A DNA stretch of 64,000 bases. Source: Mobula hypostoma. Lineage: Eukaryota. The notes beneath the pieces are model-generated. The model did not search any database. It saw only the letters and a list, made by a program, of their open reading frames with translations, and was not told the DNA's origin. The position numbers and the translations under genes were made by a program. Shown piece by piece: positions 1 through 64,000 of this stretch (position 1 is the first letter of the stretch; the number at the start of each line of letters is the position of its first letter). The stretch is taken from the NCBI RefSeq assembly GCF_963921235.1, contig NC_086097.1, positions 158,164,001-158,228,000 on the forward strand, in the 5' to 3' direction.

Positions 1-1260
1 AGGGAGAGGCGAATGACAGTTGGAACATGGGCACAAGAAGTAGTACCGATGCAGTCATCAGTGGTACTGGAAAAGGTTTGGAACAGGAACTGTTCCATGT
101 AGATGACAGAAAGACAGCATAGGACCCATGAGGCTCTCCATAGTTACACATTGTGACTTGTCTTTTAAAAAAAGAGAGGGGAGTCAAAAGAGAACTTGTT
201 TAAGGAAAGACCATGTTCAGCCAGGACATGAGAATGTTGGTTGGGGAGAGCTGGTTGTATCTTTCTTGTAGCAAAAAGACTTCATTGCAAAGATGAGACA
301 ATGAGGGCCGGAGAATTGGAAGTCATTGGGGTGGTGTGCTGGTGAGGTGTCCCAGATGTTGGTGGGATGGGATGGGACTGGACAAGTGGAAACAGAATGG
401 AGTTGATGTATGAAGAACTAATTCTGGTGGAGCAAGAGCAGGCAGAAACAATAGATGTAGAAGGACAGTCCTGTTTTTGGATCTTGGATGTGAAATCAAA
501 GCAGGAAGTGTGGGGTTGAGGCACTAACAGGTTAAGGCTATGGAGGGGAGATCTGATGTAATGAAATCTGTGACAGTGTGGGAGATGATGGCCTGGTGTT
601 TGTCAGTGGGGTCTTTGTCTAGAGCTGTTAAGAAGTATCTGAGAGCTGACATCTGGCCTCAAGGTAGAGGTCAGTCCACCAGACTGCAATGGAAGTGCCC
701 TTTTCTGTAGGCCTGATGACTATGTTGCAACTGGTATAAAATGAATAGAGGGCTTTGAGCTTGGAGGGGTGAGCTTGGAGTTGGCCAGAGGAGTGGAGAA
801 GTCCAGGCGATTTATGTCACAGTGGTAGTTGGAGGTGAAAAGGTCAAGAGAGGGTAAATGCCCTGCAGAGGGAGCCCAAAAGAAAGGGAGGTGTTGGAGT
901 CTTGAGAAGGGATTAGTCATGGGGGGAGTTGGGGGTGCGGTGAAGACTCCTTGCCTAGGAAATGGGTGGAAGCAATGGAAGAAAAGCTTTACGTCATGAG
1001 GGGCCTTTATTGAGGTGTGGACATAGTGATGCAAAGGTGAGCCCTTTGCTGAGGATTAACCACTCAACATCAGAGACAAGGAGAGATGGTAAGACCCAGA
1101 ACTGGTTGGAAACAGGGCAAAGATTAGTCAGAAGAGGGGGGTTGAGGGTAATAGTAGGGGCGGTGGGTGAGATGAAGGGAAGAGAGATTCATAAGGATAA
1201 CTTGCAAGGCAATTTCAAATATGATTGACCCACTGTAGTGAGGGGATGGAGGCAATATCT
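1..1260 (-). mobile_element. Degenerate Penelope-like element (PLE) RT region, running off the window start
   Basis: Minus-strand translation gives decayed PLE RT motifs: VIRPTEKGTSIAVWWTDLY (~663-720, cf. IKPADKGGAVVVW), VTMESLMGP (~123-149, cf. GVAMGTRMGP) and TDDCIG (~44-62, cf. YIDD). Many stops and frameshifts. Confidence 0.8.
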
Positions 1261-1408
1261 CCATTTAAGGGTTTAAAAGATTAGCTTTATTTGTCACATA
1301 TACTATATATCAAAACACAGTGAAATGCATCTTTTTGTATCAGTGATCAGCAGTCTGAGGATTGTGCTGTGGGCAGCCCACAATTCACGAACCCTAACCT
1401 TAACCGTT

Positions 1409-1735
1409 TAGAAACATAGAAAACCTATAGCACAATACAGGCCCTTCAGCCCACAGTGCTGTGCTGAACATGTACTTTAGAAATTACCTAGAGTTACCCA
1501 TAGCCCTCTATTTTTCCAAGCTCCATGTACCTATTCAGGAGTCTCTTTAAAGACCCTAGCGTATCCACCTCCACCATCGTTGCTGGCAATGCATTCCACG
1601 CACCCACCACTCTGCGGGGAAAAAAAAAACTTACTCCTGACATCTCCTCTGTACCTACTTCCAAGCACCTTAAAGCTGTTCCTTCTCATCTTAGCCACTT
1701 CAGCCCTGGGGAAAAAGCCTCTGACTATCCACACA
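1409..1735 (-). mobile_element. CR1 LINE 3' end fragment
   Basis: Begins with the reverse-complemented CR1 tail (agaaacatagaaaac...gcacaatacaggcccttc). Minus strand resembles the FFxQRVVxxWNALP C-terminus of the intact CR1 at 37860-38100. Confidence 0.8.
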
Positions 1736-1889
1736 AATCAATTCCTCAAAGAAAGGGAGGAAACTGAAGTATCCAGAGGAAATCCACGAGTTGCTGAGAA
1801 AATGAACAAACTCCTTACCAATAGGGGTGGCAGTTGAACCCAGATCAGTGGTCACTGGTGCTATGTGATTGCGTTAGCTTAAAAGTTTG

Positions 1890-2504
1890 TGTAGATTGGA
1901 CATATCACCAAAAAGTGATAAACCTCTATAGATGCAGTGTAGAGTATCCTTGCTGGTTGCATTCCAGCCTGGTATGAAAATGCCAATGCCTATGAACGGA
2001 ATAGAGTGCAGAAAGTGGTGGATGCAACCCATGTATCACAGCCTGAGGCCTCCCCACCATTGAGCATATTTCACAAGAAAGCAGTGTCCATCATCAAACA
2101 CCACCACTATCCAGGCAATGTTGTCTTTGCTCTACCACCATTGGGAAAGAGATACAGAAGCCTTGAATCCCTCCACAACAGGTTCAGGAACATTGTTTTT
2201 ACCCTACAACAATCAGGCTCCTGCACCAGTGTGAACACCTTCTTTCCCCTTAACTCCGACATGATTCTTTCACCTACAGACTCATTTTACAACTCACATT
2301 CTCAGTATTACTTTTTTTATTTGCACCGTTTTTCTTTTGCACATATTTTTTCAGTCTATATTTTCAGTCTATATGTCTTTTATGGATTTTCATAGATTCT
2401 ATTGTATTTTATTTTTCCTGTAAATGCCTGTATGAAAATTAATTTCAAGGTAGTAAATGGTTAAATATGCAAACTTTAAATTTATTTTGAACTTTTGAAC
2501 TTTG
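1890..2504 (+). mobile_element. Rex1/Babar LINE 3' fragment
   Basis: ORF 2006-2395 contains QKVVD...LPPLGKRYRSL...RFRN (cf. LPSGKRYRSIKARTNRLRDSFF at 48151-48342). Ends in a (ttgaac)n-like tail at ~2485-2504. Confidence 0.7.
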
Positions 2505-2819
2505 AGCTGAAATTTTCCAAACCTATATGGCAATCCCTTATCCAAAGCCAGTGCTGCTCTGATTTCAGTCTCTCAAGGTAAGGCATTTGCTGGGCTCCAG
2601 AGGATGTATACCTATTATCATTTATCTTTTAATGATAACCCTCTCATGAAGATCAATTTAGTGAATATTCATTCATCATTTGAAAGGTTAGTATAGTATT
2701 CCCTGGGGAAGAGTACAGAACGCTGCATTGAGTCCCTAAAAGGCATAGCCTTATATAATTGTACCAAGACTTTTTCACTTCCATGTTCCAACAATGAACA
2801 CCAGCAAATGGCTTGCAGC

Positions 2820-3285
2820 ATTAATTCTCTGAGTATTCTCAGGAATGAAAGGGTTAAAATTTTGATGGCTCTGGGCCTAAACTCAACTGGAATTTAGAAG
2901 TATGAAGAGAGGATCTCAATGTAAACTATTAAATATTGAAAGGCCCAGACAGTGAATGCGGAGAGGATTTTTCCTATACTGGGGGAGTCTAGGACCAGAA
3001 GTCTAGGACTAGAATCAGAATTAACGGACATGAGGAGCAGAGATGAGGAAAAATTCTTTAGCCAGAGGGTGGTATATCTGTGGAATTCATTGCCACAAAC
3101 AGCAGTAGATTGGGGGTATTTAAGATGGAGTTTCTTGATTAATGAGGGCATGAAAGTTTATGGGGAGAAAGTAGGAGAATGGGGTTGAGAATGATGATGC
3201 GTCAGCCATGATGGAATGGCAGAGCAGACTCAATGGGCCAGGTGGCCTAAGTCTGCTCCTATGATTTAGGTTCTTGTGGTCTTAT
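2820..3285 (+). mobile_element. CR1 LINE 3' fragment
   Basis: ORF 2952-3188 contains ERIFPILGESRTR and FFSQRVVYLWNSLP, followed by a CR1-type 3' UTR (gactcaatgggccaggtggcctaagtctgctcctat). Confidence 0.8.
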
Positions 3286-4039
3286 AGGAGAGATAAAGGT
3301 AAAACCAGTTTAAGCAGAAAAATGATAAACCTGAATCATTGACACATGCAACAGTCAATATTGACTGGACTTGTAATCGAAGAGGAAGGAAGCAGCCAGT
3401 TTTACACATGACCATTTCTGGAGAGTGACATGAACCCATTCTTTCTGTCAGTCAGAGTCAACAAAACGCTTGATAAACTTTTAGTTTACTTGAGACCCTT
3501 TAAACAGGTTCAGTATAGCAAGAAGTCTGACTGACAGATGTCCCAGACTCAGCCTTGTGTACAATTGTTGATGCTAGTTTTTGGCCACTACTTCAGAATT
3601 TTGGGGCTCCTCACACCCTAACTAAGCTAATCAGATATAAGGGAACAGGGAATTGATTTCTTCCTGACGGTATTCCCAGATATGTTTTTCACTAGTAATT
3701 ATCTCTTATTAACATAGTAACAACTTGCTCTTCTGTCTGCTGCTGAAGTCTTGTTCATCATGGCAGATACTTTGGTTTGGACTCATTGTTTGTAATCTTT
3801 TTACCACCAGATACCTGTTGTGTTGTTTAGAATTTATTAGTTGAGACCTTGGCTGCCATCAAAGCCAGGTAATTCCTGACTGAAAATGAGTATCTGGGAA
3901 AGTTGCTTTCTTATGTCAAGTTTCTCACTTTTTCATTACCACAAATACTGGAAAGCCTTTCCAATTATTAACATCTTTAATCGTTGTCAGAGATCTTTAT
4001 GTATTATTAACCGTATGTCTTTGTTCAAAGTTTGTTTGC

Positions 4040-4326
4040 TTATTTATTGATTGAGATACAGTGCAGAATAGGTCCTCCTGGTCCCTCGTGCTGTGCTGCC
4101 CAGCAACCCCTGATTTAACCCTAGCAGAATCCATGGGACAATTTACAATGATCAATTCACCTACCAACTCGTAGGTCTTTGGATTGTGGGAGGAAACCAG
4201 AACACCCGGAGGAAACCCAAATGGTCGCAGAAGGATGTATAAACTCCTTCCAGGCAGTGGTAAGGATTGAACCAGTGTTGCTGTTACTGTGAAGTATTGT
4301 GCTAACCACTACACTACTGTGCCACC
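4040..4326 (-). mobile_element. V-SINE (HE1-like tRNA-derived SINE with CR1 tail)
   Basis: Minus-strand 5' end ggtggcacagtagtgtagtggttagc (tRNA A-box-like). V-domain core gggaggaaaccagaacacccggaggaaaccc at ~4187-4218. CR1-like 3' tail. Confidence 0.75.
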
Positions 4327-5465
4327 TGGGTTAATTGTCATTCAACCATACACATGAATACCCCCAAATGAAACAGCGTTCCTCTGCAAAACACAGAACT
4401 AACAGTCAAACACAGCACACAGTTCATATAATCATGATAATAGAAAAACATATTGACAAAACAGCTAAAAGAAATATAGCCCAAGTCCCTTGAGTGTTAT
4501 GGCTTGTCGACTGATGGTGCATGGATATTGCCTTGGAGCCACATTTCTGCAAGAAGAGCCCACAGCAGTTTCTCATATTGCATATCCAGCTTCTGTTCCC
4601 TGGAGTGAACACTGGAGGGAAGTACCATTAGGAGGGGTCAGCCTCTGACCCAGTGTACAATCCAGCGACACACAACTAGCTCCGGTGTCTCCTTCCTTGG
4701 TGGCCGCAGTGGATGAAGCTAGGTCCACGCCACAACCGAGGTCATGCAGCTCCTTTACTAATCAGTCTCACCTATGAACTAGTGAATCAGATTTTCAGTA
4801 TTCTATATTACTAATGTCCAACAGGGTCTTGCAATTGCAACAAAAATGTCCAAGGCAATCACCAACACTGTCCGTTGGATCATGGACTGCCCTCGTGTGT
4901 CGCCACTGATGGTGTCTTCTTCCCTGGGTGGCTGAAGCAGACTGTAGTGTGGTGTACAAGAAGTTCAGCTCAGCTGCTATCGAACAACTTGCTAGTGGGG
5001 TAGGCTTGCAGTACATGATGTTCTTGATAACCAGCAGTGAATTGTGATCATAAGAAAAGACATGAAGTACAAACAACTGCAGCACTGGTGGAGCCCAGGG
5101 AAACTGTGCGTCCAAATGCACCTCCATCTTACTGAAAGTTTTAAAAACTGAAAGTGCCCTTCTGTCTTCTGGAATGGTAGCTCTTAACCCTTTCTAAGAT
5201 TTTTTTTTTTGAGCTGTTCTCTCACAATAACAGGCGCTAAAGGTAAAATTGCACTCTTTTCCCATCATGAGTTGTTGAGGTTTATCTGTTTCCCTTGCAG
5301 TTGCAGCCATAACCTTATAGAAGTTTGTTTATTCCATAAAACATCAGATGGGCTAAGGTAAAGTCAGAGGTGGATAGAATTGGAAGAAAATCTCTATCTT
5401 TGAGTATAGTCAAATACTCAGTTGTGGATGGGTTTGAGTTTGCAAAGAGATAATTATCAGTTATG

Positions 5466-5637
5466 AAACACACAAAAAAAATACTGGAGGAACTTAGATG
5501 GCCAGGCAGCATCGATGGAAAAGAGTAAACAGTCAACGTTTCAGGCTGCCATCCTTCATCAAGACTCGTAGCTGGAGTTCCTCCAGCATTTTGTGTGTTG
5601 CTTGGATTTTCAGCATCTTCAGATTTTCTCTTGTTTG
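5466..5637. mobile_element. PLE pLTR-derived short element (inverted pair of pLTR fragments)
   Basis: acacacaaaaaaatactggaggaact... followed by its inverted copy agttcctccagcattttgtgtgttg. A decayed hammerhead core lies on the minus strand (agtcaacgtttc...cttcatcaagact). Confidence 0.7.
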
Positions 5638-6349
5638 ATATCAGTTATGGAAGCGGGCTGGGAAGGGTGAGGAACTGTTTGTGATGGCCATTTCCAAAAA
5701 TAGATCAAGCCCCATAAAGGAAGCTTGGGTAGCTTAGAATGTAAATGAGGTAATGTTGAAACCTTTGCAGTGTGAAGTCTTTAAACACACTTGCGTTGGT
5801 GGGGAGGTGGTGGGTGTGTGGGATGGGTGGAATGAGATTGCATTTTGTTTTTCCTATCATTCCTGCATCAATCTTGAGAGAACCTGAGAGGCTGAATATA
5901 TCAAAAACACCCACAATATTTGTGTTTGCCTCAACTGATTGAGGATGATTTTCTATATTAAAAATATTTAGGAAATCATAGAGATGACTTCAATGTGAAT
6001 GTTGCTTGAATAGAAGCAAATTTAGCCTGTACATTTGGTTGTGCACCTCAGATAATCATAATTATTTTGTGTTTTTTTTAGACAAGTTAAGGATGCAAGT
6101 TCTATCCTTTGTTAAAACAGGTATCAGTTCCTGTATTTACTTCTGTTAATTTATGCAGTGTTCTTTCTGGTTATTTACCACTGTAGATATCTGATAACTC
6201 CTTTTACAATGGTATTTTAGTTTAAAAATCCACCACTGTTTATGGACTGTGATACTGTTTTTAAAACTGGTCTCTTGAAACTAACTTACGTTTTTTCCTG
6301 ATTGTCTGTTTTCTGGGATTTGGGTGTCACTGTGAAATTTAGCTTTCAT

Positions 6350-7320
6350 GCACAACTCAGACTGGATTCTTGACTCCCTCGTAAGGAGATCACAGTCATT
6401 GCAGATAAATGATAACATTTCTTCCCACGAACGTTAAGTGCAGGAGTGCTTAGACTATTGCTCTGCTTATTCTACACGCGTGACTGTGTGGCTTGGTACA
6501 GCTCAAATGCCATCTATAAATTTGCTGGTGACACCACTGTTGGCAGATTCTCATATGGCGATCAAGTAGTGAACAAGAGCGGAATAGATTGGTTTATTCA
6601 GTGGTGTTTAAATAGCAACCTTGCACTTCACGTCACCAAGAACAAATACTTTGATTGTGGATTTCCAGAAGGGCAAGATGGGAGGACAGACACCAATCAC
6701 CATTGAGGGGTCAATGGTGGAAGTAGGAATAGTTTCAAATTCTTGGGCATCAACATCTCAGAGGATCTACAATGAAGCCCTACACATTGATGCAATCACA
6801 ACGAAGGCACACCAATGACTTCATTGTGAGTTTGGGGAGATTTTGGTATGTTATCAAAGACTCTAGGAAATCTCTACAGATGTAACATGGAGAGCATTCT
6901 GACTGGTTGCATTGCATTTGGTTTGGAGACACCATTGCACAAGGTTGTAAGGGGCTTCAGAGGGTTGTAGTCTCCTTAGTCAGCTCTAAGAAACTCTGGC
7001 AGAAACTCTCTCATCATTGAGAAGGCAACAGCCATCATAAAGGATACTCACCATCTGGGACATGACCTCTTCTCATTACTACCATCAGCGAGGAGATACA
7101 GGAGCCTGGGGACCTATGCAGAATGTATTAGGAGCAAGCTTTTTTCCTCCGCCATCAGATTTCTGAATGGCCCATAAAGTCATGAAAACTACCTCGCTTA
7201 TTCCTCCTTAATACTATTTATTTTAACTTGTAATTTATTATGCCTGTATTGTACTCCTGCCACAAAATGCAAATTTTATGACATACAGTATGTCAGTGAC
7301 AATAAACTAACTTCTGAATT
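6350..7320 (+). mobile_element. Rex1/Babar LINE RT-to-3'-end fragment, degenerate
   Basis: LFYTRDCVA...IYKFAGDTTVG (FADD-type motif), WCLNSNLALHVTK and LIVDFQK, in the same order as the Rex1 copies at 48.0-49.4 kb and 53.0-54.7 kb. Confidence 0.75.
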
Positions 7321-7450
7321 CAACTCTACCCAAGTGAGCAGCAGGAAGTTGTTAATGTATGGGAAGCACTACCATGGTGTTTGTTTGATCCTGAGTTATA
7401 TTTGCATACTTTCCAGGGATTCTAAGTGGTAAACAGCTGTAGGAAGCTTG

Positions 7451-7673
7451 AGCTACACACATCAAAGTTGCTGGTGAACGCAGCAGGTCAGGCAGCATCT
7501 CTAGGAAGAGATACAGTCGACGTTTCAGGCCGAGACCCTTTGTCAGGACTAACTGAAGTTCAGTTAGTCCTTCCTTCAGTTAGTTAGAGATGCTGCCTGA
7601 CCTGTTGCGTACACCAGCAACTTTGATTCGTGTTGCTTGAATTTCCAGAATCTGCAGAATTCCTCGTGTTTGC
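7451..7673. mobile_element. Young PLE pLTR fold-back insertion with target-site duplication
   Basis: Inverted pLTR arms, near-identical to the pLTRs at 40789-41215. Flanked by direct repeat gtaggaagcttg at 7439-7450 and 7674-7685. Confidence 0.85.
7515..7550 (-). ncRNA. Minimal type I hammerhead ribozyme motif (G8A variant)
   Basis: Minus strand reads agtc-CTGACAA-agg gtctcgg cct-GAAAC-GTC-gact: stem I agtc/gact, stem II agg/cct, palindromic ACGT stem III. Confidence 0.7.
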
Positions 7674-8694
7674 GTAGGAAGCTTGGTTCCTTTTCTCTGG
7701 TTCTTTCGGCAAGATCCTTAAATCTGTGCTGTTTAGTGAGCAACAACCCATTTCTTTATATCCTCTAAGCTCTTATTAATGTTAATCACTCCCGTTAACT
7801 TTCCTCTCCACTTTCTCTACTCTAGAAAGAACAACTTCCAGCTGTACTCACAGCTGAAACTTCTCAACCCTGAACACATTTCAGTGAATCTCCTATATGT
7901 TCTTTTCCACACAACTGTAAGTGTTTTGTCCAAATTGAACACCAAATGGCTAGTAGCTATACATTGCTGTGGAACACCTTGAAGCCATGAAAGCGAATGT
8001 GGAAATATTTCCTTCAAAATCCACTGAGAAGTTGGATAGAACCATTAGTTTAACAGATTTGGCTGTCAAACAACATGATCACCATGCGCTCTCAGTATTC
8101 TATAGAGATTATCAGACTAGTTCATATGAACCAAATCTTCTGATTGACTGACTCATATTCCCAGAGGCAAGAGTGATAGCAGCTAAGCATGACCTGCCTC
8201 ACTGGTAGAGAACAAGACTGAAGGCTACAAGTTGAAAGTTGTATTAATGAACATAGTCAAATATTCTTTGACAGTGAAGTGAATTATTCAAACACCATGC
8301 CAGAAATTGACGTTTGTCAGCCCTACCACTTCAGTCTTATGCAGAGATTGAATAGGAACAGGGTTAAGGCATTCTTGTGGCCTTTCATTCATTCTTGTTG
8401 TGAGCTTTCTTTAAAATAATCCTTGACCCTGCTTTTTCCAATATCCCTTTGGTTATTAAAAATTCATCAATCCCTGATTTAAAGTAAATAGTGCTGGAAC
8501 AATTAATGATTGCAATACTGGGAGAGCAGCAGGTACCGGTGTTCTTTTTGAGAAAGGAAATGAGATACTGTAGTAAATTCAAGTGCAACATTTTCTATTT
8601 GTCTCTTGTATTATTTTTCAGTTGGAATTTTCCACTCATCTGTGTTGCTGCACTCTTTCATCTTTGTTACTGTACGAATACGCAAATTACAAAG

Positions 8695-8935
8695 AAGTGA
8701 AGGAGGCTAGGAGTGAATTTAGGGGTGGTAGAAGTACATAAAGTTATAAGTGCCATACATAATGTAGATTCACTGCCAGAGGAGGCAGTGGAATTGGATG
8801 TGGTCACTACATTTAAGAGGAACTTAGACGGGCGCTTGAGTAAACAAGCTACAGAAAGATACAGACCTAGTGCCGACAAGTGGTTCCTGTAGATAGGAAA
8901 AAGCTGAAGAGCTCAGTACCTGTGCTGTATAACTT
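8695..8935 (+). mobile_element. Old CR1 3' remnant
   Basis: cactgccagaggaggcagtgg...acatttaagaggaacttagac...cctgtgctgtat resembles the CR1 C-terminus and 3' UTR. Confidence 0.6.
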
Positions 8936-9395
8936 GATGAGTAGAATCTTTAATAAAAGGCTATTTAAGAGCTTTGGCAGTTCTTAATGCAAAAGCAAAG
9001 CAGAAAATGCATATGTTGGGAATCTGAAGTAAAAACAAAATATTGGTAATACTGGGCAGTTCAGGCTGTATCTGCAGAGAAAGAAGCACCGATTCTCTAT
9101 CAAAGTTGCTTGATCTAATAAGGCAGAGGGGCACTCTGCATCCATTGGAAGGAATGCATTAGACTGCTCCTGTTGAGTGCCTTGCATTCTCTCCATAAGC
9201 AAGCTGTGCAGTGCTGCCATTCCTGAAACGAGATAAGATGAAAGACAAGTAGAAATGCCAACATCCCTATTGAAGTACTAAACTTGACAGAGAAGATCGT
9301 CAATCACAAGTTCACAATTTTGCCTTCTGGATCTAGGATCACAGAGAGTCTCTCTGCTGCCTACTACATAGAATATCATCACCAAGATTATCCTC

Positions 9396-9567
9396 AAATG
9401 CTGGAGGAACTCAGCAGGTCAGAAGTCATCATTGATTCCTAAAGAAGGGTTTCAGTCAGAAACGTTGATTATTTGTTCATTTCCATAGATACTGCCTGAC
9501 CTGCTGAATTCCTTCAGCATTTTGTGTGTGTTGTTTTGGATTTCCAACATCTGCAGAACTTCTTGTG
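9396..9567. mobile_element. PLE pLTR-derived short element (short inverted arm plus pLTR)
   Basis: aaatgctggaggaactcagcaggtc is inverted against gacctgctgaattccttcagcatttt. Decayed core cctaaagaagggtttcagtcagaaacgttgatt. Confidence 0.7.
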
Positions 9568-9724
9568 AGCAGGATATTTCTCCTCTGCCCCTTCCCTGTG
9601 GCTGAAGAGCTGTTTCCTGAATCACAGGATGAATTTGATCCATCTGTAGGAATTGTGATCAAGATGTTCACTACTCAACAACTCCAAGAACCAATAATGA
9701 TAGCTCAGTTTGACCACAGAAATG

Positions 9725-10410
9725 TCAAAATCAGAGCTAAGTCTATTATTACTGATATTTCTTATGAACATTTTTATTTTGCAGCAGCAGTACAGATCAA
9801 GACATAAAATTACTTTAAGTTACAAAATAAGTAATATATTTGGAACAACAGATTAATGAGATACTATTCAATAATCTGATGGCAGAAGGGGGAAAAGCTG
9901 TTCCTAAAACATTTGAGTGTACATCTTCAGGCAGCTGCACCTCCTCCCTGATACCTGGTAGCAAAGAGACGAGGGCCTATCTTGTATAGTGAGGGTCCTG
10001 ATAGATGCTGTTTTGAGGCACCTTGATGGTGGGGTGGGTTGTGCCCAGAATGGAGCTGGCTGAATATATAACGTAGCAGATCTCCTCAAACTTCTAATGA
10101 AGTATCGCCGCCGGTGTACCGTCTTCATGACTACATCCACGTGTAGGGCCCAAGCTAAATTCTATGAGATGTTGACGACATGGAACTTGAAGCTTCTCAT
10201 CCACTCCACTGCTGACTCTATAAGGAGGACTGATGTTTGTTCTCCTGACCTCCTGTACTTGAAATCCACAGTCAGTTCCTTAGTCTTGTTGACAATGAGT
10301 GCAGGGCTGTTTTTACAACACCACTCAGCTACCTGAGGTTCTACCAACCATGGTGGTGTCATTGGTTAATTTATAGATGGCTTTTGAGCTGAGCCTACCC
10401 ATACAGTCAT
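9725..10410 (-). mobile_element. Rex1/Babar LINE 3' fragment
   Basis: Minus ORFs contain EWCCKNSPALIVNKTKELTVDF, SFKFHVVNIS and RRRYFIRSLRR. Confidence 0.75.
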
Positions 10411-10659
10411 CAGTGTAGAGAGTTGATGCTAGCCATGACCAACCTCAAAAGTGTGTCTCAATTTTCTCCTTCTCAAATCTGGCCGTCTGCAGAATTTCTG
10501 CTTGTGAGTGCTTCAAGACAGGGGGCATGCTGGAACCTTAACCAGTGGTTATACAGCAGACCAATTACAATTGATGACAGATGCCAGTTCTCATTGGGTG
10601 GTTCAGTGATGCAGCTGTGATTGATCTGCAGCCATATAGCTGTGGTGACCAGCGTTCAG

Positions 10660-10855
10660 TTCTGACTGATTTCTGCTGGGCACTCCAGTCTCCTTCCACA
10701 TCCCAAAGGCATAGGTTGGTAGGTTAATTGGCCTCTGAATATTACCCCCAGCGTGCAGGTGATTGGAGAATAAAACTGGGATAGTGCTGATGGGTACCTG
10801 ATAGTTAACATGGACTCAGTGTGCCGAAGGGCCTGCTCTGTCGTCTGTGACTTTA
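10660..10855 (+). mobile_element. V-SINE fragment
   Basis: gggcactccagtctccttccacatcccaaag...ggtaggttaattggc core and a CR1-type tail (ggactcagtgtgccgaagggcctg). Confidence 0.65.
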
Positions 10856-11419
10856 TCTTGAGTAAGGCTGCATTATTACCCCAATTCTTTTCTGCCTTTC
10901 TCATTGTAATGCTGTGTCTTGCATCCAACGAGCTTCTTGCTGGACTACAGCTAATCTACAGGATGAAACAAAATTCTTTAACCCATCCTTCTCCACTTCA
11001 GAACTAATGTCAAAAGAACATCACCAGTAGCTTGTCCTCATTCAGCCATGTAAATGTCATGCCTGAGGGAGCTCACCAGTGCCTCAACATCCTCAGTAAA
11101 TTAAATAAATTTGACCTTTTGCCTCTTACCAATTTTTATTGATGTATTGTGGAATGTATTCCGTCAGGATGCATCACAGCTTGGTATGGCTACTGATTTT
11201 CCCATAACCACAACAAACTGCGGAGAGTTGTGATGAACATGCTCTACACCTTGCTACTTTGGTAAAGCAACTAAGATGATTGAAGACACCCATCCATCCT
11301 GGAATTGTCTCTTCTCTCCCTCTTTGATTAGGCAGATGATTAAAAATAAAAGTCTGTAAGCATAAATCACCAGCCTCAAGTCAATGAGACTTCTGTCTCA
11401 TTATTATAAGGCTATTGAG

Positions 11420-11600
11420 CAGTTTTTGAACTTTTAGGTTTTTATGCTTCACAATTTTCCCTGTTCTTTGGGTTAGACTTTGTGGGGGGCATGTGATTCA
11501 CAGATACAAATTCTCAGTGAAATTGATTCAAATCTCTGGTTGTAATGCTCATTTATGTAAACATAGGGTTGGGGGCTGAATACTTTTAGAAGACACTGTA
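11420..11600. mobile_element. Tc1-like DNA transposon terminal remnant
   Basis: Ends ggggctgaatacttttagaagacactgTA, typical of a Tc1 TIR end plus TA. No partner TIR seen. Confidence 0.5.
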
Positions 11601-12509
11601 TATGTACAAAATATATTTCCCACTGATCCTTCTGAAACTGCATATGTCACATCTGCCCACTGCCTTAACCAATCACTTCTTACAATTTTGTGCTTCCTTG
11701 CAGTCTCCTAGGATTGTACATTAATATGTCTCACTTTGTTTGTTCACTTGTCTGCATGCCTGCTGGGTTTATTTTTAAACTGTGTGACAGCAGGACAGTG
11801 AGCTGAGTGATCCCGAGTTGCCCACAGTTTTCAGGGGATGTACCAAAGCATAATTATTGGAATGTATTGTAATTTGTTTAAATAGATGAATAACAGTATT
11901 ACACATGAATATACTTTTCATTTTATTTATCTTTTTACTAAAGTTGTACATGGATTAAGTTTGTTGTGATGTACTAGTCGTTTGCCTTTTAAGCAAAAGT
12001 GAAAGGGTGACAGTTGCTAGTGTGTATCAGTTGAATGCATTGAACACTGCCATCTCCTGCTATAAATCTTCTGAATCCTTTTACTGACATCATTGATTTA
12101 CAGATTACTGACTGCATCTATATAATTGTGGTCCTGACTATTTTTAGGGTGTGCCTTTTTAAGGAGGATGTTTGAGGGCTGTGTTAGTTTGATTGTGATA
12201 TTGTTTGGGCATGCTGGTTCACTAATGATTGGTGTCAGAGAATAAATCTGCAGTAACATACATCCATTAAGCAATATGCTGACAACCTGAATGTTGTGAA
12301 TGTTTGGATTAGACTAGCTACCTTATTTGACAGAGAACACTAACTGCTGATTCTAGTTATTTATAAACATTATGTATTATATCAAAAAAATGTAGAAATT
12401 TTCATCCAGTGTAAATGTAACTATGAAGGTATCAGTGGTCAGTATGTTATCAGCTGGAGCTGCTTATACTTATAGTGTCCTCTCTGCATCTTTACATACC
12501 TCCCTGTGC

Positions 12510-12647
12510 CTTGTCTAATTAAGAGTCTCGGTATGAAACTTTGACTGTGTATTACTCTCTGTAGATGCTGCCTTGATTTGCTGAGTTTCTCCAACATTTT
12601 GCATGTGTTCCTCAAGATTTCCATCATCTGCAGTCTCTCTTGTGTCT
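12510..12647 (+). mobile_element. PLE pLTR remnant
   Basis: gagtctcggtatgaaactttgact...agatgctgcc...ttgctgagtttctccaacatttt...catctgcagtctc matches the pLTR family. Confidence 0.65.
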
Positions 12648-12751
12648 TAAACCTGGACTTGGTGTCTAGGAGCTAGACTATTCATCAAGGGAGATTTAAT
12701 TTGAGTTTTGCAACTTTGTACATGTGCCACCAGAAGCAACCAAGCAGTTTT

Positions 12752-14765
12752 AGAATGTGAGACATGGGAGAAGAATTAGGCCATTCAGCCCATTGAGTCT
12801 AATCTGAGATCCCATCATGGCTGATTTATTATCCCTCTCAACCCCATTCTTGCCTTCTCCCTGTAACCTTTGACACCCTGACTAATCAACAACATGTCAA
12901 CCACTGCTTTAAATATACCAGATTACTTGGCTTTCAAAGCCGCCTGTGTCAGTGAATTCCACAGATTCACCACCAATGAGCTAAAGAAATTCCTCCTCAT
13001 CTCTGTCCTAAGGGATGATCCCTTTATTCTGAGTCTTTGCCCTCTGGTCCTAGACTACCCCACTATAGGACACATCCTCTCCATATCTACTCTATCGAGG
13101 CCTTTCATGATTCAATGGGTTTCAATGAGTTGCCCCCCTCATACTTTTAAACTCCAGTAAGTACGTGCTTGAAGCCATCAAATGCTCATATATTAAACCT
13201 TTCATTCTTGGAATCATTCTCATTAACAACCTCCTGGACTCTTTCCAATTCTAACACATCATTTCTCAGTAAATAGGCCCCAAACTGCTCACAGTACTCC
13301 AAGTGCCGACTGACCAATGCCTTATAAAGCTTCAGCGTTATATCCTGGTTTTATTTTCGAGTCCTCTCAAAATGTTCAAAGTTCACAAGATCGAAGTACA
13401 TTTATGACTGAAGTATGTATATGGCGTACAACCTTGAGATTTGGCTTTTTGCAAGCAGCTGTAAATCGAAGAAACACAATAGGACCCATTCAAAGAAAAA
13501 CCCCAAACAACAAGAGCATCAAACACCCAATGCATGGGGGGAAAAGAAGGAAGAAATTGTGCAAATAATAAAAAGTAAACAAATAATATTAACCGTAGTG
13601 TCGCCAAAAATGAATGCTCAGCACTGTGCTAACGGCTGCAGAGTCAGTTCAGCCCTGGAGCGACTCGCTTTAATCGTACCAATAGTAAAAAGAAGTAAAC
13701 AACAAAAATAAAGGAACATGATTTGCAGAGTTTCCAAAGTGAGTCCACAATTGCAGAGCACTTTTGGTGTTGGGGTGAACCCCTCCAGAAGCCTGATGGT
13801 CGCAGGCAGCAGCCACTTCTGATCCAAGTGGCGTGGAACCCTGGACTTCTACATCTTCCACTTGCCGGTAGTAGTGAGAGAGACTGGGCAGAATCGGATA
13901 GCGCTGAACACCTGATTAATTTTCTGATCTTCTCAACAATTCTAATCTTGCTCGATGTTGTGGAGTAATAGAGTCAGACACGGGTTCATGTTCTGCCATT
14001 AGGAATCGACGCAGAATCTCATCTACACCAATTCCCCCAGGAGATCGCTTAAGTGCTAGATTGTATTTCTGGGCCAAAAATACATTATAAAAAGAGAGAT
14101 TACAGGCTGCAATTAATTGCAGCTCAGAAGAAGAGTATCCAGTAGTTTTGTAAACTGTTTGTAGGATGGCGCCGTTGGTCACTGGCGCCATCTTGCCAAA
14201 GGATCTGAAGGCAAATGCTGACATTGCATTTGCTGTCCTTACCACTGACTCAACCTGCAAGTTAACCTTTAGGGAATCCTGCACAAGGAGCCCAAGTCCC
14301 TTTGCACCTCTAATTTCAGAGTTTTAGAAGATAGTCTGTGCCTTTATTCCTTCTACTAGAGTGCATGACCGTAAACATCCCTATACTATATTCCACCGGC
14401 CACATCTTTACCTATTCCTCTAATCCATACAAGTCTTTCTGTAGAATCCCTGCTTCTTCAACACCTCCTGCCCCTCCACCTACCTTTGTATTGTCCACAA
14501 ACTTGGCCACAAAGCTATCAATTCTATCCTCCCAATCATTGACGTTTAATGTGAAAAGAATCGGCCCCAACGCTGACCCCTGCAACATACCTCTAGTCAC
14601 TGGCAACCCATCAGAAAATGCCCCCTTTATTTCCACTCTTTGCCTCCTGCTAGTCAGCCAATCTTCTATCCATGCTGATACCTTTTCCCTAATGCCACAG
14701 GTTCCTATCTTGTCTGGTCTCATTGTGTGTGGCACCTTGTCAAAGGCCTTCTGAAAATCCAAGTA
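12752..14765 (-). mobile_element. CR1 LINE 3' ~1.2 kb, split by an insertion at ~13370-14210
   Basis: Minus ORF 14412-14762 contains DFQKAFDKVPH, GMLQGSALGPILF and KFVDNTKVGG. QDSLKVNLQVESVVRTANAM lies at ~14220-14284. The C-terminus and tail continue at 12752-13368. Confidence 0.85.
13370..14200 (-). mobile_element. Non-autonomous composite retroelement (CAAGATGGCG 5' end, Rex1-like internal segment and tail), copy 1
   Basis: Interrupts a CR1. Both termini are homologous to 19590-20636. Internal 13790-13885 resembles the Rex1 ORF end. Confidence 0.6.
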
Positions 14766-16788
14766 AGCAGCATCTTCTCAGTGACAGGCTTGCTGAAGAT
14801 CTCATTGATAAGTTATATGAAATGGGTCAGATTGTCCAAGGAATTTCTGACTTTTGCTCTCTTGATCTTCAAAGTGTCCTTAACTTCCTTGTCTCTGGGC
14901 TATAGCTACTAGATGCGATTACCTACTTTCCCATTGGATTCGGCACAGAATCCAGTAGTAGAACTCAGGCATGCTAAGTTCAGAGTCAGAATACACGTCC
15001 TGTCTTGTTCAATGGCCAATTTGAGCACAGTCTATTGGCTTGCAAGGTGTTAGCAACTTAAATGGAGAAGGTGAGTGGAGATAGTAATTTGTTTTTTTAT
15101 TTTTATTTTAATTCTGTATTCTTAAATTTACATATATTTAAATTTATTTTTCAAGTGTATTTGCAATCCTTTAAAATTTGTGAATGCTTTGTTAGCAGAT
15201 AGCTGCTGAAAGGCCACCGAGCTCGCCAGGGAAAGTCTTACAATTGGTGCCTGAGGCTTGTCTCCATTCACAGACAACACCACTTCGGGTAAATCAGTGG
15301 AGTTGCAATAGCTTAGTGTAGCCATGGGGATTGTGTCATGAATCGTATGGAGTCAGGGCTCTGAAACAGATGCTGCATCCCACCAAGCCCACACTGACCA
15401 TCGGGTGTCAATGTTTGCACTCAACCTACCCTAAGCCACTAAATTCTTCCCACCACACCTCACAATCTTACCTCTCTTTTACCACCATTCTACACACTAA
15501 GGATAATTTGTAGGGGCCAATTAACCTTTGTGTCTGCATGCCTTTGAATGTGGGAAGACACTAGAGCACCCAAGGGCTCTGCTGCCTAAGAGGCATGACC
15601 TGACCCAGCCAAAACTAAATCAAAGTAGTGATGAGAAACTTGTAAACAAGTGTCATTTTGGCACTGATTGGGGAAATAACTTAGCATCTAGTTAATTATT
15701 ACTTTAAACAGAGATGAGCCCTGTGAATCAAGGGGAGTTTTTCTAAGTGCCCCAGCAAGCATTTCAGTAGCAAGTTTTCTGTGGTTGTTATCCTACTGCC
15801 AGTTGATGAACCAATGGAATCCGCAAATTGCCTGCTGCATCTCCTTCTCACTGACTGCATTTGGGATGTTGGGCTGTGAATGGAATTGTGTGCTTGTTTT
15901 TCTTTCTCTTTTGTGAGCCACGTTGTGAGTTGGCAGCCTTATGTAGGCAGAGTGGGTGGTAGGCTTCCTTCCCTGCAAGACATTACCAAGTTATTTTTTT
16001 ATTGCAGTAAGAGAACGAGTCATAAATTATTAGATTTATTAAATTCAATGTCACAATACTTGGATTGTAGGGTGAGGGCCGCAAAGGCCAGGCCACTGCA
16101 TGTCAGGCTCATTTAAAGAATATTCCTTACCCTCATGTGGCTGTGGTTCCTGTAGCCTTTCATACTATATACGTTCCCTGCTCAAGAAGGAGGACAGTGC
16201 CCTTATCCCAGCGTACTTAAATGAAAATGCATGAAATCTGAAATAGAAAAACAGAAAAAAATGCTGGAAATACTCAGACCTTATGTGGACAGAGAAACAT
16301 AGCTTATACAGTTCTGAAACTGTACTAGATTGGGGATATAGTTCTTCCAACTGAGTTGATTTGTTTTTTTTAAATCCCCATTCAAACTTGGAGAGAAGCT
16401 GCCACAAAAAAATGGATGAGATTATCTCGTGGATGGAAGCCTCGGATAAGATCAGGACGACAGTAATAACCAATTAAAAATGATGCTGACCTACATCTGA
16501 GTTTCCTGTTGCCTGCTACTTTAATTCTCTATCCCATTCCCACCTTGACTTCAATTGATGGCATCCTGGACTGCTGAATGAGGCCTCATCTTCTGTGGAT
16601 ATGTTGCTACCTTTTGACTTACTTGAGAATTTTACCATTTGGGTAACTTGCTTTCTCTCTAAGTATCAGTTGATCATTTGTGAAATTGGTTTAGCTTGTT
16701 GGTTTTCCTTCATTTCTCTCTGGAAGTGAAGGCATACTCAGCCAGACTTTCTGTGCATGAAAAAATGCACAGCAGGAAGACAACTACA

Positions 16789-17360
16789 CAAACACGAGGA
16801 AATCTGCAGATGCTAGAATTTCAAGCAACACACACAAAAATTGCTGGTGAACGCAGCAGGCCAGGTAGCATCTATAGGAAGAGGTACAGTCAACGTTTCG
16901 GGCCGAGACCCTTTGTCAAGACTAACGGAAAGAAGAGATAGTAAGAGATTTGAAAGTGGGAGGGGGAGATCTGAAATGATAGGAGAAGACAGGAGGGGGA
17001 GGGATGGAGCTAAGAGCTGGAAAGTTGATTGGCAAAAGGGATATGAGGCTGGAGAAGGGAGAGGATCATGGGATGGGAGAACTAGGGAGAAAGAAAGGGG
17101 GAGGGGGGATGCCCAGAGGATGGGCAAGGAGTATAGTGAGAGGGACAGAGGGAGAGTAAGGAGAGAGAAGAGAGGGAAAAAAAAAAAAAATCAAATAAAT
17201 ATATAAATAAATAACGGATGGGGTACGAGGGGGAGGTGGGGCATCAGCGGAAGTTAGAGAAGTAAATGTTCATGCCATCAGGTTGGAGGCTACCCAGACG
17301 GAATATTAGGTGTTGTTCCTCCAAGCTGAGTGTGGCCTCATCTTGACAGTAGAGGAGGCC
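16789..17360 (-). mobile_element. Penelope-like element 3' end (GIY-YIG C-terminus plus pLTR)
   Basis: Minus-strand translation of ~17265-17360 is GLLYCQDEATLSLEEQHLIFRLGSLQPDGMNI (PLE GIY-YIG C-terminus). A pyrimidine-rich 3' region and a pLTR with a hammerhead core follow. Confidence 0.85.
16888..16923 (-). ncRNA. Minimal type I hammerhead ribozyme motif (U3/A8 variant, GUU site)
   Basis: Minus strand reads agtc-TTGACAA-a-ggg tctcgg ccc-GAAAC-GTT-gact. Confidence 0.6.
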
Positions 17361-18411
17361 TTGTGTGTGTATGTGTGTTTTTTTTTGGTTTACATTCTCA
17401 ATCTCTAGCTACTTCTTTCATTGACCAAGTTGCCTTGTTTTCAGTTTATTCCTGTGGTTATCCCACTTCTACCCAATCCAAGACATTCTATTCCCTCTCC
17501 CTGCAGCTTAACTAGTTTCTTTTTGTTCCTTGCTAATTCTGAAGTTGGGTCTTCAGTGTGAAATACTATTGCTTCTCTTCCCATGGATGCAGCGTGATCT
17601 ATTGTGTATTTCCGGCATCTTCTGTTTTAATTAATACCTCTAGACGTTCCAACAGGTTATTTTGTGCTATGTGAGTTAATACAAGGTAAATGTTACTCAG
17701 AGGCTTGCATAAATGCATGTCACACAGCTGAGTAATAGAAATAATGACGCAGGCTTGCCTGTAACAATGAATTATTGAGAATGAGATGTGCAAATGATAT
17801 GTTTTAATGCAAATGGCATTGATATAAAGTGAGTGTACTTTCAAAGCACTTAAGCATGAAAGTTTCTCAATGTATTTTTTTTGTTAAAGGAAGGAATAAA
17901 ACATTTTCGTTCACAATGTACTCCACTGCTTTTTGGTGACAGTAAAGTTTTCTTTACCAGCCACGACATTGCCTCCTCTCACTTCTCCCTTCAGGTTTTC
18001 TTTTTTTCCCAGCTCTTTTCTAGAAGTGTTGGCATTTGGGAAAGTTTGTCTTGTGCAAAATCTCTTGAGCTGTGCACGAATAATGCCAGTGCTCTTATTC
18101 TGTGGGTGGACTCAGTATGTATCATCTCACAGAACAACGTGCCCTGAATAGAAATTGGCAGACAGACAGATTCTGTTCAGATGAGTCCCCCTCCTGGTGA
18201 TAATTTCAGGGTTGCCACCAACAGGCAATCTGTGCGAAACTGGAAAGACGTGTAGCCTGAAGGAAATAGGTGCACCTGGGAGAAATCAGCTGAAGAATAG
18301 CAGTGAGTTCCAGATGTTACCCACCATTGTGCAATGCAGTGTGTAACTGATAATATTAAAGGTTTTACTCCATCTCTGCTCAACCCCATGTAAGGGAACA
18401 CTGGGCAGTTA

Positions 18412-18628
18412 GAAATTAGATCTATTCTGAAGATGCCAAGCAAAGAGAAATTATTTGAAAGTGGTTCTCCAACAAAACCAGGGTAGGATTCAGTTAATTG
18501 CCCTGTGCACTAGCTCTGGGAAATCAGATCTATTCTGAAGATGTCAAGCAAAGAGAAATTAATTAAAGGTGGTTCTCCTTCAAAACCAGGGTAGGATCCA
18601 ATTAATTGCCCTTGTGCACTAGTTCTGG
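18412..18628. repeat. Tandem duplication, two ~108-bp units
   Basis: gaaatYagatctattctgaagatgYcaagcaaagagaaatta...caaaaccagggtaggatYca..taattgccc.tgtgcactag.tctgg occurs at 18412-18519 and 18520-18628 with scattered substitutions. Confidence 0.9.
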
Positions 18629-19589
18629 TGTGCACCCACCATTTATGGGGCTCTTGGAAGGTGATCTCAAAATCTCATAATCCTATTGTGTTTTTCTAAC
18701 TGCCTATTTAACTTCTGCATTGTAAGATATCTCATCATTCTTTGAATTTTTGTTTTATAATAGATGGACAGAATCATAGAAAGCTACAGTTCAGGTCAGC
18801 ATTTGGGCTATACTGTTATGTGTTTCCAAATCACAATAATCCCTCACTAGTCTTTATATGGACTTCAAATTTTCTTTTTCTTTGTACTTATCAGAAGTTT
18901 TACATGATCTCTTTCCACCACTCTTTCAGGCCGTCTGTTTACTCTTTTCTTTTCCTTGCACTTTTTCTGATGTTACATTTGATCTGGTGACAGGTGGAAC
19001 GTATCACTTGGCCTATGAAGGGCCTGCAATTTGATCTAACAAAAGAGTGTCTTGGTGTAGGAATATGATGCTGCAATTATGTTTTCTGCTGAATGTACCA
19101 GCTCACAGATGGTTTTGTTTTGGGAGTGAAATTCCCAAATGGGAATTGCAGGAATGGATTGGGAAGAGTTAACTGAAACTGTGCCAGGGAACTAGGATGA
19201 TGGCAACATTAGACTGAGATTATACTTGTGCATTTACTCTTTTTCATGCTGTTAGGATCAACAACCTAACGACTAGTTAGCTTAGCATTCTCTGCAGAGG
19301 CATAAAATGAAAGCATTGAAGAACTGCCATGAAAAACAATAAGAGGTGAAAGAGGTTGCAATGCGGAGATACGAAAATGAAGGTTTGGAAAGGATTCCAA
19401 AGTCTGTTTATTTATCTTTGTGAGAAATAATTGTTGGACGGCAAGACCAGCATGTATTGTGCATTCCTATTTGCAGTTGAACTGAATGGCTTGCTGGGCT
19501 ATTTGGGGGACATTTAAGACCACCACATTTCTAACATAATCGATTTGCATTTGTAGTGATATCAGAGACTAGAACTTTCTGTAAATATT

Positions 19590-20636
19590 CAAAGGTCAAG
19601 TTCAAAGTACATTTATTAAAGTATGCATGCTCCATACAAACTTGAGATTTGTCTTCTTACACGCTGCCACAATACAGAGAAACACAATGAAAAGAACATA
19701 CAATAAACACACAATATGCAAAAAAAAACCCTGAACAAATCATGGAAACAATAAAAAAGTAAACAAATGACGCACAGAATATTAATTGCCGATTCCCTGA
19801 AGCCAGCTCAGTGCCGAGCCGAGTGAAGCCAGCCCAGGAGCCCAGTGGATGCAGGCCACAGTGATGGAGCTGGTCCAGCAGCCCAATGGGTGCAGGCCAC
19901 AGCCCACAGAGCCAGTTCAGCACTGAGGCCAGTGCCGATGATTCTGGCCCCAGCTGCAAAATCAGGTCAGTGTTGAAGTGAATAAACTTTGGAGTAGTGA
20001 GCTGAATACTGTTTTGTCCTCTGCCCTCAGCCTTGATGCCTTGATCACACCGTGCAAATGTTTTTAAAAAAAATGCAAAAACACATGGGGCATGAACTGC
20101 AGAGTCTCCGAATTCGAGTCCAGAGCCACGGAATTCGCTCCGTGCTGAGGTGAGTGAATCTCGTCCAGGAGGCCAATGGCTGCAGGGTGATAACTACTCC
20201 TAAACCTGGTGGCTTAGAACCCAAGACTTGTTCTTCACACTCGATGGTAGTAGCAAGAAGAGAGGGAGGCCAGTCAAAATCAGGCAGACAGTATTGAACT
20301 CCTGTTTTCCTCTCTAGGCCTTGACAATTTTAATCTTGCTCGACACTTTAATTGCTGTCGTAAAGGAGCCAACCCTGGGTTCATCTTTCACCTTCAGACC
20401 TCAGTGCTTCGTCTGACCCCCTTCAGAAGGAGTATGCCTACTAGAGTAAACATGAGATTCTGCAGATGCTGGAAATCCAGAGCAACACACATAAAATGCA
20501 GGTCAGGTAGCATCTATGGAAATGAACAAGCAGTTGATGTTTTGGGCAGAGAGCCTCCCAGGACCATCTACTATGGTATTTAGTAGTTTTGTGAGCTGTC
20601 TGCAAAATGTTGCCTTTGGTTGTTGACGCCATCTTG
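19590..20636 (-). mobile_element. Non-autonomous composite retroelement, copy 2, containing a PLE pLTR insertion at ~20445-20568
   Basis: Shares aagtacatttat...ttgagatttg...agaaacacaat and gtagttttgt...gccatcttg termini with 13370-14200. Rex1-like internal segment at ~20170-20265. Confidence 0.6.
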
Positions 20637-23009
20637 TTTTCATCTTGCTAACATATTGCTGCCCAGAGAACAGTTATTAGCTGACACAATCCTTGTAGCA
20701 CCAAGTATTCATCATAAACAATATTTTAGATGCTACACTGTGAGCCTCCCTTTAAAAATACGCAAATGAGTTGATGCCTTCTGTACTGAGTGTATAAATC
20801 CTTCTGATGTTTTTGGAGCATTGGCTAATTCACAGTTTAATGTTAGTTACAATATCACAGCTGATTCTTCATCCGTTGTGGGATCTGCTTCAGAAACATT
20901 TTCAATCTCCAGGTCCTCACTGCTATGTTCCCAAATGTCATGCATCAGGAGAAGATGATTGATACGAACTTCGTGGTAATTTTTGCAAAGTTTCAATAGA
21001 TCATTTCTAATCCCGTATTCCTCCCTGATCAGATCTCTGACCTGTCAGGAAATCCTAGTCCTTGAACACTACCATGCAGAAAATGGTTTGCTCTGGTGTA
21101 CGGTTTCCATTTCCTCTCCAGCACTTGTTGCTTAAGCTAAACAATATTCAACCTTTAATACATCAGCAGGACAGTGTCCTGCCTAGCAAGGATGTTGCAA
21201 GTCATTGTTTCATAATCATATTTGATTTTCTCTGTAACTTGTTTCATGAATGCCTTCTTTGCATTGCACACTCAGATTTCCCACTTTATGGAAGCTGGTT
21301 GAGAGGGAAAAGTGAAATGGTGCTTTATTGCATAACTTTTAAATTATTCCAACTGAATGGGTCTGATTGATGGACTGTTATCTGATTTTTAAAAAAAATA
21401 TCTTCAGACAAACTGTGCGTGGTGAATTTGGACCCCTGCACTACATGAGCTGACAGCTGTTTCAATTAACTTTTAGTTAATTCAAAGGGCTGTTGGTTAA
21501 TGCCAAAATTGGATTGCTCCTTTTTAAATATTTGCCAATATAAACCCTTTGAAATGGCTGTGCTCACAACTTCCACACCTGATGTGCTGCTTCATGAGTT
21601 TGCTTTTGACATTTTTGACATAATATACATTGACATGCTGGGTCTTTTGTGTCTTTGTCAATGCCAGGCCAATAGATAAATCATTTAGACACTGCCTTAG
21701 TATTTACCTCAAGTATTGTGTCATAGAAATTGTTTCCATTTTTACATTGTTTCCACCTGTCACGTCTTTTGGGATCACTACATCACTTTATGCAACGCCA
21801 GTTGGTAGATAAATTTTAGTGTCTTGTGTTGAAATAGCTTTATCTATCCAGACTGATCTGTATCTAAATCTGTCTGTCTGAAAGATTATTCATTCATGCA
21901 ACTTCAAAGATTGGTCTTTTTGAGTAGTTCCAGATATTCCTATTACAATGATGGATGAAGTTTAAGTACTGTTTGAAGAAAGGAAATTCTCATCTGTTTC
22001 TTGAGCATTCTGTTGTTTCCTTTATTGGCTGCAACCCATTTTCAGCTACTTACAGGCCTAAATAATTTACCCATCTCCTGAATGTCAGCACATTTGCTTT
22101 AAGTTTGACGTTATGCTGGTGCAATCTTCTAAATGGTCCCTTGAGCTTGGGCTGGTCCTCTGACCCTATGCTGCAATTACAAAATCATCCAGACTGCACA
22201 GCAGTACTACATCACAGTAGCATCTTATCCAATGTTACTTCAATATTTTTGTAAAAATTATAAAGATTGTATTTATTGCTGCTGATTTTACACTGTCCAG
22301 TGATGTTTCGTAAAGAATCATAACTTCTTATGGGTATTAATTCTCAGGAAGTTTTGGCTTTTGCACATCTGTGAGTTTTACCAAAGTCATCCCAGAAAAA
22401 CTTGTGTATGACAACTCAGCGAACAAGTCTTGAAATAGAAGCAAAGAGCATTACTTGTCATTTACAGACTTTATTGAAGCTCTCTGAGAACTCTGCAGTG
22501 CCAAATGGATTAGCCTACCTTTACGACCAATATGATGGGTTTCACCTACTCATTTGGTGCCACTTTCACCCAAGCTGGCATTGCACATTTCTATCCAGAT
22601 TTTCAGTGCAAAGAGCATACGTTGTGGTTTGCAATAGATTGCTCCGCTGACCATTTTAAAAGTATATGAGCATTATGCCCCTTGGTCTCTATACCATGAA
22701 TTCTTCGGTATGTCTTCATATTCATGTGATGTGTTTATGCAAAGTATTTTTTTTCAATCCTCTTCGAATCTTTGAACGATTTATTTTTCCTGGCAAGGTC
22801 AGTCTGATAACATGTTATAAGTTTTTGCTTCTGGCCATCCTTAAGGAACACACATTCAATTTCTTCTATTGTTTTTGTTGACTGACCAGACTGTGTTCTT
22901 TAATTTCAAAGTGTTGTCACCGGAGGCACCTGAGTAAACTTCTGATGTTGAGTGTCCTTTCTCATGACAATGATTTGTTGTTCTGTCAATATCAATAATG
23001 CCCTTAATT

Positions 23010-23122
23010 TTGAACACAAGATTCTGTAGATGCAGGAAATCCTGATGCAGGATCTCGGCTCGAAACGCCAACTGTTTGTTCCTGTCCATAGATGTTGCCT
23101 GACCTGCTGAGTTCCTCCAGTA

Positions 23123-23174
<52 letters not shown>

Positions 23175-23207
23175 TGTCTGTCTGTCTGTCTGTGTGTGTG
23201 TGTTGCC
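23010..23207 (+). mobile_element. PLE pLTR remnant whose TGTG run has expanded into a microsatellite
   Basis: cctgatgcaggatctcggctcgaaacgccaac...gacctgctgagttcctccagtattt followed by (TG)n. Confidence 0.7.
23125..23202. repeat. (TG)n/(TCTG)n microsatellite
   Basis: Directly visible in the sequence. Confidence 0.95.
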
Positions 23208-25807
23208 CTTAGTTTTAAAATCATCTTTTTGTCACTACCAGTGGAGTAAATGGTGTCAGGCTGTGTTCCTTGCATTGCTCATCCATCTTGATGTTATGTC
23301 AACCTCTCCTGCAGTTTCAACTACGGTTATTTTCCTTGCATTGGGACTTTGCATGGCTGCCTCTATTTTGTTTCTGTCTAGGCCTGTATGCAAAACCTTT
23401 GTCCCCCGCTTGTAATAATTAAATATGCTACAGCTGTGATCCTGTTGCTATGGAAACACTCGACTGTCAGTTTAGAGTTTCTCACAACAGGTTTTTTTTG
23501 GATTTAATACATATTGCATTTTTACTGGCATAGTGCATTGGTCAAAACGTATTTCCAAAGATGTCACTGTTCTGGGTATTTCTTTTCCTGTTTAATAATA
23601 TTTTGCATGTTTAGTAATTCCAACTGAATGTGTTCAACCACATCCCTAAATGCCCCATAGCTGCAATGCTATGGCTACTTTTCAGGATATCTGTGTAGCC
23701 ACTATACCCCTTTTCCTGCTGACTTTAGGCCACAGAACTTGTAACTTTCCATTAACGATGAAGGATTTTGACAGAAATTTTTACCTCCTACCATGTCAGT
23801 CCCTCCCCACCCACCACAAATAATGCTCAACCCACTGATTTCCTCCTGAAGATAGATTATTTCTCCAGATTACAGCATCTCTGTTGCATCTCTTCATGTT
23901 TTACTTTGAGAGCTCTGCATTGAAATTGCTTTGTGCTTTCTCTAGCATAGTAAAACCTCAATAATCCAGCATGCTTAATTTGAATTGTTGGATGATATTC
24001 TATTAATATCCTGATATACTTTTAATTCACTTTATTTCAGGTGGTACACAGTAGTATAACTTCCTGGTGAGTTGAAAGGGAGCTTGGGAAATGGGTTCAG
24101 AAGTAGAATCAGGTTTATTTTTGACATTTGTCATGAGGTTTGTTTATTTGCAGCCTAATGAATATCGATAAGTACACCAATAAAATAATGAAAAAAGATA
24201 AATAATGAGGTAGTATTTATGGGTTCATAAGCTGTTTAGAAATCTGATGGAGGGGAATAATATTGTTAATAGGACATCAAATATGGGTCTTAAAGCTTCT
24301 GTACCTCTTCCCTGTCAGTAGTAATGTGAAGAAGGCCTATCTTACCAATTCACGCAGAACCTGTAGTGTCCCAATAAGAAAGCCAAGGATCCATTTGCAG
24401 AGTAAGGTTTTGAAGCTTAAAAGAACGTGGCAAACATCACCTTTTTTCCTCTCGATCTTTCAGGAATTCCCACACATTCCAGAGATGCATGGATTGATAG
24501 GTTAGTTGGCTGTGATTAATTCCATTTAGTGATAAAATGGTAGTGTTAGAATTGTGGATAAATTGGGAATATGGGGACAGTAAAGTAGGATTTTTGTAGG
24601 GTTAATCTAAATATGTGTTTGATGTCCATGTGGACTTGTGGGCCAAAAGGTCTGGTTTCCTGTTTTAGAATTCCTGAATTATATGGAATGTAAACTAGAT
24701 GTACTTTTTCCTCAAGATTTTCATAGAACACTTCCCTGTAACATTCTTTTAAATATTTTTGGTGATCAATTAGTTTGGTGCATTTCTTGCATAAAAGCAA
24801 TGAAGTAACAATTAATGTTTGCAAGCAATATTCCTATACCATTGAACCAAAAATGGCAATGAAGGAGAAAATAAAGTTGGCATAACCAGAATCTCAAGAA
24901 CATGATCCTTTCAGATCGGAATATTAAAATAAATAGCTGAGGATAATGCAATTTTACTGGTGCCTAATGTTCCAAAATTTTGCAGATGAAGGGTATACTT
25001 TTAAATGGGGGGAAAGGACGGTAGCCACTGAGATATATATAGTGGGAGAGAAAAATTGAGATAACGGCAGATGATAATTGAATGGTGAAGCACATCAAGG
25101 GACAGCTCCTTGTTCTTGCTGGTGTAACGTGTCACTATTTTAAATGGTTGTCGATAATGCCTGAACACTTCTTCAGATAAGAGAATTGATATGAATGTAG
25201 TGAGACAAATATATGCTGTGATTTGTTAATGTTTTTGTGAAGTTCACAGTTTTGTTAGATGGAGGAGTCTCTTTGTTATCCATACAGATTTCTAAAAAGG
25301 ATATGTAATAAAGCATTACTTAATTTCCATTCTCTTTAGCATTTGTCAGATATAGGGAGTCTTGCACTGGAAATTTAGCATTTGCAATGCAGAAAGAGGC
25401 CATGTATTCCAAACTGCCCAGAGCTGGTAATTACTGTTGTCAGTGGAGTTTGAGGAATAGAAGGTTTGTATCTGTATTACACCATTGTGGTTTTCCCTAG
25501 AACATTTTCCAGCTAAGTGCTTCTGACCTGTAATCACTGCATTACTATAGGAAAAGCAGCAGCCAATATGAACAGAGCAAATTCTTGACAAGAAACTTGT
25601 GATAATGGCCAAATAATCTCTACTAATGATATTGACTCAGGGATAAATTTTGGTTGGCACTGCTACTTTTATGTCAGCGCAGATAAAGGGTCTCAACCCA
25701 AAAGTTGACTGCACATTTCCTCGTATAGATGCTGACTGGCACACTGTGTTCCTTCAGCAGCTTTTTTTTTGCTCCTGATTCCAGTGTCTGTGGTTATTTG
25801 TGTATCT

Positions 25808-25850
25808 CTAATACTTTTATTCTTTACTTCCATTTTGGAAACAGGTAAGT
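25808..25850 (+). promoter_or_regulatory. Candidate recursive splice site (3' splice site immediately followed by 5' splice site)
   Basis: Branchpoint-like ctaat at 25808-25812, an AG-free pyrimidine-rich tract, then acAG|GTAAGT with the junction at 25844/25845. Confidence 0.4.
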
Positions 25851-26021
25851 TCTATTCTTGCGCAGAATATTTCAAGTTAGGATAAGGAAAGGGACTTGCA
25901 AACTTTGGACCACAAGGCAAGACAATTATGTAATTGATCACATGGACGACCTGGACTGTCTATCCTGCTGTCTCACATCTTTGAAGCTTAAAAGATCCAA
26001 TTAAAGAGACGGACACAAATG

Positions 26022-26157
26022 TGTCAGCCTTGAAGAAGGGTCTTGACCTGAAATGTTGACTCTTTACTCATTTCCATGGATGCTGACAGATCTGCTGAGT
26101 TCCTCCAGTATTGTGTGTTGCTTTGGATTTTCAGCATCTGCAGACTTTCCTGTGTTT
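26022..26157 (+). mobile_element. PLE pLTR remnant with decayed hammerhead core
   Basis: cagccTTGAAGAagggtcttgacctGAAAtgttgact...gatctgctgagttcctccagtattgtgtgttgc...cagcatctgcagac. Confidence 0.7.
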
Positions 26158-27454
26158 TAATATTTTTATTGTTATTTTTTATCAAAGTCAGTTGGTTATG
26201 GTGAATAGCATGTTTATGAAATGTATACAATAGCTTGGGTATGAGGGGGAAATAGTCCAAATTGTCCTTGCTGTAGCATGATAACCTTCAAATCATTTGT
26301 TTTAATTGAAGCACAATGCAAACTTTCGGTGGACATCCCTGGTAGACTGACAGCTGAGTCAATGTTTTGGATATTTTCAGTACATGGTTGATAAAGTGCA
26401 TGGTGCTACTGCTGCACACAATTTGTGTGGAAAAATAGGGTAACAACACTTAATGGGATGCTGGATAAAATAGACATATAAGCCTGAAGTCTTTTGCACA
26501 CTTTTACTCATTCAGCTCCATGAAACCTTAAGGAAAATAATATTATAATGAGAACATGCATTATGAAATAGTAAATTGTCAGCCATTATCTCATTCAATT
26601 TAGTTACTGTGGGAATCGTGTTGGATTAAGTAAACTATCACTGTCCCAATTACTCTATGCTAAATGGCATGTAGAAGTGGGAATGCAATGGATTGAGCTT
26701 CCTGCTATTATTTCAATCATTTGCATTTTCAGTCAATTTCGAAAGGCCTTGCTGCCTGAAATCATTTTGACAATTGAATTGGCTGCAGCACAAAGACATC
26801 ATTTGAACTGCCGGATATTCTACATCTATCTCACTTAGCAGAATGTGTGCAGGAGTATTCCTGCAGTATTAGGTTCATGCATTTATGACAAACAAATTAG
26901 GACTCCTCTGACTGACAACTGTGCCAGCCTTGCAGATTTCATTTGTAATGTTTCCTTCACAAATCTTGCAGATTTGAAATAACTTTTATCCCCCGACCTG
27001 CATGTGAGCAAGGTAAAATTAAAATAGCCTTTTGCCTCCCTTTACCTGCAAAATACGATGATTGCATGAGTCTAAATGAATGCTTTGAAATTTGTTATCT
27101 GCCACTGAACAGGATATCTGCGTGGAATTGCCAAATATACTGGGTCACTTGTCTTTTGGAAAATGGTACCATCATCTCCATGCACAGAGGTGTATTGTAA
27201 GGTTGAGACCGGGGGAGATCGGGGAGCATTTGAAATGGGACAGAAACTGGAGAGATGATGAGTCAGGTTTATGGAGGCTGAGTCTTTGGAGAATATGAAG
27301 AATATGGTGGGGGGAAAGCAGCACAATGAGGTAAAAACATGTTATTCACTTCAGAGATCAATTTATTGTTGATCAGTGCAATTTATAAATGTATGTGAAT
27401 TTTACATTTGGTTTGCTGTTCTTCCTAAATACAAATGTTTTGTAATTGTAAGTA

Positions 27455-28350
27455 AATATTCACTGGATCAGCAAATTTGTTGATTGGGGATGTAGTGGAC
27501 AGAGAGCTTGCATGGCTTGCAGCAGGATCTGGGTCAGCTGGAAAAGTGGGTGAAAAATTGCAGATGTAATTTAATGCAGACAAGCGCGAGCTGTTGCACT
27601 TTGGTAGAACCAACCAAGGTAGGTCTTAGACAGTGAATGGTAGGTCAGTGAGGAGGGTAGAGCAAAGGCATCTGGGACTAGAGGTGCATAAGTCATTGAA
27701 AGTGGAGTCATATGTAGATAGAGTTGTGAAGAAAGCTTTTGGCACATAGGCCTTCATAAATCAAAGTATTGAGTACAGGAGATTGGATGTTTTGAAGTTG
27801 TATAAGATGTTGGTAAGGCCTAATTTGGAGTATTGTGTGCAGTTTTGGTCACCTGCCTGCAGGAAAGATGTACATAAGATTGAAAGAGTAAAGAGAAAAT
27901 TTATAAGGATGTTGCTGGGTGGGTGTGGAGGACCTGAATTATAAAGAAATATTGAATAGGTTGGGTCTGTATTCCTGGGAATATAGAAGATTGAGAGATT
28001 TGATAGAGGTATGAAAAACTGAGGAGTATAGAGTGTAAATGCAAACAGACTGAGATTGTGCTACCACAGCTCATGGGTTGGGGATGAAAGGTGAAAAGTT
28101 TAAGGGGAACATGAAGGGAAAGTTCTTCACTCAGAGGACCATGAGAGTGTGGAATGAACTGTCATTGCAAGTGGTGCATGCATACTTGTTTTCAGTTGTT
28201 TAAGAAGTTTAGATAGGTACGTGGATGGTAGGGATATGGATGGCTATGATGTTGGTGCACGTCGATGGAAGTAGGCAGTTTAAAAGGTTCGGCACAGACT
28301 AGGTAGGCCGAAAGCCCTGTTTCTGTGCTGTACTTATCAATGACTCTATA
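27455..28350 (+). mobile_element. CR1 LINE 3' ~900 bp, degenerate
   Basis: Colinear with 37175-38090 of the intact CR1, for example aaatcaaagtattgag and tggagtattgtgtgcagttttggtcacc, ending ccctgtttctgtgctgta. Confidence 0.9.
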
Positions 28351-31300
28351 TTAAAACCATATGAAATACGAAAGGGACAAAATTTGGCCTTTCATCTCAT
28401 TGCGTTTGCTCTGCCATTTGATCAGGGCTGATTTACTTTCCTCCTTAACCCCAACTCCTCCTTTCTCCATTACTACCCTTATGAATTACAAACCTATCTT
28501 GGCCGTTAAGTTGCTGTATTAGCACGCAGAAGCTGTGTCTTTTGACCTGGGATGTATATTTGAAACTCCACATAAGACCCATACAGTATAAATCCATATA
28601 ATTAAATCTTAGGCCTAATGTTAGTAAATCTTTGAGCTACTGCATTCTCGTTTGCTTTATGCTGAAAGGAGGGACCAATTTGACAACCATGTCTTCTCAG
28701 CATTGTAGAGAATGTCATCAGAAGCACCAAAGACACTAAGAAAGAACAATTATTTAAAACGGAGGGAGAAAGAACAAACTAGTTCTTTTGGAAGGTAGGA
28801 ATGTATGTGGTTGGAGTTTGAATTTAATGTTGTGGGAGTCTGTTCTGATGTGTGTGGGGGGGTGTTGTCAAGGTTAAAGTTCTTAACCTTGGGCTTGTAT
28901 ATGCATGTCAGAGATATGCAGAGGTTCTAGGACTCTTGAAATGTTTTTTCTCCTTAAGTAGTCTATTTCAGACTCTCTAATATGGTTGATATTTAACTGC
29001 CCCCCGAAACAACTTCGAAATAAAATGCAAAGAAATGGAACAAATACTTGAGTAGCCATAATTCTTAACTGGTGCCATGTGCTCATCAGCTTGCTCAAAG
29101 TGTATGGAGTAACATGAGGCTATGCACCACACTTGTGCATTCAGAGAGATGCCCAACTGCAGCTTGTGTTCCTGGCTAGGTGAGGGATTATATGGATGGG
29201 TGGTATCAGCGGGCAATTGTAGTCCAAAGTAAACCTTTGCATCCAGATTGGGGAGGATCAGTTCTTGAAAGTTGATGGGGGGAGTGGATGAAAGTTGGGA
29301 GAAACCCAGTGTAACAAAAGCTACAATATGTCTGTTGAGACGAGAAGGGATGTCTTTGCCCTCACACATATAAAATGAAGCAACATGCAGAAAGTTTGCC
29401 TTTGCATGCAGCTACTGTAAGATTACATCTAGAGTGTCAAGTCTGTTTTGTGATAATTGCAACCGGAATAGATGTATCTTGAATTGAGAAGAAAGGGGCC
29501 ATAGAGTTAAATCAATGCCATCAACAGTTTGGGTTGGAACTCTGCATCAGAATTGCAACCGTGATTCGGCCTGTAACATAAATGATTCTTCTCCCCCCAC
29601 AACTGTTGCTCAATCCACTGAATTCCTTCAGCAGATTATTTGTTGCCCCAGATTCCAGTGTCTGTAGTCTGTGTTTGCCATTTTTGTGGTGCTGAATGGA
29701 CAGCTCCCTGTGAGTCCAGGAAGGTTGACGACTGCCCCAGGAATTCACGTGCTGTACATTGCCCAGCAGTTGAATGTCAGTTCTTCAGGATCATAATATT
29801 TATTGTTGGAAGCTGTACTGGAAATCAGGAAAGAACATACTTCATGTAAGCGTAGCATTTGGTTTACTGACTTTTGTAGTTTTAATTGTACTGGTTTATT
29901 TTTGTATGACAGTTTTGTTTTTCAAAAGCATTATTGCATCTGCAGAAAAGTTCTTTTGCAACATGTTGTGTTTGGATCAATAATGTGCATTTAAGACTTA
30001 ATCAATCACTTGGGCACTAGATACTTTATCCAAACAATTGTTACTAGATCACCAGTAGAAAAAGTGTTTTAAGAGTTTTTATAGAATGAAAAGTTGTCAT
30101 TGGATTTATCGTCAAGCAACCAAGTAAGCAATAATGTTCAGTTTTGACTAGTGGGTTAAATATCTGCTCTTGAGATGGGGAAGAACAAATAATACCACTT
30201 TCTTTTCTTAACATGAGGCAGCATCACAATCTTCAGAGACTACATAGCCCATTATACAGGACTTGCTGCTCCATTATTGCAATTACTTGGTATAGGTTGA
30301 ATCGAACTCTAGATTATGAACAATTCCTGCTACTGAATTTTAGGGGACTCCATGATAGAGAGTAAAAGTTAAGAATCACATTGGGCGATTGAATTAATGA
30401 ACACAAAATAACACACCTTTAGTGTAGGCCGTGAGTGAACTAATGGGGTAAGGCAAGCAGATAGGATCTTAATAGAATAAAATAAATTTGTAGCTTCAAA
30501 TATTTTTATTCTGTAACATAAATAAAACAAAAGCAATTCAATTAAAAAAAAGCAATGCAATTTGAACAAAAATCTAAAACAAAACAGGACAGTGACTCAA
30601 GGATTCAGCATGTGCTTTTGAGTTTTCATGATGGGAAGAGGTTGTGGAAAGGATTGGGAGGGGTGCTGCCAGTTTCTGTCATTTCATAGAAATGGAAGAT
30701 GAGAGGTGCACTTAAAATTAGATTGTGGTGATCTTGACCAAATAGAAGATCATTTTTCAAAATTGGGAGATCAAAATCTTGATTATTAAAGAGCTCTGTT
30801 ATGAGGAATACCCAGAACAAATGATAGCAAACCATATTTAAATTGGCATCCACATTTTTTCTGAGAAAAATATGAAAATGCTGTTTAGTCTGAAGTCATA
30901 AAACAACCCACATAGGCAGGAAAGTTGAAAGCCTACCTTAATTTGTTCCTTTAGATTTTGTTAGTCTGCCACAAGGAGTTTTACTTGAAGAATTTGAGCC
31001 TTCTTCGAACGGAATCAAAATGAAAATCTGAATTAGACCCAAAACTACTACTTTTTAAAATCCCATTGCAAACCAAAATTTTTGGGGCTGGGAGGATTGT
31101 GAGGATTAAGTTATTTGCATTTACAAGTGAACCCTCCTGTAGTAATTTTTTTCAGAGGTCTACTTGAAATGTTATTGTTTCTGTGGTGTCTTTTATTGGA
31201 ATCATTATTGAAAAAACATTCAGACCACGCAGATGTTGACTCCAGCAAGCAAAATGTTAGGCAATCCTTGGAAAAGCTTGCCACTGCTGAAGCAAGATAG

Positions 31301-32140
31301 GTTTAGCTTTGCAATGTTTTTTTGGAAGAAACCCAGAACTATACGAAATATGATGTGCCCTGACCTTTCCATCAGATGACCTATTTGATCACAGTATAAG
31401 ACCTGTATTACAGATCACAATAGTTTTCCACCTGAGGAAGGATGTGGGCTGAATGCAGGTTGCAAGTTGGTGCTTATTAATGGTAAAATAAGGCTTAGTG
31501 GCACTGTAGTCAGTCTGGTACATTTTAGTTCTGTGTCCCATTCCAATATGTAGAAATGATCTGGACAGATAAAATAATGACAACTCTTATGGGAGGGTTA
31601 TCTGATGTACATTCAATTGTTTGTCACTTAATATAGCATTGTAAATTACAATATCTATACAGTATGTTAAATTTTCTCCAAGGCAAAAGATTTCGCTACT
31701 ATTCTGCTGCATGAAGTAGGCACTGATATTTGTTTAGTGCTCTAATTTTGAGCTCACCTATCCATCTCAATTTGTTTCAATGCTGCCACTTTTGTGAGGA
31801 TGGAACAAAAGTGACTTGTACAATAAAATGGTGTTCCCTTTGGCTTGATGTAGCATTGGTGTGTGTCTGAGATCATTGATGTGACTTCTAATGCCAAGGT
31901 GACCTAACAGAAAAAGATGAGGGAACAAACACCAATGCTGTTATATTCTGAACCTGCATGTACAGTTATTTCATGACAGCATTGCAATTCATGCCATTTA
32001 CCTGGGGCAGTTAAAATTTCATCAAGAAAATTGTTATCACTCCCAAAAAATAGCATTGCATTCAAAAGCCTGAACTTTTATCTAGCACCCATGTTCTTGT
32101 GGCATTAGCAATTTTTCATTGTCACTGGACTCCTTTAGGA

Positions 32141-32943
32141 CAGGGGTCCCCAACCTCTGTTTGCACCGCGGACTGGTTTAATATTGACAATATTCTTGTG
32201 GACTGGCCGACCGGGGGGGCGGTGTTCAAGTAGGGTTAAACTCACCTCAATATGTCTTTTACAGTTAGGGTTGCCAACTTTTTCACTCCCAAATAAGGGA
32301 CAAAAGTAGCAGTCAAATCCAGGGACACTTTACCCTAGGAAGGATTACTATGACCATGAAGCCTTGCGTGGGCACCTGTGTGCGCATGCGAGACATTCAC
32401 ATGTGATTTGCGCGTGTGTGTACGTGCCGATTTTTTTTTTTCTCCCAACAAATCGGTCTTGCCTTAATCTTCCCAACTACATTGTACGTACAGTATTTCT
32501 ACTTTATATAGGCTGTGCATTTATCATATCATTCCTGCTTTTACTATATGTTAGTGTTATTTATTTTCGGTTTTATGTGTTATTTGGTATGATTTGTTAG
32601 GTTATTTTTTGGGTCTGGGAACGCTCAAACATTTTTCACATATAAATTAATGGTAATTGCTTCTTCGCTTCAGTCCATTTCGGCATGAAAAGTTTCATAG
32701 GAATGCTCTACCTTAGCGGGGGAAGTACTGGACAAGGGCCGTCCCCTATGGGACAAACCAATTTAGCCCAATACACGGGATGTCCCGGCAAATACGGGAC
32801 AGTTGGCAACCCTATATTCAAGTTCAACAGTGCGTGACAGGGAATGAGGAAAGGTGCAGCTGACTCATATCGTTTCCTGGCGGCCCGGTAGCACATGCTT
32901 TGCGGCCCGGTACCGGTCCGTGGCCGGTGGTTGGCGACTGCTG
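32141..32943. mobile_element. hAT (Charlie-like) MITE with nested hAT element
   Basis: Imperfect TIRs caggggtccccaacc / ggttggcgactgctg. Perfect 8-bp TSD ctttagga at 32133-32140 and 32944-32951, with central TA. Confidence 0.9.
32231..32814. mobile_element. Inner hAT-type MITE (TAGGGTTGCCAAC TIR)
   Basis: tagggtt at 32231 and tagggttgccaact at 32266 pair with agttggcaacccta ending at 32814. Flanked by 8-bp tgttcaag / tattcaag (one mismatch). Confidence 0.75.
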
Positions 32944-34165
32944 CTTTAGGACATAGTTGATGTGTTGGGTATTAATAGCAGCAAATCATAATCACAATAA
33001 ATAATAAAGCAATCTGCTTTAATGAATTGATTGGGGGAATTGAGGATGATGCCTCTGGATTGTTCACTCTTCCCAAGGTGACATTCTGGCACTCTCCAGA
33101 ACTCTGCTGAATTGTCCAATTTAGTCAGCTTTCAAAATGAGGTTAGCCTATAAGCTGCTAACTTTATTTGAATAAGGGGCTACTGTAGTTAAAATGTACC
33201 TGTGCCAGTTAAAACATCAGCAAGAAAATTGTTATCACTCTCAAAAAGTAGACAAATGGAATAAATAAATTTTATTTTTAGATCTGCTTTCTTTATTCCA
33301 GTACTTTTTATTGACTGAGCTTTTTTATGTGGTCTTGTACTTGAATGTCAAGTTTTAAGGATAATTGTCAAATTATGATGACTTTAAATCCTTGTATGCT
33401 TTGTTGCATTGTGAATTCACAACTTATTAGTCAGTGACTTCAGATTTTTTGCTACCCCAAGAAGGATAGTATTTTTCCAGTCTTTTTGTAGAAGGTTGTG
33501 TAGCATGGGATTTTTGGAATGGTAATAATTTGCATTTATATAATGCCTCCAAGAAAATTAAATATTCTGACGTGCTTTATAAGCTAGTATTATGTCGACC
33601 GGGAGTCAAATCATTTGCACAGAGGGAGGCATGTAGACAGAAAAACTAATAATGTGATAATGAATGTTGTAAAAAAAAAACAGTGCTAGAAATAGTAAGC
33701 AACTAAGTAGACAAACCTGCTGCGCTCAGGCTCAATGGGGCAGCTGGCCTATTCCTGCTCCTATATCTTATTGCCTACTAAAAAATAAAGTTTTACTTTA
33801 TCTGTCTTAAATGTGTGACTCTCTTTTAGATGGTAGCGTGACGTAGCGCGCCAAGGTTTAAAATGAGAAATTTTCGACGGTTCTTGTTTCAGTCGAAGCA
33901 AGCAGCTGAGAAGAAGGGAGTGAAGAAATCGGGTAGAAAAAGTCATTTTTTTTTAAACACTGCTTGGGGAGAAGGGTCTGCACTGCGCAGGTGCATGACG
34001 TAGCGCGCCAAGGTTTAAAAGCAGACCACCATCTACAGCGGCCATTGTCGGAGTGGACTGAGTCAGAGTGGGACGGCTTTGGCTCAACAGGCTTCGGTGA
34101 GAACAGGCAGAGGCCAGGGTAGGTTCCAGTAAGTTTTTTTGTCCAGATTGTTTAGAGTAGAGAGA

Positions 34166-35099
34166 ATGCCAGGCAGGATGTTGGAATGCTCCTCTTGCAG
34201 GATGTGGGAAGTCAGGGAGCCCTCCGGTGTCCCTGACAACGACACCTGCAAGAAGTGCATCCAGCTGCAGCTCCTAACAAACCACATTAGGGAACTGGAG
34301 CAGGAGCTGGATGACCTGCAGATCATTCGGGAGAATGAGGAGATTATAGATAGTTGCTACAGGAAGGTAGTTACGCCGAAGGAGCAGAGGACAGGAAATT
34401 GGGTCACTGTCAGGCGAGGGAAGAGGAAAGGGCAGGCAGAGCAGGGTTCCCCTGTGGCCATTCTCCTCAACAACAAGTATACCGCATTGGAATCTGTTGC
34501 GGGGGATGACTTACCTGGGACAAGCTGCAGTAGCTGGATCTCTGGCACTGAGTCTGGCTCTGCAGTGCAGAAGGGAGGGTGGAAAAAGAGGAGAGCAGTA
34601 GTGATAGGGGACTCGATAGTTAGAGGTGCAGATAGGAGGTTCTGTGGTCGTGACAGAGAATCCAAGATGGTTTGTTGCCTCCCGGGTGCCAGGGTCAAGG
34701 ATGTCTCTGATCGCTTGCATGACATTCTGAAATGGGAGGGTGATCAGCCAGATGTCGTGGTGCACATCGGTACCAATGACGTAGCAAGGAAGAGTGAGGA
34801 GGTCCTGGAGAGTGAGTATAGAGAGCTTGGTAGGAAGTTGAAAAGCAGGACCTCAAGGGTGGTAATCTTAGGATTGCCACCTGCGCTATGTGCCAGTGAG
34901 GGTAGGAATAGGATGCTCTGGAGGATGAACAAGTGGCTGAGGAACTGGTGTAGGGGGCAGGGTTTCAGATTTCAGGATCATTGGGACCTCTTCTGGGCAG
35001 GTGGGATCTGTATAATAGAGACGGGTTACACTCGAACTACAGGGGGACCAATATCCTTTCAGGGAGGTTTGTTAGTGCTATTGGGGAGGCTTTAAGCTA
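34166..35099 (+). pseudogene. CR1 ORF1p: zinc-finger/coiled coil plus SGNH/GDSL esterase; frameshift near the C-terminus
   Basis: CSSC...CKKC, leucine-rich LEQELDDL, VIGDSIVRG, CCLPGARV and HIGTND. The DGLH block (WDLYNRDGLHSN) lies in a shifted frame after ~34997. Confidence 0.85.
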
Positions 35100-35102
35100 G
35101 AT

Positions 35103-38026
35103 TTGCAGGGGGATGGGAACCAGAGTGCCAGAGCTGACAGTGTGGCTGGGGTGAAAATAAATCATGTTAAAAGTTTAAGCAAATCTGCTAATAGAAGGGT
35201 TGTGAGTGGTGGTAAAAATCTTCTGAGGTGTATATATTTCAATGCTAGGAGTATTGCCGGGAAGGCGGATGAGTTGAGGGTGTGGATTGACACGTGGAAT
35301 TATGACGTTATAGCAATTAGTGAAACTTGGCTACAGGAGGGGCAGGACTGGCAGCTTAATATCCCAGGGTTCTGATGTTTCAGATGTGATTGAGGCAGAG
35401 GAATGAAAGGCGGGGGAGTAGCATTGCTTGTTAGGGAAAATATTACAGCAATGCTCAGTCAGGACAGATTAGAGGGCTTGTCTACTGAGTCCTTATGGGT
35501 GGAGCTGAGAAACAGGAAAGGTATGGCCACATTAGTGGGATTGTATTACAGACCACCCAATAGTCAACGAGAATTGGAAGAGCAAATCTGCAGAAAGATA
35601 GCAGGCAACTGCAGGAAACATAAAGTTGTAGTGGTAGGGGATTTTAATTTTCCATATATTGACTGGGACTCCCATACTGTTAGGGGTCTAGATAGTTTAG
35701 AGTTTGTAAAATGTGTTCAGGAAAGTTTTCTAAATCAATATATAGAGGGACCAACTAGAGGGGATGCAGTATTGGATCTCCTGTTAGGAAATGAGTTAGG
35801 ATAAGTGACGGAAGTCTGTGTAGGGGAGCACTTTGGTTCCAGTGACCATAACACCATTAGTTTCAACCTGATCATGGACAAGAATAGATCTGGTCCTAGG
35901 GTTGAGGTTCTGAACTGGAAGAAGGCCAAATTTGAAGAAATGAGAAAGGATCTAAAAAGCGTGGATTAGGACAGGTTGTTCTCTGGCAAAGATGTGATCG
36001 GTAGGTGGGAAGCTTTCAAAGGAGAAATTTTGAGAGTGCAGAGTTTGTATGTTCCTGTCAGGATTAAAGGCAAAGTGAATAGGAATAAGGAACCTTGGTT
36101 CTCAAGTGATATTGCAACTCTGATAAAGAAGTGAGGGAGTTGTATGACATGTATAGGAAACTGAGTAAATCAAGTGCTTGAGGAGTATAAGAAGTGCAAG
36201 AAAATACTTAAGAAAGAAATCAGGAGGGCTAAAAGAAGACATGAGGTTGCCTTGGCAGTCAAAGTGAAGGATAATCCAAAGAGCTTTTACAGGTTTATTA
36301 AGAGCAAAAGGATTGTAAGGGATAAAATGGTCCTCTTGAAGATCAGAGTGGTTGGCTATGTGCGGAACCAAAGGAAATGGGGGAGATCTTAAATAGTTTT
36401 ATTGCGTCTGTATTTACTAAAGAAACTGGCATGAAGTCTATGGAATTAAGGGAAACAAGTAGTGAGATCATGGAAACTGTACAGATTGAAAAGGAGGAGG
36501 TGCTTGCTGTCTTGAGGAAAATTAAAGTGGATAAATCCCTGGGACCTGACAGGGTGTTCCCTCGGACCTTGAAGGAGACTAGTGTTGAAATTGCGGGGGC
36601 CCTGGCAGAAATATTTAAAATGTCGCTGTCTACAGGTGAGGTGCCGGAGGCTGGGAGAGTGGCTCATGTTGTTCCGTTGTTTAAAAAAGGATCGAAAAGT
36701 AATCCGGGGAATTATAGGCCGGTAGGTTTAACATCGGTAGTAGGTAAGTTATTGGAGGGAGTACTAAGAGACAGAATCTACAAGCATTTGGATAGACAGG
36801 GACTTATTAGGGAGAGTCAACATGGCTTTGTGCTTGGTAGGTCATGTTTGACCAATCTATTGGAGTTTTTTGAGGAGGTTACCAGGAAAGTGGATGAAGG
36901 GAAGGCAGTGGATATTGTCTACATGGACTTCGGTAAGGCCTTTGACAAGGTCCCGCATGGGAGGTTAGTTAGGAAAATTCAGTCGCTAGGTATACACGGA
37001 GAGGTGGTAAATTGGATTAGACATCGGCTCAATGGAAGAAGCCAAAGAGTGGTAGTAGAGAATTGCTTCTCCGAGTGGAGGCCTGTGACTAGTGGTATGC
37101 CACAGGGATCAGTGCTGGGTCCATTGTTATTTGTCATCTATATCAATGATCTGGATGATAATGTGGTAAATTTGATCAGCAAATTTGCTGATGATACAAA
37201 GATTGGAGGTGTAGTAGACAGTGAGGAAGGTTTTCAGAGCCTGCAGAGGGACTTGGACCAGCTGGAAAAATGGGCTGAAAAATGGCAGATGGAGTTTAAT
37301 ACAGACATGTGTGAGGTATTGCACGTTGGAAGGACAAACCAAGGTAGAACATACAGGATTAATGGTAAGGCACTGAGGCGTGCAGTGGAACAGAGGGATC
37401 TGGGAATACAGATACAAAATTCCCTAAAAGTGGCGTCACAGGTAGATAGGGTCATAAAGAGAGCTTTTGGTACATTGGCCTTTATTAATCAAAGTATTGA
37501 GAATAAGAGCTGGAATGTTATGATGAGGTTGTATAAGGCATTGGTGAGGCCGAATCTGGAGTATTGTGTTCAGTTTTGGTCACCAAATTACAGGAAGGAT
37601 ATAAATAAGGTTGAAAGAGTGCAGAGAAGGTTTAAAAGGATGTTGCTGGGACTTGAGAAACTCAGTTACAGAGAACGGTTGAATAGGTTAGGACTTTATT
37701 CCTTGGAGCGTAGAAGATTAAGGGGAGATTTGATTGAGGTATATAAAATTATGATGGGTATGGATAGAGTGAATGCAAGCAGGCTTTTTCCACTGAGGCA
37801 AGGGGAGAAAAAAACCAGAGGACATGGGTTAAGGGTGAGGGGGGAAAAGTTTAAAGGGAACATTGTGGGGGGCTTCTTCACACAGAGAGTGGTGAGAGTA
37901 TGGAATGAGCTGCCAGACGAGGTGGTAAATGCGGGTTCTTTTTTAACATTTAAGAATAGATTGGACAGATACATGGATGGGAGGTGTATGGAGGGATATG
38001 GTCCGTGTGCAGGTCAGTGGGACTAG
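35103..38026 (+). pseudogene. CR1 ORF2p (APE endonuclease plus RT); EN/tether region disrupted, RT segment 36377-38026 open for 549 aa
   Basis: YFNARSI, AISETWL, GGGVALLV, YYRPP and GDFNFP (endonuclease). NYRPVGLTS, QHGF, DFGKAFDKVPH, PQGSVLGPLLF and KFADDTK (RT). Internal stops at ~35373 and ~35802, plus frameshifts. Confidence 0.92.
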
Positions 38027-38653
38027 GCAGAAAATGGTTCGGCACAGCCGAGAAGGGCCAAAAGGCCTGTTTCTGTGCTGTAGTTTTTCTATGGTTTCTA
38101 TGGTGATCTAAGAATAAGAATCGTACCCTCTATATCTTCAGTGGAACAACCCATTTGAAGCTTGCATTATTCAGTCAATTCCTCCCATGCTATTCTAAAC
38201 TTGAGCAAATGCCATCTGATCAGACTTTTTCAACAGACCCGCCTATTCTAGGTATCAGTGTTGTATCCTTCACAGAATTCCGATTCATAAATATCTTTAA
38301 ATAAGATCCATACTGTATACAGTACTGCAGAGGTAGCCTTGCCCATTTCTTGTCTAATAAAGCATAAACTCCCTACTTTTTGCACCCAATTGTCTTAGTG
38401 ATAAATAATAACATTCAGTTAGCATTCATAATTGCTTGTACCTAAGTACGAGCCTTTTTCTATTGCATTCCAGGGTAGCTGGATTCTTTTTGCATCTCAT
38501 CTGAGTCTCTCACCGTTTACATAATGCGTCAATTAACTTTTCCTGTCAAAGTAGGCAAATGGAGAGCCCTGTTGGCAGCTGATGGAGTAACATCCTACCC
38601 TATTTATTGTCTCCTACCAGTTTTTTTCAAAACTTTATTATAATACTTTAATA

Positions 38654-39518
38654 CAGTCGGCCCTCCTTATCCGCGAGGGATTGGTTCCAAAAAATGTGGA
38701 TGCTCAAGTCCCTTATTCAACCTGTCCTAATGCGGTGGACCTTCTTTAACCTGTCTCAGTGCGGTGGATACTAGGACCCGGCGGCGGAGCTTTGAATCCG
38801 CAGTGTTTCTGTTCACGAAAATAATCACGATCATGATTGAAAATAAAGTGGAAATAATAAAGCGATCAGAAAGAGATGAAACGCCATCGGTCAATGGAAA
38901 AGCGTTAGGCTACAGTCGGTCAACGATCGGAACAATTTTAAAGGATAAAGTGAGAAAGGCCCTGCCCCAATGAAAGCTACAATTATTACTACTCAACACA
39001 GTGGTTTAATTATTGGGTTTTGGGTTTTTGATCCTTCACATCAACCCGGCAGGGATGGAGAGCGCGCTTGGGAGCGGTCTGTCTCTGGATCGACCTCAGG
39101 AATTTCTGTTCCCGACCCGGCGCTGAAACATACGTTTCTCAAATGTTTTATATGCATAGAAAGATAAAATATATACTATATACCAAGATAAACATTTGAG
39201 TAAGTGACGCTAAATAGTATCGGATGTACCTGTTCTGACTTACTTAGTAAGAGATCTTCCATTTTTTTCGATCCTGATCCACAATAACCTACGCATATCC
39301 TCCCGTATACCTTAAATCATCTCTAGATTACTTATAATACCTAATACAATGTAAATGCTATGTAAAATAGTTGTTATACTGCATTGTTTAGGGAATAATG
39401 ACAAGAAAAAAAAGTTTGCACATGCTCGAACAAGTGCTGGAGAGCACTTCCGGGTTTTCTTGGTTCGCGGTTTGTTGAATTCGCGCATGTGGAACTTGTG
39501 GATAAGGAGGGCCAACTG
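38654..39518 (+). mobile_element. Tigger/pogo non-autonomous element (MER2-like) inside the L1 5' region
   Basis: TIRs cagtcggccctccttatcc / ggataaggagggccaactg, with TA on both sides (38652-53, 39519-20). Internal remnant IENKVEIIKRSERDETPSVNGKALGYSRSTIGTILKDK is a CENP-B/psq-type HTH. Confidence 0.9.
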
Positions 39519-39520
39519 TA

Positions 39521-40321
39521 CTGCTCTTCTGTGGCTGGGAAAAGAACCAAAGCTTCTGCAAAAGAAAGAGAAACAGAAGATGAATCCCCACTCACTTTGG
39601 ATTCAATGAGTGACTTCCTTAAACGGCAAAAAACAGAATTTTCCGAGGAGTTTCAACGACTTAATGGCAAATTGGATACAATCCAACAAACTTTAACTGA
39701 GCATGAGAACTAAATTCAAGAAAATACTGCAAAGCTGGTGACACTTGAAGAGGATCTTGAAGATACATTTAAACTCTGCAGAGAGTTATCCTTATCCAAT
39801 AAAAAAAGGTGAAAAGGATTATTAGTCTAGAAAATAGAAACAGGAGAAATAACTTGCGAATTCTGGGTCTTGAAGAATCAGTTGAAGGCGCTGACCCTAT
39901 GAACTTCTTTGCAAACTTTCTGAAATAGCTATTTCCTGTACAACTTCTATTCCACTTCTGAGCCGAAGCTCGATCGAGCATATCGCTCCCCGACTTCGAA
40001 GCCATTGTCGTCGGCAGCGAAACCCAGGTTGGTCATTCTAAGTTTACATGAATTCGTATATAGGACCTTTTAATTCGCCATACCTGTTGACAAGGATTGA
40101 TCGATTTCTATAGTTACAAGGTCAGATTTGTAGAAGATTATTCGCCTGATGTTATGAATGATTATATAAAATATAAAGAAGTGCTGTTGGAATTTTATAA
40201 TAAAGGATTTAAACAATTCCTTCGGTTTCCTGCCAGTCTGAGTATTGTTTTGAAGAACGGATTGAGAAAAAGAATAAAGTCGGGTGAAGACGCAAAGGAG
40301 TTTCTGAAGGATGAAGTCTAA
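39521..40321 (+). pseudogene. L1 ORF1p remnant
   Basis: Coiled coil FQRLNGKLDTIQQTLTEHE, then LENRNRRNNLRILGLEESVEG (~39827-39890), RFVEDYSPDV and LRFPASLSI. Confidence 0.8.
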
Positions 40322-40691
40322 AACTGTTATATTTCTTATTTGATCAGTTTTTTTCCTCTGTTCATATGAATTTGAAATAAGGTTTCCATAAACTTACGTT
40401 TTGGCTGTTCATATATTGTCTTTTGTTATTTTGTTGATACTTCTTTATTATATCCCTTTTTTGAGGCTTTATTTTAATATAGCTTTCTTTGAATTTGTTT
40501 TAACTGATCCTTTTATATTTTTGAATACTGAGTTATTTTTCTTTTTATGTTGTGTCTTGGTGTGGACATATTTGACCTTGAAGGACCAGAGTTTTTGTCA
40601 ACAGAATTTTTTGGGGAGGGAACTTAGTTGTTAGCTTGCTGACTGTTTATTGGTCAGCTTTCTGGTTTTGGGTGGGTGAGGGGCTAGAGCC

Positions 40692-40784
40692 TATAATAAA
40701 GGATTTAAACAATCCCTTCGGTTTCCTGCCAGTCTGAGTATTGTTTTGAAGAACGGATTGAGAAAAAGAATAAAGTCGGGTGAA
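40692..40784 (+). repeat. 93-bp dispersed duplicate of the L1 ORF1 end (source 40196-40288)
   Basis: tataataaaggatttaaacaat...aagtcgggtgaa is present at both sites with one mismatch. It abuts the PLE insertion. Confidence 0.92.
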
Positions 40785-40796
40785 TACTCTTCAGTT

Positions 40797-40832
40797 AGTC
40801 CTGACAAAGGGTCTCGGCCTGAAACGTCGACT
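40797..40832 (+). ncRNA. Minimal type I hammerhead ribozyme motif (G8A variant)
   Basis: agtc-CTGACAA-agggtctcggcct-GAAAC-GTC-gact. Confidence 0.7.
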
Positions 40833-41076
40833 GCACCTCTTCCTACAGATGCTGCCTGGCCTGCTGCGTTCACCAGCAACTTTGATGTGTGTTGCTTGAA
40901 TTTCCAGCATCTACAGAATTCCTGTTGTTTGCGTTTAATTTAACGACTGCAAAGCCTCTTCCGGTGATGCCTACACCGAAGAAGGTTAGATCCTCTCTTT
41001 GACGGGAGTTCAGTGAAACCATCTCTCACTGCTCCCCATTTGTAACTTCTTCGGCTCTTCAAAGCTTCCTTCAGTT

Positions 41077-41112
41077 AGTCCTGACGAAGGGTCTCGGCCT
41101 GAAATGTCGACT
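41077..41112 (+). ncRNA. Minimal type I hammerhead ribozyme motif with intact CUGANGA/GAAA/GUC core
   Basis: agtc-CTGACGA-agggtctcggcct-GAAAT-GTC-gact. Stem I and stem II pair; stem III can form only in a dimer (AUGU with wobbles). Confidence 0.78.
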
Positions 41113-41221
41113 GCACCTCTTCCTACAGATGCTGCCTGGCCTGCTGCGTTCACCAGCAATTTTGATGTGTGTTGCTTGAATTTCCAGCATCTGCAGAATT
41201 CCTGTTGTTTTTTTTTGGAAT

Positions 41222-44200
41222 ATTAATTTATTTAGTTTGAATGTGAAAGGGCTGAATCACCCCATTAAATGGAACAAAGTGTTTGCTTGTATTAAAAGCA
41301 CCCATTATTTTCTTACAAGAAACGCACATATGCAGCTGTGATAGCTTACGTTTTTTAACTTGGTTGAAAGATATGCAATTCCATTCTTCGTTTAATGCAA
41401 AATCACGTGGAATCTCTATTTTTGTAGATAATACAGTTTCCTTTGTTTAGCATAAAGTTGTTTCAGATCCTAATGGTCGATTTGTTATTGTATTAGGGAG
41501 TTTAGACAGTAAATTGATTGTTTTTGCTAATGTATATGCCTCCAATGTAGATGATCCAGGATTTTTTGAACGTCTATTTTCATTTTTGTCAGATTTGTGT
41601 ACTTGCTCTCTTGTGATGGGAGGAGATTTTAACTGCTGGTTAGATCGAGTGTTAGATCGCTCATCTGTTAAACCAGCCACACTTAATAAATCAGCTTTGT
41701 TTATCCAGTCCTTTCTAACTAAATGTGGTATAGTTGATGCTGGGCGTTTTCTTTATCCGACGGGCAGGGAGTATTCTTTTTTTCTCTCATGTCCATCATT
41801 CTTATACCTGGATTGAATATTTTTTTATTGACAGTCAAATGATTCCATTGGTTCGATTGATCGAATATAAAGAGATTGCTATTTCTGACCTCTCTCCTGT
41901 ACTTCTATCTTTAAATCTCCCTGGTACCATCCCTACAAGTAGATTTTGGCGATTTAATTTAACTCTGTTATCTGATGAGGACTTCTTAAAATTTATGGAG
42001 AATCAAATTACTCTTTTTTTTGAAGAAAATACGTTGGAAGAGACGTCTAGTCTTATTATATGGGATACTTTTGAAGCATATATCCGGGGCCAAATTATTT
42101 CTTATACTGCAAACATCATTAAAAAAGTTAACAAAGCGAGAAACAAACTAGCTAATCAGTTAAAACAACTGGACTATAAATATGCTTCGGTACCTGATCC
42201 TGAAACATATAAGAGATGTATTGAAACCAAAACTAAATATGATCTTGTTTTAACATATCCAATTGAAACCCAGCTTTTAAGAGATAGAAGTCAATTTTAT
42301 ATTCATGGAGATAAAACTGGTAAGCTACTGGCTAATCAACTGAAGCCATTTATAGCCAAGCGACAAATTAAAGAAGTATGTAAAATTAATGGGGACATGA
42401 CAACTGACCACATTGAAATTAATGACACTTTTAGGGAATTTTATTCCAAATTGTATAGTTCTGACTCTGTTAATGATAATATTGCAATGAATAATTTTTA
42501 GATCAATTAAATATTCCTAATCTTTCGATAGATGATCATAGGCAATTGGATCAACCTATTTTCCAGGAGGAAATTGCTCAGGCTATTCGAGAATTGCATT
42601 CTGGAAAATCCTCAGGACCCGACAGACTCTCTGGAGAGTTTTATAAGCCTTTTTCCTCCCTGCTTGTACCACACCTATGTTCTACCCTTACAGATTCCTT
42701 TAAGGTAGGAAGGTTACCACAGTCATTTTTCCAAAGCTTCCATTTCACTTATTCTCAAAAAGAATAAGAATCCTACTGAATGTTTTTGGTATAGATCTAT
42801 CTCTTTACTCAAATTTGATACTAAAATTTTATCTAAAGTGTTGGTTCGCAGACTTGAAAATATTATATCTTCTATAGTTTTGGATGATCAGACAGGATTT
42901 ATTAAAAATCGATATTCCCATTTTAATATATGGTGTTTGTTAAATGTTATGCATTCTCCATCTAATAAAATATCAGAATGTGTGATTGCCTTGGATGCGG
43001 AGAAGGCCTTTGACAGAGTTGAATGGAATTATCTTTTTACATCCTTAGAACAATTTAATTTTGGATCTAATTTTATTCATTGGATTAAATTATTTATTTA
43101 TCTCCCTCCGCTCCGGTTCGTACTAATCTTCAGAATTCTAAACCCTTTAAACTGCAACATGGAACTAGACAAGATTGTCCTTTGAGCCCTCTACTTTTTG
43201 ATTTGGTATTAGAACCCTTAGCAATTGCTTTTCGCGAGTCTAAAGATATTACTGGTATATTACGGAGAGGTACTATCCATAAAGTGTCGCACTATGCTGA
43301 TGACTTGTTGCTTTTTATATCTAATGTTACAACCCCTTTACCATTTGTGTTCCGTTTACTGACTAATTTTAGTCAGTTCTCAGGATATAAAGTAAATTTA
43401 CATAAGAGTGAACTGTTTCCTTTAAACAATTTAATACCAACTGATATTAACCTTTTCAAATTTTAAGAAAACAATTTACGCACTTAGGGGTTACAATTAC
43501 TAAGAATTATAAAGATTTAAGGAAAATTTTTTAACTTTAATGAATTATGTTTAAAAAAAACACTTTCTAATTGGTCGCCTTTCTCTTTATCACTGATTGG
43601 CGGAATTGATTCTATTAAAATTAATATCATACCTAAATTAATACACCTTTTTCAAGCTATGCCAGTTTTTATTACTATATCTTTTTTTGACTCTTTGGAT
43701 TCGATTCTTTCTTTCTATATATGGAAGAATAAAAAACTTCGTATAAATAAAGCTTACCTTCAAAAAACCAAACAGAATGTAGGCTTTGCCTTACCCAATT
43801 TTAGGTTATATTATTGGGCAGTTAATATACAAAATATTACATTCTGGATATATTACATTAACCATGAGAATTGCCCTATATGGGTTTCTTTGGAAGTCAA
43901 CCCTGTTATGAAATTTTCCATTATTTCATTACTTGGTTCCTCGCTTCCTTTATCTTTAAATAAACTAACTGACAATATGGTGGTCAAAAATACTTTGAGG
44001 ATTTGGTTACAGTTTAGAAAACATTATTGAGATTCTCCCCCTCGAATCCCATCTTTTCTAATTATTTTTTTAAACCGTCCTTAATTGACTTACCTTTTAA
44101 AGAATGGGATAGATTGGGTATTAAACGATTTCAGGATTTGTTTGATAGAGGGAATATCTCTTCTTTTGTGCAACTTTCAATGAAATTTAACCTTTCCAAT

Positions 44201-44964
44201 ACCCACTTTTTTCGATTCTTACAGATTAGAGATTTTTTTTAGGATATTAATTACATACATTTCCTACAAGTCCAGATAAGAATATAATAGATACAATTTT
44301 TAATCTGAAACCCTTTGACAACGGTTCAATATCTTACATTTATGGTCTGCTGTTGGGACTGAAAAAGGCCTCTTTAGATAAAATTAAAGAAGACTGGGAA
44401 AAGGATTTACAGATTTTCATATCTGAAGAGAGCTGGAAGATTATTTTAAAATTGATTAATTCTTCATCATTATGTGCTTATCATTCTTTATTACAATTCA
44501 AAGTGGTACGTAGAGTTCATATGTCTAACGACAAGCTCTCTTGTTACTACGCTGATATTTCCCCTTACTATGATAGATGTAGTAATGGAGTGGCCACACT
44601 AATTCATATGTTTTGGACATGCCGGAGCCTTGAAAAATTTTGGAAAGATGTATTTCAAACTTTTTCTGTACTTTTCAATGTTAGTTTTAAACCCAATCCT
44701 TTGACTGCCATGTTTGGTATTGTTGAGGATAGTGCTATAAAACTGAAGCCATCTAATTTGTGGGTATTGGCCTTTATGTCTCTTATGGCTAGGAGCGTGA
44801 TCTTGCTCAAGTGGAAGGAGGCAGCCCCGCCCACTCATGTTCAATGGCTATCTGATGTTATGTTGTGCCTTGATCTAGAGAAGATTCGTTGTTCAATTTC
44901 TGATTTTAAATATGATTTTCTGATGTTATGGGGACCCTTTCTGAGTTATTTTCATAATCTTTGA
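41222..44964 (+). pseudogene. L1 ORF2p remnant (APE EN, RT, C-terminal CCHC region), multiple stops and frameshifts
   Basis: SLNVKGLNHPIK, FLQETH, SDPNGRFVIV, NVYASN, MGGDFNC, QTGFIKNR, LDAEKAFDRVEW, SPLLFDLVLEPLA, YADDLLL and IHMFWTC. Confidence 0.9.
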
Positions 44965-45761
44965 ACTGTTATTAAAGTATGGATCTGAGCTATTATTATT
45001 ATAATATTACATGGTAAAGTATTTCCATTTTTTCTTTCTTTTTTTACCAACCAGATCATTTTTGTAGTGGGGGTAGATTTATTTTTAATAAAATACAATT
45101 ATTTTCACTTGTTATTTTTAATTTATTTCATTTCATAATTCAATCTTTTTTCTACATGGTTGATTTGGAATATGGGATACTGTGATCTTATTACTGTGAT
45201 TTAAATGTAGTGTAATTCATATTACTTGTATCCTTATGAATTTTGTATTTGTATTTATGCAATTTATATAATATTAATAAAAATACTGAAGGAGAAACTA
45301 GGCAAATTACACATTTTCCCCAGTTTAATCTTCATTGGCCCACTATCGTCAGGAAGGAGGTTTAGAAGCATCAGGACTGGATAACAGCTTCTTCACTCAG
45401 GCTGAGATGAATGAATACCCAGATCCGATTGAAGTCTTATAACTAGGACAGTGAGCTGTTTACTGTTTAAATACTGCAATTATCTAATCTATATTTAGTT
45501 TCTTCAATACAGTAGAGACCACATTCTGAACATAGAAATCTGTATACTGAATTGGAAGAAGTACAAGTGAGTCTCTGATTCACTTCAAATTCAAGTCTAT
45601 AATCATTTCTTGTATGACATGAAATTTATTTTGCGGCAGCAGTACAGTGTGAAGACATAAAATTACAGTAAGTTGCAAATAGTTTAATGGTTTAAAAAAA
45701 ATTAGAATAATGAGGTAGCCTTCATGGAGCATTCAAAAATTGAATAGCAGAGAGAAAGCGA

Positions 45762-46020
45762 TGTAGTGCCCTGGGAAAGGTTTCACTGCTAACGTAATGA
45801 TCTTTCTGTAGAAGCAGTGTTTGGGTTATGGGCAGAGATAATGGGTGCTTTCGAATGTGTGCCATCCGATCAGGGGGAGCGGGTTTTTTTTTTGGTGTGT
45901 CTAACACCAGTGTGAGCTGGGGTCTTTGGTGGTTGATGGAGAGAGAAGATGCTGGAGAGAACCGGTTGTAGGATTCAACCTGGTGGGGAACCATGATTCG
46001 ATGGACCAAGGTGCAAAGGG
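45762..46020 (+). repeat. 5' LTR (3'-truncated)
   Basis: Aligns by eye with 55636-55840 (aaggtttcact...taatgatctttctgtagaag...ggtggggaaccRtgattcgatgga). The rest of the LTR and the PBS are not seen. Confidence 0.8.
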
Positions 46021-46116
46021 TATGTTAAACTATTGTCTGGTAAAGTGATTAAAATATGTGGTTATGAACACTGCAGGGATTGAGCAGTGGTGCGAAACTG
46101 TGGGATTACCGGTCAC

Positions 46117-46129
46117 GAGAGTGAGAGTG

Positions 46130-46162
<33 letters not shown>
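46117..46162. repeat. (GAGAGT)n-(GT)n microsatellite inside gag
   Basis: Directly visible in the sequence. Confidence 0.9.
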
Positions 46163-46163
<1 letters not shown>

Positions 46164-47241
46164 GAGTTGGGTAGACGTTCATAGCCTCAAAGAATTGTTG
46201 ATTAGGACTCTGTGTACCGTTGAAGCATTGGGAACAGTTACAATCGTGGAACTGAGGTTTGACAAGATGACAGGCAAAGACTTTGTTTTAGTTCAGACTA
46301 ACGCTGATTCAATGGCAGTGGAACTGCCTGGTACTATTGGGGCCCTGGGAGAGGGGGGCCGTGGGCTGTCCACACTTTCCGGGAGGACGGGAGTGTGGAG
46401 ACGAGGGAGCTGAATCGGAAACCGAGTTTCCCGTAGCTGGGGTCGGAGACTTTAAAGATAAGTTGCTCTTGTTTCTGTGGACAAGGGGAAGGAATGGTCT
46501 AATTTGGAAGGTTTAGTAAGCCGTCCAACAAGGAGTGAGCATTCTGAGTTAGTATCAGCCCTTATTCCCTGGTGAATAAATGGTCAAGTGCGCAGGTTGA
46601 AAGTCCCAGTTACTGTAGCCTCAGGATAACGCCCACCCCCGAAGGGGAAGCGGAGCATGAGACTTGGGTGGAGCAGACCCTTCAGATTCCGGATGAGCGG
46701 CAGTGCTCTGATGCTTTGAAAAGACAGCAACTGCTCTGCGAGGTCCAGCTGCTGATATAGTGAGATCCTTAAAGACACAGAACCCTTTGGTTATTTCCTT
46801 TGGCTCCATACAAGCACTAGAAAATGTTTTTGTCACTATGGGAAGCCCAACGGAGTTTATGATGGGGTTTCGGAACATGTTTCGGGGAAGGGAGAGAAAC
46901 TTCCCACTGACATTTTTTGGCTAGAGAGACGGCTGAGTTGCTTGCAGTGTAGGGGGGACCATCCAAACGGCTGAGGTGCATCAGTTAAGAATGGAGCAAG
47001 TGGCGAAAGGCGCACAGTCACAGGACATGATTGTTTGGGGTCTCCAAATACCTTGTAAGATGCACCCCCCTTCCTTGTTAGTCGAGTTGATCAGAGAAGT
47101 AAGAGGGGAGGAGACTGCATCGGAGGCGTGGGAGTACTTCGTCAGCAGGGTACGGTGCCCCGGTAGTAGCCCCCGTTGCTGAAGTGACCTCTGATAGCCT
47201 ACCCCCGGGGTGGTAAGGGAGCTCATGGCCAAGTTTAGGAC

Positions 47242-47742
47242 TGTGATGTTGTCGTGGTTTTACAAATGACAAAGGGAGATGCCGAAGATTCTTCAAGAAA
47301 TGTTTAAACTTTAATTTGCAAAGTAAAGCTGAGACAGTCAGTGGGCTAACCTTTGTAAGTCTGCCACTGAATGTCTGTCTGCCGGTTTTCACACAACAAT
47401 TTTATAGCCCTTCTGGGTTAGCATACCGCTGTAAGTTTTACTCTAACTAATAAATCAATCTACTTGGTTAAATTCTTCTTTCTCAAGAGGTCAAAAGTAC
47501 ACAGGTTTCGTTCTAACTAATGAATCGATGGTTACATTGCAAAATACCATAGTAATCCCAGCACTCAGTAACAGACACTTAATGCATAGTAAAGGCATGG
47601 TCAACATCTGAATAAACACTTGATGTGCAATAAAAGCACACTTAAATAAACAGAGTACAGAGTACTTAGAAAACAGAGTACTACAATGTTTTTCCAATAA
47701 TGTCTCAGTTGTTATTGGCAGGTGTGCCCACCCCGCATAACA
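47242..47742 (-). mobile_element. Probable solo LTR inserted in gag
   Basis: AT-rich 501-bp segment interrupting GC-richer gag. Ends TGTGATG...CATAACA. Minus-strand TATAAAA (~47400) precedes ATTAAA (~47310). Flanks aggac/aagcc match only partly. Confidence 0.55.
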
Positions 47743-48017
47743 AAGCCGACAGGGATTGGACCCACTGAGAGGGCTGCTAGTAAGCAGGGTCCCTCCAGTA
47801 GGGGAGTGACCGGTATTGTCTCCTATAACTGTGGGGAAGAGGGACACTTCAGGCGGGAGTGTGAAGGCCGGGAAAGCCTTTGGAGTGTGAGCTCCTGGGA
47901 TCCTAAGAGGAGAGAGACATCAGGAAACTTAGAAGAGACTCAATGAGGGAATGGCCTGGCGTCTTGTGGGGGGGGGGCATGTTCCAATCAATATATCAAG
48001 GAACACCCTGAAGCAAA

Positions 48018-49455
48018 ATTGAAATTTCTTACATCCTTCACATACATGAGTAAAAATCTTTACATTTTGTCTCTGTCTAAATGTACAATGTGCATTCATA
48101 GTAATTTATAATAAACTGCACAGTCAATGTAATCCAGAAATAGACTCAAATCAGTGTGAGTTAATCAGTCTGATGGCCCGGTGGAAGAAACTATCCCGGA
48201 GCCTGTTGGTCCTGGCTTTTATGCTGCGGTACCGTTTCCCGGATGGTAGGAATTGGAATAGATTGTGGTTGGGGTGACTGGAATCCCCAATGATCCTACG
48301 GGCCCTTTTTACACACCTGTCCTTGTAAATGTCCTGAATCATGGGAAGTTCACAATCTACAGATGCACTGGGCTGTCCGCACCACTCTCCAGAATCTTGC
48401 GATTAAGGGATGTCCAGATCCCTTACCAGGCAGTGATGCAGCCAGTCAGGATGCCCTCAATTGTGCTCCTGTAGAAAGTTCTTAGGACTCAGGGGGCCAT
48501 AACAAACTTCCTCAACCGTCTGAGGTGAAAGAGGTGCTATTGTGCCTTTTTCATCATACAGCTGGTGTGTACAGAGCACGAGGTCTTCAGTGATGTGGAT
48601 GCTGAGGAACTTGAAGCTGTTTAACCTCTCAACCCCAGATCCGTTGATGTCAATAGGGGTTAGCCCGTCTCTATTCCTCCTGTTATCCACAACTAGCTCC
48701 TTTGTCTTTGAGGTAGGGGTTGTTTTCTTGACACCACTGTATCAGAGAGATGACTTCTTCCCTGTAGGCCACCCTGTTATTGTTTGAGATTAGGCCAATC
48801 AATGTAGTGTCATCAGCAAATTTAATTAGCAGTTTAGAGCTGTGGGTGGCGACACAGTCATAGGTATACAGAGAGTAAAGGAGGGGACTTGGTACACAGT
48901 CCTGAGGGGCTCATGTGTTGAGAGTCAGAGGGGTGGAGGTGAGGAAGCCCACTCTTAACACCTGCTGGTGATCTGACAGGAAGTCCAGGATCCAACTGCA
49001 CAAAGCAGGGTCAAGGCCGAGGTCTTCGAGCTTCCTGTCGAGCTTGGATGGAATTATGGTGTTGAATGCTGAACTGTAGTTCAAGAACAGAATTCTCACA
49101 TGAGCATCCTTCTTTTCCAGATGTGTAAGGACAGTATGTAGAACAGTAGCTATTGCGTCGTCTGTCGATCGGTTGTGTTGGTCGGCGACCTGTAAGGGGT
49201 CCATTTTGGGTGGTAGCATGCTGCAGATGTAATCCTTGACCAGCCTCTCAAAGCATTTGCTTATTATTGAGGTGAGTGTGACAGGACACCAGTCATTCAG
49301 GCATGTTACCTTGGTCTTTTTTGGTACAAGGACAATGGTGAATAATTTGAAGCAGGAGGGCACTCTGCACTGGGAGAGGGAGAGATTAAAAATGTCTGTG
49401 AACACACCTGCCAGTTGTGCTGCGCACATCCTGAGTACTTGCTCTGGGATATCAG
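48018..49455 (-). mobile_element. Rex1/Babar LINE 5'-truncated copy inserted between gag and protease
   Basis: [58 protein letters not shown] and LPSGKRYRSIKARTNRLRDSFF. Confidence 0.9.
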
Positions 49456-52400
49456 GAAAATCCCTATTCCTGAAGGCTTAGTGGGGCCAAGTTCCAGTGT
49501 ATCACTACAGATCAAGGGTATTTATGCTAGAGCCATACTTTACACAGACTCTCAGGTTACTCTGCTGTACCATTCATGTTACAACCAGTATTCGACACAT
49601 TTACCATTGACGCCACTCAGTGCACTAGAGATCTGGAGTCTCGGTATGGATGGCTAGCCGTATGATGGTTACTTGTTATTGAAGCTGGAGTTTTCGGAGG
49701 CAAATGTGGGAGTAGCTGATGTCCTTGATACATTAGTGTTGGTTTGTCCGGACCCAGTCGAGAAGAGTGAATCTTCAATTCTTTTGGGAATGAATACTCC
49801 TATTCTGAGGAGGCTAATGGGAGCCTGCAAGGAGAAGGTGAGAAGCTTGGAGAAAGCTTTCTGAAAATATTGTCCATTCACCCTGTGTTCCGAGCTGCTT
49901 TTGAGGAAGTGTGTGGCCGCACTGGGTGGGATATTGAGCATAAATAAGGGACTGTGTGGTACACCCAGTCCAAACCGATTGTGTTACAGCCTGGGGATGT
50001 AGCTAGAGTGACAGCAAACCCCAAGTTTCCCGGAGTGTCTGATGCCGACGTCCCCGGTTTAAGACCATGAAGAGGATTAACGCTTACCTGCTGGGGTACT
50101 GGTGAGGCTGAGACTGCAGAAGCCCTCAGTTGTACAGGTGAACAAGATGACAGTGATTGTTGGGAAGACCTTGGAGAGGGAGGTCACCCTCAGGTGGGGG
50201 ATGCCAATGACACACCTTTCTGGTGACGGCAATGTCCAGTGTCCCGGTGAAACAAGCAGGGGAGAAACTCTCTCCAAAAAAGGGTAAGTTGACTGCCAGG
50301 TTATTCAACTTTGGGGACTCCCTGGTACCTGGAGGTTGAAAGAGGAGGTTGATAGAGAAGATGTTGAAACTAGGAGATGTCTTTTCTACTGTCGAGTTTG
50401 GTGTGGGTTGTTCCAAGGGCTCTCGCCACACCATCCAGGTGACAGAGGACACGCCGCCCAGAGAAAGGTTGTGGCAGCTGGTGCCTGCAGAGGTGGAGGA
50501 TGTTTGGCAGCATCTGTGGAAACTGAAAGAAGCCAAGGTCATCACTGAGTTCAGAAGCCCTGATGTGTCTCCAATAGTAGGTGCCAAGAAGGAGAATGGG
50601 AAGATACAGATGTGTGTGGACCATTGGACTCCGAACAGGTGTACAGTCCCCGGCTAGTATACGGTCCTGAGAATCGAGGATGTGTTGGCTTACCTGTGAT
50701 TTGCGAATTAGGTATTATCAGAAACAATGAGTGAGGCTGGCAAAGAGAAGACGACATTGATATGTCCTTCCAGTTTGAAAGGCTGCCCCAGGGCATATTG
50801 GGAGCCTCGATGACTTTCCAGCATGTCATAGAGAAAACTGTGGGGAATATGAACTTGTTTGAGGTGTTGGTGCACTTGGATGACCTCATTGTGTTCAGGT
50901 CCACTTCAGAGGAATATGTAGCAAGGCTACTGAAGGAGCTGGGCTGCCTGAAAGCTGAAGGGTTAAAACCTTCCCTGGACACGTGCCAGTTCTGCAAGAT
51001 GTCTCCCAACAATGTTGGGCACATAGGCTCTCAATATGGAGTAGCTACTGATCCGTCTGACATAGAGGTGGTGACCACGTGTCCAAGGCCCCCGACGGTG
51101 AGTGCCCTGCACTTGTTCCTCGGATTCAGTGGGTACTATTGGAGGTTTGTGAAGGGGCTACTCTAAAGTGAGTCGCCCTTTAAATCAGCTTCTGTGGGGT
51201 TACCCTCCCTTGGGGAAGAAAGGAAGGAGGACAAAAGAAGAAGATGGTAAAGATCATTTTAGCCCTTTAGAGCCTTTTGGAGCAAGATGGGATGCGAAAT
51301 CTGAAGAGGCCTTTCAGTTGCTGAAGGAGCTGATGACAAAAGTTCCTGTGTTGGCTTTTGCAGACCACCGATTGCTATATGTGTTGCATACAGACGCCAG
51401 CAAAGAGGGCTTGGGGTGTTCTGTATCAATATCAGGACACAGGGTTGAGACCTGTTGTGTTTGTCAACCGGAGTCTGTCAACCGTTTATTAAAATGACCC
51501 CACACTCCAGTTGGAGTTCCTGGTATTGAAATGGGTTGTGATGGATAAGCTAAGTGACTATCTATATGGTGCTAAGTTCGAGGTGAGGAAAGACAACAAC
51601 CTATTAACTTGTATCCAGACCTCGGCGAAATTGGATGCCACAGGCCAGTGTTGGTTGGCAGAACTGTCTGCCTGTAATTTCAGCCTGAAGTACTTACTGG
51701 CCGTGGAGTTGGAACATCGATGCTGACACATTGTCCTGACATGTGTATGAAATGTTGAACAGGGACGGAGAGTGGGAGAGTTTTCCTGCCTCTGGAGTTA
51801 AAGCATTGTGCCAGTTTTCCATCATGGGGAAGGCAGAGGAGAGTCGAGGGCAGAATTGAGCAGTAGATCATTTGGGAGCTTCTGATGGACTCGTTCCACA
51901 AGCTTACTGCAATCTGATTGCTCTGAAGACAAAGTAGTTGCCTGAATTGCGTCCTGGGGAAGTGGCCGCCACTCAGCCAAGTGACCCATGTATAGGTACC
52001 ATTTGGTCAGCGGTTGTGAAAGGGGACATCGCCCGAGCGGACAAGATGAAATACTCAGCGGTATCTCTACTACTGAGAGAATGGCCCAGATTGGAGCTGA
52101 GAAACCAGATTCTATACTGGGTCATGTCACCTCCTGACAGGCCTCAGCGTTCCCAGCTGATTCTGCCTGAGAAGTCTCAGAGGATTGTGTTGAAGTCACT
52201 TCATGATGATTCTGGTCATTTGGGGGTTGACAAGACTAATGGATTGGTCAGAGATCAGTTCTACTGGTCCCAAATGCAGCAGGAGATCGAAAAGTACTGC
52301 AGGTCGTGCATCCAATGTATATGGAGGAAGACGCTGCTTATGACGGTCGCTCTGTTCTCTCATTTACAGAGTGTGGGGCCACTTGATTTGGTGTGTATGG

Positions 52401-55020
52401 ATTTCCTATCAATAGAGCCTGATGCCAACAAAGTGGCAAATATCTTGGTTATTAAAGATCAAGGCACCAGATATGTGCAAGCCTTCCCTACCAAGGATCA
52501 GAGGGCATCCATCATGGCCAGAGTATTATGGGAGAAGTATTTCATTCATTATGGTCTCCTCAGGCAGATACATAGTGATTAGGCATGGAATTTCAAGAGT
52601 AAGCTCATACATGAGTTACTGAGCATGCTCGGAGTCAAGAAGTCGAGGACTATGCCTTATCACCCACAGGGTGATCCCCAGCCTGAGAGGTTCAGTTGGA
52701 CATTGCTGGACATGTTTGGAACCTTAGAGGTCAGTAAAAAAGAACGACTGGAGTCAACATATTGGGCATCTCGTCCACTGCTACAACCTTACACAGAATG
52801 AAGCTAATGGGTACTCGCTGTATTACCTGATGTTTGGGCATGAAGCGAGGTTGCCTATTGACCTCTGTTTTGGTACTGGCATGGAAGAAATTCACAGAGA
52901 TCTGTCTGAAGTATGTGTCTGATATGAGAAAGGAGCCGCAAAAGGCTTATGAACCAGCTGAGGTCTTGGCTACTAAGCAGAATCAAGGAAATAAGAGGAG
53001 GTATTGAATTGACTTTATTTCGTTCATCCTTCACATACATGAGGAGTAAAAATCTTTACATTACGTCTCTGTCTCAATGTCCAATGTGCAATTTATAATT
53101 ACTTGTAACAAATAGTATGTACAGTAGATATACAACAGAACAATAAACATAGCTTGGAAATACAATTGTGTTAGCATGAATTAATCTGATGGCCTGGTGG
53201 AATAAGCTGTCCCAGAGCCTGTTGGTCCTGGCTTTAATGCTGTGGTACCTTTTCCTGGATGGTAGCAGTTGGAACAGTTTGTGGTTGAGGTGACTCAGGT
53301 CCCCTATGATCCTTCAGGCCTTTTTTACACACCTTTCAGTGTAAATGTCCCGAATAGTGGGAAGTTTACATCCACAGATGCACTGGGCTATCTGCACCAC
53401 TCTCTGCAGAGTCCTGCAATTGAGGGAAGTACAGCTTCCATACCAGCCAGTGATATAGCCAGTCAGGGTGCTCTCAATTGTGCCCCTGTTGAAAGTCCTG
53501 AGGATTTGGGAGCTCATGTCGAACTACTTCAACTGTCTGAGGTGAAAGAGGCACCTCTTTTCACCACACAGCCGGTACGTACAGACCAAGTGAGGTCCTC
53601 AGTGATGTGTATACCAAGGAACTTATGTCTCTTCACCCTCTCAACCCCAGATCCATTGATGTCAATAATGATTAGCCTGTCTCCAATCCTCCTGTAATCT
53701 ATTACCAGCTCCTTTGTTTTTGCGACATTGAGGGAGAGGTCATTTTCTTGACAGATGACGACTTTTTAGGCTGCCTGGTTATTATTTGAAATAAGGCCAA
53801 TTAAAGTAGTATCGTCTGCTGATTGGAGATTTGGGTGGTGACACAATCATGGGTGTACTGAGAGTTAAGAAGGGGTTGAGGACACAGCCCTCGGGCTCCT
53901 GTGTTGAGTGCCAGAGGGGCAGAGGTAAGGGAGCCCACTCTTAATATCTGCTAGTGATCTGACAGGAAGTCCATGATCCAGCTGCACAAGGGAGGGTGAA
54001 GGCCAAGGTCCCTGAGCTTGTCAAGGCTGTAGGGAATTATGGTGTTGAATGCTGAACTGTAGTCCAAGAACAGCATTCTCACATAAGCATCCTTGTTCTC
54101 CGGATGTGTACGGATGGTGTTTAGAACTGTAGCTATTGCGTCATTTATTGATCGGTTATGTCGGTAGGTGAATTGTAGGGGTCCAGTGTGGGTGGTAGCA
54201 TGCTGCAGATGTAGTCCTTGACCAGCCTGTCAAAGCATTTGCTTATTATTGAGGTGAGTGTGACAGGCCGCAGTCGTTCAGATATGTTATCTTGGCCTGT
54301 TTTGGTACAGGAACAATGGTGGATAACTTGAAACAGGAGGGCACTCTACACTGGGAGAGGGAGAGATTAAAAATGCCTGCAAATACACCAGCCAGTTGTG
54401 CCGCACACACTCGGAGCACCCGCCCTGGGATGTCGGCCGGTTCTGCAGCCTAGCGACTGTCCACCCATTGGAAACATCTGCGAACCTCAGCCTCAGAGAT
54501 GACCAAGGTGGAGGTCACCTCTGGGGCTCAGTGTTGGCGACAGTGATGAGCATGAAAAAGGCTAGGCTCTTCTGGGAGAGAGGCAGTGACGTTGGCAGCA
54601 CCAATGCATTTAGCTTTGAAGTCTGCGAAGATGTACAGACCTAGTGATAAGCTGCGTGTGTTGTTGGTGGAGAGTTGTGTCTGGATCTTTTCCTTGTATA
54701 GTCGTTTTGCTGCCTCGATGACCTTGCTTAAATTGTAGCTGCATTTCTAGAGTATGATCAAAAAGTTAGGTTCTCCCAATTAATGCCTAGAGACTGAGTC
54801 CTTATAAAGAATTTGGGCTACCTGGGAAGCATAAGTTGGCTGACCGCGGGGCAGCTAACCCATATGTGGTGGAGAGACAGATGCCAAATATAACAGTTTT
54901 CCAGGTGAAGCCAGAGGATGGGAATAGACCTGTCAAGATTCTCCATCGTAACCACCTTCTACCTCTGGGGTAGGAGGTATGTGTTGACCCAGAGCCTGAC
55001 CTGGGCCCTACTCCTAGTAA
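49456..55020 (+). pseudogene. pol: Gypsy Pol remnant (protease, RT, RNase H, integrase), interrupted by a Rex1 copy
   Basis: PR: AILYTDSQVTLL (decayed LDTGSQ). RT: SPIVGAKKENGKIQMCVD, FERLPQG and VHLDDLIVF. RH: LHTDAS and EFLVLKWVV...DYLYG. IN: HDDSGHLG...CRSCIQC, DLVCMDF and IHSD. Confidence 0.88.
53005..54751 (-). mobile_element. Rex1/Babar LINE 5'-truncated copy inserted in the integrase C-terminal region
   Basis: Same 3' end as 48018-49455 (atccttcacatacatgag...aaaaatctttaca). Contains GTIESTLTGYITGWYG. Short duplication gtat at 53001-53004 and 54752-54755; removing the insert restores KRRYDQKVR. Confidence 0.88.
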
Positions 55021-55635
55021 GAGGACTCTATGGTGACTTGAAGGACATGCAGTGAAAAGGTAGACCGGACCCACCCCTGAACATCATATGAACTCCGAGG
55101 ATGAGGAAATGGGGATGAGGTATATGCTGCCCTCTGCAAGCTCCCCAATAATGACTAAGAGATTCCCAGCGCTTCTGATGCCAAGGTGGGTAAAATGGGG
55201 GGACTAGCAGTGGACAGGCAGGCTTGTACTTAGAAAATGATGGGAGGCTGGACTCTAAAGTAGTGGGGTATGAAGCAGAGCACAGCCAAGTGATGAGGGG
55301 AGCTGAGTTGTTGGGAGGCACAAGTAATGCTCAACGAAGCGCCCCCCCCCCCATGTTGACAGGAAAGAGCCCAAAGATGTCTGCTGCTGAAGAAGTAGAT
55401 GATGGCGTAAGGAAGTCTCAAAGAGTCAGGAAACCCCCCAGACAGACTGGCCTATGTCGCGCCCAGGGAACAGGGTGTGGCACCCATCCCCTTGGTGAGA
55501 TACGTCACTGCCATTTACGCCTGGGTTGGAGGTCCTGATATCATGAAATTTCTTTGAGACTTTGTGCTATTTATGAAGCAGTGATAAGTAATCTCAAAGT
55601 CATGAGGACATTATTAATTTTGTTGCGGGAAGGAG

Positions 55636-56165
55636 TGTAATACATGGGGGAAGGTTTCACTTCTGATGTAATGATCTTTCTGTAGAAGTAGGGTTTGGGT
55701 TATGGGTATGATAATGGGTGCTTTTGAATGTAAGCCATATAATCAGGGGAGCAGGTCTTTGCTGTGTGCCTGATACTGGTGTGAGCTGTAGAACTGGACC
55801 CGGTGGGGAACCGTGATTCGATGGAGCAAGCTGCAGAGGTCTCTTAAGCATTGTTGAATATGACTTTTGGAAGAGTTGAGCTCCAACTTGTGCATATTTG
55901 ACTGTTTAATTATAATGAGCTTTTTTTGTTTTTTTTTCTTTTCTAATCCTTTAGTTAAGATTCATAAATATAATTTCTTTAATTGTATGCAGTGTGCTAT
56001 CTGTTATTTCTTTGCACTGAGTTGTACCAGGGTAGCAAATTACACAGCATCCACACAAACCGGGGTTTTGGGTAGAAGAGCCGTCCCAGTCTCATGGGTT
56101 TGGCTGGACTGGAGTGTGTGTTCCCTAGACTTACGCAGCTCAAGGAAACCGGGGTTTGAGCTATG
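55636..56165 (+). repeat. 3' LTR
   Basis: Follows the PPT, starts TGTAA and matches the 5' LTR. The 3' end is approximate (gctatg, possibly a decayed gctaca). Confidence 0.75.
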
Positions 56166-56189
56166 ATTTGGTTGTTCAGTGCATCTTCT

Positions 56190-56505
56190 CCCTTATGGTG
56201 TTGATTAGAAAAGGGTGTACACTAGAGGGTCATTAATGATGGATAATGCCCACTTAGTTCCCTGGATGGTGAGAAGGGAAGAGATGGAAGGATAAGTCTG
56301 CAATTGTCGAGGAAAGTGCCTCATGGGCAGGGGAAGATGGTTACTGGTGGGAATGGAAGGGTGAACCAGGAAGTTACAAATGAGATGATTCTTGTAAGGT
56401 TGAAAGAGGAAGATCTTTCTGGTGATGGAATCTCCAATGTAGTAGAAATTGCAGAGAGTCATCTGTTCAGTGTGGAGGATGGTGGGGTGAAAGGTTAAGA
56501 CCAAG
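56190..56505 (-). mobile_element. Old PLE remnant (region upstream of GIY-YIG)
   Basis: Minus ORF begins VLTFHPTILHTEQMTLCNF (cf. PLVLTYHP) and includes TYPSISSLLTIQGTK. Confidence 0.6.
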
Positions 56506-58899
56506 GGTGAGAGTTGTCATGACCTTGCTGGTTCACTCTCCTTGAATTGAGGGGCTAAGATGCTCAATTATAATGTAAAAGTCTGTTGGTGTAATGAAGA
56601 TTATAAATGTGGCCCTGCTATCATCATTCCTTACTTCAAATTAACAATTAAATGGAAAGCAAACGTGATTAATGCTCTATTATCTGCATCATTTTAAGAA
56701 AAAAGGATGCATTCTGAGACCTGCTTTCTTCATTTTAAGTGTGAATGAAATAAGAACTTAGCTCAGTTTTTCATCAAAAGAACCATTTTACTCTTCTCAG
56801 ATATTTTGACCTCTCAGATGAATCCAGACTTGTATTGTTTTATGTCGGTGTTAGATTTTGTTGGATAGATCTCTTGGGGAATGTCAGAGTATATTTTTAT
56901 TTGGTAAATGATACAATATAACTTTAGTTTAAGTTTTTATATTGTTGGAAAATAGTCTTGCTCTGCTTGAATTCTTGCAGTCCAATGTTATTTAAAGAAA
57001 CTGTGAAATTAATATAGATGTAACAAATATTTAGGTCAAGATGCACATTTTTTTCCCCAAGGATTTTCTTAAATGGATTTCTCTTTGCTTGACCTCCTGA
57101 TCCACTTTTAATTCTCCTTTATTCAATTATGACAGAGTCACTATATTTTTGATCTGTTTATCAAATAAATATCATTGTGCAAATATAAATTCAAACTGAA
57201 TGACATATGTCTGATTGCTTCATTTAGTTTCCTGAGTGTTTCAGCTTTATTTTCTGCTTGTGCCTTCCATTCTTTCTACTTTTTCACTCATTCAGTCCAA
57301 CCTTAAAAAGTATAATGTTATCAGAAATGAGATGCGGCAACACTTGAATGATAAAATAATTCGTGTGTTTATACAGAAGAAATGACATAATCTCACTGGA
57401 CGGGAGCTATATTATACTAGAGTGAAAGACCATTTATGTTTTCTTAAGTAAATTATTAGTTCATAGCAATTCAACTGAATACCCCGTTGAATAATGCAGA
57501 GATGCATTTGTTTTATGAAACAGTTGCTCAAGGGCTTTATACCGCTAGGAATTATGAACACAATGCAACTACAAAGAGGACCCTTTTTGGTCCAAATTGC
57601 ATGAAGAACAGGACATTTTTTAAAAATAAGTGCATCTTCATAGAGTGGCAAATGCAATTTTGTAACTTTGTCAATATTGTGACAGCACAAGTTGCAGATC
57701 TGCAAATCCTTGATTGGACATGGTAAACAGTTTTCGTCACCCACTGTGACTGTCATATAGCTCAGTAGCTGAGAGCTGCGAGGATGACAGTTATATGCGG
57801 GTTTGTGGCTGTAAGAGTTCAACTGCTTTGACTTCTAATTTTGCTTTAAAACGACAATTTCTAGAAGCTTAGTGCATTTTTGAATAGTCTGAACCACTCA
57901 TTCTCCATTGAAATAATTGTTCTTTATTTGGAACATGGAGGTGCCTTGTATTTCCTGGCAATTCTGAGCTCAGTTAGTTCATGTGAACTTGGATTTGCTT
58001 TGCTTTGTTTCCACTTAAGTGCTTTTGTGCACTGGAGTGGGTACTGTATCCCACTCAGAAGTACAGGTACCAGTATTGATCCTCTTGTCACTCTTATCTC
58101 AGTACATTAACTTGGCACAGATTAACTCGGTCAATATGACTTTGGAAAATCTTCCGGTTTAAGATGGCTCCTTTGAACCTCAGTGACTTCAGGCTGATGG
58201 CTAACAAAATAAGGACAACAACTAAATGCTTTGTTAACCACACTTTTTCTGGTAAACAGTCATTGCAAGTAATAGTCTGTAACTTCCCTTTGGACTTGGA
58301 GGCAATGATAGTGGAGAAAAATTCTGGTCTAATGCTGTTTAGTGTCTAAACTTTTGACTATCATGACATTCCTATCCCAATCAATCCCAGATAGGGGCAA
58401 ACTTTTCAGAGACAAACAGGGATTCAACTCTTGCTAAGAGATTTACTTGGACTCAATCTTAATGTAAATGTCCTGGATTCCATCTTGCAGTAAACTCTTA
58501 AGTCTTGCTCGTCACAAATCTGTGACTTATTTTGTAAAAGATGTGTGTTCAGTGAAAAACAAGAAAGCATTGGGAGAAGAGAAAAGTTCATAACAATTAA
58601 TGGGGAGGAAGTTCCCATCCTCATTTTCCACTTCTTGGAACAGGAGGGAGTATCTGTGAATGACAGAGGCAAAATAATTGTTGTCAATAAAGAAATCAGA
58701 TCACATTATAATACCAAATAGGGTTTCCCTATTGTTAGGGAAAGTCTTTGTCAAGGTCATTCTCAAATCTTTCCACCTAGTGATGAAAGAACTGTTTCCA
58801 AAACCATACTTGTGATTTGTTCTTGTGGAGGTATGATGGACATGATCTTCAAGATACAAGATTGTTTGATGCCACTTCCAATACACAAGTGTAAAGGAG

Positions 58900-60870
58900 A
58901 ACAAAATACTGTAAGGTTACACTGGATTCAATACAGCACAAAAACACAGTAAGAAAAAGAACACAATAAACTTGTAAAAGCTAAATTATGTGTTGTATAT
59001 CCATAAGGTGGTGCTAGGCATGGGAGTGTCTGTACATAGGCAATTCTGGCAGGAAATAATAAAGTAGCGGGGGAGGGGGTTGTTGAGGTTTTTATCCGCT
59101 TATTGTTTGTTAGAGTGAGTTCTTTTTTGGGTAGATGATTTGTTTACACTTAACTGACTTTGGCCACCAGACTTCTATTTGACAAAGTACTGTGGATTGA
59201 GTCCACAACAATGCGCTTCCTAAAAGGTGTGAATACCAGATGCTCCTGGCGCCGTAGTTTGACCTGATGCTGTAGTTTCGAAGACAGTATTGTCGATACA
59301 TTATAAATATTAATTGTCTTCTATGTTAGCACGTAAAATGCCGAATAAATGTATTGTGGATTTAACTAAAGGCTGTGGATACCAAACCAGATATGTTGGC
59401 GTCGGAGGGAAAGGATGAAATCCGAAGGTGTGATGTTTGTATGTAGCTTCAAAAGGAAGCATTGTCTATGCATTGTCTATAACTTTTTAAGTAGCGATTG
59501 CCTTTGTGTTTAGAGTATAAATATCGAGCCCACATTGAGCTAGCAGACCTTTCTACGGAAAGCGTCTCCATCCGTATGATGCCTGCTTGTTGTGTTTAAT
59601 AAAGAAGCTGCTTTGTATCTACCAGTGACTCTGTCTCTCCGGTGATTTCATCCATGCTACAACATTGTTCAAGAAAAGTAATTTTCTTTTAGCCTGGTGG
59701 TCCTGGTGTGGATGCTACGTAGCCTCCTCCCTGATGGAAGTGGGACAAACAGTCCATAAGCAGGGTGGATGGGATCCTTCATGATGTTACTGGCCCTTTT
59801 CCGGCACCATTCTGTATAGTTGTTCTAGATGACAAGTATCTTGGTGCCAGTGATGAGTTAAGCAGGTGTGACTACCTGTTGTAGAGCCTTCCTGTCCGCT
59901 GCAGTGTGGTTTTCGTACTAAACAGTGGTGCAGCATGATGGGATGTCCTCTTCTGCACATCTTTAGAAGATCGTAGGTATTGATGTGCACAGTCCAGCTT
60001 TCTTCAGACTTCTCAGAAAGTGGATGCGTTGGTGAGCTTTACTAATTGTGTAGGATATTCTCTGGGACCATGAGAAAGTATGTGAGATGTGAACTCCCAG
60101 GTGTTTAAAGCTGCTTGCAGTTTCCCCTGTTGTTCCGCCGATGTACAGAAGAGTACGAGTGGTGCGAGTTTTTCCTGACGTTGATGACCATCCTCTTTGT
60201 TTTGTTGACATTGAGAAAGAGATTATTTAGCACCAGGCCACCTCCTTTCTGTAAGCTGTCTCATTGTTATTGGTGATGAACCCCAATATTGTCATGTCAT
60301 CAGCAAACTTGACAATGTGATTATTGGGTGTTCGGCCATGCAGTCGTGTGTGAGCAGAGTGTACAGCAGCGAGCTCAGCACACAGCCCTGGGGAGGCACC
60401 TGTGTTGATGATGAAAAGGATAGAGGAACAGTTGTGTGTCCTGGCTATCTGAGGTCTGTTGGTAAGGAAGTCCAACACTCAGTGGTGTATTTAGACCAAG
60501 AAGAAGGAGTTTGTTCACCAAGATCTGTAGGACAATAGTTTTGAAAGCTGATCTGAAATCCAGAAACAGCATTCTGACATAAGTGTCCTTGTTTGCCAGG
60601 GGTGTCAGGGCCAGGTGCTTGACGTGCTAAAGCATCTGTTGTAGTCTGGCACTGTCGGTAAGCACATTGTTGGAGGTCCAGTGTGGCTGGAATGGAGTTT
60701 TTGATATGTGCCATTACCAGCTGTTCAAGGAACTTCATGATTGGTGTCAGTGCCACCAGGTGATAGCTGTTTAGCTCTGAAGGTGCATACTTCTTTGGTA
60801 CAGGGATAATGGTGTTTCATGTGAAGCATGTGGAGACAGCTGCCTGGATAAGAGAAGTGTTGAAGATTTC
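58900..60870 (-). mobile_element. Rex1/Babar LINE fragment interrupted by a solo LTR
   Basis: [54 protein letters not shown] and KAHQRIHFLRSLKKA. Confidence 0.85.
59108..59664 (+). mobile_element. Solo LTR with 5-bp TSD
   Basis: TGTT...AACA ends, TSD ttgtt at 59103-59107 and 59665-59669, TATAAA at ~59516 and AATAAA at ~59599. Confidence 0.8.
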
Positions 60871-61926
60871 TCAGGCACCAAGAGAATCGAGGGGGCTGCA
60901 TCAACCATTATATGTAGCCTCATTTTTATCTCACTAAAAACTTCAACTCATGGGCACCAGTAATCCTTAACTTTTTCCATTGAATAAGCCATGGACTGAT
61001 TTAGAGAGGTAAAAGTACCACCAATGCCGCCTCTGCAAAATCCTCAAATCCACTGGCCAGATAAAAGTTTTTCCCTGGCCAACATTCTTAATGCTCCGAG
61101 GCTCTAATTGAGCTCTAGTAGCTCAGGTGATCATCCCACTTCAATCACATACTTCTGTCAGAATCTGGATCACAACAAGAGATTACCAGGTAGACTGAGG
61201 AATGGCCTGTATAAGTATATGTGAACAGATATATAATTGCCTGAGAACTCTAGCCAGGATCACTGAAAGTTGAAAGGAGCATTTGAGATGCCAACATAAA
61301 CTTTTGAGTTTAAGGATGAGGAGCACATTGAAGCCAGAAGTAAATTGAAAGAGTTCACCGCCTCTTAATAGGCCTACCAGCTGCCCTGTCAAGCACCTGC
61401 TACATTATCTGTGGCAGAGTCTATGAATCGGACTTTGACCTCCTCAGCATCCTGAGACCCACGGAACTGGAATATGAGGCAAATCATCCTCCTGACTGAG
61501 AAGAAATAAATTGTAAGAATGCAGAATTTAGCAAAGCAGTCATAAAATTACCAGGTATTTTCCACAGACCTAAAGTAGCCAAACATCTGTTGTTAGATAA
61601 GTTATCAAGTCAACTCGAGCTTCTTGTCCTGAACCAGGGTGGAGCAAAATTTTGTTGGCACACAGCTGTCAATGCTGTCCTTTGATTAGTTAAACCACAC
61701 CAGGAATAAAAAAAACATCATCATTATCTTTACTGCAAAATGCCGCAGTAAATTTTAGTTTCAACCTAGGAATGATGAGATGTTTTCATAGGAAATGTCA
61801 CACGCCAACTTGGTGCTAGATAGATGGTTGCAAGAACACCTGACGTTTGATAATACGTTTTGAAATCCTCGCAGACCTTGGACACTCATCAGTATTTGGA
61901 TAGTGTCTGTTACATCAGCAGTATTG

Positions 61927-62710
61927 CAGTGGATTCCACTTAGCTGGGACACATTGGGACCAGTACATTTTGACCCAAGTAAGTGGCTGCTTCAATTAGC
62001 CAACTTTCATGGAAGTGGTTAAAAAGATATAATAAAGACAAACTACCATCTAACTGAGTAATTATTATGTATTTAAATGAAATACAGAACAAATAAGAAC
62101 ACTACCAATACCAGTGGTTGTCCGTCGCATTCGACAATGACAGGAAATGTGTGGGTGGGTGGTTAAAGTGGAAAAGCCATTGCACTGGGGAAGTTCCACT
62201 CTCTCGACATTGGAAGTCCAGGATGAGTAGACGTCACATTTGGGGTCTCCCCTGCTTGCAGTTAATGACCATGACTACTTTTGTGCCTCATTATGCTCTT
62301 CACTCTGCAAATAGTGTTGCAGAATTGCCTTCTTGGCCATTGGATCTCACTGTTGATCTCACCCATCCAGTCTGTTGGAGCTAACTTTGCATGCTAGAAT
62401 AGGCGCGTCCCTGTCTCACCGGGTATGAGACCTGCTGGCTACCCTCACCTGCTTAAACCCGCCTGTCAAAGCAGTGTACCAGAGTGTGGTCACTGTTGCA
62501 TGCAAACAGCTACTTGGAGCCAAGGTAAGAGCTGAGTGTCTAGTGGGGATAACATTCAACATTCAAGATGATTGTTGATGCCTTCAAATTATTTGTAGGC
62601 CCTAACTTGTTGAAGCAGTGAAATTGTTTTATTTTCATTCGCGGCTTTTTCTGGAGTTTCCAAGTCTGAATGCTAGAAATCGCAGTGAGCAAAACAGTTC
62701 TGAATTGACT
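61927..62710 (-). mobile_element. Tigger/pogo-like remnant split by a ~450-bp insertion (~62115-62560)
   Basis: TIR-like cagtggattccacttagctggga at 61927. The minus strand of ~62680-62706 reads IQNCFAHCDF, like the pogo DDE C-terminal motif IxNCFxxxGF. Confidence 0.5.
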
Positions 62711-63342
62711 GTTACGGGAAAGCAGGCTGACAGGTTTGGTAAGTGAGACAGAAGACACCGATTACAATTAAGCACATTAACCATTTATTTATAGACGAAC
62801 AGTAAAACGTTTGACCAGATATGTAAGTCAAACAAGTACTCATCTGAGCCACTTCAAGTTTAAAAAAAACTGACTCAAAACATTCAGTAAACCTTCAATC
62901 TGAACAGATACCTTGAGCCTCTCCAAGTTGCACAACTACAAAAATGAAACAGTAAACAGTTACTTAACTAAGTGTACATGTGGACCCTGCTATATTTGCA
63001 GCATACTCTCCCAGTGGTTCTTCAGCATTGGTCACGACCTCAGTTTGAAGAAGAACACCTGGAGACAAAGGAAAGTCTTTGTCTCTCGCATGTACTACTC
63101 TTGCATCCCTGAGGTGGCTGGAGTGGGAGACCAGTGCTGTGGCACGCATGGCAGCCAGTGGCATATTGCTGTTGCGCCCCTTGAATGGGCCAATCCATGA
63201 ATAACGCAACAGAACCAACTTTTGACTGGCAAGTAAATTAACCCCTCACCTTACAATGACTCTAAAATAGTATTGCCAAAGCAAACTCGCTTAGGTATTT
63301 ATGTGTTGGATGTTAGGTATATTTGTGAAAAAATGATAAATA

Positions 63343-63472
63343 TTCTGAAGAATGGTCATTCACCTGAACGATTGACTGTTTCTCTCTCCACAGGCACTTC
63401 CTGACCTCTTGAACATTTCTAGCATTTTGTGTTCTCATTTCAGATTTCCAGCAAATTGCAGTGTTTTGTTTG
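63343..63472 (+). mobile_element. Old PLE pLTR remnant
   Basis: tCTGAAGAatggtcattcacctGAAcgattgact...cctgacctcttgaacatttctagcattttg...agatttccagca. Confidence 0.6.
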
Positions 63473-64000
63473 TCAATAAAGTACGGGATTCATGAGGCTG
63501 GCACATTTTAAACCCCATGTTTAAATATCTTTTGAGAATTGAGGAAGAATTCAAGAAATCTTTTTTTGTTCACATATTGCCTTGAGAATGGAAAGTAGAC
63601 AAAATGTGAATGCCTTATTAGCAGATGGAAAGGTGGTTCAATTATCTTTGGTGCTCAAGCTAAACCAGTTGGCCACCACTAACTGCAAAGATGCATGAAC
63701 CTGAAGTTAAAATAGGATTGAATGGACAATATACAACCTCATTTCCTGTGAAACGTAGGACCAGTTCTTATAATTTAAACCTAATTAGTTCTGTTTACAA
63801 GAAAAAAAAACCCTGACTCTTGTGTGAAGAGGAAGAATGGAGTCCAGGCATTCCACACATTAAAAATAAATCAGTGCAAATTTCTTAGTGCAACAGCTTC
63901 TTCTCCCGACAGTTTTTGGATTTTGTGTCACCCAATTAATGTTTCCTATTCACTTAAGTTTTTGTTTCCATTCCAATACAACATCGTGGGTCTTTAGAAC

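Follow-up and report, generated by a model that had tools for sequence, protein, structure and literature searches.

Minimal hammerhead ribozymes (min-HHRs) have been described in the pLTRs of metazoan Penelope-like elements (PLEs) by Cervera & De la Pena 2014 (PMC4209133). They are of type I, lack loop 3, have a palindromic 15.2–16.2 segment, a bulged base before position 10.1 and a helix I of 4–5 bp, and are proposed to act as dimers; they are located in both pLTRs of an element, about 3 kb apart, and mostly occur as dispersed solo copies. The dimer principle for loopless hammerheads is set out there and in PMC6155905. Insertions of endonuclease-bearing PLEs (PMC8557442; PAc of Anolis, PMC11167929) are often 5′-truncated, partial tandems being the usual PLE structure and inverted neighbours standard (PMC8557442). 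Their pLTRs contain the hammerhead and have two 3′ end points separated by an optional tail of 30–40 bp (PMC8557442; PMC11167929), which has been tied to two internal start sites of RT (PMC11167929). Non-LTR retrozymes (PMC7229834; bioRxiv 10.64898/2026.07.22.740005) are derived from PLE pLTRs, carry a type I hammerhead in each unit and are known in one chondrichthyan genome (bioRxiv 10.64898/2026.07.22.740005). The same preprint recognizes a retrozyme by a tandem repeat of two or more consecutive units, all of which contain a complete hammerhead.

The locus described here is located in a 64-kb window, which is the whole stretch of DNA analysed. It shares the above features of the PLE min-HHRs, but its motifs lie 280 nt apart on one strand instead of ~3 kb, the conserved G10.1–C11.1 pair is replaced by G10.1–U11.1, helix II has 4 bp and both copies are mutated. 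The locus also resembles endonuclease-bearing PLE insertions (PMC8557442; PMC11167929) in being a 5′-truncated partial tandem with inverted neighbours, in having two 3′ end points that delimit an optional tail and in its hammerhead within the pLTR, but here the ORF is almost entirely lost from between the pLTRs, and a 96-nt segment of the host LINE is duplicated at the left junction. With the non-LTR retrozymes the locus has in common a unit of ~280 nt, a GC content of 48%, one type I hammerhead per unit and the derivation from a PLE pLTR; in contrast to them, it comprises 1.5 units, is negative in a TRF search and has one complete core, and its hammerhead is minimal, not canonical (PMC7229834; bioRxiv 10.64898/2026.07.22.740005). 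Judged by sequence, the locus belongs to the PLE min-HHR kind, with the exception of G10.1–C11.1, and its cleavage is a prediction. No shark or ray entries were present in the two supplementary files of PMC4209133 that were searched. Similarly, no publication on the ray or shark pLTR motif specifically was found in the literature searched, which excluded most subscription journals, and the chondrichthyan retrozyme families of the 2026 preprint may already include this family.

Two hammerhead motifs in a direct repeat

A repeat finder detected a 142-nt direct repeat at 40789–40930 and 41069–41210, with a spacing of 280 nt and 97% identity. The four differences between the copies are all transitions, and two of them are CpG transitions inside the ribozymes. 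The first pLTR copy (40789–40930, forward strand) is 5′-truncated 8 nt upstream of stem I and includes the 3′ tail; the second (41065–41210, forward strand) begins 12 nt upstream of stem I and stops at the second 3′ end point of the family, followed by a T run. With ~134 nt of internal element sequence between them, the two pLTRs make up 1.5 units. Each contains a minimal type I hammerhead motif on the forward strand, at 40797–40832 in copy 1 and at 41077–41112 in copy 2. In copy 1, the 5′ arm of stem I (40797–40800) is followed by the core (40801–40807), and, beyond stem II, by GAAA (40821–40824), C-GUC (40825–40828) and the 3′ arm of stem I (40829–40832). The layout of copy 2 is the same, shifted by 280 nt. 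Copy 1 has the substitution G8A at 40806, whereas copy 2 has intact CUGACGA and GAAA segments, including G8 (41086), and a U at position 15.2 (41105). A G10.1–U11.1 pair is present in both (40809/40820 in copy 1).

A 28-nt pattern of the motif had four matches in the 64-kb window and none in 100 dinucleotide shuffles. A min-HHR descriptor applied strictly matched once in the window, at copy 2, compared with a mean of 0 in 30 first-order Markov simulations; when up to one core mismatch was permitted, four matches were obtained, compared with a mean of 0.13 (maximum, 1) in 30 Markov simulations, and copy 1 was recovered with G8A as its single core mismatch. These data confirm that both hammerheads exceed chance and lie at the coordinates given above. 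An earlier note on this DNA had placed two motifs 280 bp apart and had described the core of copy 2 as intact and copy 1 as carrying G8A, and both descriptions were borne out. Of the motif searches that it had suggested, the descriptor succeeded with the strict match at copy 2, but the Rfam covariance models did not: no hammerhead family was reported at E ≤ 1, neither motif was detected, and the sole match in the window was unrelated.

In the local minimum-energy fold of stem II, A40808 is bulged and G40809 pairs with U40820, giving a helix II of 4 bp. Because stem II takes the register of the family, with the bulge between positions 9 and 10.1, a G–U pair stands in place of the conserved G10.1–C11.1 in both copies. 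The stem II of the earlier note is thus present, but in a different register. Helix III is the palindrome ACGU in copy 1 and AUGU, with a wobble, in copy 2, so that the ACGU stem III previously read in both copies applies to the first of them. A helix I of 4–5 bp and a helix II with a bulged base before 10.1 are present here. In an alignment of 10 of the 14 pLTR matches in the window (the other four were excluded as partial or weak), the stems were 85% paired, compared with 19–48% for slid registers, and three of the 10 copies had G–C at 10.1–11.1. Double-sided changes were observed at 0 of 10 stem pairs, which is a weak test given few, decayed copies from one window. G8A was found in three of the four close pLTR copies. 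At 16888–16923 (reverse strand), C3U is combined with G8A, which corresponds to the U3–A8 core variant described in PMC4209133; here it may reflect chance decay, considering that the stem is also altered and that G8A occurs alone in two other copies.

The Penelope-like family, its tail and its spacer

The pLTR-like repeat gave 14 nhmmer matches at E ≤ 0.01 in 64 kb, both focal copies included. The reference copy of the family (16790–17423, reverse strand) contains the C-terminal end of a GIY-YIG endonuclease, followed by a pLTR with 88% identity (16790–16935). The peptide preceding this pLTR was identical at 33 of 39 aa (85%) to the C-terminal end of P0001, a protein attributed to a ray by its source, and Pfam gave no match for the 38-aa GIY-YIG end. 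P0001 contains the RT motif YIDD, a GIY-YIG match just under the Pfam cut-off and a Cys-rich linker, whose Cys motifs were judged by eye. Its 63 longer relatives carry RT annotations, and two that were scanned had an RVT_1 match and weak GIY-YIG matches. Since the same pLTR follows a P0001-like C-terminus with RT- and GIY-YIG-containing relatives, the repeat is assigned, on sequence grounds, to the pLTR of an endonuclease-bearing PLE in a cartilaginous fish. The pLTR was seen directly downstream of the GIY-YIG ORF at 16790–17423, and the focal locus is without this ORF. A zinc-finger-like linker between RT and endonuclease is a mark of Neptune and Nematis (PMC8557442), and the linker suggests that the element is probably of the Neptune type, although the Cys motif is common to Nematis too. 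The family identity, and the nested dimer described below, uphold the proposal of the earlier note, in which the motifs were taken for minimal hammerheads of Penelope pLTRs that depend on dimer formation. Older, degenerate pieces of PLE ORFs were detected by tblastn at 27–935, 45479–45667 and 56238–56564 (all on the reverse strand), the first of which covers part of the RT region.

Contigs from four public sequencing runs (4/24) were mapped on 40292–41068. In run X1, the summed contig depth, which is not a copy number, was ~4e6–1.5e7 over the pLTR, 6e4–1.6e5 over most of the spacer and 0.7–7e3 over the host LINE, and the remaining three runs followed the same order, pLTR > spacer > LINE. Depth falls in the last bin (41046–41068), a drop that was disregarded as a possible edge effect. 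Two of the runs are presumably of RNA, but as contigs they were given no weight with regard to expression level or transcript ends. The pLTR DNA patterns matched 0 loci in viral_contigs and 0 in two scans of metagenome_contigs.

The segment 40897–40930 (forward strand) corresponds to the optional Penelope tail of 33–40 nt and is delimited by the two positions at which family members preferentially end on the 3′ side. The loose contig ends listed clustered behind 40895–40897 in all four runs, and behind 40930 (X1) and 40936 (X16); window copies stop at each of the two end points, copy 2 at the second. On the 5′ side, contigs with loose ends before 40789 run on into normal pyrimidine-rich upstream sequence. 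Three of the four close copies (those starting at 40789, 41065 and 7558) start 8–12 nt upstream of stem I, and none starts at the cleavage site; RT may repeatedly stop or jump at this point, or transcription may begin there. Skips, jumps and strand switches among pLTR and spacer pieces were seen in the joints listed (15 of 37). The window also contains a head-to-head (inverted) pLTR pair at 7451–7677, joined by 27 nt that are pieced together from short, inverted segments of the 5′ end of the pLTR itself. The tail is present in one arm, whereas the other stops at the first 3′ end point.

The spacer (40931–41064, forward strand) is a repetitive, internal part of the element, which is found behind the pLTR tail elsewhere in the family as well. 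It was covered by contigs in all four runs, and joints from pLTR to spacer (40890 to 40946, 40898 to 40989 and 40899 to 41004) were found in contigs. The in-frame stop of the spacer at 41000 was missing from 79–100% of the contig depth. The spacer is probably the start of the PLE ORF, as these observations suggest, but its homology is below significance: the spacer peptide (with X at the stop) had no homolog among longer proteins, and its comparison with PLE N-termini by an N-terminal HMM was not significant. Against a PLE profile built from 17 of 63 full-length PLE proteins, the spacer ranked outside the top 12 of 79,310 windows, and in pairwise comparison with the N-termini of eight of the 63 proteins its best score was reached in 78 of 1000 shuffles. 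Four weak phmmer matches of the spacer were all to unrelated repetitive proteins and were rejected as chance.

Dimer geometry and predicted cleavage

Because loop 3 is absent, helix III can form only between copies. The two copies can be drawn as a nested, unknotted dimer with all helices, in which helix III is formed by 40824–40827 with 41104–41107. Since A15.1 in either copy is paired with U16.1 of its partner, each core would act on the site of the opposite copy, a rule that we derive here from base pairing. The inner junction consists of core 2 with its stem II and of stem I 40829–40832/41077–41080, and its cut would fall between 40828 and 40829. The outer junction consists of core 1 with its stem II and of stem I 40797–40800/41109–41112, with the cut between 41108 and 41109. 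The inner junction has an intact core, but also two wobbles, U15.2–G16.2 and G10.1–U11.1, and the outer cut depends on the G8A core of copy 1.

C3–G8 is a base pair of the hammerhead core (PMC3088659). G8 is also proposed to supply the general acid of the hammerhead, and G8C abolishes activity in a PLE hammerhead (PMC11167929). No publication measuring the effect of G8A was found in the literature searched, which excluded most subscription journals; we predict that core 1 has lost its activity through this substitution. With G8A in core 1 and core 2 intact, at most one cut would be expected, between 40828 and 40829. An RNA end at 41109 and a 280-nt product would both need the damaged core, so no 280-nt unit would arise by cleavage of a dimer in cis. 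These considerations run counter to the release of a ~280-nt unit anticipated in the earlier note, each core addressing the partner's site and the outer cut requiring the G8A core, and to an RNA 5′ end at 41109, as intact core 2 can address only the site between 40828 and 40829. Excision of the proposed 280-nt RNA is probably beyond this copy; any transcript of the locus would undergo, at most, a single slow cut between 40828 and 40829.

In a nearest-neighbour model, forcing the fold cost +17.7 kcal/mol for the inner junction, +13.5 kcal/mol for the outer junction and +22.7 kcal/mol for the full dimer. Shuffled spacers had a folding cost as low or lower in 38 of 60 cases, for the inner junction and for the full dimer, and since shuffled spacers cost the same, the fold costs are not evidence on their own. 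The helix III pairs had a probability of 0.0 in the unconstrained ensemble, nearest-neighbour energies taking no account of tertiary contacts. Even intact min-HHR dimers cleave weakly (PMC4209133), and eight of nine Xenopus dimers showed no cleavage (bioRxiv 10.64898/2026.07.22.740005). A PLE hammerhead has been described as protein-assisted in vitro (PMC11167929).

Origin of the locus within a host LINE

The insertion is placed between the degenerate ORF1 (39500–40321, forward strand, from translations) and the degenerate ORF2 (41219–44964, forward strand; an endonuclease-like start, then RT with an RVT_1 match at 42709–43182, E 5e-16) of a LINE, which by its motifs we take to be L1/Tx1-like. 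The pieces of host ORF1 and endonuclease had no Pfam match, and ORF1 had no match in the PDB. At the left junction, 40692–40787 (forward strand) is a 96-nt duplicate of 40196–40291, the end of LINE ORF1, with two differences, and the source of this patch lies 496 nt upstream. The normal form of the LINE (40784 continuing at 40292) was present in all four runs. One X1 contig crosses the new left junction (40617–40744) with 0 differences, which rules out an assembly artefact, bearing in mind that X1 may be the source sample. No target-site duplication of at least 8 nt was found at the insertion. The frame of host ORF2 resumes at 41219 without a visible start codon, which suggests a small target deletion. 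The divergences within the two repeat pairs, 4/142 and 2/96, are compatible with one age. Elsewhere in the window, 34133–38026 (forward strand) is a younger LINE with long open frames (320 and 566 aa) and an RVT_1 match (E 5e-32), presumably CR1-like by its motifs, and 50126–52582 contains pol fragments (RT and integrase-like) of what we assume to be a Gypsy-like LTR retrotransposon.

A TRF search of 39500–42500, with scoring slightly unlike that of the 2026 preprint, returned 0 rows and therefore no array. A local tandem duplication of the 280-nt unit was ruled out by the differing flanks and the 1.5 units. At 18412–18628, the window contains two head-to-tail copies of ~108 nt, 90% identical and unrelated to the pLTR.

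We consider it probable that the locus is a defunct partial-tandem insertion, lacking internal sequence, of a massively amplified PLE, probably of the Neptune clade. RT would have started at the distal tail site (41210), copied the pLTR until the hammerhead had been passed (41065) and switched to element RNA ~134 nt downstream of the tail (41064), after which it would have copied the spacer and the pLTR again, as far as 40789. The cDNA would have been joined to the target by means of the 96-nt patch, for which the host LINE ~500 nt upstream served as template, all in a single event. The hammerheads would thus be passengers of the pLTRs that came to lie 280 nt apart instead of ~3 kb through loss of the ORF, and that decayed afterwards, chiefly at CpG sites.

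What weighs against this explanation is that a pLTR–spacer–pLTR order ending at the tail site is also the outcome of 1.5 rounds of RT on a 280-nt circle, and the outline of the locus fits such a course. The locus could then be the fossil of a circle-derived, retrozyme-like mini-element belonging to a small non-autonomous family: an ancestral deleted PLE with two intact hammerheads would have released the RNA 40829–41108, which would have circularised and been copied by PLE RT from the tail site. The unit of ~280 nt is within the 150–450 bp range of animal retrozymes (PMC7229834), those of one chondrichthyan have a mean of 363 bp (bioRxiv 10.64898/2026.07.22.740005), and the damaging changes at 40806 and 41105, neither of which the two pLTRs share, may thus postdate insertion. 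We nevertheless regard this origin as unlikely. No array was found by TRF, and no spacer sequence was present to the left of copy 1 or to the right of copy 2. No joint from 41068 to 40789 was found among the joints listed (15 of 37) in contigs of the four runs; contigs crossing the stretch ends were few (23/73,484, 36/49,138, 9/3,955 and 1/4,062), and one X16 contig that matches 40934–41062 then departs from the window sequence with 18 differing letters. The 280-nt unit folded as a circle was 58% paired, with z = −1.7 compared with 200 shuffles, and the spacer gave the dimer no advantage. In addition, the type I hammerheads of the known animal retrozymes are for the most part canonical rather than minimal (PMC7229834). 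The kind of array by which the preprint recognizes retrozymes is absent from the locus, where TRF gave 0 rows and copy 1 has G8A. The resemblance to a retrozyme drawn in the earlier note is accordingly weakened by the 1.5 units, the empty TRF result, the lack of a start at the cleavage site and the absent folding advantage, and further by the spacer, which is repetitive element sequence and lies behind the pLTR in genomic copies other than this one.

It is also improbable that a full-length element with two pLTRs later lost its ORF of ~2.5–3 kb at the DNA level, or that two separate insertions are adjacent here. In favour of this reading, pLTR 1 passes without a break into internal sequence, as the 5′ pLTR of a complete element would, and nicking within the element's own pLTR has been proposed (PMC11167929). 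Against it, copy 1, copy 2 and the 7558 copy have left ends that lie within 4 nt of one another, which a recurrent RT stop or jump point explains more easily than a random deletion, and no target-site duplication of at least 8 nt was found. That the pair is still functional, cutting a read-through transcript as a cis dimer at both sites to yield a 280-nt RNA, is very improbable: although the nested dimer can be drawn with all helices, core 2 is intact and assistance by protein (PMC11167929) means that poor folding need not exclude activity, the outer cut needs a core whose C3–G8 pair is broken by G8A, the other junction has two G–U wobbles next to its core, even intact min-HHR dimers cleave weakly (PMC4209133), and helix III has a probability of 0.0.

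Considered alone, the locus interpreted as a partial-tandem PLE insertion matters little, being one decayed copy of a very abundant known type of element. If the mini-element origin were true, the locus would be a fossil of the proposed transition from PLE to retrozyme and genomic evidence for min-HHR cutting in vivo. Cutting by PLE minimal hammerheads in vivo is so far a proposal: PMC11167929 reported no RNA ends at the hammerhead site and no requirement for cleavage in vitro, and the question could be approached statistically in a genome with so many copies. In a loopless dimer, a single intact copy is expected to cut its partner, a rule that screens for retrozymes should apply to such pairs.
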